Assembly: GCA_010909165.1 (NCBI GenBank)
Contig: VJWM01000134.1
Location: forward strand, 1 to 64,000
From: Anthoceros angustus
Taxonomy: Eukaryota; Plantae; Anthocerotophyta
Direction of reading: 5' to 3'
DNA: 64,000 bases
Within the stretch, counting starts at the first letter, position 1. Every line of letters begins with the position of its first letter. Made by a program: the position numbers and the translations under genes. This document shows, piece after piece, positions 1 to 64,000 of this stretch. The notes below the pieces were generated by a model, which was not told the DNA's origin, searched no databases, and saw only the letters and a list, made by a program, of their open reading frames with translations.

Positions 1-430
1 AACCAATGCAAAAGAATGCAAAAGAGCACCAGTTAGGGCATTGTTGTTGAAGAATGTGCGTGAGGCTTGCACAAGCATGAAGGATTCAAGTTGGCGACCA
101 TCTGTGCGAGGAACACCCTATTTAACATCATCTTGTCGGATGATATCAATGCAACCACACGGTTTCAACGCTTCCATGTCACATTGGTGTAGTAGGAGGC
201 GAGATCCATCGAGCCACAGGCGGCGGGAAGCGCATGTTCCAGAAGTGAGAAAACTTGGTTGGGTGTAGGAGGAAACCAAGATGACATTCTTTAGCGAATG
301 TCAAAGCCACCATAGTCGATTAGGGAATTAGCTTCTGGGTCCATCCGTCGAACACGAGAGGACACGAGCGTCGGCGGATAACACCAAAACTTTCATCAAG
401 CACATTACCCACTTTCGGACATGTCGCGAG
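1..430 (+). pseudogene. N-terminal transposase exon of element B (frameshifted)
   Basis: LLKNVREACTS and KTFIKHITHF match 16130-16510 (LLKNVREACTS, KTFITHITHF). The match ends at a candidate donor site, AG|GTGCGT, at 430/431. Confidence 0.7.
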
Positions 431-1158
431 GTGCGTGTGCCGCGAAACATCTATAGTCAGATCAGTTTTAAGCGTATACTTGGGCATTTGTATCATTAAA
501 ATCGATCCATCTGGTTCATTTGGGAGATGGGATTGCACGTGGCCTATTGTACCTGGTGGATGTTGATGTCTTCCCTTCCTTGTTGGTGTGGTGAGATTTT
601 AGTGAACTATTTATGCGGTGCGCGTGATGGTGGGCGGCGGTTAGCCCCTCCTGTTGTGTTCCACATTTGTGTTCAGCTGTACTTCGGGTTGCTGGCCACC
701 AATGGTGCTGGTGACCACCTCGCAGGTTGCTGCCACGGTGGTCTGGTGGCCACCTCACGGGTTCAGCCAGTTAGTCTTGGTGGCCACATGTAATGTTGGC
801 CACAGGTGGTCACAGTGGCCACATGTGGTATTGTTGGCCACATGTGGTGGTGCTTGCCACCTGGTCACCTCTTCTGGTCGCTAAAGTGCCCTCTGGGCAA
901 TGGCATAATGGCCCACTATCCATGTGGCAACCTGGATACTTGCTCAATTGCTCCACTTGATTGTGGACATGTGGCTAGCTGGTCATATGGCTGCTTTGCC
1001 ACTTACTTATGCACCACATGTCCACTGTCCACTTGATGGCACTGCAGTGCACTTTGTCACCTGCTCACTTGTCACTTGGAGTTAATGATATGGCTCATGT
1101 ATTCGTTCTTCTATTGCATGTCCAGACGGAGTTCTATCTTCGCTTTTGTCAAGAGCAC

Positions 1159-3300
1159 AACACGATAATTTTTGAAGGGGGATATCTGACCCCCCGGTCA
1201 TCCTGACCTTGTCACGAAGAACACCTTACCTAAAAGCATATGTGCCCTACTTTGATAATGCACACACCCTTTACGAGGTCATACCTGATAAAGCGCACTT
1301 TCAAGTGAACACCCTAGAAATGGAGCACGGTGGGGTGGCCCGTCTAGCTTTTGTAGAATGTTTAGAGGGCTGCCATTTTATATGTTTATTACAATAAAAC
1401 TTTTACTTTGAAGTGGTGGAACACAATGAAAACAATCACACTAGAGTCTCATTTTAATCGTCGTAAGAACATTGCAACAAACATACGCTAAAGGAGGGAG
1501 TGGTCATCGGCATCGACAATAGTCATTGAAGAGTGCGGCTGGCGACTCATCCATGCCTGCGCCGACCGAGTCAAGAACCACCGCCATATTCGGATGCGGT
1601 CCATATCGTCGCCTCAAAGTTATCGTTCTCCTCCATTGCTTGCTCGTCTTCAATAGTATCATTCACAGGCCCACCATCGGCGGTGTGGGCGCCACCTGAC
1701 ATCTAGGGTTTCTTGACCCTCATCCAAAAGGTCGCCGATCGTAGTCTTCAACCTTGGCACTCAATGCAACCACTTGGGCTTTAAGGCAATGCCCGTCCTT
1801 AAAATGAACAAAGTTAGTTGCCCATGCGCCCATGCAAGCATCCTTAAAATCAACAAAGTTGAGTTATTAAAAATATGGGTTTTGAACCCGAACCTATTCA
1901 TTACTAAACCTTTTTCCCAAACACTAGACCAACAATCCCAAGTTACAAACTTATTGAGCCTACATATTTATTTTCTTAAGACGGCCTATGAGGAGGCGGC
2001 CAGCTGCGCCATGGAGCGGGGTGTGCTAGGGAGGCGGCCGGCGGCCATGGGCATGGCGTGTTGGTGGGGGCGCGGCGGCCAGCGGCGTCTTTGGGCCGGC
2101 CAGCCCGGCGCATGTGCTAGGGAGGCGCCCGGCGGCCGGCGCCAGGCGAGTGTGCTAGGGAGGGGCCGTGGCCCGGCGCCCATGGGCGGTGTGCTAGGGG
2201 CGCCGGCCGGCGCCCGCTGGGCGTGTTGGGGGCGGCGTGGCGCCGGCGGCTCCTCCTCGCCGCAGGCGGTGGGCCGGTGGGGTGGTGCGTGGAGGGCGGC
2301 GGCGGCCGGCGCCCTCCTCGCTCCACCGTCGGGCACGGTGGTGGTGCACGGGGAGGCGGCCGGCGCCATCCTCCGCGCACCACCTCCCCGGCGGGTGGTG
2401 TGCGGAGGGAGGCGCGGCCGGCGCCCTCCCTCACGCGCCACCCGTGGGCTACGGTGGTGGTGCGGCGTGAGGCGCCGGCGGCCCGGCCTCCTCCCTCACC
2501 ACTACCGACCTTATGCCGGCGGGTGGAGTGCGAACGGAGGCGCCGGCGCGCCGCCCTCCCTCCGCGTGCCCATTGTGGCCTCCTTCCACACCCCATCGTG
2601 GCACTTCCATCGAAAATTCAGTAGGCTAACCTTAGAAGCAACCTTGGAATGAAGGCTAACTTAGGAAGCAAATGCCACCGAAACGAGAAAGCCAGCATTT
2701 GGCTCACGAGTGTAGAGGTACCTCCGGAACATCCGTGAGCAAGTGTGGACAAAAGTTTATAGGATATGCTCATGAAAGTTGCGTGTTTAATACAACTCAT
2801 GAAATCAAAGTGCCGCCAAGACAATGGCGGTCGCAGAGAAGTCGGACTAAGTGATGACGCCATGGATTGAACTCCGGGATAAGGAACTGAATTCAAGTTT
2901 CCCGGGTCCTAGAGAAAGCATGTAAATCAACTGCTGTCATGTTAATGTGTTGCAAATACCGCTCCAAGTGGCTTTCAGTGGAAGGCAATGTAAAAACCAC
3001 ATTTTCCTCCTAAAATCGAGTTTATAGCTGGCGGCCGTCTTCCCTATAGGAGAACCCGGGCCTCTCTCACCGCTCGCTTTGCATTATTCTCAGAGGTCTG
3101 AAAGTTTATACCTCACCATTCGGCTACAAATATTGCCGTGGATGGAAAGTAGTAACTTTAATGCTTACACCCTTTTTTCGGGAGCTGTTTTTTCCGTAAT
3201 GCCTTCAAACGCTGCTTTAGGCCCATCAATTAACCCCTTCGTAGATTATTTCATGAAACCCCTTCGAGATTATTCACCCCTTCACCAAAATTATCATGTT
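1159..3300. mobile_element. Element C1: 2.14-kb non-autonomous TIR element (unclassified superfamily)
   Basis: Left end AACACGATAATTTTTGAAGGGG and right end CCCCTTCACCAAAATTATCATGTT are imperfect inverted repeats. They are flanked by the direct repeat GCAC (1155-1158 and 3301-3304). Confidence 0.8.
1985..2580. repeat. GC-rich low-complexity block inside C1 (GGCGGCCGGC / GTGTGCTAGGG motifs)
   Basis: Short GC-rich motifs are reiterated here. A related block occurs at 45240-45355 in C2. Confidence 0.75.
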
Positions 3301-3319
3301 GCACCCGTAAATACAAGTA

Positions 3320-4050
3320 GGGCAACGGTCATTTTGAGGTTACAGCTTTTGTGAAAAGCTTGCAGAGCGGAATTACGTTGTTTGCATTTACGCCGAGATG
3401 GCGCTCCTCAGATGCTTTCTTAATGGCCGCCGGCACAGCTCTGTTCACTCGCGGGCTGCACACCGCTCATGTGTGGTGTGCTCACCGTGAGCAAGCACCC
3501 CTTGTAACGTACCGGGTTCCACTTGTTTGGTGTCCAGCAGGCGCCTTTGTGAACGTGTTCTCAGCAAGGTAAAGGGGCGAGAGATGCTCCTTGGCATTTC
3601 CTTGCATGCTTGCAAGGAACATGTAACATAGTGTGGTGTCAGCACACTTCCCTTCTGTCCTGGTCTAGAGACAAGTGCACGGACATTCAGGGCTGCATTA
3701 CATTCTTACCTAAGTGGCTACTGGCCAATATCGAGTCGTTGGTAAGGATGCACGGGATTCCACTTGTTTTTGGTGAGGTCGAGGCACGAGGATGCTGTTG
3801 ATATCCCCGTGAGATATGTATATCCTAGAAGTTGGCGACAATTTGTCTCATCTTGGCAGAGCCCTAAGTCAAGGGTTGAGTATTACTTGTTGAAGTGGAC
3901 CGAAGGCCAAGCACACGCCGATGGAGTCTTGATTGCCCTGAGTAAAACAACCTTCCGTGCTGGCAAGGAAGTGTTGGCTCTGACAAGATTACTTGTTGCA
4001 GCTTTTGAGTCGATGTGTTGCGCTTGCCGTTGGATCTGGAGGATCGCTTG
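3320..4050 (+). pseudogene. Remaining transposase of element B: Cys-rich region joined directly to the C-terminal GDNF-motif domain; catalytic core missing
   Basis: 3320-3755 aligns to 16958-17370 (LQGTCN..CGV...YRVVGKD vs VQGTCVLCGV...YQVVGKD). About 3820 onward (LEVGDN..EYYLLK) aligns to 18385 onward (LEVGDNFMV..EFYL). No DF/SDG/GHGK motifs lie between them. Confidence 0.65.
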
Positions 4051-4699
4051 CCACCGCACCAGTGTACATGTGTATGGCCATGGCGCATGGGGGCACAATG
4101 GATCACCGACCAGACATGCTTACCCTCGATGCCCTAACAAGTCAATGACATAGTGGAGGAAAGCAAGTGGGGTTAGGCTGGAAGAAAGGTGGAACGGTCA
4201 TGTGTACATGTCAGTGTTTTCGCATGGTAAGGCTTGATTTTATTTCTATGGATGGTGAGATGTTGCTCGTGCCACACAACATTGTCGAGTACACCGCCAC
4301 AGCCGATAATGTTTTGAGAAATGCTTGGCTTTCACCGCAAGTGGAAGATGCCTTAAGGCCTGATGCCAGATAGCTTAGAGGAGATAGGGTTTCTTTTCAC
4401 ATCAGGAGGTATTTGCACATACATGCATGCTCGTCTGCATAACTTCCTATCTATGGCTTTGCCAAAGTGCGCCTGTGCTTTCGTAAATTTGAACACCATT
4501 TGATTGTCTATTTAGCTATGTCCACACGGTGTAGTATTCAAAAGACCCAATGGGGATGGGAACTTCACACCAATCACCAATCACCAATCGGACGAAGCAC
4601 CTTGTTGTCATTATGCTCACCCCCATATTTGCTCCAAATTATCACGTGAATGGAGGCTGATTCTGTGCTTTCATGGGCCCCGTGCCAAGAGGCTCAGTC

Positions 4700-5149
4700 C
4701 CCATATGTGGGCATTAATTACTTTGTCCTGCTTCAGATCGACCATTTGAATCCATTTCGTGGCCTTTAGTCAGCCCTTCCTCCCGGTAAATCTTACCGCC
4801 TGAAGTCCTCCACCGCTGCTGGTGATATTGCAAGCCCTCTCGTTTTCTTCACATTGCAGCGCACTGCACGGACTCCATATCCATGGCATGTGTTCCGGAA
4901 GCGCCTGCGTTGGTCGATGGTGGACCCTGCACTAGAGGGGAGGTGGAACTGTTAGCCCCCGAGCTTGGTGCCACTCTCTTGGCCGCAATTGCACAATCGG
5001 AGGTGTTTTCAGTGGCCGCCAAATACTTGCATCGGATGGAAAGGGCACAGCTCAAGCGGTATTGGTTGAAGATCACGAGATCGTGGATGGCGCCGCGAAG
5101 GCATGATTTCGCAGGATCCCATGCAATGGATGGGCTGCCACGTCTTTGA
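4700..5149 (+). pseudogene. Accessory ORF3 remnant of element B (unknown function)
   Basis: IDHLNPFRGL and FSVAAKYLHRMERAQ match SNHLTPFNGGL and FNLAAQYLHRMERAK at 21382-21888. Confidence 0.6.
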
Positions 5150-5554
5150 GTCGGGAATGGTACCACTTGCAGCAACAACCCAATTCGAAATCGTATGCGT
5201 GAGGGCAGTGGCGGGCGGTATGGCCGAGTCTTCTTTGGATGAGTGCGACGTGATGATTACTGGTTGTGTGGTGGATTGAGAAGATGAAGGAAAACTTGGA
5301 ACGCTTCTTTTCTGCAAGGAAGACTAAGCGGCGGGTAGGAAGGCGAAATTTTCGGATGTTGTGCATGGGATTGGTGGCATACCCTTTTCTATCGCATTTA
5401 AGTACATTTCTGTCATTGACACATGCATTAGCGTAGGCGTGGCTAGGACTTGTATGTGATAAGAACATGGATGAGGCTTGGATCAAGGTTGAGGATTGCG
5501 GGTCTTTGCTTTCTGTGCATCACACATCTAGTCAACATGCCCAATGAATCATTG

Positions 5555-5650
5555 TGGAGATCAAGACGTTGTCGATAACGAGTTTGTCGATCACGAGTTT
5601 GGAGATCACGAGTTTGGATATCACGAGTCTGGAGATCACGAGTCTGGAGT
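5555..5650. repeat. 15-bp tandem repeat (GATCACGAGTYTGGA), about 6 degenerate units
   Basis: Read directly from the sequence. Confidence 0.9.
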
Positions 5651-5949
5651 TTCACACGCGACTGTCAAGCTTCCAAGAGTTTTTTGAGATTTCATGTAGC
5701 ATACATGTGTGCTACATAACATTGTCGAACAACAAACCTTTAACACAATTGTCCAAACAACATTGTCCAAAAACACATCCCAAAGGTGGGTTGGCCCATC
5801 CACAGACAACAAGAGTGTGTTGTCACACAGTCCTGTCACCCATATGACAAAATCGCACTGTATGCAAGGACCAAAGCAAAATCATCAACAACTTGCTCCA
5901 AATAATACTGGGGCAACCAAAACACTGGATCCTTGCCTCCTTCTTTCTT

Positions 5950-8900
5950 CTTCGCCAAAGCCACTAGTGGAATTTTTCTCACACAATAATGTTCGATGGT
6001 TGGAACACCACGAGGCTGGATAGTCTAGCAACCGATAAACAAATGTATCGCTGGAATCATCTCATAGTAGAGGGCGGACACCTCGGGCCCGCCTCAAATT
6101 TTCTTTTCCCCAAGCTAGGTCGACGAGCCCTCTTCCAACGTTTCCACCGTCACTTCCTTCAATGTAAAATCAACATGCTCGAGTTCTCCGCTGGGACCAT
6201 AAAGACGCCGCCATTGTGATGCCATCCGTGTCATGGAGAAGGTCACTGAATCTCCAATTTGTCATTTGTTGCGCCTTCTTCAGCGACTGGGGCGGCCCCC
6301 GCCCACCCTTCCGCTTCAAGGACCCCGAGTTGGTTGAGGCTTGCACAAAGCCTAGTCTCGTGATGTGTCCAAATATGTTCACTGTCACAGGCGTGGGCCC
6401 AATGCCCACCACCAATTCACGGGGCTTGTACATCCCGCTCCACCGAGCACCGGAAGGGCAACAACATTGCTTCCCGCCTTAGCCACTACCTTATTGGGCC
6501 CGAGACAACCGCCCATCCCAAATTGCTCATGGTCGCCATGCATAACCACAAGGTCACCAAGTTAAAGTGGCCTTGCACAAGATGCTCCCTAGTGTCCTCC
6601 GTAGATGGTCCAGAGTGGCATCTTGACAATGCGATCCTCGCCACTCTCATGCATGGATTCTCGTGAGTGACCTCTTGCACATGATGTGGCTAGCACCCAC
6701 CCAACATGGCATGCCGTAAATCAACAAACAAGTTGCCCGGCATGTCCGATGGCAATGTGGCTCAATGTTTGATCGAACCACCACCATGTCATTTCCTTCG
6801 CACAATCATCCTGCTTTGTTGCCATCCTCGATTTCACTAGACTCTAGATCAATGCCCATGGCTTTGTCAACCAGCCATATGCATCCTTCTATGGTTGCCC
6901 TATGCCCTCGTGCCCTGTGACTTGCCTCCGCCTTCTCGCCCACCTAGTACAAGTGCCTTGATCACAAGAACCAAGAACCAACATGATTGGCTATGTGGGG
7001 TCACCGTAATGTAAACGCCACAACCAGGGTGCTAATATCATCCCGGCTAAAATTTGGTGAAGGAGAACCTCTAGCAGAACAACCTCACGGGTTTGTAGCA
7101 CATAAGTTTGCATGTTCGGCCAAAGGTTGCCACGGTTGGTCTCTCCGGACTAAGGAATTGGTGGCCTCCGGGGAATAGGAAGGTGTTTTGTCCACGTGAG
7201 TATCCCCTAGAGTGGGGACCTTTGGGGCAGGGTGGAACAAGTGACTATAAATCTCGTCGGGGGCATCACTGAGACTATATAAATGAGGTTTTGAACACTG
7301 CGAGTAAGACCAACACTTTGTAAACATGCATGCAAGGCACTTACCTGAGGAGATTCAAGTCCAGGGTTTTGAGGGTGGAGCAACATAACACTTACAGTTT
7401 GTCCATAGCCATGTATCACTTGCCTTCTTCAGCGTCCTTCCATAATTTTGAAGTCCGCAATGAGGCATGATACTCCTCTATCCTCCATTTCTTATTCATT
7501 TGCCATATCTAGGGGTCTCTGATGCTCTTAAAATGACCTTTGGCTTTTAGCCCTTTGTGGTAGGACATAGACTATGATCTACTAGTAGGCGAGTCCTGGG
7601 TGAAATTGTTGGAGCAGGCATCGCCGACAATGCCACGAGGGAGAAATACAAAGTCGTAACAAAAGAAAACCACCTACACACACACCATGAGCTTTAGTAG
7701 CATCCGAGCACCGAAATCTTTCGAGCAGGCATGAGGCAAAAGTGGACATGGAAGTCTCACAGTACACCTGACACATAGTAACTTCCACGAGGCCAACACT
7801 TGTGTGGATGGGTCTTTGCCAGTCCATTAATGAACCAGATGGCTTCAAACCGCCTAGGGTAGCCGGCTGAAGTATCATAAAATTCTGAGCTAAGCGACTT
7901 TGTCTCGTCGAGCTCCTGTGTTTCTTAGTGATAGCTGGGGGCGACCCTCAACCTCTCCAACAACGGTGCTTGACTGGCGTATAGCCTCGGCCTGCCAAAA
8001 TGACATGAAATGACATCGCAACCAGCGACGACATCATATCAACACTATGCATGAGAATATTGTATTACGTAAAAGGGAGCCATTACCTTGGGGTCCACTT
8101 CCGTTACACAAACACGTGCCGCTTTGAAATCGACAACTTGAAAGCCTACATAATGTCAACTTGTTCTCCTCGTGAAGAGCCTTTGCTGCTAAAGCACTCT
8201 CTTCCTGGGCGACTTGGCGAGGACTCCACCATAGCTCCCCTTCACAATCCCGGTGAACGCATCAAGTGTGTGCCATGGATAGTGCCTTGACAAAACCTTC
8301 AGGAACTCAGGGAACTTGTTCGTGGGTGGACCCACATTCTCACATGCTGCTGAGGCCAAGTCTACATCCATGACAAAACAGTCAGTTCTGGTCAAATGGT
8401 CACCACAAGGCCAATATGTCAAGCCAAGACTCCACTCATGGCGAGCGACAAAAGAGACTAGTGGACAAATGGTCATATGTCAAACAACACCAAGCGTGCT
8501 AGAGAGCTAAAGCCAACGCGGAGAGACAAAAAAAGGCTTGGAGCACCAAATCTAAAATCGATGTGAGCATGCATCACTGATGTTTAGAAGGGCACAAATC
8601 AATGTAAATGAGTGGTGTGACCAGAGGGCCCTCTACCCAAAATGAGTAGTGCCATTTACAAACCTGCAGGTTCAAATGCACTCTAAGCCAACGCAGGTGA
8701 CAAAAGATGCACCATAGCCCCTGGCGAGCCCTTGCACCACCGTGCTTGAGTCCCAGCGACTTGAGCAAGCAAGGGCTGCAGGCCGGTCCCAACAGCCAAT
8801 GACCTCACAAAGTCAGTAAATCCGATAAGTTTCCACATCAAATGCTTCTAGCAGTTTACAACAAGATATTCCCACCAGCGTTTAACCTTTCATCCTTGCA

Positions 8901-10280
8901 GCCAAATGGTGGACAAATGGAGAAGTAGACAAGTTAGCTTGAGTCACCTGACAGCAGCATGTGCCCCGACAAGCCCAAAATCTTCAACAGACTCAGAAAC
9001 ACCAATACCAGCAAAAACCCAACAAGCATCATCGGCCGCATGCCCGACAAGCAGGCGCATATAAGCGTGATCGCGAGAAAGGCATTACGAGGACCATCAG
9101 AAATAGAGGTCCACGATGCTGTAATTCTTTGGAACCACAGCATAACATCGGAATCGGTACAAGCACACTGCAAATATGGAAGTCCTAAAATTTCGAAACA
9201 ATTGAGGCAAATGCTCGGCCGTACGAGACACAATTCAAAATCTTTGTGTTGGGCACAAAATGAAACCTGACCAAGCCCTCTGCCACAATATGCATGCTGT
9301 AGACGGATGTGCACAACATAAATGGATCAACGACAACAAACAACGATGCAAACTGGGATCTTTCTTAGTGGAAGGCAAAACCATGGCCTAAACCCTATGC
9401 GTAAATCTGGACAAATCTGTCAAGTCAACACACTCCTTCTTGTCCCTTGCATGCAGTGCCTTGCTCCTGCTCTCTACCTCTATCACCGCCTCCTGCACCC
9501 TCCTTATCAAGTAGTTTGGCAGAAGAGGCCTTCTTTACTTTACGAGAGGAGACGGTGTCCCTCTCTCCAGCCCTACTTCCACGACTACTGTGGCCGTGTC
9601 ACGAGCCACAAAACAGGCCGTGCTTCCTCCCTCTCGTCAAGCTCGGCCTCCCCACCTCCTCCTCATGTTCCTCATGCTCCTCTTCCACCTCTGGTTTTGA
9701 GCTTTCTTCTTGTGACCTTCACCTTCTCGGTCTTGGCAGGGACACTGGCCCAATTAATGACCTTATGCAACAACTTCTCCAAGAGAATACCAAGCACCAT
9801 GTGGCGGGGGACTTTTGTCCGTTGCTGCTGACCGTCGCCCTAAATCGGAAGAAGAAGCTCATCCACGTTCGCACTCCTCGGGAAGCAACCTTGTAGTAGC
9901 GTTGAACGCAGCCTTCACTAGCATGATACGGCTCCCAAACCACGTTGTGATAACTGACACCTCCAACAAGCTCCTTCAAACCCTTAAGAAGCATGTCGTC
10001 CGGACATTGATGCCTTTGTCGCGGGCTTTCCATCTCCATCATGACTCCATATCCTCACGATTCCAAGGCCTCCTCCTGACGGATAGCACAGCGGCTCGCT
10101 TAGAAGCGGTTGTGCATTCTCTTCTTATTCCGTGTAGGATTGCTGGCCATGGCACCCACACCTCCACGGCCTGGCGGGCGGCGGGCCTGGCGAGGCCACG
10201 ACAAAGAAATGTGAGGCGGGGATGGAAGGAGGAGGAAGGCAGCGGCCGAGGCGTGGGACACGAAACATAAGCGTGAGGAT
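5950..10280 (-). pseudogene. Accessory ORF2 remnants of element B (probably multi-exon)
   Basis: VLGILLEKLLHKVINW (~9750-9800) matches ALGILVEKKMHKAVNW in A. WHTLD..AARV..DPKV (~8090-8280) matches WDTLE..TARA..DKKV in A. GSLKRK..VFMV..DLAWGKENL (~6090-6330) matches GTLKRK..NFMV..DPAWGGEIL in A. Confidence 0.55.
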
Positions 10281-10616
10281 GCATGCGCGATGGCGGGCGA
10301 TGGCGCCCGATGAGGGCAGGCGTAAGGTAGGGAGGCGAGCCAAGCGGGTCGTGTGCACAAAGTCGGGTTTCCGAGTCAGCGAGTTATTCAGTTAACGAAA
10401 GTAAGAAAGATTATGTAATTTTATATTACCTTATGTAAGTAAGTTTAACCTAAAATAAATTAATAGAAGTAAATTATATGTAGGTAAACAAAGTCATTAA
10501 ATAATCACAAGTGAGATTTGAAAGTTCGAATTCTATCCTTCACACTCTCTCTCAAGGTGACCAATTGTGTTGTGACATTTGGTACTAATATGTGGCACCA
10601 AACCATGCTTCCGCCC

Positions 10617-12484
10617 AGACGACTAATCTCGCTACACTTGGACTTTTCCCTTGAGTTTGAAGAGTGAGGCGCTTGATGAGATTGCTGCTTGGATTCCCCT
10701 GGTCCAAGACCACGGCAGGCAAAGGCTGGTTAAATGTCTAAGGGTGACGTGGTGGGGAGTTCTGGCGGGAAATATGAAGTTGTTTAGGCGAGAATGGAAT
10801 GCGTTGGTAGCAGTTCCATATACTCCTCAACAAAATGGAGTTGCTGAAAGAAAGAACTAGACCTTGATGGGGATGACACAGGTTAATGTTGTCCCGGTAG
10901 GCTTATCAAGGGCCTTGAGCTCGGTAGAGTGCTATAACCATAGTAATGACTATTTATATTACGAATAGAGTCCCTACAAATTTTGCCTAATACAACACCC
11001 TTTGAAGCCTTCCGGGGTGAGTAGCCAAGTCTCCTTCATCTCCATGTCTTTGGCTCTCAAGACTCAGGTTTGTTCCCCTGTGAGCTGGCCACGGGGTTAG
11101 ATAACCGGGCTAGTCCCTATCTATTCATTGACTACTCTGAGGTGTCAAAGGCTTACCGCGCTGGAGTTCAAACAAATCCAGTGTTCATCGATAATACCCA
11201 ATTTCAGCCTTCATGATGCTCCTAGACATACAAAGAAGAAGGTGTGAAGTTCGCCATCGAATTTCTGCAGGTGGAACACCTGGGTCTGGTCATACTTGCG
11301 CTGAATAAAAAAGAGAGACTCCACTTGCCCGCCTCATCATCCTAGCAAATCAGTCCCATCACTCGGCCTCGAGAAATATGCTTGACTGAGACACTTCATA
11401 GCACACCCTCGAGGTGGCATGTACTTCCAAAGACAAGCATGTGCGCAAGGCTGGTTAAATGTCTAAGGACTGATAATGGTGGGGAGTTCCTACGGCAGAA
11501 ATATGAAGAGTTGTTTGAGCAGAATGGAATTCGTTGACAGCTGACAGTTCCATATACTCCTCAACAAAATGGAGTTGCTGAAAGAAAGAACTAGACCTTG
11601 ATGGGGATGACACGAAGCATGTTGTCCTGGGTAGGCTTATCGAAGGGCTACTGGGTAGAGGCCATAGTGACAGCTACTTATATTCTGAATAGAGTCCCTA
11701 CAGCCTCTTTGCCTAATACAACACCCTTTGAAGCCTTCTGGGGCAAGAAGCCAAGTCTCCTTCATCTCCATGTCTTTGGCTCTCCAGCATTTGTGTTTGT
11801 TCCTGTAGCCAAGCGACGTAAGTTAGATAACCGGGCTAGTCCCTATCTATTCATTGGCTACTCTGAGGTGTCAAAGGCTTACCGCGCTGGAGTTCAAACA
11901 AATCCAGGTGTTCACTGGGATAATACTCCACCCTGCAGCTTTCATGATGCTCCTAGACATACAGCAAGAAGGTGTGAAGTTCATCGAATTTCTGGTGTGG
12001 AATACCTCGCTCCGGTCATACTTATGCTGACAAAAGAGACTCCACTTGCCCGCTCATCATCCACACAATCCGGGGTCCCATCTCCTGAAACATGCTTGAA
12101 TTGAGACACTCATAGCACTGGAGGGCACAGCCCAAAGACCTCCATGCCGCTGCTCAGGCCTCCTCCATGGTTCTTTGCGGGGATGAAATCTGCCATTCCC
12201 GGTTAAGTAATTCTAGAATTTTCACAACACCTCAATGCCTACAAACGTGATATACTCGAGACCTGAGTGCGCTCCCCGGGCCGGTAGGTGGGCGGTGCCA
12301 GCTGCTCACGCTGTGAGGAGGCGACTGAAAGTGTCTCTCTCACTGCTGGGCCGAAGCCAAGTCTCCTTCATCTCCATGTCTTTGGCTCTCCAAGATTTGT
12401 GTTTGTTCCCTGTGAGCTGCTACGAAGTTAGATAACCAAGGCTAGTCCCTATTCATTCATTACTCCGAGGTGTCAAAGGCTTAC
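10617..12484 (+). mobile_element. Ty1/copia integrase fragments, about three partial tandem copies
   Basis: Motifs DD*SRYTW, VKCLRTDNGGEF, PYTPQQNGVAERKN, YILNRVPT, HLHVFGS and FIGYSEVSKAYR (ORF 11598-12104). The copies restart near 11441 and 12345. Confidence 0.85.
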
Positions 12485-13100
12485 CGTACTGGAGTTCAAA
12501 CAAATCCGTGTGTTCATGATACTCCACCCCTCGCAGGCTTTCATGATGCTCCTAGACATACAGCAAGAAGGTGTGAAGTTCATCGTAACTTGCAGGTGGA
12601 ATACCTCGTTCCGGGTCATACTTGCGCGAATAAAAGAGACTCCACTTGCCCGCGCTCTCATCATCCACAAACTGGGGTCCCATCCTGCCCTGAGAAACAT
12701 GCTTGAATTGGAGACACTCATAGCACACCCTGGAGGGCACAGCCTCCAGCACCTCCATGCCGCTTGCTCGAGGCCTCCTCCATGGTTGCTGTGCAGGATG
12801 AAATCTGCTATTCCTGGTTGCGACCCTAGAATTCACAACACCTGCCGAATGCCTACAAACGTGATATACCTCGAGACCTGTGGGTACGCCTCCAGCTGCC
12901 CTGTAGTAGGCGGTTCACTGCTCTGCATGAGGAGGCGCACTGAGTGTCCTCCCATCCGATTCAGCCGATCGCGAGCTCCCTGGGTCGAGGCCGACTTGCC
13001 CTGAGCTCCTGCTGTGCTTCCATGGTCTCTGATGGAGGATGCTTATGTGACGTCTCCCTGCGCTTGGGTGACGGGTGGCGCTTCCCCTCGATGCTTCACC
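12485..13100 (-). pseudogene. Heavily decayed gypsy-like RT/RNase H remnant fused to the copia fragment
   Basis: SGQVGLDP..AYYR and LFYSRKY..ELH resemble the gypsy RT-RNase H connection and RNase H motifs. Shorter copies start near 11160 and 11885. Confidence 0.4.
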
Positions 13101-13589
13101 TTCAAGAATTGGTAAAGGTGGCTTTACACCTTCTTCCTCGCACGTGTGAGGCCGACCTGCCCATGGCGCTCTGTATCCAACTCCAAACAGCTGCAACAGC
13201 ATTCAGAAACACATCGTGAGGAATTCCCAGCCTGTGAGCCTATTCAGCCTGTACATGCAGAAATTCCTCCTTCAAAATGGCATGCTCTCTCGCAGCCACA
13301 CGTGCCCACTTTCGCCTCTCGTTTCTGGTCCGAATTGGACCCTTATCGGGCTTGACATTCCTGTGTAACTCTGCACCTCCTCTCACAATCTTCCTTTTGC
13401 AGCACTGCTTCCGCTCTGCTCATTCATTTCAAAGTCTGCTCAAGCACATATGTGTGCAAAGATCCCACTCGATTTTGGCTTGAAGCCTCTCACGCCTCCT
13501 CACCGTCAGGTTTTGGAGACTTTTGCTTCAGCTTCCACCTCATGTGGATTTAATACAGCATCATTACCGTCTTCTTCAAGAGCCATGTT

Positions 13590-14674
13590 CACACTTAGCA
13601 CGTTACAGTGCTCACATAACCATTCTCCTTTCCGAACACCATTCAAAGGTCGGTTTGAGACAAAACAGATGGTAACCATGGTCACATCTGTCACATAACA
13701 ACATGAACTCTTCGCTGCCAGTGCCCACACCCTCATGGTGGCAACTGGGTGGGATCCCGAGGTACAGTCGTGTCCAAGTTAAGCAAATGGCATGGAGCCA
13801 AGTGCTTCATGTGCTCCTTGCACCTTCTGCCATCTCTTCCTTCAAGTTCAACCACACCCTGCTCACCAACTTGCACAACTCTCAAGATAAGCCTCCCCTG
13901 TTTGACATCCGAGGCGTGTACGGGGCTGTCTTTGCAAATACACATAATCTCTAGGCGCAAACTTGCGAGCTTTGGGCTTCCACGAGCCCCCCCGCGTGTA
14001 AGCATACTTCAGCTGGTCCCGATGCTGGGCCACAGCCAAATTGTCCATAGCCATAGGAAGAATCCTTTGAAACACCTCTCTGCTGCGGCTTGAACTGTGC
14101 CACACATTTGCATCTTGCTCGGTCAATAGGGATGGAGTAAGTGTCCTTCACCACATTCGGCAACTTTGCTACGTCAAATAACAAGAAATATGGACTGAAA
14201 CTCCCAAGAGGCGCACAGCCCGGCCACAATACCCCAACACGATGTAAGGAGCAATTCATCCCAACACTTGGGCTCACGGTTGATGAAGTATTTCCTTAGT
14301 GCATCCTTGAAGGTGCTAGCCTCTGCCGAGCCATCGCCTGGGTGATCTCGATGTCCTCCTGTGATCGATGAGACTCACCAGCAAGGTGGAATTCACCTCA
14401 AACTCATTACCACGACCGCGGAGCACATCTACGCAGCTCCCCAATCACTAAGCACCGCGGAAAGGCTCGGTACGTAATGCAAAGTTCTTTGTGGCAAGAA
14501 GGCTACCTCAACCCACTTAGAGAAATGCTCAATCATGACCATGCAATGTCGGTTACCTTGCTTCGTGAGAGGAAGCTCTGGCATAAGATCAACCGACCAT
14601 CTGAAAAATAGTCCTCTGATTGGTAGGGAGTGCAACACCACATCTTGGGTGTTAAATCTGGCTTTGACTTCGTC
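13590..14674 (-). pseudogene. pol: Gypsy-1 pol 3' part: integrase core plus C-terminal PHD finger
   Basis: CDEVKARFN..LHSLPIRGLFFRWSVDL..MVMIEHFSKWVE; RDQLKYAYTRGG; then EEFMLLCDRCDHGYHLFCLKP / PLNGVRKGEWLCEHC (13605-13735, one frameshift). Confidence 0.85.
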
Positions 14675-15667
14675 ACATGGGTGTAAGCATGGTTTGGTGC
14701 TCACATTAGTGAGAAACGGACGAAACATTGTTATTTTGTCCTCATGTAACGTTAATAATTTTAACTAATTTATTTCTTCTCTAAACTGATTTTTTACAAG
14801 ATATACAAATATATCACTTCTACATGAGATTAAAATTTAAAATTAAAATACTCATGAAAATATTCAAAATGAAAGTCTAAATTTAGAGACTACTTGGGAT
14901 GGGCATTGTCTCACTCGGTGGCACTTGTCACACTATGTTTACAGTGGGCCGAACAGGCGAGCGGGCACTCGGCCCTTACCTAAATCATTTTGTAGCATAT
15001 TTACGAGATGAGCAAGCGGATCGCCGTGTAAAACAAATTTTGAGTTGCCGCGCGCACGCCACTTGATTTAGGGTTCTTTGCAGAAGAGGTCACCGCCACA
15101 CCACCCAGCTGCGAGGCGGATCTCGGCACAGGCGAGTAGGCTTATCTTGAGGTCTGGGGACAGGACTATGTAGCATGAGCTGGAACGATATGTGGAGCGC
15201 GTTACGCCTAGATCTGCGGCATGTTTGATAAACGTTTTCTTGATGAGAGCTTTGGACTTAGCTCACTGGTGGGTATATGTGGCGGGGGGAGTGGTGGGTT
15301 GAGGCGGGGACTGTTGGGTACGGTGGCAAGGGTTGGCAAGGGAGTGGTGGATTGAGGTGGGGAAGTGGTAGGCGGAGGTGGCGGTATGCATTGGGTTTAG
15401 GTAGTCCTTGGTTCATTGTATTTCTAAGCTGGTTCTTGATGGGCTTTCATGGAACTGTGAGGAAGCTGGATGTGCAGTGGTGGGCGATGTCGGTATCACC
15501 TTGTAGGATCACACGATCGCTGCAGATCTACACCTAGCCGGATCCGTGGAGGCGCGAGCTTGCGAGGTGATCGGCTTTTAGGGTTGTGCGCTTGTTCTTG
15601 GCACTGCGGTACAAAGTTGGAGTCTAATGCTAGCGTGCTTTTGTTTAGGGTTGTGCGTGTAGCAGGC

Positions 15668-18636
15668 ATGGCTCGGTCACCATCAAGCGCCAGGATGGGG
15701 CGATGGCGTCGACATGAGCGCCGAGGCCCAGGCCCAGTGGCCTGGTGAAGCATCTTCTAGTGAAATGGTGTTCAAGAGTTGCCGGAGGAGAATAACAAGG
15801 AATCTTGGTATTCCTCAGTGCAGGTCAAACGAGGGGACCCATGCGGCAAGAGAGGAAGGTGGAGCAGAAGAGGATGCAACGCTACTGGGCAAGAAACTCG
15901 TGGTGCCCAAACTCTGTCAGGTATAGTTTAGAGAGCGGCTATGGCCATTATTTACGGTGTTAAGGAATGCTCGATGTCATAAGCGGGATGTGGCTCGCAA
16001 ATTAGGTCATCGGTTTCTAGAGCTTACAAGTGGATACACGGCGAATGTCAAGACATTCGGAAGTTTAGTAACCTACCATTCTGAAGATGTTTCGACCAAG
16101 AGCTCGACAGATGCCAAAGACACCAATTGGGAGCATTGTTGTTGAAGAATGTGCGTGAGGCTTGCACAAGTTTAAAGGATGTTCAAGTTGGTGACAAATT
16201 GCGGGCAAGGAACACCTTGTTCAACATTATCTTATCGGAGGATATCCAAGGAAAGTGCAGTTTCGAGCCTTTCTCGGCACATAGGAGTGAGCGAGGCGGA
16301 TCCATCAAGCTTTGAGCACCAGCGGGGAGGATATGTTTGGGCGAGAACATGGTGTGGGGGCTGGAAGGAAAGCAAGGTCGACATCCTTCGGCCTATGTGA
16401 AAGCAAGCATCCGCTTTTGGGAATACCTTGGCCCGTCAAACACAAAGATACCAAGCGGTCGGACAGCTAAAACCTTCATCACCCACATCACGCACTTTCT
16501 TGACATGTCGCAAATGCGTTTGGGTCATGGTCTTGTGCCTTTGTGTGATGCACAAATCCATGTTATTCTGGTTGCCTTTTACATCTTTGTTTGGGCATCT
16601 CCTTGTCGAGTGTGTGTGAATGCCTAGTGTACATGTTGATTGTAACCTTAGTTGGCCATCCGCTTGGGGACATGAGAAAAATTTGGTCTTTGCGGTCAGG
16701 TTCATTTGAGGTGTAGCATTGCATGTACCAAGTCTATATGAGGCTCGTGGCTGCAAAGTGGGTTTGTAAGCTTTCGACTCATTTCACGTGTAATGCTTAG
16801 TGTAGATGTTGCTCCGAACTTCAATTAGGCATCTGCTTGGGGCCTTGTGGGCAAATTGTGGCACCGGTGTTCAAGTTCATCGAGGTGTGGCGGATCGCAT
16901 GTGGGCTGTCGTGAATTCTACTTGCGCTTTTGTGAGGAACACCCGGACATTCAAGTAGGGCGGAGCTTTGAGAAGTTGAAGCCATTTTTGTGAAGAGCTG
17001 CGGAGCGTAATCTTTGTTGCGGTATCATGTGGAGATGGCCTTTTGAAGGATGCGTTGAATGGCCTCTGGGACTCTCTCTCGTGTCCATCCCGTGGTCTTT
17101 GCCATTGTTCTTGTGAGGTGCTTTGCCGGGTACATCTCCCATTGTTTGTAATGCTCCCTCCACATGTGTGGCGTCGGTGAGGCCTTTGTCAAAGTGCTCT
17201 TTGTGCGGCGGTGCATTAGCATGCTCGCATGTGCAAGGCACTTGTGTCCTATGTGGGGTGAATAAGCTTAAGTTCGTCCTGGAGACTTATAAATGTTCAA
17301 ATGCTCTTCTAAAATGGAGATGCTTCCAATACCAAGTTGTGGGCAAGGATGTGGATGGGCGGGGATAAGAAAGCGGATCAAACTTGTCTTCATGGAGACA
17401 CATCCCAGAATTTGTTGAGTTCTTCAAGGGCAAGTTGAAGGATTTCATTCTCCATGACTTTGTTCGTGATGGCGGGGTTGGAGTTAAGCATTGCCTAGAG
17501 TGGTTTCCATCCGATGTGGTTGTCTCGGTTATGGATTTTTCTCGATTACGCATTTGGAGTCCAAGATGAAATCCGGTCCATGCATTGGCGAGAATGACCG
17601 AGTTTCCATCCTCGTTACGGTTTTCTAGCGCAATGGCCCCTAGATCGACAACCTGCGCAAACATTGAAATACTACCACTTCTACATCGGTGTGACCTTGT
17701 GCATGACACGCTCTTCGTTCAACCTTTGTTTTGATGAAAGCTGGTGGATGTTGGATTCGGGTTCCCAAGACCTCGGGAGCATTGGTCTTTGGTCGGATGG
17801 AGCAGCAAGTCAATTCAAGGCATGTCGACCTTCATACTTCATCTCCGGTACCCTAAGCGGTGGGCGCAACATCTTGTGGTCATACTTTGGGAGTGGCCAT
17901 GGCAAGGAGAGCATGATGGTGCGGTGCTATTTTGAAGAGAGCCCTTAGAGCGAGTCCTCTCCCACGGGGAGGTTGCAAAATGGTGATGTTGTCCAAGATG
18001 CAAGAACACATTTCTGCTGCGGCAAGCTCTTATGCATCCGGGCAGCATGGAGTGCATAGAAGTTTCGGCTTATTGGCAAGGATGAGGTGAATCGGAGGGT
18101 GAAATATGCTTGTGACCCCATACCGGGTCCAAGAAGATGCATAGCCTGGGGCTAGTGTGGCGGATCCGTGCAACGAAAATGCAGCCTGTCTTGTTTTTGT
18201 GCGAGTGTATGGAAAGCAACCATGATGCTTGAGAGAGTTCCTCACGCTTTTGGAATTTAGTTAAGATTAGACCACATCGATGGTCCGCTCCTCGGATTAC
18301 CCGTGACCACAGCAATTCCTTTACTTGGACGCTCTCCTTGCACGCTCCCGATGATGAAGTGTGGATCTCTCTCGGTTGGCGGACCTCTTGGAAGTCGGTG
18401 ACAACTTCATGGTTTTTGCCAATAAAGAAGATGAGGGCCAAGAATTCTACCTTGCGGTAATCGAGGTGAAGCACACGCTTAGCACAAGCCGACACGCCCG
18501 AGCCAGTCACATCAAGGTGAAGCTGTGGTGGTTGGTCGATTACATGTTGCGTAAGAATATTCACAGGTCTCTATACCTTGCCTCTAGAGAACGCGATGTG
18601 TTCAACCACCGAGTTAGTCAAACTATGCAAGTTTGA
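15668..18636 (+). pseudogene. Sola-type (Sola2-like) DDD/E transposase, frameshifted, with a probable intron at ~16513-16957
   Basis: Motifs across frames: KLKDFILHDFV; FPSDVVVSVMDF..YAF..QDEIRSMHW (~17510-17590); WSDGAASQFK (~17790); WSYFGSGHGK(G)EHDGA (~17877-17925); C-terminal LEVGDNFMV..EFYL. The subfamily assignment rests on recalled motifs. Confidence 0.75.
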
Positions 18637-19259
18637 CATGGTCCACCATGAAAACAGGATGGTGACGAGTTGTTATCGTCCTATCATCGGATGCTCGCAA
18701 GTAGTGGACTCCCTTGTGGAGGAGAGTAATCGTGATGATCTTGTTAGGGATCCTTAGGTTGTTTTGATGTGGAGTGGTAAGTAAAAGTTGTTTTGGTGTG
18801 GAGTGTAATCTTCGTTGAATGACGGGGAGATTGTTGGCATGTCATTCCCTTATCGTTGTTTCCTTGATCCATGAAGATAGCTTGTTTGTATCCAATGATG
18901 ATCCAATAATGCATGGTGCGATGTACAAATTGGAATGCCGTTGATGTGGGCACGGTCATTTTCCAATCGAGCGAGATATTGACAGCTTTATAGAGCGGTA
19001 CGTAAGTTGTGTCCTTGAACCATGTAGATAATTTCCAACAATGAAATGCATCTGGCAGTATGTGCCTGGTTTTTGCCTGGCTCTTCCTGTAGGTGCCTGC
19101 CATTTGGCACACAGGGAGTCACAGTGAATTCATCTTGAATTCAACTTCCTTGACCATACACGTGTGGTGGGGATGGAGGCATGTCAGGCTGCAAGGGTTG
19201 AACAAGAAGCAGTCTGCAGACAAGTATGGACGTGGCTTTATATAGTGCTGGTATGTTCC

Positions 19260-19540
19260 CTTCAAGTTGGTTACATGTGCACTTGTACAGTTGTTCACTT
19301 TTCTTGCCATGTGATCCTCGCATGTTCCCGTGGTTACATGGGCACTTGTGCATGGCTCACTCTTCTTGCCTTGTGGTCCTGGCATGTTCCCGCGGTTACA
19401 TGGGCACTTGTGCATGGCTCACTCTTCTTGCCTTGTGGTCCCGGCATGTTCCCATGGTTACATGGGCACTTGTGTGGCTCACTCTTGTTTCCTTGTGGTC
19501 CGGCATGTTCCCATGGTTACATGGGCACTTGTCTGATGGT
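19260..19540. repeat. 62-bp tandem repeat, about 4 units, with degenerate extensions
   Basis: Unit CATGTTCCCGTGGTTACATGGGCACTTGTGCATGGCTCACTCTTCTTGCCTTGTGGTCCTGG starts at 19321 and 19383 and recurs near 19445 and 19504. Confidence 0.9.
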
Positions 19541-20888
19541 TCACTCACATGTGGTCGTGATATGCTCCCTGGCTATACTGGCACTGCTCTGATGGTGTGG
19601 CATGGTGTACTTCTCTTGCTATGTGGTACGTGGCATGGTGTACTTGTCTTGCCATGTGGTTACGGTCCCGTGGTTACATGGGCACTTATTTGTATGTACT
19701 TGTCTTGCCGTACATGGCTTGCCATGTGTATTGGTTACATGGCTACTTCAACACTTGTTCATCATGTGTTTTGTGCGGTTGGGCACTTCACCCTGCAGTG
19801 TGTGGTAGCTTTCGTGTTTAGGGCTTTGCTTAAAGTCCATGCTTTGGCGTCCGGTGACTATACCTTTTGTTTTTGTAGGGGCGGTCACGCGGTACATGAC
19901 AGGCGGCTCATCCCGGTCACGGCGGAGCTCATCCCGTCACGGCCCGGCAGGCGGCTTAGAAGCCACATTGGGCGCCTCCACATTCGACGCGGCTCTGTTC
20001 GGCTCGGAACCCATCCTCTCTGGGCGGTCCTGGTTCTTCGTGGTTTGGGAGTGCTTCACCTCCGTTAACTCTGAGACCACTTCTCACACAATCCCTTCAT
20101 CGTCAAGGGATTGAGGACATGATGCTTTCCGCTTTTCACTATCTTTGTTTGAATTGGAAGGGATATGGTGGGGATCATCGAGGTTTCAACAGATGTAGGT
20201 GTGGTGATTCCACTCCCTGTTGGGATGTCTCGAGTATATCCTTTGGACTGACACACCCCGTCCATATTGGGAGTTGGGCTTTCTTGTTGATCGGGTAATG
20301 AAGAAGCGTTATCCTTTCTTGAGGCGGTGGCGGTTATGCAGGATCCGGTTGGAAGGATGCGGTGGAAGTGGGTGCCTCAGTCACCGCTCCATCGCAATGA
20401 GGAAATTTCAGTTCGAGCACGAGATCCAATGCATCGAGGTCGGACGAGTTCAAGGGACAAGGAGTTTGAGGCAAGAATTCGCCATTGGTGCGGCTTTTGC
20501 ATTTACCGAGCATCGACATTGTTGTCGATGACCCGGAGGCACAGGTGACATGGTCCGAGTCCCTCACGAGTAAGAGATTGGTTGTCCACATGCTAAGGGC
20601 ATTGTGGGTATGACTAATCGGTTTGAGAAATTGAAGCAGAGGCCCAGTGGTGGCAAAGTTTACCACAAGATGTGGTTCCAGTGCAAGTGATTTCGTTGAA
20701 GACAACTTTTCTTTGGCTGGGAAGTTGGATTGAGAGGTGGCCAGTAGGCTTAATGTCTAGATGTGAGCATCGTGCACCACGCCTGATGGTTGGCATGTGA
20801 AGCAATTCTAGGTAGGGGGCTAGAATGCCGTTTCTAGGCTTCCGACATTTTCGTATAACGTCTTGTGTACGGTTTCGTCTGACAACAA

Positions 20889-20958
20889 GGTTGTAGGTTG
20901 AAGGTTGTAGGTTGTAGGTTGTAGGTTGTAGGTTGTAGGTTGTAGGTTGTAGGTTGAA
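20889..20958. repeat. (GGTTGTA)10 heptamer repeat
   Basis: Ten 7-bp units, two of them GGTTGAA. Confidence 0.95.
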
Positions 20959-21381
20959 GTCTGAAAAAACTTTCAGGCTTCCAAACAGCAGGAGCTTGTT
21001 TACTTCTGTTGAAAGCTCCATACGCTGAAGTCTGTTTCTAGGTTTTGCATATGTGAATGTGCTCAGAGGTGAAGGCATGTGTGTGAAAGCTTCCCAGAGT
21101 AGTGGATGTGAAGCCGCTTGAGGGTTCGCTGGTTCTAGCCTCACAGACAAACCAGACTTCGGGCATCACAGACACATCAGACACACAGACAAAGCAGACT
21201 TCGAGCATCACAATCAAAGCAGACTTCGGGCAATAGAAATCTTATTAGATACATGTCCAGAGTTTTTCTCACCTTTCTGACATCATGCCCATTCAGAGGC
21301 AAACTTTACAATGCCCAAGGCCTCACTCACAAATTCAAAATCCATCCCAGATTGGCCATCTAGGCTTGCTTCCTCACGAGC

Positions 21382-21888
21382 ATGCATGATTCAATGAGAA
21401 GTAATCATCTCACCCCTTTCAATGGTGGCCTTATGCTGCATGTACGCCCGGGCAACTTAAAGCCCGCGGTCTACCCCGGTTCCACTTTCGAGCACGAGCA
21501 CCCTCACTCTGAGGTCCCGCCTTTGCACTCAATGGAAGCTATGGCGCCCTTGACAGGAATGGATGATATTGTTGTGATGGAGGGGACGTGGAATCTCCAA
21601 GCCGGAGCACGGAAACTGGCCAAGGGCGCCCTCTTTGCGCCGGAGGTGAGTATCAGCCATCTAGCTATGACAGATTCATAGCTTTTCAACTTGGCTGCGC
21701 AGTACTTGCATCGAATGGAACGGGCCAAGGCACGGCAGCCCTACCGGAAGAAGGTGCGAGCTCAGTGGTTGGCCCCCTATGCCAGGCCTTCCGCTGCCGC
21801 AGACTGTGGTGCTGATGGACCTGGAGGACAAGGTGCTCTCCCTGTGGATGACTCAAGCGAGCACGACACCGGCGTTGTGGTAGACTGA
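21382..21888 (+). pseudogene. Accessory ORF3 of element A (unknown function, one in-frame stop)
   Basis: ORFs 21382-21681 and 21691-21888 are in the same frame. They are homologous at protein level to 4700-5149. Confidence 0.6.
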
Positions 21889-22110
21889 GGGCGCCTCGAG
21901 CGGAGCAACGGTTTCCTTGTCATCGTGCTTGCATATAGCATGTATGGCTGGAGGCATGTCTGGCAAGAGGGATGTGTGGCACACCTGCTCTGCTCATGGG
22001 TGTGCTATGCTTGGCGAGGCGATGTATTCGTGTGGTCAAGGCTGCCTGTGAATCTTTGCTTGTTGCTTCCTGCTCAATTGTGGAATGATTTGTACATTAT
22101 ACTTTCTAGC

Positions 22111-23040
22111 AGAGGCATGAGTGTCGCATTGTGAAATCGATGCTATGGCACTATACCACAATTCAATAAAATGATGTCTTGTTCTCTCGGCTAAAACGAG
22201 GCTTGCCATTTCCAAAACTCTTCACAAATGGCCTTGGTATGCTTTTCATGCCAGACGCTTAGAGACAGTGCTGCTTTTAGGCTGCGTGGCCTTGTAGCTA
22301 GCCATTCTTTTGAGGCAATGTAGCTCGTGTAGCTATGCGAGTGCATCGATTAACACCCGTGTAGGGTGTTAATCGACAAATCAAATGCACATCTAGACAA
22401 GCAAGGCAAGTGTGAAGGGTCACAACGCACAACATTCCAATTGCCAATCGAACTCGAACTCACACACACAACATAGTTTGAATCCATGTCACAACATCCG
22501 AGCCGAGCTGGCATGTTTAACATGGTTCACCACCAAACTAAAACCATATCTCGCAGAGAGGCATGAGTGTCAGGCATTGTGGAATCGATGCTATGGCACT
22601 ATACCACAATTCCGTCAATAAAATGATGTCTTCTGTTCTCTCGGCTAAAACGAGGCTTGCCATTTCCAAAACTCTTCACAAATGGCCTTAACTGTTGTGC
22701 TTTTCATGCTTCGGACAGCACCGTCTTAGGAGACAGGTGCAGCCTGTTTTTTTAGGCTGCGTGGCCTTGTGTAGCTAGCCATTCTTTTGAGGCAATGTAG
22801 CTCGTGTAGCTATGCGAAGTGCACACTGATTAACACCCGTGTAGGGTGTTAATCAGACAAATCCAAATGCACATCTAGACAAGCAAGGCAAGTGTGAAGG
22901 GTCACAACTGCACAACATTCCAATTGCCAACACACCGAACTCACACACACAACATAGTTTGAATCCATGTCACAACATCCGTGAGCTCGGCATGTTTAAC
23001 ATGGTTCACCACCAAACTAAAACCATATCTCGCAGAGGCA
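22111..23040. repeat. Tandem duplication of about 450-480 bp
   Basis: AGAGGCATGAGTGTC..GCTATGGCACTATACC starts at 22111 and 22557. The copies differ mainly by small indels. Confidence 0.9.
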
Positions 23041-23318
23041 TCCACAGCTAAATTGCCCAGACACTTCCACACCAGTTGGGACTCCACACTCTCGACAAGT
23101 CGTGGATAGCTGCTGTCCCTCTCCTAGTTCGCCATGCCTTGATCCAACCATGCTCTATATCCAGTGACCGACAATTGTGGAGTCTTCTTGTTCTTCTCGT
23201 TGGCCTTGAATAGCTACCATTGGAAACTTTGTGGTCGACACGATTATCCTTCAAGCATTATTGGGTCACCACGTGGCCTCAATCTAGCAGCTCAAAGGCA
23301 CTTTTGTCGGGCACTTGC

Positions 23319-24011
23319 TCATAGTAATAACCTTTCACCACTTTTCACCCGTAAAATCTCACCACCCCAAGCGGGGTCTTCCGTCTGCTCAGCTAATGTC
23401 GTGAGTGCCTCTGTGCATTTCAGTGCATACCACTTGACCTTCTCCTTATTATCCTTCATTGCACGCACCATGAAATTGTCTCCTGGATGCAGTGACGCTG
23501 CACCAAATTCCAGACCTGGTGGTGCTTCCACCAAGGCACCTTGTGCTGCTTTCTTGGGACGCCCTGGTCTCCCGGTCTTGGAGGCACTCTTTCGTTTCAA
23601 TGTGCCTGGAGTCTGATCCGGCTTGCCTCTTGGTTTGCGCAGAGACTGACGTCGTCCACCAGAAGCTTCGACCACATCAGGAGCAGATGTTTCAAGTTGT
23701 GGTGCTTTCCGTCTACCAGTAATAGCTTTCGGCGAATTCAATTCCTTAACCTGCTCTGTGGGCACTTCCTTACCCAGTGCAGTAGCCATTTCGTCGGTGG
23801 CCTCGCTCATAGTGGTCAGTGCAAAAGTGGGCACTGCGTCACCAACACAAGTTGCCACGTCAACGGTGGCCTGACCCATAGTGGCCACTACACCACCACT
23901 GCAAGTGGCCACTACATCACCAACACAAGTGGCCACTGCATCACTTGCACAAGTGGTCACTTCCTTACCACTCGGTGGGGCCACTTCCTCATCGTCCTTG
24001 GTGGTGGCCAC
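23319..24011 (-). CDS. ORF2 C-terminal part of element A: VAT-rich repeats, basic AT-hook-like GRPGRPKK, GDNF-motif domain
   Basis: 230-aa ORF containing LKRKSASKTGRPGRPKK and PGDNFMVRAMKDNKEKVKWYALKC..DPAWGGEIL. Homologous remnant in B at ~6090-6330. Confidence 0.55.
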   Translation of the reverse strand: MATTKDDEEVAPPSGKEVTTCASDAVATCVGDVVATCSGGVVATMGQATVDVATCVGDAVPTFALTTMSEATDEMATALGKEVPTEQVKELNSPKAITGRRKAPQLETSAPDVVEASGGRRQSLRKPRGKPDQTPGTLKRKSASKTGRPGRPKKAAQGALVEAPPGLEFGAASLHPGDNFMVRAMKDNKEKVKWYALKCTEALTTLAEQTEDPAWGGEILRVKSGERLLL

Positions 24012-24699
24012 CTCCTTCTGCTACCGATCCCTCTCTAAGAGCATTTCCACATCTTTGGGCAATTCATCCTCTGGCACTTGACTTCATCTTTGGGCACTTC
24101 ATCCTCGGTTCATCTTCATCCATCACAGCCTTCCACATTCTTCCCTTCTGTCTCCATTGAGGTGGACAAAGACGGCAAAAAATCTGGCGAGTATCACACT
24201 GTCTGGGTTTCGATCGACAACCAAAGTTTCATCCTCTTGCACAACCCGAGTCTCCGTAAAAGAATTTGGGTATCCTCCTCCGCCTGATTGTCCACTCCAC
24301 GAGATGCATCTTTGCCAGTGGACATCAGACCACACATGTGTGCCCACCATGTCTTGCCTGGTGAGGCATTATTGGCACACAAGCAGACTGACCCGTCTCA
24401 CTCACTGGAACTTGAACATTGGGGCCAACAAACAAAGAGGTTGCCACGTTCGAGGCACCCCCATTCATCGAAGGGGCCAACCCCAAACATGACACTGCTG
24501 GGCTGCCCGGAGAGTGGGAAAAATATCGCATCACACTACACCCTGTGGTGCGTGCCTCACTCGGACTCAAACCCTAGGTTTGAGTCCGAGGCACCACCAC
24601 CTCCGGCGTATCCTGGACATAGTTGTGCATCGCCAACAAGGACGTCTTGGATTAGCACCGTATGGGTGGCTGCTGCCCACGAGGTGGTGTGATGAACGC

Positions 24700-25800
24700 C
24701 TGAGCACCTCCAAGCGGGGGCAGTGATTTCTATGTGCCTATGACCAAACAAAATCCAAGTTAGCACAAATGTCTTGTGAAAGTTGTCCCAAATCATGAAG
24801 CCAACTTACACAATTACTAACCAGAGACTCCCAAAACTTCCGAGGCAACAGGGCACTATCTTGTGCACACTCAGCAATTCTTCCAAGCGGTGCTCCATAA
24901 TGTGGAAGTCTCGCAGCAACCATGGTAATGCTCGTCCACTCTCTCTCCGATCACGTTCCCATGCGTGCGGGGCGGTACTTGTGAATGGCCAACCCTTAGC
25001 CTTGAGCCACTTTGCGGGGGCGAAGACAACAAGGTGATTGGGGCAAGTCACCGTGACCAACATGTGTTGGTAGAGGCATGCATCATGAAACAAGTGCCTG
25101 TGGGAGGAAAACGAACTCATAGCATCCGAACCCCAAATCACCATGGAACCAATAGTCGTTAGAGGCATGGACAGCAAATTGAAACAAGAGCCAAGGGATG
25201 CAAACAGGAGGACAACTGGTGCACACGCAGACTTTGTGATATGAAGGGCACATTTTGGCTGGTGTAACAAGGAGCTGGAATCCACTGAGGAGTCCTTTTT
25301 CCCTTCAGCGTCAAACTATGTATGCGGCCGAAGGCATCATGTAAGTCCTCCGCCAAATTAACCGTTCGTTGAAGGGTGTCACGCTCCTTGTTGTTCGCTG
25401 TGAGATTGTCCGCTGCCTCCTGTACAGCACGATGTTGCCTCTGAGCACGGGCAACATGTGCATCCTCTTCTTGCAGAGAATACTCCAGCATTTGTTCAGT
25501 TTGAAAAGAATATAAAGTTGAAGTCTGCTGGAAAGATCCATACCTTCTTGTCATAGATTATTGCGCCAAGAGCGCGTGCCGTGGTGAGCTCACCAAGAGC
25601 AATTTTTGCTGCCACTAGATTGCTTGTCTCCTCGCTTGCAATCTGTGACAAGCGGTTCTCTTCCTTCGACAAGGAGATAAGCTCCTCAACCAGCTGAGTC
25701 TTTATGTGCTTGTGCAGCTCGAGAGTATCCCAGCCTGTGCACAAGAGGGTGGGATGCACATTGTAAAACAAGAGAGATGAACTTCCAAAATGGTGCCACC
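24700..25800 (-). pseudogene. ORF2 middle part of element A: predicted coiled coil plus Cys/His-rich segment
   Basis: WDTLELHKHIKTQLVEELISLSKEENRL; HVARAQRQHRAVQEAADNL; HRHLFHDACLYQHMLVTVTCP. Partly conserved in B (7600-8500). Confidence 0.45.
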
Positions 25801-25804
25801 GTGA

Positions 25805-26130
25805 GGAATGATGGAATGCCCAATCGCCGACATGAGGGAATGACAAAATGCCCAATCGCCGACATGAGGAATGATGGAATGTACGCAACATGAGGGAATG
25901 ACGAAATGCCCAACTGATGGAATGACGAAATGCCCAATCGCCGACATGATGGAATGAATGAAATGCCCAACCGACATGATGGAATGATCTTAATGCCCAA
26001 CATGATCGAATGACGAAATGCCCCGACATGATGGAATGACGAAATGCCCAAGCCCGACATTAGGAATGACGAAATGCCCAATCGCCGGACATTAGAATGA
26101 CGAAATGCCAATGAATGACAAAATGCCCAA
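25805..26130. repeat. About 30-bp tandem repeat (GGAATGACGAAATGCCCAATCGCCGACATGA)
   Basis: About ten degenerate head-to-tail units, with no unique spacers. Confidence 0.9.
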
Positions 26131-26759
26131 TTGCCCGGTGGCGATGAACTAGGCACCCCATGCCAAGATGCCCACGAGAAGGCATGACTGAGCAGTGCAG
26201 ACGAATGAATGACCAAACAACACCGGATGTCAATATGCCCAGTTGCACCCTTGCCAATGTGCACGGATGTGCCCAAGTGCCCCCATGAAGTATCCCTCCC
26301 AGAGCCTAAAGCGAGGTTTGAACTGAATCAACAGTTGGGAAAACAAATGCAGAGCAAAGAATTAGCATGCTACCAACTTGGAAACACCCACACCATGCGG
26401 TGATGAACTTACAAAACCGAGCTTGCCAAGGCGATACTTTTGTACAATCGAATCAACATAAGGTCGCGAAATAAAAACACAGATCCCATCGTGTACACAA
26501 TTGTGCAAGGCAAACTCATAATCGCGATGGATGCGAAAACCATGGAAACCCTTTGAAATGTGTGGTAGGGCTCAAGCGGGGGCACTGCAGCATGTAGCAG
26601 ACATGTAGACAAAGCATCTAACACGGCATCACACCCACCACCATCCGCTCAAGGCTGTGCATTCACATGTTCTGGTCTAACACAGAAGGATGTGGGTGTC
26701 AAGGATCCAGCACACAAGGCTAATCATGTCAAGGATCACAAGGCCGTGTGTCAAGAATG

Positions 26760-26870
26760 CAAGGCCGGGGCTGTGGATCTGGAAGGCCGGGGCTGAAGGC
26801 CGGGGCTGTGGATCTGGAAGGCCGGGGCTGAAGGCCGGGGCTGAAGGCTGGGGAAGGCGTGATTCAAGGC
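26760..26870. repeat. Short tandem repeat (AAGGCCGGGGCTG with TGGATCTGG inserts)
   Basis: Read directly from the sequence. Confidence 0.85.
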
Positions 26871-27484
26871 CGGTATTCACGTGTTCAAACGTGAGTAGAA
26901 GCAGATGTCCTGTCAAGGTTCAAAGCACACCACACAAAACAATCTGCTGGATCAAGCTCCAACACACACACATAAAAATATTCGAGCTGTGAGCGGCTAT
27001 CCGGGCCAACCATCTAACCTAAACCACCTACCCATTCACAGCTTGCACATGCACTGATCACACGACCAGAATAAGCTCATGAAACGCACTACAACCATAA
27101 GCTAATGAAGCGCATGATTTTCGAACTGTGAGCAGATCTGGACAAAGAGACGACCGTCATCACGCATCACACCCACCACTCATCGCTAAGATCGCTCAAG
27201 GCATGCGATGTCATTAGATGCATCTGTCTGTCAAGGTTGAAAGCACACTTCAAACACAAAACAATCTGCTGGATCAAGCTCCAACACACACACAAAAACA
27301 TTCGAGCTGTCGGCATATCCGGACCAGTCCGCAATCACCGCTCACGGATCAAGCTCAAGCATATCACCAAAAAAAACTTGAGACAATCAACTAGGAGAAC
27401 GAGAAAATGACCCACGATTGTGCCCCTCCTCTTCTCCATCCTCTGCTGAAAGAACACGATGATTTTTGTCCTCCTCTACCAAGC

Positions 27485-28235
27485 CTATGACTTCCTCCTT
27501 CGAATAAGTTCTTCCTCACGCTCCTTGGCAGGCATGTCCTCCTGCTCTTGCTCCCTACCGGCGTCACCCTGTCTCACCTCCTCATGGCTGTCCTCAGAAT
27601 CTGAAGACACATGCTCAATCCCAGCACTGTTACCTTTCCCCCTGCTCTGTGACCTTGTTACGGGGCCTTGTGAATCAGGGGTCTCTTCCTGCCGGACATC
27701 CACTTTCTTCTCCTTCTCCCCTGCCCGACCCTTCTTCTTCTCCTCCTTCAAGGCTTTCCTCCCATCTGTTTCTTGTTTGAAGGCTAACCAGTTTACAGCC
27801 TTGTGCATTTTTTTCTCCACTAGGATGCCCAAGGCCATCAACCTCGGATTTTTGGCCACCACTACTAGCTCGCTTACCATAAATATGGAAGATCGTGTCA
27901 TCAATGTTCCGCCACTCCTTATCTGAAAACTTTTCAGATCCTTTCCACCGTAAGCCTCACCGGCGTTCTGTTACACCAAACGGAGGTCAAACACGTCGCC
28001 TCCCACCGCCTCCTTATGTTGAAGCATCACGAACGTTCACTCCTTCCTCTCGCAGGACAAAGTCTCCAGTGTGCCAACACCAAGTGGAGCGCTTCCACTT
28101 GGGTGCGTCCTCCAAGGCTTTCGTCACACGGGCTTGTCGAGTCACAGCATTCTTTAGAGCACGCTTCCGATTCCGTGTCATTCCTACAATCTCCTCATCA
28201 GACGCCACCATGTCACTATAAATAGATGCAGGCAT
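27485..28235 (-). pseudogene. ORF2 N-terminal part of element A (charged, unknown function)
   Basis: ORFs 28014-28235 and 27485-27904. MVASDEEIVG..; LMALGILVEKKMHKAVNW is conserved in B. Confidence 0.55.
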
Positions 28236-28599
28236 CCTAGCACCTTGTCCTCAATGTTGACCCAAATGGCCCGCAGCAGCAGTAGCGGCGGTAGATGAGC
28301 CTGCTGCTGATTCAAGCTAGCACATCTACAACAAAAAGCTTTAGCAACATGTTAATAAAAGCACAAACCAGCAGAGGGCAAGAGCAACAGCAGTCGTTGA
28401 GAGGCGGGCAACCGAGGGAGTGGAGCAAGCACCAACACTAGCAGAGTGCGAGCGGACCAAAACTTGCAAAGGCGGGCACGCACCGGCTAGCGAGCACCAA
28501 GGCTGTGAGGGGCGATGAGCAGGGGCAGCGGCTGGGGAGGCGGGAGCGGCGGCACAAGCAGAGCGGCTGGCGGGCAGCAGACAAGCAAGGGTAGGAGCA

Positions 28600-29110
28600 C
28601 CAGACCACCAGCTCCCAAGTTTCCCACGCCTCGGCCTTGAGCTCCCAAGCTCCCTTGAAGCCTCCCACGCTCTCGCCAGGCTCCCAAGCTCCCTTGAAGC
28701 TTCCCACGCTCTCGACTCCCAAGCTTCCCACACTCGCGACCTTGACTGCTTCCCACGCCTCGGCTCCCAAGCTTCCCACGCTCTCGGCTCCCAAGCTTCC
28801 CATGCTCTCGGCTCCCAAGCTTCCACGCTCTCGGCTCCCAAGCTCTGGCCAAGGCGTCCTTCTCGCAAGGAATAAATTTTGGTAGGAGAAACATAGGCGG
28901 GAGCACCAGTGAGGTAGACCAAAGCACAGGCGGGACCAGCGAGAGGAACCAGCACCAGGGCGGGACCAGCAGAGGGTCGAACCCGCCCGGGCGAGACCAG
29001 CAGCAGAGGGCCTCCAGCAGAGAGCCTCGAGAAGCAGAGGGCCTCGAGCATCAGCAGAGCGGACCAGCAGCGGCGCAAAGGGCCTCGAGCGGCAGAGGGC
29101 CTCGAGCATC
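28600..29110. repeat. Right subterminal repeats of element A (24-bp CTCGGCTCCCAAGCTTCCCACGCT array and GGGCCTCGAGC motifs)
   Basis: The 24-bp period is visible at 28759 and 28783 onward. Confidence 0.85.
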
Positions 29111-29430
29111 AGAGGCGGGCAGCCCGGCAGCGCCAAAGTTCGCGTAGGCACATGTAAGAAGATGGGCGGGAGCAAGCGGAGGGCGTTCGTCAAGGTAAGG
29201 TGTCGTTGACCTTCAAACATGTAAAAAGTAGACAAGGTAAACGTAAGATAAAAATAATCAACTACAATGATATAAAACTATAAGTATAAGTAGAATAAAA
29301 ATATTAATTTAGTGAAACTTTGACTATCTCACATCACTCTCTCACATCTCTCTCATCTCTCAAAAGTAACCAAGTGTACCACAACCATATGGTACAAAAG
29401 TGTACCACCAAACCATGCTTACACCCACAT

Positions 29431-31564
29431 ATAGCACACTTAGCCACCACCTTCTCAACATCCGTGATACATCCGACTGTAAATACGTATTCTTGACATG
29501 GTGTGTCCTCTTCACACCAAAGTGGCCAAGGGTTTCGTGCACCTTGGTCACTATCCCAACCCTTTCCTCAGGGCTTGGAACTTTCTTCACGAGCTCTCCC
29601 TCTGATAGCAGCAACTCACCATTTCTCCATGAGTATCTGGCCACACGCCTCCTGAGCTTAGCCAAGCTTCCCACGCCTCGACTCCCAAGCCCCTTGAAGC
29701 CTCCCACCGCCTCCTTCAAGAAATTGAGGGCTTGAGGATGTCTCCACACATCCCTGACAGACTCTGTCAGCACATGTCCTTCTTCATGCTCATCTGTCCC
29801 GGCCATGAGTGCCATGAAGCTGCTGGGTGCACCATCTATGTGCCCCTCATCCTGTCGAGCTCCTGTGACATCCTTGTCACTCTCCAGTGGATTTCTGCTT
29901 AGCCCATCTGTATTGTGATGCACCTTGCCTGCCCTGTGCACGACCTCCATATCGTACTCAGATAGCAGCAGCGCCCACCTGGCTAGCTTACCACTCAATT
30001 TCATATTGGTCATCAGCCAATGTAATGGCTGGTGATCTGTGACCAATTGAAAATGCATTCCATATAGATAAACCTTGAAATGCAGAACTGCCCATACTGC
30101 AGCAAGACACTCTCCCTTATATGAGGAGTAGTTCACTTCAGCAGAGTTGTTAGACCGGTTTGCATAAGCCATAACTCGTTCAACACCATCTGTACCATGC
30201 TGTGACAACACCGTTCCAATTCCCGCAGTGCTCCAGCCTGTGTACAATGTGAAAGGAAGATCAAAGTCCGGCCTAGCCAACATAGGCTTCTCTGCCAACT
30301 GATCCCGTAGATCCTGCCAAGCCAACTCCTGGTCTTGGTCCCATTTCCACGCAACGTCCTTCTTCAACAACTCATACAGAGGTTTACAGGTGGAACTGAG
30401 GTCCTTCATAAACCTCCTGTAATAGTTCACCAACCCTAGGAATGCTCTGAGAGCAGCTACATCCTTTGGCCTAAGCATCTGCATCACCACCTGCACCTTA
30501 GCCAACTGTGGCATAATGCCTCCTGGCACTATCTCATGCCCCAGATACTCGATCTGCTGGAAAGCAAACTTGTATTTCTTAGGATGAGCTTTCAAACCTG
30601 AGCTAGACAACCTCTGTAGCAATATCTCCAGATGATCCATATGCTCTTCGATTGTCTCACTGAAAACCAGGATGTCATCTATGTAACAACGCACAAATGG
30701 CAGCCCCTGCAGCTCCAGATCCGCAATTCTCTGAAAATATATGGAAGCATTCTTCAACCCAAACGGCATCGTCTCCCACTCCCAAAGCTGGTCCTTCCCC
30801 CAGAAGGCTGTCTTGCACTTATCCTGCTCTTCAATCACAATTTGGTTGAAGCTTGAGCGAAAATCCAAGCTGGTAAAGAATTTTGCCTTACCTATGGCAT
30901 CGAAAATCTCGTCTGGAGTAGGCATGGGGTACCGCTCCATGGGAGTCACCTCGTTTAGAGGTCGGTAGTCACCACACATCCTCCTGTCCTTCCACTCACC
31001 GTTTTCATCCTTTTTGAGCGGCAGGACCGTCGCAGCAGCATACTGAGAGCTTGACTTTCTTATCAACCCTGCTTCGAACAGATCTTGACAGCGTTAGTCA
31101 ACAATCTCCCACTCTGCTTGACTCAAGCGATGCCTTCTTCTGAAGATGGGCTCCTCATGAGTAGTCACCACTTTGAACTTGATCTTCTCATACCTGCCCA
31201 GCTCCTTCCAACTGAATGCAAAAGCACCCCTGTTCTTCTTGAGCATGTCGATGATCTTCTGTTTATCTTCCGGGCTTACATCTTCTACGATGTGCCACAC
31301 ATGAACCTCTTTCGTCACACTCTTGGTAGACAGTTCAGTGTCCACAGCAGCCATGTTGAATCTCTCCCGTGGCAGTTCATCTTCCTCTGCCTCCGAAACC
31401 TCTTCATCCTCTAGCAATTGCAGGCGAGGGTTTCGTTTCCCTTCAGCTTCTGCAAGCTGGAACGCCAAGCCTGTGCTCACTAGCCATCTCAGACTGTACA
31501 GGTCAAATGCTTGCCCAAGCATCCTTGTGGCGCGACTTTCGCTGATGGCCAGCCGGGCGCGCAC
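29431..31564 (-). CDS. pol: Gypsy-1 pol 5' part: RT, RNase H and integrase HHCC zinc finger
   Basis: RRMCGDYRPLN, YPMPTPDEIFD, MPFGLKNA, YIDDIL, IEYLGH, FLGLVNYYRRF, NYSSYKGECLAAVWAV, TDHQPL, GKLARW, ETLGHFGVKRT..DVEKVVAKCAIC. One stop near 31094 and a frameshift near 29480. Confidence 0.93.
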
Positions 31565-34500
31565 AATCCCGTGTCGTTGTAGTAAGGGGTTCGTTCCACA
31601 GGGAATGGACTCGTGCTTATTCTGCCTGAGCTCTACAACCTACCGCTGACGGACTTCATCATGTTGGGTCCGTGGCTCCACAACCCTAAGTGTGTGCCCC
31701 TCCACAACTCGTCGGACTGCACGCTGTAGCCACCTGGACCTTCCTACAAACCCCGCCTCAGTTTCTCCATTTCCAGGGCAGTTTAGCGACGTTTCTCCGT
31801 CGATCTCGTACTCTGGCGCGCCCCTCAACTCTGTCAAGCCACAACTCCACCTCAACACACACGCGCACGCGACCCTCCTCCCTTATCCATCCCAAGCTAG
31901 TAGTCACAACACCCGACGCGATGTATTCACACCGGGCCGTCTTTGCCCTTCCGGCCGCTTCACGCTCATGGAGAAGTAACCATGACTACAACCCCCTCCG
32001 TTCAGTGACCTCCGGGGATGGCTTCCACCGAACACGATAATTTTGCAAGGGGAATATACAAACCTCTTCTTGGGGTCGGACCCTCTTGACCAAACACCGC
32101 CACCAAAATAGCCTTTTACGTCGGGGTTAAAACATCACCCCCATTCACAGGTATACACTTACACATCAAATGTTTACCGGTTACTCCACTATGACCCAGC
32201 CAGTGTTGCGGCGGCCGGCCGCCTAACAGTCTATCACAACACTCAAGCCTTTGTACTATTTTGTGGGAACCACCGGTGGACTATCTATACCACAAAAAAT
32301 GGATCTTTCACCGTCAATCCAATGTTTTGAGTCCTGCCTACTTTAGAATGGAGGAATATGACGAGGCTATGTGGAACGAAGCATTTTGGTCACCCGGACA
32401 CGGCGGGGAGGCGTAGCGTGGATTGGGTAGTAGTTGTTCACGGTGGGTGGTAGGTAGGTCGATAAACGGTAGGAAGATGGTAGGACGTCCAGGAGTTAGA
32501 CTTAGAGTCGGCGTGCAATGGGAGGTTCGATCCAGTAGGAAGTATGGGTAGATAGAAGCATATATAGGCATGATAGGCTCAGAAAGTTCCTTGGACCATG
32601 GGAGTAGGAATATTCGGGGATAAGTTCCTTGGCCTTGAATTATTTAGATTCGGCTTGGCTATATGCCAAAAGGGCTAGTTAAGTTGTAGATAGAAAATAG
32701 CTACGGGGTTTTGAGCCGGACACGTGGCGTCGGGAGGCACCATTAAAGCGGTTGCATGTACTGCAAATCTGGTTATGAGGTTTGAGCAGGCGTTTTTGGG
32801 GCGCTGGCGGTAGGGGAGTAAGAGTTGCGCTCGAAGGAAGGCGGCGGTGGCGGCGTCTTGATCGATTACTGGCGCTTGGAGGGCCTTGCGAAGAAGCGTC
32901 AAGCGGCAAGCGGCGATAAGGCAAGGCCAGCGGGCGTGCTATCGGACGAGCTGTTGGGCGTAAGCGATGGGCTAAAAGTGGAGGTCTGCGAAAGTGAAGG
33001 TGCTCGAGCGAGGAGCAATTGTTGGAGGAAGGCGGGGCGAGGCGTGGGAGGCTGGCGGTGCAGGCTGGAGGGAGATTGAAGGGGCCAAGGCCACCTCTTG
33101 GCGGAGGTGGAGGAGGCATTGAGGGAAGTCTTCCCCCTTGCATTATCTCACCCAAACCACCACTTCTTTGCTCTCCCTCTCTTAGCACGATAGATTACTC
33201 TCCAATCTCTCAATTTTGCTATCCTTGTGTGTGCTCCCAGCATGCGGATGGTGAAGGTAGTAAGGGCCGGGACAGGGGTGCCTCAGGGAGAAACCTCGCC
33301 CACCCCACCCACAAAGGGAAAAGGTAAGAAACACCCAATTCGAGTTCGAGTGTAGGCGCTCCAAATTTCACCTCGAGATTTGGGCGTTCAGCGCCTGGCC
33401 TTGAGATGAAGATGGAATGGGTACTTGGTACAGGTGGCACTTTGCAGCCACCTTGGTTCGAGTGTCTTGTGACGAATGAGAGTGACCAAGGCGGACCAAT
33501 TCCGGAGGATCTGACGGTCAAAGTCATCTGGGATGTGGAATGCACATTTCGGGGATCGTGTTGATCTGGGAAGCCCACAAGGGAGGGATCATTCGGCGAT
33601 TCAGATTCTCAAGAATCGGATCCGGAGGAGGTTATGAGTATGTTCCTACGACCAAAGGAGGAAGTATGGTGTATGAGCAATGGTGGAGGATCTCTTTGTT
33701 CAAGGCGGAAGTGGAATTTATTAAGCCAAGATATGGCTGGGACTAACGTCTTGTGACAAGGAAGGCGATGCACAGGAAATTCCCATTTAATGATGATGTA
33801 TGAGATGTCGGGAAGTTGGTGGATTGGGCCACCATTACGTATGAGCAGTGATTGCGCACGGAACCATTTGGTGATGGAGGGGCAAGAATCGGTTTGTCTC
33901 TACCTTCCTCGTACACCTATATCGGAGGAGGAGGTTCTTGGTGACAGTGGAAGAAGCCAAGCCGATAGAAGCTACTACTGGTGAGGGTGGTGGAAGGAGC
34001 CATCGGCCCCGGAGGATGAAGAGGCAGGCCGAGGCCACAGGCGCCGCGCCCGAACCCGGCATGAGGCCTCGGGATCGGGAACCCAACAAAGAGGAAAAAG
34101 GCCATAGAAGCACCTCCTACGGAGGAAGGAGGAAAGGATCTGAGACCACCACCTACGGAGGTTGAGTTGGTAGGCCGACAACACCAGTGGTAGTGAACCC
34201 CTACGGTGGGACCCGAGGGAGGAGGACCTACGGTGGGAGCTTTACCTCCTACCAAAGTAGTAACAGACTTGTTAGATGGGCGGTGGCGGAGAAGAACGCC
34301 GAGGCGTTGGTGACCTCACGCGGAGGAGGCGATGGGAAGTGTTTGAGCGGCCCCGGCATCCTACAGAGGGTAGTTCTTTGAAGGAAGTGGGCGGGATCTA
34401 TGGACGCCCTAGTGGGCCGTGTCGGAGGTGGCCGAGTTCGTGTCTTGAAGAGACCTCTGAGGAGGCTGGAGGATCTCTTTGTTCAAGGAGCGGAATTTAT

Positions 34501-37500
34501 TCGCCAAGATATGGCTGGGACTAACGCGGCAAGGAAGACGACTGGAAATTCCCATTTAATGATGATGTATGAGATGTCCTGTGGAAGTTGGTGGATTGGG
34601 CCACCATTCATGAACAAAGCGTTGCACCGGAACCATTTGGTGATGGAGGAGCAAGAATCGCTTTGTCTCTACCTTCCTCGTACACCTATATCGGAGGAGG
34701 AGGTTCTTGGTGACAGTGGAAGAAGCCAAGATAGAAGCTACTACTGGTGAGGGTGGAAGGAGAGCCATCGGCCCCGGAGGATGAAGAGGCAGGGAGAGGC
34801 CACAGGCAAGAGGCCCGCCCGCGAACCCGGCATGAGGCCTCGGGATCGGGAACCCAACAAGAGAAAGGGAAAAAGGCCATAGAAGCACCTCCTACGGAGG
34901 AAGGAGGAAAGGATCTGAGACCACCTACGGAGGTTGAGTTGGTAGGCCGACAACACAGGTGGTGATGAACCCCTACGGTGGGACCCGGGGAAGGATGGAG
35001 GACCTACGGTGGAGCTTTACCTCCTACCAAAGTAGTAACAGACTTGTTAGGAGGCGGTGTGAGGGACGCCGAGGCGTTGGTGACCTCGCACCAGGAGGCG
35101 ATGGGAAGTGTTTGAGCGGCAGGCATCCTACAGAGGGTAGTTCTTGAGGAAGTGGGCGCAGGATCTATGGACGCCCTAGTGGGCAGGTCGGAGGTGGCCG
35201 AGTTCGTGAACTTGAGACCTCTGAAGGAGGCTGGAGGATCTCTTTGTTCAAGGAGCGGAATTTATTCGCCAAGATATGGCTGGGACTAACGCGGCAAGGA
35301 AGACGACTGGAAATTCCCATTTAATGATGATGTATGAGATGTCCTGTGGAAGTTGGTGGATTGGGCCACCATTCATGAACAAAGCGTTGCACCGGAACCA
35401 TTTGGTGATGGAGGAGCAAGAATCGCTTTGTCTCTACCTTCCTCGTAGACACCTATATCGAGGGAGGAGGTTCTACATGACGAGCCGGAAGAAGCCAAGA
35501 TAGAAGCTACCCTAGCAAGGGTAGGACACATCGAACGCAGCAAGGAGGAGGCAAGGAACGCCATGCTGAGGAAGACGAAGAAGTTAGTTGCCATGGAGAA
35601 AGAGGCCGCCGCCCGCGAACCAACATGAGGCCTCGTGATCGTGAACCCAACAAGAGGGGAGGAAGAGGCGAGAAGGACCTCCCACGAGGAAGGAGGAGGC
35701 AAGGCTAAGCGACCCATCAAGGGAAGACATTGAAGGCCGACAACACCTGGTAGGAGACGAACCGCCTACCAAGAAGACGAGAACAAGAGGGGAGGAACCT
35801 CCCGAGACGGTGGAGCTATCAGCGGGGAGGAACCTCCTACCAAGAAGTAGTAACAGACTTGTTAGCCCAATGGAGGTGTGACGAGAAGGCGAAGGAAAGT
35901 TGGAAGCTACCCTAGCAAGGGTAGGACACATCGAACGCAGCAAGGAGGAGGGAAGTGTTCGAGAATGCCGGCATCCTACAGAGGGTAGTTGCCGAAAGGA
36001 AGTGGGCGCAGGATCTATGGACGCCCTAGTGGACCGTGGTCGGAGGTGGCCGTTCGTGAACTCGAGACCTACGAAAAGGAGCCGGAGGATGCCGAGAAGA
36101 AATTGAGAGGAGCTCAAAACCACCTCCGAGAAGCAACACTGCTAGATCCGCCAAAGAGCGACGGGATGACCACCAAGTTGGTGAATGTGTGGGAAATGAT
36201 TGACCGTGTCTTAGGACAGAGGCAAAATCGCCAAGAGGGTCGAGGAGTTGGAAACCGCCAGAAGGAGGCAAGGAAAGTTGGAAGCTACCCTAGCAAGGGT
36301 AGGACACATCGAACGCAGCAAGGAGGAGGCAAGATCATACTAGCAAGGCCCCGGACCTTGAAGACGAGAAGGACCTCCCACGAAGAAGTTAGTTGCCATG
36401 GAGCAACGGAAGGAGCATTACAAGGGAAAATACGCGCCTTGGTGAAGGAACGACAAGGATGGGACAATGTGACCAAGGGTCACAAAGAGGAGCTTCAGAC
36501 ACGAGAGAACTTTTGGAGCAAAGAAGAAGGCCGACGACCTTACCCACGCCTATGAGAGAGGCAAGGAACCCGGAAGGAAGTTTTGATGGCCCAACGATCT
36601 TTGAGGGTCTGTGTCATTCGAGGAGCAAAGTAGGCGATCCGCCATAGTGAAACGCATGGCGATGGAAGCCATGGAGAAAGATAAGGAGATTGGGAGGCTT
36701 GCCCTGAGTTGGAGGAGCGAGTGGAGAAAGAGGCCGCATTGGTAGGAGTGACAAATCAAAGTGGGACGAAAAGGCCATCCCACTAAGGGTCCGCATCATG
36801 GACGACAAAAGAAGGAGAGTGGTAGGGTGGCGACCTACAACAACCTCCTAGAAGCGATTGAGGAACGCCATGCTGAGGAAGACGAAGAAACAGACTCACC
36901 GCTCGACGCATGGAATGGCAACCGGAGGTCAAACTTTGAGTTGGTACAAGGAAAGTCGCCGGGTAGACATAGCCAAACCGAGCGAGTCAAGAAGCACCCA
37001 CCGACGCCAAGGAACCTCCCGAGACGGTGGAGCTACTGCCGGGAGGAAGAGACCGATGGTAGGATGGTATCTACCAAAGTTCCTACCTGTAGGAACTGCT
37101 GAAGAGGAGGAGGTGACCGAAGGAAGGTACCTCCGGTCTACGAAACCAGTGAGGAAGGTACCCCAGCAAGATCCAAAGAGGTAGGAGACGAACCGCCTAA
37201 GAAGACGAGAACAAGAGGGGAGGAACCCATCGAGTGAACGGTAGGAGGAATGGAACCTCCTACCAAAGGAAGACCTACCACCGAGGGGCCGACGAGGCAA
37301 GCATACGTGCAGAGTCCGAGAAGACTCGGAGGTGGGCAAGGCTAAGCGACCCATCAAGGGGAAGACATTGAAGTCGAGGGCTAACAAAAAAAGCGAACGA
37401 GGATGTCAGAGACCTTTTCAAGAGGACGCTTTTGTCCCAAGTGGTGCACACCTTGGGAAGTGTGAGTATTTAAGAGTGGCGAGATAGATGATAGGATATT

Positions 37501-37617
37501 CGGCCAAGGTGAGTGGATCGAGCCGAGAGGACGAATCAAGGGGGCCGACAAGAGTCCTATTGTTGGACTTGGCAAGTCGCCTAGCATTAAACTAGCACGA
37601 GTGGCCAACGACTCACC

Positions 37618-37624
37618 TATAAAA
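37618..37624 (+). promoter_or_regulatory. Candidate TATA box of the gypsy-2 LTR promoter
   Basis: CACCTATAAAAGGGAGGG lies about 0.7 kb of LTR sequence before the LTR 3' end and is conserved in the other LTR copies (~46060, ~59440, minus strand). Confidence 0.5.
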
Positions 37625-38110
37625 GGGAGGGTGGAAGAATGAATAAACACCGACCTTGCTTTGTCATGCATTCTTCGCCTCCGGCATCCCTTTGTGTGTG
37701 TAGCTGACCGCCGCCGCCAAGCGACGAGAAGGCGAAGGGTGGGGTTCTTGAGGCCCTCGCGGTGGGTTCGCCAACGCAGCTCCTCCTCTCGTGAAAGATT
37801 GTTGTTGGATGTGCTGTTGTTGCCGGGTGGCTCTCGCAGGATCGGCGCCGACTACGCCGTGTTCGATACGCAATCGCCCGAGAGAAATACCCACCACTAG
37901 TATTAAGGTTCACAAAGGAACTCAGGCAACGAGAGTAGGCCGTAATTGAACACAATTGATTAATTAACAAAAAAGGGGTCTCTCATATATTTATCTATAT
38001 CCCTAAAAATGAAAAGTCACATGGTCTATGTGTGCGTACGCAACCCTTCAGAGTGTAGCTTAACATACGTATATTAGATGTATATATACCGTGACACTCC
38101 CTCTTAAGCT

Positions 38111-38782
38111 TCACGAGCTTAAAAACGTGCAGTCACATGTTCTGGAATCGACTGCGCGCCACCTACCGAACTCGAGCGCAAACGTGCCATGGTGCATAAG
38201 AATGGCGGTGATCTTCCTCCAGTATACCACCCTTGTAGCAATCATCCAGCTCGCGTGCTTCACAATCACACAGCTCTTGTTGAACATAGCCATGTCAACA
38301 ACGACTGAAGTGAATGGCAAGCAAACCGATCCTGGGAAGAAGGCAAAGGGCAGAAAAGCTGTCCAGCAGAGGACGCCATCGCAACCAACTCGGAAGAGTC
38401 CGAGATTCAACACGGACGAGCCTGCCGACGGCTGGGACGAGAGCTTCCTCGTGATACCATGTCTCCGCGAGCACCGTGAGCATGGAAGTCGTTGGGGAAG
38501 AGTGCTGTGTGCAGAGCCACCTTGACGGACTGTGGAGGTAGAGGAGCAAATGGACTTGGTAGGATGTACTACGGCAATGGCAAGCAAAACAAATAAAGGA
38601 GGCATCGAGTTGGCCATCGACAGCGACTGGATTGCGTAAGGCTTCATCCGCCATGTGCCCATCACTCGCCTCAATTTGCTTGACTGTGGAATTACAGCCC
38701 TGTAACCCAGCCTTGGTATGCGTGATGATGGCGGAGGCCGTGATCCTAAAAATAAAAGCACAACTTCACCATCAGGGAGCAT
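38111..38782 (-). CDS. Extra 223-aa ORF between copia pol and the PPT (env-like position, hydrophobic segments)
   Basis: ATG-initiated, uninterrupted, same strand as pol; contains LCWTAFLPFAFFPGSVCLPFTSVVVDMAMF. No recognised homology. Confidence 0.35.
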   Translation of the reverse strand: MLPDGEVVLLFLGSRPPPSSRIPRLGYRAVIPQSSKLRRVMGTWRMKPYAIQSLSMANSMPPLFVLLAIAVVHPTKSICSSTSTVRQGGSAHSTLPQRLPCSRCSRRHGITRKLSSQPSAGSSVLNLGLFRVGCDGVLCWTAFLPFAFFPGSVCLPFTSVVVDMAMFNKSCVIVKHASWMIATRVVYWRKITAILMHHGTFALEFGRWRAVDSRTCDCTFLSS

Positions 38783-38817
38783 AGGCTCCCACCCCCCCTC
38801 TATCCCACCAGATAAGT

Positions 38818-39723
38818 TTACTGTGTCTCTGATGTTGCTTCTTGTGCAGAGTAACCTGTAAAGTCCATCAGCCCTAGCCTCTCCATATGTTCATAATGCT
38901 TGTGCTTGGATAGGGCTTTCGTCAAGATGTCTGCTGTATTCTCATTTGTGTGCACATATCCCACTTTCACAATTCCTCGCTCAACAACATCTCTGATGTA
39001 ATGATGTTGTATTTCGATATGCTTTGTTCTGGCGTGGAACCGTGGGTTGGCCACTAATGCAATTGCCGACATGTTATCACACAGGAGTGGAGTTGGAGCT
39101 GCTTGCTTGTGCCCTATGTCTGTTAAGAAGGTACGTTCCCACTCAGCTTCCTTTGAAGCATCTGTAAGGCTTTTATATTCTGCTTCTGTCGAGGATAGAG
39201 CAATGGATGCCTGTTTTTTACAACTCCAGCTTATGGCCGCTGACGACAAAAGGAAACAGTAGGTTGAGAGGCTTTTTCTGCTATCACTATCCGATGCCCA
39301 ATCGGCATCTGTGAACCCTTGTAGAGCAAACTTCTTTGAACCACTGCTCTTATAGGCAAGGCCATAATATAGTGTGCCCTTAAGGTAGCGGAATACCCTT
39401 TTAGCAGCTACCCAGTGAGCACGTCCTGGTTTTTCTAAGAACTGTGAGAGAGTGCTCACACTATATTGTATATCTGGTCTAGTCCAGTTTGATATAAATA
39501 GCAGGCTTCCCACAGCATGTCTATAAGGTACGTCTGCCATCTCTTTTTCCTCTTCTGCAGACTGCGGGCATTGCAGACTAGTCAATTTTGTGCCAACTGC
39601 AGATGGTGTGGTGGCAGGACGTGCCTCATCCAGTTTGAACTTGTGCAGGAGCTGCTGAATGTATTTAAACTGGTGGATGATGAGAAGTCCTTCAGATCTG
39701 ACTCTCAAAAGCTGAATTCCCAA
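38818..39723 (-). CDS. pol: Copia RT C-terminal part plus RNase H
   Basis: PYRHAVGSLL, TRPDI, HWVAAKRVFRYLKGT, FTDADWA, SSTEAEY, CDNMSAI, RTKHIEIQHHYIRD, ADILTKAL. Confidence 0.95.
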   Translation of the reverse strand: MGIQLLRVRSEGLLIIHQFKYIQQLLHKFKLDEARPATTPSAVGTKLTSLQCPQSAEEEKEMADVPYRHAVGSLLFISNWTRPDIQYSVSTLSQFLEKPGRAHWVAAKRVFRYLKGTLYYGLAYKSSGSKKFALQGFTDADWASDSDSRKSLSTYCFLLSSAAISWSCKKQASIALSSTEAEYKSLTDASKEAEWERTFLTDIGHKQAAPTPLLCDNMSAIALVANPRFHARTKHIEIQHHYIRDVVERGIVKVGYVHTNENTADILTKALSKHKHYEHMERLGLMDFTGYSAQEATSETQ

Positions 39724-40533
39724 ATGTAATTTCGCCTATATCCTTCATGTCGCATTTACTAAGCATTTTTACAGCTTGCTATTGTATATCGTTGGTAGCA
39801 AGTATTACGTCATCTACGTAGAGAGCTAGTATCACAAAGCTTGCACCTTTTACTAGCCTCAGACGCTGGTCAGCACTGCGTAAAGGATTGGCCTGTGAGG
39901 CACATGTATATTAAGGTACCACACCCTTCCACTTTGCTTAAGGCCATAAATTGTCTTTAGCAATTTGCAGACTTTATGTGGGTGTGCCTTGTCCTCATAA
40001 CCCTCCGCTGGACATACATGATCCTCGCCTAGTGATCCATAAAGGAAGGCAAGGCCATAATATGTATGTGCCCTTAAGGTAGCGGAATACCCTTTTAGCA
40101 CTACCGGTGAGCATACTGGTTTTCTAAAAGCTGATAAAAGTGCTCACACTATATTGTATATCCGTCTAGTCCGATTTGATATAAATAGTGCTTCCCACAA
40201 GATGTCTATAATGCGTCGCCATCTCTTTTTCCTCTTAGCATGGGCATTGCAACTAGTCAATTTTGTGCCAACTGCAGATGGTGTGGTGGCAGGACGTGCC
40301 TCATCCAGTTTGAACTTGTGCAGGAGCTGCTGAATGTATTTAAACCGGTGGATGATGAAGTCCTTGGATCGACTCTCAAAAGCTGAATTCCCCAGCAATT
40401 TGATTCCCTATATCCTTCATGTCGTACTTCGTACTAAGCATTTCCTTTACAGTTGCTAGCAGCTTGTTATCGTTGGTAGCAAGTATTACGTCATCTACGT
40501 AGAGAGCTAGTATCACAAAGCTTGCACCTTTTA

Positions 40534-41121
40534 CTAGCCGTTCTTTGTGACACTCGTAAAGGATTGGCTCAGGAGGTACACATGTATATTAAGGTACCAC
40601 ACCCTTCCACTTTGCTTAAGGCCATAAATTGTCTTTAGCAATTTGCAGACTTTATGTGGGTGTGCCTTGTCCTCATAACCCTCTGGCTGGGACATATACA
40701 GATCCTCGTCTAGTGATCCATAAAGGAAGGCAGTGCATACATCCATCTGGTAAAGCTCTAAATCATACTCAGCAGCAAGGGCCAAGATCATGCGGATAGA
40801 CTGTGTCCTCACGACTGGAGAAAATGTTTCTTGGTAGTCGAGGCCCTCGACCTGTGTGAAGCCACGTGCCACCAACCTAGCCTTATACCTAGCAATTTCT
40901 CCTTGGGCATTGAGTTTGAGTTTAAACACCCATTTGCAAGATATGGGCTTTCGGTCAGCAGGTAAATCCACAAGTTTCCAGGTCTGATTTTTGATTAAAG
41001 AGTTATATTCATCTTCAATGGCTGCCTTCCATTTGTCGCGTTCAGATCCACCTAACGCTTCTTTGTATGTATGTGGTTCTAAGTGCAGAGTCATTGAAGC
41101 AGAGTCTTCTGGCATAGGCAC
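40534..41121 (-). CDS. pol: Copia RT N-terminal part
   Basis: EPHTYKEAL, WKAAIEDEYNSL, CKWVFKLK, YKARLVARGFTQVEGLDYQETFSPV, QMDVCTAFLYG, LLKTIYGLKQSGRVW. Confidence 0.95.
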   Translation of the reverse strand: MPMPEDSASMTLHLEPHTYKEALGGSERDKWKAAIEDEYNSLIKNQTWKLVDLPADRKPISCKWVFKLKLNAQGEIARYKARLVARGFTQVEGLDYQETFSPVVRTQSIRMILALAAEYDLELYQMDVCTAFLYGSLDEDLYMSQPEGYEDKAHPHKVCKLLKTIYGLKQSGRVWYLNIHVYLLSQSFTSVTKNG

Positions 41122-41563
41122 TCAAAATCAGATCGTATCTTGGTTCCCTCCATTGATCAGGTGGCGGCCTATGTCTGCTGGATCTTCTAAATTCAGGCTC
41201 AACAGGATGAGTTTCAGCATCTCTCTCCGGTTCAACAACAGGATCTGGTAGGTCATCATGCAGGTCTGCAAGATTTCCATCATTTGGTCCAACATCAACG
41301 TGATTCTGATCATTGCCATCCATGTCATCGGGGGCTTCTTGCTCGTGTATGTCAAGATCATAAGCCTTGTTCCCGTCAATATCAATGTCCTCTTGCGTAA
41401 TCAGGGTTTGCCGACGGTTGGGGCCGATCTTGAAGTCATATTCGATGTTTCATCATGCAAAGATTCTCCTCAAGAAAATTTGAATTGGCTCCCTCCGAAT
41501 CCGTATGATGAAAACCGGGGGCAGTGTGGGTTCGATAAAAGTGACCGAACGAGCATGTCCATC

Positions 41564-42105
41564 TCAGAAAGGATTATATAATTTGTATGCCTTCGAAGTT
41601 TCGCTGTAACCTACGAAAATGAGGGCTTGAGCACGTGGATCTAACTCTCGCTCTTCGTGAATAAGAGCAAAGGCACGAGATCCAAACACCCGAAGATGGA
41701 GTAGACTGGGTTTCTTGTTCCATACAGCCTCATAAGGTGTCATCAATCTAACTGTAAACAACCGGTTGAGCACATATGTAGCAAAGAAACAATGGTCGCC
41801 AAAATTTCGAGGTAACCCCGCCTGTAGAAGCATACCGCGTGTCATGGATAGTGTGGGTTTGGTTTACGCCCGCCACACCATTCTCACAGGTGTATGGGAT
41901 GCTTAGTTGTCTCAGATCCCATGTTCCCGCAGAAATTGTCAAATGCGGCATTCACAAATTGCACAAGCATCCTGCTCAGAGATACTTGACCAATTTTCCT
42001 ACCGACAGAGCCAAAGATGTCCTTGAACTCGTGCATGCTGATATTTCGGGCAAGATTCAAGTGCCCTCACTAGGTGGTGCCTACTACTATATTTGTTTCC
42101 ATTGA
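41564..42105 (-). pseudogene. pol: Copia integrase remnant; segment ~41935-42105 is inverted
   Basis: Minus strand: RQLSIPYT..NGVA, YVLNR, HLRVFGS, FVGYSETSKAY. Plus strand: RAKDVLELVHADISG..PSLGGAYY. Confidence 0.8.
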
Positions 42106-42686
42106 AACGATCCCTCTCTTTCAGTTCAGAAGTAAATGTGGGACCTGACATACTTATAGGCTTGGGTTTCAGGTTGAATTTCTGGAACTGTTGAGCTAAT
42201 GCATTAATAGCTGCAGTGGACATGCAATATCGACAGGGTACGTAAAAGCTATGGCTCTACGATTGTCCTGGTAAGACTGAACGTCCTGCACAATTAGGTT
42301 AGCTCATAATTGTTATCAACACATGATTCTGACCACAAGTGTAGAGAGAACTTGGTGGGGGGGGTAGCAGGAGGAAGAAGGGATAAAATCTTATCTTAGC
42401 CTTCTCTTGCTAACCTCCTCATCAAATTCTTTTAACAGCTTTAATGGTTAGTCGAAACGCTATGCGGGTTAGTTTAAAGAACTGAAAAGCAACAACGTTT
42501 CAAGAAAAATTGACCTAATTGTCATGTCCCTTTGCCTGTGAACAGATGCAGCGCTACACAAGAGCCTATCAGCACACAGGAAAGCTTGTCGAACGAAGGG
42601 ACACTGGTTGAAGTGTGACGCTTCAGATCCGGTCAATCTTGTGCGCCTGTGTTGGGCGCTCTCTCCTGCCTGGCGCAGCGGAGGAA

Positions 42687-43370
42687 TCAGGCCTCCGAGC
42701 CATCACCAGAAGATAAGATTGGTAAACAATCTCTCTCGTTAGGCTGATGAACAGAACTCCCTCGAAATTTGATATTCAGATCACACAATTGTTGTGTGAT
42801 TGAATCTGCCAAGTTTGAGATGATCTGCAATTTCGCCTCAAAAATCCAAGGGATCTGATCATGTGATTCTGGTTGCAGCTCGTCGACTCTATTCTTCAAT
42901 ACCTCTTGATTTGATAGCAGCAGGGATAACGTCTTCTCCACACGAATTATAGCAGCAAAAGTACTGTCAATTGTTCCTTGCGTACTGTGATTAGTTTGTA
43001 AGAACTTGTTTCTTTCAATGTTCTGATCACCTTGTGATCCTGCTGTTCGTGGTCGGAAGAGGGATTCAGCAGGGGGCAGCACTCTCGGATTATAGATCAA
43101 ATCGTGGTTCTGCCCTCTCTGTTGACAACGAGCTCGGTACAAGGAATCAACTACTTGATTTGTATTTGTAGAACGAGCTCTTCGATTCCCACAAGAATGT
43201 CTATCAACCAATTGCCTTAGGTAGATCTCAGGGTAGTTCTGCTCATAAAGGTCAAGCACATCTGCAGTTGGTACAAATTGTTTACGCCTGGATGATTGTT
43301 TTCCACGGCGTTTTTGACTAGATGTACCTGCAAATTGTGCATTCCTAGCAGACACTCCCTGGCTAGGCAT
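42687..43370 (-). CDS. Extra 227-aa ORF between the copia PBS and the gag start
   Basis: ATG-initiated, uninterrupted, starts about 35 bp after the PBS, with heptad-like IIRVEKTLSLLLSNQEVLKNRVDELQ. A gag-like start (..KERDRFNG) follows separately at 42223. Confidence 0.5.
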   Translation of the reverse strand: MPSQGVSARNAQFAGTSSQKRRGKQSSRRKQFVPTADVLDLYEQNYPEIYLRQLVDRHSCGNRRARSTNTNQVVDSLYRARCQQRGQNHDLIYNPRVLPPAESLFRPRTAGSQGDQNIERNKFLQTNHSTQGTIDSTFAAIIRVEKTLSLLLSNQEVLKNRVDELQPESHDQIPWIFEAKLQIISNLADSITQQLCDLNIKFRGSSVHQPNERDCLPILSSGDGSEA

Positions 43371-45355
43371 TGTGCATCGAGGGTACTAAGATATAGAGTA
43401 TCTGTGCTCTGATACCATATTAAGGTTCACAAAGGAACTCAGGCAACGAGAGTAGGCCGTAATTGAACACAATTGATTAATTAACAAAAAAGGGGTCTCT
43501 CATATATTTATCTATATCCCTAAAAATGAAAAGTCACATGGTCTATGTGTGCGTGCGCAACCCTTCGAGTGTAGCTTAACATACGTATATTAGATGTATA
43601 TACGTGACAAAGTCACCCTGTGCGCAGTTGTGCGCAGGCGAGCGGCGGCGAGCGTTGCGAGTAGAGATAGATTTGGGGATCGAATGAAGTGAGTCTGTAC
43701 GTGGTTGTCTGTGAGCTATGTTTCTTTTGAGAATGGTGAAGAGGTTGGTTATGGGTGTGTCGTTGTAGAGTGAATTGATCGTTGTAGCTAGCAGAGGAGA
43801 GCGTTGAGGTGGAGGGAATCCTGGAAGGCGTGGAGCGGCGCCGTGGGCCAGATAACCCAGAAACGCATAACACCAGTTTGTTGCCCACACTGAGGACAAG
43901 TAGACCGGGGCAGGATGATGAGAGCGAGAGAGTGAGAGGAATGACTTGCGAACAATCCGAACCAAATCTCTTGGGATCGAACCCACGATTCAGCGACTCA
44001 GGATAAGTGTGGCCACCGAGGCGACTTGAGGGCAAGCCTACCACAGCTACGTTGTGACTCATCCAAAGGCTCGAGCGGATCATCAACACCATTGCTAAAT
44101 TACGCATTCGTTCCACCAACACCATAATTATGGAAGATCCCTTCGTGAATTGACAGTCCTTAAAAGAGGATTTAAACCCTAGGTCTTCAAAATGACATTA
44201 GCCTCTTTATTCCATCCACAATCGAAAGTCGCATTCTTTCCATTGACATGATAGAGAGCCTATCTAGGGCGCGCCGGCCCTCCGTGATGTGTTCATGGAC
44301 ACCATTCAATAAATTCATATCAAAACTAAACATGGTTATACTTTGGAAAGAAACAAAACCGAAGTTGTGTGTGAACGCCGACATGGCGGCGTCCACAACG
44401 ATCGACAAAACGTAAACTTTAAAAGCATACATGGCTACGCGGGTGGTCCTCATGGGGACCAATCATCTCATACGGCCTTGAGCCAACCGAATGTATGACC
44501 ACTTCTAAGTTCCACATGCGCTCCACTTGGGTCATCAAAACCATTGTTCTTGCCCATGGACTTGGCGTTTCGTTCTCCCCAACTCGCCTCATCAAGCACT
44601 TGCGTAAGCGTGTGGCGGTGTGGTGCCTATGCCGTTTTGGTTTACGAGGACGTTCACGTCACTGGTTTTGGCTTTCACGGGTTTGAATCATTGCCTTTAT
44701 CAAACAAGTAACACATTCCCTCAACCATTTGAATGTATGTTTCAAATTGAATGAGCAAAATATGACATCTTTCACATGTCAAATCACAATGTACAGCCTT
44801 GATCGATCGCAAAGATGGTGTCCAGTGAAGCACATGCCAGAGCTATGACCTCTACAATACAATGGTCGCCTTCAATGAGCTCCATGGTAGTAGCTCTCTT
44901 CACCATTTTGATTCTTTTATAATTTGAGACCATTAATATAATATTACGAGTAATTTCAAACTCGCGATCAACGATTGAAAGATATTTGCTATGATTTTGG
45001 GTTTAAAACTACAAATTCTTAACTATACTGGCCAAAATAAGGACTCGTGAATGCGTCCTTAAGGACAGAATCCTTTAATTTAAAGGATGCCCTTAAAAAG
45101 GGGCGAAGTTGGTGTGTGTGGAGTAGAGGAATTGACCTCACGACCTACTACTTACTAAACTTTCTATCCAACCACTTGAGTAACCACCCCAAGCCACAAA
45201 TCATTTGAACCGCTAATTATTTATTTTATCAAAGGCAGCCCATGGGGAGGGCCCATGGGGAGGGCGTGCATGGGGAGGGCGCCGGCCGGCCGGCCCATGG
45301 GGAGGCGTGCATGGGAGGCGGCCGGCCGGCCCATGGGGAGGCGTGCATGGGAGGG

Positions 45356-48300
45356 TGTGGTAGGTTTGCCCGGTCACCCGGCTCGCCTCGGTGGCCACTT
45401 ATCCCACGGTGCGTTGAATCGTGGATTCGATCCCCAAGAGATTTGGTTCGGATTGTTGCAAGTCATTCCTCTCACTCTCTCGCTCTCATCATCGCCGGTC
45501 TACTTGTCCTCGATGTGGGCAACAAAGCGGTGTTATGCGTTTTCAGGTTGTACGGCCTGGCGCGCTCCACGCCTTCGATTCCCTCCACCTCAACACTCTC
45601 CTCACAGCTACAGCGATCAATTCACTCTACAACGACACACCCATAACCAACCTCTTCACCATTCTCAAAAGAAACATAGCTCACGGACAACCACATACGG
45701 ACTCACTTCATTCGATCCCCAAATCTAACTCTACTACTTAGCGTTCGGCCTCCCTTGCGGCTGGCGCACAGGGTGCAACTGCTATTTCTCTCGGGCGATT
45801 CGTGCACACAGTGGTAGTCGGATCACACCTGCGGGGCCACCCAGCAACACAAAGCACATCCAACAACAATCTTTCACGAGAGGAGGGGCCTGCGTCGAGC
45901 GAACCCGCCGCGAGGGGCCTCCGACCGAACCTCACCCTTCGCCTTCTCGTCGCTTGGCGGACGACGGTCAGCTGCACACACACAAAGGAATGCGCCGGAG
46001 AGGCGAAGAATGCATGGCAAAGCAAGGTCTGGTGTTTATTCATTCTCCCACCCTCCCTTTTATAGGTGGGGAGTCGACCGCCACTCGTGCTAGTTTAATG
46101 CTAGGGCGACTTGCCAAGTCCAACAATAGGACTCTTGTCATTGCCCGATTCGTCCTCTCGGCTCGGTCACCTTGACGAATATCCTATATCTGCCGCCACT
46201 CTTAAATACTCACACTTCCCAAGGTGTGCACCACTTGGGACAAAACGTCCTCTTGAAAAGGTCCTCGACATCCTCGTTCTGCTTTTGTTAGCCCTCGCGG
46301 CTTCAATGTCTTCCCCTTCGATGGGTCGCTTAGCCTTGCCCACCTCCGAGTCTTCTCGGCATCCTCCGGCTCCTTTCGTAGGTCTCGAAGTTCGGCCACG
46401 AACGGTCACCTCCGACACGGTCCACTAGGGCGTCCATAGATCCTGCGCCCACTTCCTTCATCGACTACCCTCATGGGATGCCGGTTCTCAACACTTCCTC
46501 CTCCTCCTGGTGCGTAGGTCACCAACGTTCCTCGGCGTTCTTCTCGTCACCCCTCCATTGGGCTCAAGTTACTACTACTTTGGTAGGAGGTAAAGCTCCG
46601 TAGGTCCTCCATCCTCCACAGGTCCCTGTAGAGGTTCCTCCCTACCCGGTGTTGTCGGCCTCAATCCTCAACCCTCGGTGGTCTCGTATCCTTTCCTCCT
46701 TCCTCCGTAGGAGGTGCTTCTATAGCCTTCTTCCCTTGTAGGAGGTTCCATTCCTCCTACTCGTTCATCTCGATGGGTTCCTCCCCTCATCTCGTCTTCT
46801 TGGTAGGCGGTTCGTCTCCTACCTCTTTGGATCTTGCTATGGGGGTACCTTCCCTCACGGCTGGGTTTCGACCGGAGGTACCCTTCCTTGGTCACCTCCT
46901 CCTCTTCAGCAGTTCCTACGAGTAGGAACTTTGGTAGGTACCATCCTACCATCAGTCTCTTCCTCCCGCTTGATAGCTCCACCGTCTCGGGAGGTCCGGC
47001 GTCGCCGTAGGTGCTTCTTGACTCGCTCGGCTATGTCCGGCCCGGCCTTCCTTGTACCAACTCAAAGTTTGACCTCCGGTGCCATTCCACTTGGCGTCGA
47101 GCAGCGGTGAGGTCTGTTTCTTCGTCTTCCTCAGCTGGCGTTCCTCAATCGCTTCTAGGAGGTTGTTGTAGTAGGTCGCCACCCTACCACTCTCCTTCTT
47201 TTGTCGTCCATGATGCGGACCCTTAGTGGGATGGCCTTTTCGTCCACCGGCTGATTTGTCACTCCTACCAATGCGGCCTCTTTCTCCACTACCGCTCCTC
47301 CAACTCGGGGCAAGCCTCCCAATCTCCTTATCTTTCTCCATGGCTTCCATCGCCATGCGTTTCACTATGCGATCGCCCTACTTTGCTCCTCGAATGACCA
47401 AGACCCTCCAAAGATCGTTGGGCCATCAAAACTTCCTTGGCGGTTCCTTGCCTCCTCATAAATGGGTAAGGTCGTCGGCCTTCTTCGTTCTTGCTCCAAA
47501 AGTTCTCTCGTGTCTGAAGCTCCTCTTTGTGACCCTTAGTCACATTGTCCCATCCTTGTCGTTCCTTCACCAAGTCGTATTTTCCCTTGTAATGCTCCTT
47601 CCGTTGCTCCATGGCAACTAACTTCTTCGTAGGAGGTCCTTCTCGTCTTCAAGGTCATGGGGCCTTGCTGTGAATCTTGCCTCCTCCTTGCTGCGTTCGA
47701 TGTGTCCTACCCTTGCTAGGTAGCTTCCAACTTCCTTGCCTCCTTCTGGCGGTTTCCAACTCCTCGACCCTCTTGGCTGATTTTGCCTCCATCCTAAGAC
47801 ACAGTCAATCATTTCCCACATTCACCAACTTGGTGGTCATCATCGCGCTCTTTGGCGGATCTAGCAGTGTTGCTTCTCGGAGGTGGTTTTGAGCTCCTCT
47901 CAATTTCTTCTCGGCATCCTCCGGCTCCTTTCGTAGGTCTCGAGTTCGGAACTTGGCCACCTCCGACACGGTCCACTAGGGCGTCCATAGATCCTGCGCC
48001 CACTTCCTTGGCTCGGCAACTACCCTCTGGGATGCGGCATTCTCAAACACTTCCTCTGCTCCTCCTGTTGGTGCGTAGGTCACCTCCTCGGCGTTCTTCT
48101 CCACTGCCTCAAGTCTTGTTACTACTTCTTTGGTAGGAGGTAAAGCTCCTACCGTGGGTCCTCCATCCTCCACAGGTCCCTGGTAGAGGTTCACTCCTAC
48201 CACGGTGTTGTCGGCCTTCCAATCCTCAACCCTCGGTAGGTGGTCTCGTATCCTTTCCTCCTTCCTCCGTAGGAGGTGCTTCTATGGCCTTCTTCCCTTT

Positions 48301-51300
48301 CTCTTGTTGGGTTCACGATCACGAGGCCTCATGTTGGTTCGCGGGCGTGGCGGTCTCTTGCCGGGGCCTGCCTGTCTCTTCATCCTCTGGGGCGTGATGG
48401 CTCTCCTTCCGCTACCCTCACGAGTAGCTTCTATCTTGGCTTCTTCCATTTCGTCATGTAAGAACCTCCTCCTCCCTCGATATAGGTGTCGAGGAAGGTA
48501 GAGACAAAGCGATTCTTGCTCCTCCATCACCAAATGGTTCGGTGCGCACTTTGTTCATACGAATGGTGGCCCAATCCACCAACTTCCACAGGACATCTCA
48601 TACATCATCATTAAATGGGAATTTCCAGTCGTCTTCCTGCGCGCACGTTAGTCGAGCCATATCTTGGCGAATAAATTCCACTTCCGCTCCTTGAACAAAG
48701 AGATCCTCCAGCCATTGCCTTGCGACCATACTTCCTCCTTTGGTCGTAGGAACATACTCATAACCTCCTCGGATCGATTCTTGGAGAACTGAATCCGGAA
48801 TGATCCCTCCCTTGTGGGCTTCCGGTATCAAATCGTATCACGGAAATGCGTACCTTCCACATCCCGGATGACTTGATGTCGCATCCTCCGGGTGGCCGTC
48901 GCCTTGGTCACTCTCATTAAATCGCGCACACTCCTGAACCAAGGCGGGGCTGCAAAGTGCCACCAGCTACTGACCATTCCATCTTCATCTCGGCGTGGCG
49001 CAGGCCCTCAAATCTCGAGGTGAAATTTGGGCGGCCTACACTCGAACTCGGGGTGGGTGTTTCTTACCTTTTCCCTTTGTGGGCGGTGTGGCGGAGGTTT
49101 CCTCCCGTGGGAGTACCCCGTTCCGTCCTCCACAGGTCCCACCGTAGGGGTTCACTCCTACCAGGTGTTGTCGGCCTACCAATCCTCAACCCTCGGTAGG
49201 TGGTCTCGTATCCTTCCTCCTTCCTCCGTAGGAGGTGCTTCTATGGCCTTTTCCCTTTCTCTTGTTGGGTTCCCGATCCCGAGGCCTCATGTTGGTTCGC
49301 GGGCGTGGCGGTCTCTTGCCCGGGGCCTGCCTGCTCTTCATCCTCCGGGGCCGATGGCTCTCCGCTACCCTCACCGAGTAGCTTCTATCTTGGCTTCTTC
49401 CACGTCGTGTAAGAACCTCCTCCCTCGATATAGGTGTACGAGGTAGAGACAAAGCGATTCTTGCTCCCTCCATCACCAAATGGTTCGGTGCGCAACCACT
49501 GTTCATGAATGGTGGCCCAATCCACCAACTTCCACAGGACATCTCATACATCATCATTAAATGGGAATTTCCAGTCGTCTTCCTTGCCGCAAGACGTTAG
49601 TCCCAGCCATATCTTGGCGAATAAATTCCACTTCCGCTCCTTGAACAAAGAGATCCTCCAGCCATTGCCTTGCGACCATACTTCCTCCTTTGGTCGTAGG
49701 AACATGCTCATAACCTCCTCCGGATCCGATTCTTGGAGAACTGAATCCGGAATGATCCCTCCCTTGTGGGCTTCCGGTATCAAATCGTATCCACGGAAAT
49801 GTCGTACCTTCCACATCCCAGGATGACTTGATGTCGCATCCTCCGGAAATTGGCCGTCCGCCTTGGTCACTCTCATTCGTCGCGCACACTCCTGAACCAA
49901 GGCAGGGCTCGCAAAGTGCCACCCAGTACCAAGCAGCCCATTCCATCTTCATCTCGGCGGCGCAACGCCTCAAATCTCGAGGTGAAATTGGAGCGGCCTA
50001 CACTCGAACTCGAATTGGGTGTTTCTTACCTTTTCCCTTTGTGGGCGGTGTGGCGGAGGTTTCCTCCCGTGGGAGTACCCTGCCCCGTCCTCACTATCTT
50101 CACCATACGCGGTGGGAGCACACACAAGGATAGCAAAATTGGAGAGATTGGAGTAATCTATCGGGCTAAGAGAGTGGAGAGCAAAAGTGGTGGTTTGGGT
50201 GAGATAAGCAAGGGGAAGCTTCCGTGCTCCTCGGCAGATCGCCTCCACCACAGAGGTGGCCTTGGCCCCTTCAATCTCCCCTCCAGCTTCTCCACTTGCT
50301 CACGCTGGCGCTCTTCCTCGCGCCTCTCCACAATTGCTCCTCCGCTCGAGCACCTCACTCGCCGCCCGCGGACCCCCTCAGACTCCTCTCCTTCCTCCGT
50401 AGGAGGTGCTTCTATCTACCCATACTTCCTCCTTCCTCCTTCCTCGGCGCCTCGTCGCGCCCTCCAGCGCCTTGAGTTCGCTCCTCGATATAGGTGTACG
50501 AGGTAGAGACAAAGCGATTCTTGCTCCCTCCATCACCAAATGGTTCGGTGCGCAACCACTGTTCATGAATGGTGGCCCAATCCACCAACTTCCACAGGAC
50601 ATCTCATACATCATCATTAAATGGGAATTTCCAGTCGTCTTCCTTGCCGCAAGACGTTAGTCCCAGCCATATCTTGGCGAATAAATTCCACTTCCGCTCC
50701 TTGAACAAAGAGATCCTCCAGCCATTGCCTTGCGACCATACTTCCTCCTTTGGTCGTAGGAACATGCTCATAACCTCCTCCGGATCCGATTCTTGGAGAA
50801 CTGAATCCGGAATGATCCCTCCCTTGTGGGCTTCCGGTATCAAATCGTATCCACGGAAATGCCGTACCTTCCACATCCCGGATGACTTGATGTCGCATCC
50901 TCCGGAATCCGCCTTGGTCACTCTCATTCGTCGCGCACACTCCTGAACCAAGGCGGGGCTCGCAAAGTGCCACCCAGTACCAAGCAGCCCATTCCATCTT
51001 CATCTCGGCGGCGCGACGCCTCAAATCTCGAGGTGAAATTGGAGCGGCCTACACTCGAACTCGAATTGGGTGTTTCTTACCTTTTCCCTTTGTGGGCGGT
51101 GTGGCGGAGGTTTCCTCCCGTGGGAGTACCCCGTTCTCCTCACTATCTTCACCATCCGCAGGGGAGCACACAAGGATAGCAAAATTGGAGAGATTGGAGT
51201 AATCTATCGGGCTAAGAGAGAGTGGAGCAAAGAGGTGGTGGTTTGGGTGAGACAGCAAGGGGAGACTTCCGCTCCTCGTCCTCCACCCCAAGAGGTGGCC

Positions 51301-52014
51301 TTGGCCCCTTCAATCTCCCCTCCAGCTTCTCCACCTCTCACGCTGCGCCTTTTCGCCTAACGCTCCGCCGAGCACCTTCACTCGCGCGCGGATCCACTCC
51401 TCTCCAGCCTCCATGCGCCACGCCATAGCTCGTCTGCCGCCTCTGCCCGCTCCTTATCGGCCGCCTCGCCGCTTGCGCCCTCCTCGACGCCTTGTTCGGC
51501 CCTCCGGCGCTGCAATCGATCAAGACGCCCCACCGCTGCCTTCCTCCTTGAGCGCAACTCCACTTACTCCCTCGGCCGACTGCTGCTGGCCCGTTCAAAA
51601 CCACAGCTAACGAGTTTGCGGTACATGCCGTCTGCCTTAATGGCGCTCCTCACGATGGTGCCACGTGTCCGGTTCAAAACTCCTGTAGCTATTTTCTATC
51701 TACAACTTAACTAGCCCTTTTGGCATATATAGCCATGCGGAACCTAAATAATTGAAGGCCAAGGAACTTCTTATCCCGAATATTCCTACTCCCATGGTCC
51801 AAGGAACTTTACGGAACCTATCATGCCTATATATGCTTCTATCTACCCATACTTCCTGGATCGAACCTCCTACAGATGCGATTCGATTAAGTCCGAACTC
51901 CCTCGGACGTCCTACCATCTTCCTGTTTCTATCGACCTACCTACCTACACTGAACAACTACTACCCATCCTGGCGTCGGTCTCACGCGTCTTGGGTGACC
52001 AAAATTCGTTCACA
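45356..52014 (-). repeat. Gypsy-2 3' LTR (6,659 bp including internal tandem duplications)
   Basis: On the minus strand it starts TGTGAACGAA immediately after the purine tract AAATGGGGAGAGGAGCA and ends CCTACCACA. Confidence 0.85.
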
Positions 52015-52049
52015 TGCTCCTCTCCCCATTTGTTTGCGCCCATAAACAT

Positions 52050-55000
52050 CCTCGAGTGTAAGTACTTCTTGATCTTCCACCCATTCACTCTGGTAGGAAG
52101 TAGTTCCCCAGAACTTTCCAAGCGACCCATTTTCATAGACTGCTACAACCCGCATAGGCCCCATCCATCTCAGGCGTAGCTTCCCAGGAAAATCTAAATA
52201 CCTACTATCATAAAGGAGCACCAAGTCTCCCGCTATTACAGGGTCCTGACGTCGAAGTCTCCCATCGTGCCTCTCCTTCCTCCCTTCCTGTACTCGCTGT
52301 GTCTCCTCTAAGGCGTCGTCTCTAGCTTCGTCATGCTTCACAAACTCTTCCAACCTTGCTTGTTCACTATCTCCCACCGTCATTCGCTCATCTTCCATAA
52401 TTCTATACGTTGGTACCTCAAATTCTGGCATTACGGTGACATACATATGTCGAGATAGTCTGATGTCTTCTTGTGGTCACCTTCTCCATGATCCTGAAAG
52501 CCCATAGCGAATGTAGCTTGGTATCCCGATCATACATATGAGAGGCGTCACTTTGTCAAAATGTTGCATAGTAACCCGTTTGTCTTCTCCGTGAGTCCGT
52601 TGGCTTCGGTTGTAAGGCGTAGTCTTCCTGTCGAATGTTGAAATAGCGATCCAGACTCGATTATCTTTGTTGAAATCGTCCCTCGATCGCTAACAAGTTC
52701 CGGTGGGCATCCATACCTTGTGATAATCCGTTCAAACAAAAACTTGGCGGCGGTGGGCGCATCATCCTTCCTTAAACACTCTACCATCTTTGTGCGATGT
52801 CTCGCAACAAATGTCTTGTCGCTGGTCCGGTTGGTGGTCGAATAGGTCCCACAAAATCAATTCCCCATTTTCAAAGGTGCCAATGGTAGGATGTCGTTAG
52901 AGGCCCTTTGGGTCGTCGGTGGGCCTCCCGTTCGTGACAAGCATCACAACTCGATGAATAACCATACATCTCTATACATGTATCCACCAAAACCACTGGT
53001 TAGAATCTTCTTTGTTGTGATTGTGGCGGAATAGTGTCCTCCTGCTTCCTCTGTGTGCAAGGCTTCTATCACCATGGCTTTCTCATCCCCCTCCAAACAT
53101 CTTCGAATCACCTCATCAGCTCCCAATTTGTACAATACTCCCTTGCTGATGCAATATGGTGCCGCCTTGTGTATGAACACAGCAACTCCTTCCTTGATAA
53201 ACCTACCGGCAACTCCCCATGCTCTAAATACCTCCTGACTTCGGCGTTCAGTAAGTGTCGTGGACACGCACGCCCCTCCCTGCTTCTCCTTACAGTGCGG
53301 GGTTTACGTCGCGGGTTGCGTAGTCCTTGGTCTGTGGCGTCCCCTCCCATTCTCGATGCGCTCGCGATATCCGGAGGAGTCCCCAGCTCGCCGTTTCTCG
53401 ATCCGTCCTTCTGCGGTGCCTCACCGTCTTTCGATCATGCTTTAACGGCTACCAACTCCTCATCGGGAACTTATCGTTCGGTGGTGGCCTTCCCTTCATT
53501 CGTAGTCGAAATGAAGTCGGCGTTCACATGTTGCTTCCAGCCCGTGTTTCCACCTCATAATCGAATTCCTGCGATGCTTATCCATCGCGCGATTCGTCCG
53601 GATAGATCGGGTTTGTTTACCAAGTACTTGATGCGAAATGGTCCACATGGAACACAACTTTGCAAGCCGGAGATAGTGTCGAAATTTCTTGCGAGAATAG
53701 ATGATGCCAAGAGCTTCTCTTTCGATCGTGGAGTAGTTCCGTTACGCATCCGAAAGTTGGCGTCACATAGAAGATCGGCCTATCATGCTTCTTTCCATCA
53801 CGTTGACTCGGGATGGCCCCTATGGCATAGGTGATACATCCACAAAGACATGAAAAGGTTCTTCCCGGTTGGGGTTGTCGGTGCCCCCGTAAGCTCTTTT
53901 CAAACTTAGAACGCTTCACATCGCTCGGCCGTCCGATCAAAAGGAACATCTTTCTTGATGGTTGCGTGAGAGGTGCGCCTTCTTTGCAAAATCAATGATG
54001 AATCTCTGTAGTATCCCACCAAGCGATGAAGGCTCGAACTTGCCTTACCGTTTCGGAGCATCCATCTGTGATGACTCGACCTTTTCCTATCCACCTCAAA
54101 CCTCGCTTGAAACACGATGTGCAGTGATTCCTTCTCATTCGAAATAACATTTGCTTGGGTGTAACTTCAAATTGGTTTCTCTACATACATACCTTTGGCG
54201 AAGATGTCCCAAGTCAGTCTCTTCCCAAACACACAAAAGTCATCCGAAATACTTCCATGAATTTCCTCGGTACTCTCGGAAAATGGTATTCACTACTCTA
54301 CGAAGGTGGCGGGGCATTGCAAAGACCAAAGGGTAATTTGGCATATGCAAATGTCCCCAATCGATGGTAAGCGTTGTTTTGTCTGATCTTCCTTTCTCGA
54401 GTGATCGATTGTATCCACGAATACCCGTCTAAGCTGTACATCTCATGCCTGCGACCGTGTCCAATACACTATCCATAAGCGGCAAAGGGTGATGGTCTTT
54501 CTTAGTTGCCTCATTCAACTTCACGAAATCTGGACCGAACTTTCCCTGTTGCTTCTTAGGCACAATCACAATCGGTGCCACCCATTCGCTTGTAGTCTGG
54601 GATAGATTACTCCGCCTCCGGATCGATCCAATTGCTCCTTCACCACTAGAGAATACTTTGGATTGAGTCGATCTTGCTTGATCCTCACGAGTCGCTCCTT
54701 CCTTCAAGTCGATTCGGTGCACTCCCAACTCCCGGTCATTTCGGTTACCTTGAGCGAAACAATCTATGTATTCAACAACGGTGGAGGTTCCTTCTCTTTG
54801 TTCGCGGATGCGCATATGACCTTCTTCCGGGGCAGCTCCATTTCCTCTAAGGCTCGGATCCAGTCCGTCCGGACAACTTCCTGTGTGTTCCTTCATCGGA
54901 AAATCTTCATTGTCGGCTTTCCTTATCCAAGGATGCTTTCTCCGTCCCTTCTCCATTGTACTCGATTCTTCTCTATCTCGACACAGGCGTCAACAAGCAG

Positions 55001-57600
55001 CGGGACAATACGTTTGATCATCGATCGAAGAATTTTCCTCTCCTCTGTCTCCTCCCCAACCTCGGAGGTGTACTCCTCGGTGAGGATTAGTTTCCCCTTC
55101 ATAGGTTTCCTTGCTCCACTCACGAGGCATGAGCCAGCGGCATGCCCTTAGCGATCTGAAATTAATTTCCTTCTTCCCCAAGGCGGCTCTTCTGCCGTAT
55201 AGCCATGGCCTCCCTATCAACACTTGATACCGGTCGGACTGTCGCATGACCACATAAGTCAAAGGAAAACAATGCCTCCAATGTTGGTGGGTATCAGTAC
55301 CCCGGTCGCCGCGTCGATCCGCCATTCGAAGAATGGTGCGTGTCCTCGAACTTGGTGTATCCTAGTTTGCTGGCCGTTTCTTCCATCATCAGTTAACCCC
55401 CGAGCGGTCGATGGTACCGCCTTATCAAGCATCCGTTCACTTGACCGATATTTCACCGGCACCCAAATCCATGAGTTCCACAACTCGTACGTATAGTCGT
55501 TACGGTTTTACGTATGAGTCCCTTTCGCCGCTTCTCGCATCATCGTCGATACTTGGGGTTGTCGGACAAGAGTTGTCGAAATGTCACAAGGAATTCTTGA
55601 TCCAGAGATTACGCGGTGACCTTCTCGGTGAGAGGGTCTTCTTCTCCTCTGATTACTTCTTCTTGGCAACCCTCCATCTTTGTCATCACTCCCCACATGG
55701 TTTCGGTGCATGTTTCTCTTGAGTGAGTTTCCGTGGTCGGCATCGAGCATGCACGCCACCTCTGGTGATGTATGTGGTGAAAACCTGGACGCCCTCCCTC
55801 GGCCCCCGGTCTGGCGTTTCTTCATCTCTCATGTCACTTCCTCGCATTCTTCTTTTCTTTCGCTCGGATTCGCCCATCTCCGCCGAACTTCCAATTTCGA
55901 GCATTCCCTTGTCGTCAGTGTCGTCCCTCCTTGTCTTGGCCAGGCGTGGCGTGCGACCAACTCGTCTTCTCCGGATATATACCCGGAGTCCACTTCCTGC
56001 ACTTCCAACCACTCGCCTTCTTGCTCCTCTCCCCAGCGTTCGCCGGCTTCTACTTCCACACTGTCTGGGGTGGGCACGAGAATCTCGGGTTTGGTGGAAT
56101 CTCCTCACCTGCTTGGGGTTAGCGAATCGTACCCACAGTGGCGAGAATGGTCTTGGGCCCGTACATCTTGCATCTCCGCTATATGACTGGCGCCTTGCAG
56201 ACTGACGAGAAGGGTGTACCCAATCATCGCCTTAGTTACGGACATGCATTCGCATAATGATCAGGCGCCCACAGTTGTAGCAATGGCCCGGTACATTAAG
56301 GGTCGTTGAGAGGATTCGGTCTCCATTGATTGATTGCTTGCCTTGGACCATACCTCATCCTTTGGGTGATCTTGGGTTGATAGGTGGCTCTCATGGATTG
56401 AGGCGGTCGAGCTCTGTCACGGCACGCATCGATACACCTCCTCTCCCGAATAGTATGGGTCTAGATCGTACTCCACGATTGACCCATCGTGTCTTGAGAC
56501 GGCATTCACGATGCGTATGGCTGGTGATGACAATTGCTACAAAAGACTTCTGCGGGTAGGGAAGGAGATCGTCGGTCGATTCTTGACTAATTTGATCTCG
56601 ATGTCACCCGTTTCATCACATCTTCCAAATTGGTGTCTTGGACGCCTTCCATTTCTCCCTTTTCCCTTCTCTGCAACCTTCGTGGCGTTTTCTCTTGTCT
56701 CTCTCCTTCTTCTTGACCAAATGTTCCAAGTCTTTTTCACTCGCTTATGATGTGCTTCTTAGATTCGCTATCATCGTCCCGGATGTTGAATTCTCTTGAG
56801 ATGATGATGGTTTTGAGTGTCTTGACGTCGATTCTTGACGAACTTGAAGGCGATGTCTCTTCCTTCTTCCTCTTGCCACTCGCTTTCTTCCGTCTTCTCC
56901 TCCCGTGGGCCTCCCATGCTTGTGCTCGAATGCCTTCCTCAAGGTATCATTGCCCTGCGGTGAATCTCCATCTTCGTGGTAGTCCACAGACGAACCAATC
57001 CAACGCTTGTTCTTAGAATCGCTTGTGATTCTCCTCCGTGTTGTCCACTCTCGGGTATCTTCTCCGAGCGTAAAACCGTTCCACATAATCGAGCAAGGAT
57101 TCTTTCTTCTTTCGCAGTCGAAGTTTGTTAACATGGGTAGTGTGGCTCAAACCACGAGCGAATAAGGAAATCAGCTCGTAACCAAGCGGTGGGTGGGGTA
57201 GAGAACTTCGGCATACCATTGTTGCGGTCCTAAGCGATCCAGGAAAAATTGTACCCGATCAGCCGAGGAATCCTCGATGTTAGCCCTCGAGATGGATTGA
57301 AAAGTTTTACAAAACTTTCGGCATCGATGTCGTCCTCCTTCTTGGATCCAAATTTGGGATATGGCTGCCTTGTGTGCGGGTGATGGGGCTTGCTCCTCCT
57401 GTCTGGCTCCTCCGCTCCTCATGGCTATGGGCAAAGGTGTCGATCTTGAAGGGTCGTCACACTGCCGAGTAAGTGAGAAACTCGGGCAGCTCTTGCTCGT
57501 GGGTTGTGGACTTGATTGTGTCTTGCTCGGCTCCCACAATTCTTGCTTCTTCTCTCATGCGCCTCGCCACCGCGCTTCCTGTCGAGCCAAATGATCGAGA
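52050..57600 (-). pseudogene. pol: Gypsy-2 gag-pol (gag, protease, RT, RNase H, integrase), heavily frameshifted
   Basis: Protease VLIGRPWL; RT SEWVAPIVIVPKK, KLNEATKKDHHPLP, WGTFAY..PFGL.NAP; RNase H YAIGAI.SQ..HDRPI, KYLVNKPDLSGRIARW; integrase EEAGGHY, FEKWGIDFVGP, TRYGCPPELVSDRGT, GKLRLRWMGP, RVNGWKIKKY. Confidence 0.9.
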
Positions 57601-58420
57601 TATTGTCGATTGTAAGTGTCCCAATCCTTGCTCCTGATGCGATCAACGCCGCCCGTATGGCTGCCTCCGAGCCCTCTCGGTAACAAATTCAGCGTGTCGC
57701 TCGTTGACTCCCCTCGGGATGATCTCAAAACAAGGCGTTTTCTTCGTCGGGGCTCGAGTCGAAAAATCTTCTAAGGTGTCGATGTCGAGAAGAGGATGCG
57801 AGTCGTTCGGACGGGTGGTAGCGGGACCACCCTACTTCCCTCTCAGTCCTTCACACCGTTCGTGGGTGATACTAACTCCGCAGTCGTGAACTCTCGAAGG
57901 GTTGCAAAGGAAACACGGCCTCCGTTCGGTTCCGCTCATGGCTATGGGCAAAGGTGTCGCTGCCGAGAACCGTCGTCACTGAGAGTAAGTGAGAAACTCG
58001 GGCAGCTCTTGCTCGTGGGTTGTGGACTTGATTGTGTCTCGCTCCCACAATTCTTGCTTCTTCTCTCGCAGCGCGCCTCGCTTACGCCACTGTCGAGCCA
58101 AATGATCGAGATATTGTCGATTGTAAGTGTCCCAATCCTTGCTCCTGTCTGCGATCAACGCCGCCCGTATGGCTGCCTCCCGAGCTCTCTCGGTAACAAA
58201 TTCAGCGTGTCGCTCGTTGACTCCAGATGATCTCACAAACAAGGCGTTTTCCCCTCGAGTCCGAAAAATCTTCTAAGGTGTCGATGTCGGAAGAGGATGG
58301 GTGCGGACGGGTGGTAGCGGCAGGACCACCCTACTTCCCTCGAGTCCTTCACCGTGGGTGATACTAACTCCACTTGTCGTGACTCTCAAGGAAAGAATGA
58401 GCTCGGCCTCCGTTCGGTTC
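57415..58420. repeat. Tandem duplication of about 520 bp in the gypsy-2 5' internal region
   Basis: GCTCATGGCTATGGGCAAAGGTGTCG occurs near 57417 and 57934, and the downstream sequence repeats. Confidence 0.85.
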
Positions 58421-58753
58421 CGCCTCTGTCTTCTTGATGTTCCAAAGTACCACGGCTCCCGTCCGTGGGTGGCGCTGTCGGACCTTTCTCCACGCAAAAC
58501 AATCGAGACCTAGCGTGGTGACGATCGTTGTACCGTACTTTCTTCCTCGGTCGAGCTTCCTTCGGCTGTTACCTCCACTCTGGCGCGATGGCTCGGCTAA
58601 CCTCTCGGGATTGCCTCTATCCGCGTCGATACTCATCCCTTCGGCGCCCTTTGCACGAGTTGAAAGGGGGATACAGACGCAATGCCCGTTTACTCCCTCT
58701 ATCATCATTCACTCACACAATCCTCAAGCAGCAAATCCCGACAGCGCCAAAAA

Positions 58754-61700
58754 TGTGGTAGGTTTGCCTCGGTCACCCGAGCTCGCCTCGGTGGCCACAC
58801 TTATCCCGTTGAATCGTGGGTTCGATCCCAAGAGATTTGGTTCGGATTGTTTGTCGTTCCTCTCACTCTCGCTCTCATCATTCCCGGTCTACTTGTCCTC
58901 GATGTGGGCAACAAAGCGGTGTTATGCGTTTGGGTTATCGGCCTGGCGCGCTCCACGCCTTCGAGATTCCCTCCACCTCAACACTCTCCTGCCAACTACA
59001 GCGATCAATTCACTCTACAACGACACACCCATAACCAACCTCTTCACCATTCTCAAAAGAAACATAGCTCACGGACAACCACATGGACTCACTTCATTCG
59101 ATCCCCAAATCTAACTCTACCATAGCGTTCGCGGTTTGCGCCTCCCTTGCAACTGGCACAGGGGACTAGGGGGTATTTCTCTCGGGCGATTGCGTGCGAC
59201 ACACGCGGCGTGGTCGGCGATCCTGCGAGGCCACCCAGCACAACACACATCCAACAACAATCTTTCACGAGAGGAGGAGCTGCGTTGGCGAACCCACCGC
59301 GAGGGCCTCCGGCGAACCCCACCTTCGCCTTCGTCGCTTGGCGGGCGGCGGTCAGCTCGCACACACACAAAGGGATGCGGAGGCGAAGAATGCATGACAA
59401 AGCAAGGTCGGTGTTTATTCATTCTTCCACCCTCCCTTTTATAGGTGAAGTCGGCCACTCGTGCTAGTTTAATGCTAGGCGACTTGCCAAGTCCAACAAT
59501 AGGACTCTTGGCCCCCGATTCGTCCTCTCGGCTCGATCCGGCTCACCTTGACGAGAATATCCTATCTGTCTATCACGCCACTCTTAAATACTCACACTTC
59601 CCAAGGTGTGCACCACTTGGGACAAAACGTCCTATTGAAAAGGTCCTACTGACATCCTACGTTCGCTGCTTTTTGTTCGCCCTCGCAGCTTCAATGTCTT
59701 CCCCTTCGATGGGTCGCTTAGCCTTGCCCACCTCCAGGGAGTCTTCTCCGGACTACTAGCACGCCTCGTCGGCCCCTCATGGTAGGTCTTCCTTGTGGTA
59801 GGAGGTTCCATTCCTCCTACCCGTTCGTCCTCAGTAGGTTCCTCCCCTACTGTCTTCGTCTTCTTGGTAGGCGGTTCGTCTCCTACCTCTTTGATCTTGC
59901 TATGGGGTACCTTCCCTCACACTGGGTTTCGTAGCCGGAGGTACCCTTCCTTGGGGTCACCTCCTCCTCTTCAGCAGTTCCTACAGTAGGAACTTTGGTA
60001 GTACCATCCTACCATCGGTCTCTTCCTCCGGCTTGATAGCTCCACCGTCTCGGGAGGTTCCCCTTGGCGTCGCCGTGGTGCTTCTTGACTCGCTCGTTCG
60101 GCTATGTCCAGCCCGGCTGCTTTCCTTGTACCAACTCAAAGTTTGACCTCCGGGTTGCCATTCCACTTGCGTCGAGCAGTGAGGTCTGTTTCTTCGTCTT
60201 CCTCAGCATGGCGTTCCTCAATCGCTTCTAGGAGGTTGTTGTAGTAGGTCGCCACCCTACCACTCTCCTTCTTTTTGTCGTCCATGATCACGGACCCTTA
60301 GTGGGATGGCCTTTTCGTCCCACCGGCGATTTGTCACTCCTACCAATGCGGCCTCTTTCTCCACTACCGCTCCTCAACTCCGGGCAAGCCTCCCAATCTC
60401 CTTATCTTTCTCCATGGCTTCCATCGCCATGCGTTTCACTATATGTGATCGCCCTACTTTGCTCCTCGAATGACAAGACCCTCCAAAGATCGTTGGGCCA
60501 TCAAAACTTCCTTCCGGTTCCTTGCCTCCGTCTCATAGGCGTGGGTAAGGTCGTCGGCCTTCTTCGTTCTTGCTCCAAAAGTTCTCTCGTGTCTGAAGCT
60601 CCTCTTTGTGACCCTTAGTCACATTGTCCCATCCTTGTCGTTCCTTCACCAGTCGTATTTTCCCTTGTAATGCTCCTTCCGTTGCTCCATGGCAACTAAC
60701 TTCTTCGTAGGAGGTCCTTCTCGTCTTCAAGGTCCCGCTGGGCATGAATCTTGCCTCCTCCTTCTGCGTTCGATGTGTCCTACCCTTGCTAGGGTAGCTT
60801 CCAACTTCCTTCCGCCTCCTTCTGGCGGTTTCCAACTCCTCGGCCTCTTGGCTGATTTTGCCTCTGTCCTAAGACACGGTCAATCATTTCCCACACATTC
60901 ACCAACTTGGTGGTCATCTGTCGCTCTTTGGCGGATCTAGCACGGAGTGTTGCTTCTCGGAGGTGGTTTTGAGCTCCTCTCAATTTCTTCTCGGCATCCT
61001 CCGGCTCCTTTCGTAGGTCTCGAGTTCAAGACGAACTCGGCCACCTCCGACACGGTCCACTAGGGCGTCCATAGATCCTGCGCCCACTTCCTTCCGCTAC
61101 CCTCAGTAGGATGCCGTTCTCGATTCCCTCTGCTCCTCCATTGGTGCGTGGGTCACCAGTTCTCGGCGTTCTTCTCGTCACTGCCTCCTCAAGTCTTGTT
61201 ACTACTTCTTGGTGGGAGGTAAAGCTCCTCCGTAGGTCCTCCGTCCTCACAGGTCCCTCTGGGGGTTCACTCCCTACCGGTGTTGTCGGCCTTCCAATCC
61301 TCAACCCTCGGTAGGTGGTCTCGTATCCTTTCCTCCTTCCTCCGTAGGAGGTGCTTCTATGGCCTTTTTCCCTTTCTCTTGTTGGGTTCGATCACGAGGC
61401 CTCATGTTGGTTCGCGGGCGTGGCGGTCTCTTGCCCGGGGCCTCTCTGTCTCTTCATCCTCTGGGGCCGGTGGCTCTCCCTACCCTCACGAGTAGCTTCT
61501 ATCTTGGCTTCTTCTCGTCGTGTAAGAACCTCCTCCCTCGATATAGGTGTACGAGGAAGGTAGAGACAAAGCGATTCTTGCTCCTCCATCACCAAATGGT
61601 TCGGCGCAACCGCTTTGTTCATCTGAGAATGGTGGCCCAATCCACCAACACAGGACATCTCATACATCATCATTAAATGGGAATTTCCGGTCGTCTTCCT

Positions 61701-64000
61701 TCGCGCGTTAGTCCCAGCCATATCTTGGCGAATAAATTCCACTTCGCTCCTTGAACAAAGAGATCCTCCAGCCATTGCCTTGCGACCATACTTCCTCCTT
61801 TGGTCGTAGGAACATGCTCATAACCTCCTCGGATCGATTCTTGGAGGCTGCAGAATGATCCCTCCCTTGTGGGCTTCCGGTATCAAATCGTATCACGGAA
61901 ATGCCGTACCTTCCACATCCCGGGATGACTTGATGTCGCATCCTCGAGCCGTCCTTGGTCACTCTCATTCGTCGCACTCACAGACCAAGGGGCTGCAAAG
62001 TGCCACCTGTACCAAGCAGCCATTCCATCTTCATCTCGGGCGCGTGGCGAGGCCTCAAATCTCGAGGTGAAATTTGGGCGGCCTACACTCGAACTTCGGG
62101 GTGGGTGTTTCTTACCTTTTCCCTTTGTGGGCGGTGTGGCGGCGGAGGTTTCCTCCCGTGGGAGTACCCGTTCCCGTCCTCACTATCTTTACCTACCTTC
62201 ACGCAGGGAGCACACACAAGGATAGCAAAATTGGAGAGATTGGAGTAATCTATCGGGCTAAGAGAGTGGAGCAAAGAGGTGGTGGTTTGGGTGAGATAAC
62301 GGCAAGGGGACTTCCGTGCTCCTCGGCAGTCGGCCTCACACCACACGAGGTGGCCTTGGCTCCTTCAATCTCCCTCCAGCGGTTTCGCTACCCTCACGAG
62401 TAGCTTCTATCTTGGCTTCTTCCACTCGTGAAGAACCTCCTCCTCCGATATAGGTGTACGAGGAAGGTAGAGACAAAGCGATTCTTGCTCCTCCATCACC
62501 AAATGGTTCGGCGCAACCGCCTGTTCATACTAATGGTGGCCCAATCCACCAACTTCCCGGACATCTCATACATCATCATTAAATGGGAATTTCCTGCACG
62601 CCTTCCTTGCACAAGACGTTAGTCCCAGCCATATCTTGGCGAATAAATTCCACTTCCTCCTTGAACAAAGAGATCCTCCAGCCATTGCCTTGCGACCATA
62701 CTTCCTCCTTTGGTCGTAGGAACATGCTCATAACCTCCTCGGATCGATTCTTGGAGGCTGCAGAATGATCCCTCCCTTGTGGGCTTCGGTATCAAATCGT
62801 ATCACGGAAATGCCGTACCTTCCACATCCGGGATGGACTTGATGTCGCATCCTCGAGCCGTCCTTGGTCACTCTCATTCGTCGCACTCACAGACCAAGGG
62901 GCTGCAAAGTGCCACCCGGTACCAAGCAGCCATTCCATCTTCATCTCGGGCGCGTGGCGAGGCCTCAAATCTCGAGGTGAAATTTGGGCGGCCTACACTC
63001 GAACTTCGGGGTGGGTGTTTCTTACCTTTTCCCTTTGTGGGCGGTGTGGCGGCGGAGGTTTCCTCCCGTGGGAGTACCCGTTCCCGTCCTCACTATCTTT
63101 ACCATCCTGTGGGAGCACACACAAGGATAGCAAAATTGGAGAGATTGGAGTAATCTATCGGGCTAAGAGAGTGGAGCAAAGAGGTGGTGGTTTGGGTGAG
63201 ATAACGGCAAGGGGACTTCCGTGCTCCTCAACAGTCTGGCCTCCACACCACAAGAGGTGGCCTCGGCTCCCTTCAATCTCCCTCCAGCGGTTTCGCTACC
63301 CTTGATCTGTGCTCTTCCCTCAGCGCCTCTCCAACAATTGCTCCTCCGCTCGAGCACCTTCACTCCGCCGCCTGCGGACCCCTCAGACTCCTCTCCGTTT
63401 CTCCCCGCTCCGCCCAATCGCTCTGCGATCGCCCTCAGCTGCTCCTTGCTCGGCTTTCGCTCGCCTCGTCGCTGCGCCCTCGCGCCTTGATTCGCGCTCC
63501 CTCCGGCTGCGCGCTGTCGGCCGGCGCCGCTCACTGCTGCCTTCCTCCTTGACGCAACTCCACTTACTCCCTCGGTAGCCCGCTGCTGAAACTGGCGCCC
63601 GTTCAAAACCACAGCTAACGAGTTTGCGGTACATGCAAATCTGCCTTAATAATGCTCCTCACGATGGGCGCCACGTGTCGGTTCAAAACTCCTGTAGCCA
63701 TTTTCCATCTACAACTTAACTAGCCCTTTTGGCATATATAGCCATGCAACCTAAATAATTGAAGGCCAAGGAACTTCTTATCCCGAATATTCCTACTCCC
63801 ATGGTCCAAGGAACTTTCCGGAACCTATCATGCCTATATATGCTTCTATCTACCCATACTTCTCGATCAGAACCTCCTACAGTGCGATTGATTAAGTCCG
63901 AACTCCCTCGGACGTCCTACCATCTTCCTACTGTTTCTATCGACCTACCTACACACACTGCACGAACAACTACTACCCAATCTACAGCGTCGGTCTCCCA
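58754..64000 (-). repeat. Gypsy-2 5' LTR (at least 5,247 bp; truncated by the window edge)
   Basis: Starts TGTGGTAGGTTTGCC like 45356 and parallels the 3' LTR up to about 51985. Confidence 0.85.

Follow-up and report, generated by a model that had tools for sequence, protein, structure and literature searches.

A 14.7-kb insertion in a Ty3/gypsy retrotransposon of Anthoceros angustus, probably one copy of a giant Sola2-group transposon family

A Ty3/gypsy integrase gene of Anthoceros angustus is interrupted by a long insert, which raises the question of where exactly the inserted element ends and to which group of transposons it belongs. The window analyzed here is the whole stretch of 64,000 nucleotides of contig VJWM01000134.1 (positions 1 to 64,000). 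The insert measures 14,748 bp (14679-29426) and has GGG...CCC termini (GGGTG...CACCC). The original prediction gave it exact ends, with perfect 21-bp terminal inverted repeats (TIRs) and ACAT on both sides as target-site duplication (TSD), and all of these features were confirmed (Table 1); the 21-nt TIR pair had no chance match in 100 shuffles. The evidence is that of one complete insertion. The Sola superfamily is characterized by a DDD transposase built on an RNase H-like fold, TIRs of 11-1124 bp and a 4-bp TSD (PMC10741241), and the 21-nt repeats lie inside this range.

Joining the flanks with a single ACAT yields, on the minus strand, the reading ...EYVFTVGCITDVEKVVAKCAICDEVKARFNTQDVVLHSLPIRG...HFSKWVEVAFLPQRT... 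without stop, and removal of the insert brings the CxxC half of the Ty3/gypsy integrase zinc finger back in frame. The insertion splits the codon for the second Cys of CxxC between its bases 1 and 2. Pfam identified RVT_1, RT_RNaseH and the start of Integrase_H2C2 in the 568-aa upstream pol ORF, whose end, HETLGHFGVKRTHH, is read in a frame different from that of the CxxC half; the host gypsy must therefore have a frameshift of its own, some 45-70 nt right of the insertion point. The in-frame empty site claimed previously thus holds locally, where rejoining is stop-free, but does not extend beyond the retrotransposon's own frameshift. The host gypsy carries two lesions in about 2.3 kb, and a search for direct repeats flanking it found none, so that no LTR dating was possible.

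The transposase remnant occupies 16913-18633 on the plus strand. Its reading frame shifts four times or more and is broken by five or more in-frame stops, a total of no fewer than nine disabling lesions within 1.7 kb. This gene, the element's own for transposase, has long been dead. Its frames were kept unjoined and unrepaired, and the pieces were searched separately. The three aspartate codons are all present in the window, in different frames: the first in VMDFS (17528-17542), the second in SDGAASQFK (17793-17819) and the third in GEHDG (17906-17920). SDGAASQFK, like QDEIRSMHW (17562-17588), was found as predicted; for the third predicted motif, GHGKGEHDG, both GSGHGK (17889-17906) and GEHDG exist, but in different frames and not as one open reading. 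No Pfam family matched the transposase pieces, and a word-based protein search with a 116-aa piece returned no candidate. An exhaustive search gave 16 weak matches, among which P0001 and P0004, bacterial surface proteins, were discarded as spurious. Against fragments bearing DFAENY, SDGCASQFK and GSGHGKG.HDG, the 116-aa piece scored E-values of 2e-8 to 1e-4.

Table 1. Positions of the features of the insert, its host retrotransposon and the second copy within the window.
Feature	Position	Strand	Basis or remark
Second, strongly diverged family copy, same orientation	1..10616	+	left end beyond window
Host gypsy integrase past the insertion: CDEVKARFN ... HFSKWVEVAF ... SDWGAA, then stop	14429..14674	-	
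Left TSD copy, ACAT	14675..14678	.	sequence; same as 29427-29430
Left TIR, GGGTGTAAGCATGGTTTGGTG	14679..14699	+	complementary to right end, 21/21
AT-rich left subterminal block	14735..14860	.	matching AT-rich blocks at 29260-29320 and, in copy 2, 10400-10530
Block upstream of the recognisable transposase; best conserved stretch between the copies	16111..16522	+	blastn; 70% to 16-439
Transposase pseudogene, probably Sola2: N-terminal Cys/His region and catalytic core	16913..18215	+	translations; tblastn with homologues
Transposase C-terminal beta-rich 'GDNFMV...FYL' domain, in a further frame	18358..18633	+	tblastn to P0020 residues 361-400; alignment
Tandem array, 62-bp unit, 4.3 copies	19268..19532	.	
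Internal duplication, period about 450-480 bp	22126..23037	.	several segments 97-100% identical
233-codon open frame	23322..24020	-	tblastn, E down to 5e-7; translation
Tandem arrays, 24-32 bp units	25805..26109	.	
161-codon open frame	27488..27970	-	E 6e-7 to copy 2
Right subterminal region; shared GTACCA/TTGGTNAC motifs, GA-rich run	29237..29405	.	64% to copy 2 right end
Right TIR, exact reverse complement of GGGTGTAAGCATGGTTTGGTG	29406..29426	-	
Right TSD copy, ACAT	29427..29430	.	
Host Ty3/gypsy pol upstream of the insertion: RT, RNase H, first half of integrase zinc finger	29431..31066	-	Pfam, frames

The homologues of the remnant form a family of streptophyte proteins, with members in Klebsormidium, in conifers and in a fern. 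Direct homologues, unnamed in databases, are P0018, P0020 and P0036 from Klebsormidium nitens, P0038 from Cryptomeria japonica and P0052 from Taxus chinensis; tblastn of streptophyte homologues against the remnant reached E-values down to 1e-18. They share with it the catalytic blocks (VVDFAENY, ISDDxxHD, WSDGAASQFKAKRPFYF and SGHGKGEHDGAGAV in the family) and the C-terminal domain, but they are open reading frames whereas the copy described here is dead. The remnant is about 27-33% identical to these relatives, which are about 50% identical among themselves. None of the 25 intact homologues matched Pfam, including DUF7869, which an Atlas feature search had suggested. When a TIR with a 4-bp TSD was looked for around homologues on three contigs, two (L001 and L002) yielded nothing; the third (L003, Klebsormidium) had long TIRs, about 480 bp and 70% identical, with no clean TSD, in contrast to the perfect 21-nt TIRs of the present element.

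The structure of P0020 was modelled with a mean pLDDT of 80. Over residues 59-273 the model aligned, at Z 8-9.7, with the cores of retroviral integrases and with Mos1/SETMAR and IstA; the alignments covered 135-167 residues with an rmsd of 3-4.5 A. D92 lies at the end of beta-1, D175 after beta-4 and D216 at a helix start. D175 is kept in 22 of 25 family members and D216 in all 25; D92 is also conserved. For this intact relative the model thus predicts an RNase H-like core in which three aspartates are conserved, corresponding to the DDD triad of the Sola superfamily. The C-terminal domain modelled alone reached a pLDDT of only 42.

Two labelled references were compared, the Sola2-1_Ec32 transposase fragment and Sola1-1_Ec32, with no Sola3 among them. 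The blocks of the streptophyte homologues match those of Sola2-1_Ec32 and not those of Sola1-1_Ec32, a comparison made by eye and carrying no E-value, and in this respect the Sola2-like identity proposed earlier is supported. The termini proposed earlier for the Sola2 group are 5'-GRG. The termini GGGTG...CACCC of the present element, the CGCCC end of copy 2 and GGCGG...CCGCC of Sola2-1_Ec32 differ, but all start with GG. Sola2-1_Ec32, an Ectocarpus element from a curated library, has the same order of conserved blocks around three aspartates (VIEVDFIEKF, FASEDPRHD, HIFTDGCAKQYKGKRNFRF and TSHFKGSHDGIGAVAKGA), and its best blastp match is Repbase Sola2-1_HM of Hydra (PMC12477816). Aligned by eye with P0020, with no E-value or tree, it is identical at 27 of 56 positions of the three catalytic blocks and at 7 of 15 positions of the SxDxxHD block. 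It also resembles the present element in its 4-bp TSD, its GG-initial termini and its 26-bp TIR (21-22 bp here). It differs in being 4.6 kb long instead of 14.7 kb and in its terminal bases, and the transposase of the present element is a pseudogene; in addition, the plant family has an extra C-terminal beta-rich 'GDNF' domain, whereas the Ectocarpus fragment ends just past the catalytic core. From these sequence comparisons, the transposase very probably groups with curated Sola2 transposases, and there is a high likelihood that the 14.7-kb insert represents a giant family of DNA transposons within the Sola2 group. The other superfamilies with 4-bp duplications, piggyBac, Kolobok and Ginger, were rejected: the target is ACAT, not TTAA, and none of their Pfam families (DDE_Tnp_1_7, THAP/Kolobok, rve) was detected in the element or in the 25 intact homologues at E-values up to 5.

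With a single insertion it is formally possible to count the adjoining T and A into a 22-nt inverted repeat, as the repeat finder did, its arms reaching 14678 and 29427. The true ends would then be TGGG...CCCA with a 2-bp CA duplication, which gives the same empty site and removes the 4-bp hallmark; copy 2 also has an A after CCC. However, a complementary pair will stand beside the ends by chance in one of four insertions, the transposase is of the Sola2 type, and its curated relatives duplicate 4 bp. We know of no eukaryotic superfamily that combines a transposase of this type with a 2-bp non-TA duplication. The shorter duplication appears improbable, and we infer one of 4 bp, ACAT, rather than 2 bp.

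The second copy bears on whether the transposase belongs to the outer ends at all. A separate element nested in an unrelated TIR element would make these ends uninformative on Sola, and the interior is indeed large, repeat-rich and mostly unidentifiable, and the GC skew flips near 22 kb. On the other hand, no internal TIR pair surrounds the transposase, other inverted pairs being only 19-28 nt long and 75-89% identical, and the 4-bp TSD and short GG... TIRs match curated Sola2. In copy 2 the right TIR (10596-10616) keeps 19 of the 21 bases and is followed by AGAC. Most of the catalytic region is missing from this copy. What the two copies do share is collinear: the TIR, 190 bp of right subterminal sequence, the block preceding the transposase and the N-terminal part of the transposase itself, although their interiors are only 62-70% identical in DNA. 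These shared features tie the transposase to the outer ends, and a foreign element nested between them is judged highly improbable.

Membership in a Sola1-like, ParB-methyltransferase-carrying transposon family has hardly any chance of being correct: Sola1-1_Ec32 (21.5 kb) does have the giant size, and the giant transposons of this kind (PMC12477816; Iyer et al. 2011, cited there) share the TIRs, a 4-bp TSD and an opposite-strand second frame, but the Sola1-1_Ec32 transposase is of a different group (MDGANQSNF / VDNTVAENKNN / GHTHIQIDQ), with catalytic blocks unlike those found here, which resemble Sola2-1_Ec32, its TIRs are of 282 bp with AACCG termini, and its ParB-methyltransferase gene has no counterpart among 114 pieces of at least 62 aa from both strands searched with Pfam, nor was there any convincing (D/N/S)PP(Y/F/W/H) context.

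As a member of the Sola2 group, the element would be mobilized by a transposase with an RNase H-like core and three catalytic aspartates. This enzyme would bind the short GGG...CCC inverted ends, excise the element and paste it at a new site with duplication of 4 bp of target; the present copy would have landed in this way in the integrase gene of the Ty3/gypsy retrotransposon. Its ends and TSD are perfect while its transposase is long dead; on this rough comparison of decay, the copy most likely owes its move to a transposase acting in trans and presumably encoded elsewhere in the genome.

The qualification 'unusually large' is fair for Sola2, Sola2-1_Ec32 being only 4.6 kb long. Among the groups of a curated library from bivalves, with 14 Sola2 families included, Sola1 (mean 5.4 kb) and Academ are the longest, and Sola elements of more than 15 kb are on record (PMC10741241). 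A survey of 2015 had treated Sola2 as animal-only (PMC4438587). That Sola is sparsely described in plants is partly outdated, since a 2026 preprint (bioRxiv 10.64898/2026.07.23.736688) reports that no class II superfamily is more abundant than Sola2 in the cypress Cupressus sempervirens; plant records of Sola2 so far come mainly from automated repeat tables. The present element probably adds a host, and a copy of unusual size, to the described Sola2 group; it is not a new kind of element, and it leaves the known working of such elements unchanged. It provides a cleanly bounded, probable Sola2 insertion together with its empty site, in a genome of the non-seed streptophyte type, and would indicate that 21-nt TIRs can bound a Sola2 element of about 15 kb. 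Its precise ends (TIR pattern GGGYGKAAGCATGGTTTGGTG) should be useful in annotation, for cataloguing the family, its non-autonomous relatives and their target duplications in this genome. A scan of metagenomes for the TIR gave 4 matches with no likeness past the pattern itself, which is close to the chance expectation with 19 fixed bases.

Pfam matched none of the 114 open stretches of at least 62 aa on both strands of the element, nor the minus-strand pieces searched separately, and scans of 1-32000 with Rfam and for tRNAs found nothing. The 161-codon frame had no Pfam match, no Atlas match and no known family; it contains a single 35-residue block with 46% identity to copy 2 (9714-9818), a thin basis for a conserved second gene. 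The 233-codon frame encodes an AT-hook-like GRPGRPKK (23550-23573) and, better preserved than in the pseudogene, another copy of the transposase's C-terminal domain, with GDNFMV at 23466-23483 and AWGGE at 23358-23372. It is tempting, if rather unlikely, to view the giant streptophyte Sola2 lineage as more than bloated junk: this convergent gene, with its AT-hook and domain copy, might be a targeting or regulatory partner, and the preservation of 19/21 TIR bases against 62-70% interior identity might reflect cross-mobilization of many dead giant subfamilies by few live transposases.

The left end of the insert reads ...gtcACAT/GGGTGTAAGCATGGTTTGGTG..., the element starting at 14679, and the right end ...CACCAAACCATGCTTACACCC/ACATatag..., with 29426 as last element base. 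This terminal pair was the sole long inverted pair returned by a repeat finder within 14000-30200; its arms were counted as 22 nt because the T before the left end also pairs with the A after the right end. With arms 100% complementary and ACAT on both sides, the predicted terminal inverted repeats (TIRs) and ACAT target duplication were confirmed. The 21-mer TIR occurs 3 times in the window versus 0.00 expected from shuffles.

A 568-aa minus-strand ORF (29360-31066), which enters the element from its right side, contains RVT_1, RT_RNaseH and the beginning of Integrase_H2C2 (Pfam); this identifies the predicted host of the insertion as a Ty3/gypsy pol gene. When the flanks were rejoined with a single ACAT, the minus strand read ...EYVFTVGCITDVEKVVAKCAICDEVKARFNTQDVVLHSLPIRGLFFRWSVDL...MIEHFSKWVEVAFLPQRT... 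without a stop, the junction falling within the codon for the second Cys of CxxC in the integrase zinc finger. The in-frame empty site of the original prediction holds locally, but the long pol ORF, ending in ...HETLGHFGVKRTHH..., does not share the frame of the CxxC half. The local rejoining is what counts for the empty-site argument. The gypsy thus carries a frameshift of its own, about 45-70 nt right of the insertion (~29470-29500), between the HH half (568-aa ORF frame) and the CC half of the zinc finger. On the left side, a stop lies near 14429, after ...SDWGAA. The host pol is ~50% identical to its best matches, from liverworts (Calypogeia, Marchantia), Klebsormidium and Closterium, which narrows the host lineage no further than to a non-seed streptophyte. 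In two of its relatives, P0102 (Marchantia polymorpha Mp_2g26090) and P0118, RT/RNase H domains are joined to PF00145 (C-5 cytosine DNA methyltransferase) according to a precomputed Pfam column. A copia-type fragment (11598-12104, plus strand; SH3_retrovirus domain, E 3e-18) lies between this host and a second, strongly diverged copy of the element (copy 2, window 1-10616).

Comparison with intact homologues located a decayed transposase gene at 16913-18633 on the plus strand, and the gene layout was mapped by tblastn of homologous proteins. The predicted QDE..HW and SDGAASQFK motifs were recovered; GHGKGEHDG is not one reading and had been read across a frameshift, since GSGHGK and GEHDG lie in separate frames. 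The pieces were searched separately, with frames neither joined nor mended: they had no Pfam match, and a word-based protein search with a 116-aa piece returned nothing. An exhaustive search yielded 14 credible fragments with DFAENY / QNE.QSMHW / HFY.SDD..HD / WSDGCASQFK / GSGHGKG.HDG. One of these fragments, P0012, used as query, led to 65 proteins, including some from Klebsormidium nitens, Cryptomeria japonica, Taxus chinensis and Adiantum nelumboides; none of the 65 has a Pfam domain. In K. nitens DF237998.1 (2094-12601), ~480-bp inverted repeats (2094-2572 and 12153-12601, 70% identical) enclose the Sola2-type transposase homologue P0036 and the gene next to it; a clean target duplication was not found at the ends of this ~10.5-kb element. 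On an ENA contig (L001, 8363-9367), at least 8 copies of the palindrome TGGTAGCTACCA lie upstream of the intact Sola2-type transposase ORF P0018, within 1 kb, and may be transposase binding sites.

Labelled Sola references were taken from the Ectocarpus TE library, supplement files 2 and 3 (PMC12477816). Sola2-1_Ec32 (best blastp Sola2-1_HM) is 4606 bp long, with a 4-bp target duplication, GGCGG-CCGCC termini and a 26-bp TIR; its transposase blocks are ...LVIEVDFIEKF..., ...FASEDPRHDFDFHLH..., ...HIFTDGCAKQYKGKRNFRFL... and ...HHFAVTSHFKGSHDGIGAVAKGAMKRE... (PMC12477816). Those of the intact relative P0020 are ...IVSVVDFAENY..., ...FISDDKKHDTLFVQH..., ...WVWSDGAASQFKAKRPFYFV... and ...WNFFESGHGKGEHDGAGAVIKRALTHE..., with 5/11, 7/15, 9/18 and 13/27 identical residues when aligned by eye. 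Block order is identical, all three aspartates align and the N-terminal Cys/His stretch corresponds too. In contrast, Sola1-1_Ec32 (21.5 kb, 282-bp TIR, AACCG termini, ParB-methyltransferase cargo; PMC12477816) has the blocks MDGANQSNF, VDNTVAENKNN and GHTHIQIDQ, quite unlike those of the P0020 family. Because its blocks match Sola2-1_Ec32 and differ from Sola1-1_Ec32, the family is probably of Sola2 type, as had been predicted, in a by-eye comparison that covered one Sola1 and one Sola2 reference.

P0020 was modelled in AlphaFold2 with 25 family members in the input, giving a mean pLDDT of 80. Foldseek matches were weak and all RNase H-like nucleases; residues 59-273 aligned with retroviral integrase cores, Mos1/SETMAR and IstA (VIA-align; Z 8-9.7, rmsd 3-4.5 A, 135-167 residues). 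D92 lies at the end of the first strand, D175 after the fourth and D216 at the start of a helix; they are found in 14/15 of the family sequences covering the position, 22/25 and 25/25, respectively. In this model, the three aspartates form the DDD arrangement that defines Sola (PMC10741241).

With T and A flanking the ends, these could also be read as a 22-nt TIR with a CA duplication, which gives an identical empty site; copy 2 likewise has an A after CCC. However, the Sola2-type transposase and the 4-bp duplication of the curated Sola2-1_Ec32 make this reading unlikely, and a 4-bp duplication is favoured, from one and a half insertions in the window.

The third TIR match (10596-10616, minus strand, 19/21), followed by AGAC, is the right end of copy 2, which has the same orientation as the main element. 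Sensitive blastn aligned the two in four collinear blocks, and the N-terminal transposase match was also recovered by tblastn. Little of the catalytic region survives in copy 2, and the window does not extend to the left end of this copy. That the transposase is a foreign element nested in an unrelated TIR element, the refuting condition of the original prediction, is very improbable, since two such diverged copies keep the same TIR, right subterminal motifs and transposase-side sequences.

The ends and duplication are perfect and the host has 2 lesions in ~2.3 kb, versus at least 9 in 1.7 kb of transposase remnant, which is ~27-33% identical to relatives themselves ~50% identical to one another. 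From this we infer that the transposase gene would already have been dead at insertion and the element mobilised in trans.

Sola has been recorded from Physcomitrella, and Sola elements >15 kb are on record (PMC10741241). A 2015 survey described Sola2 as animal-only (PMC4438587); in a 2026 preprint it is reported to rank first in abundance among class II superfamilies in the cypress Cupressus sempervirens (bioRxiv 10.64898/2026.07.23.736688). The element is a well-documented further Sola2 member: it adds a host to the Sola2 record and lies at the extreme of Sola2 sizes, without being an element of a new kind.

Searches of 114 open stretches of 62 aa or more, from either strand of the element, gave no ParB, methyltransferase, reverse transcriptase or other Pfam family, nor was any methyltransferase motif context found; scans of 1-32000 found no Rfam families or tRNAs. 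Tandem arrays, an internal duplication and minus-strand open frames make up the remaining content. Near 22 kb the GC skew reverses its sign. The internal duplication is either much more recent than the remainder of the element or produced by the assembly. The 233-codon frame, whose C-terminal domain is better preserved than that of the plus-strand remnant, may have arisen by partial duplication in inverted orientation, or may belong to a second gene, a putative one to which the frame at 27488-27970 may also belong.

Features of the main element and collinear blocks in copy 2 (window positions)
Feature	Main element	Strand	Copy 2	Details
Block upstream of transposase	16111-16522		16-439	70% identity
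Transposase N-terminus	16940-17282		3302-3663	62% identity
Interior block	21683-21776		5006-5094	68% identity
Right subterminal region and TIR	29237-29426		10439-10616	64% identity
Transposase, frame one	16913-17542	+		EFYLRF...VVVSVMDFS; 3 stops
Transposase, frame two	from 17544	+		QDEIRSMHW 17562-17588, SDGAASQFK 17793-17819, GSGHGK 17889-17906; 1 stop
Transposase, frame three	17906-17920	+		GEHDG
Transposase, further frame	after GEHDG	+		GAILKRAL
Transposase C-terminal domain	18358-18633	+		GDNFMV; yet another frame
Tandem array	19268-19532			62-bp units
Tandem arrays	25805-26109 and 28642-28844			24-32-bp units
Internal duplication	22126-23037			period ~450-480 bp; segments 97-100% identical
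Open frame, 233 codons	23322-24020	-		AT-hook-like GRPGRPKK, then second transposase C-terminal domain GDNFMV...YALKC...AWGGE
Open frame	27488-27970	-		one 35-residue block in common with copy 2
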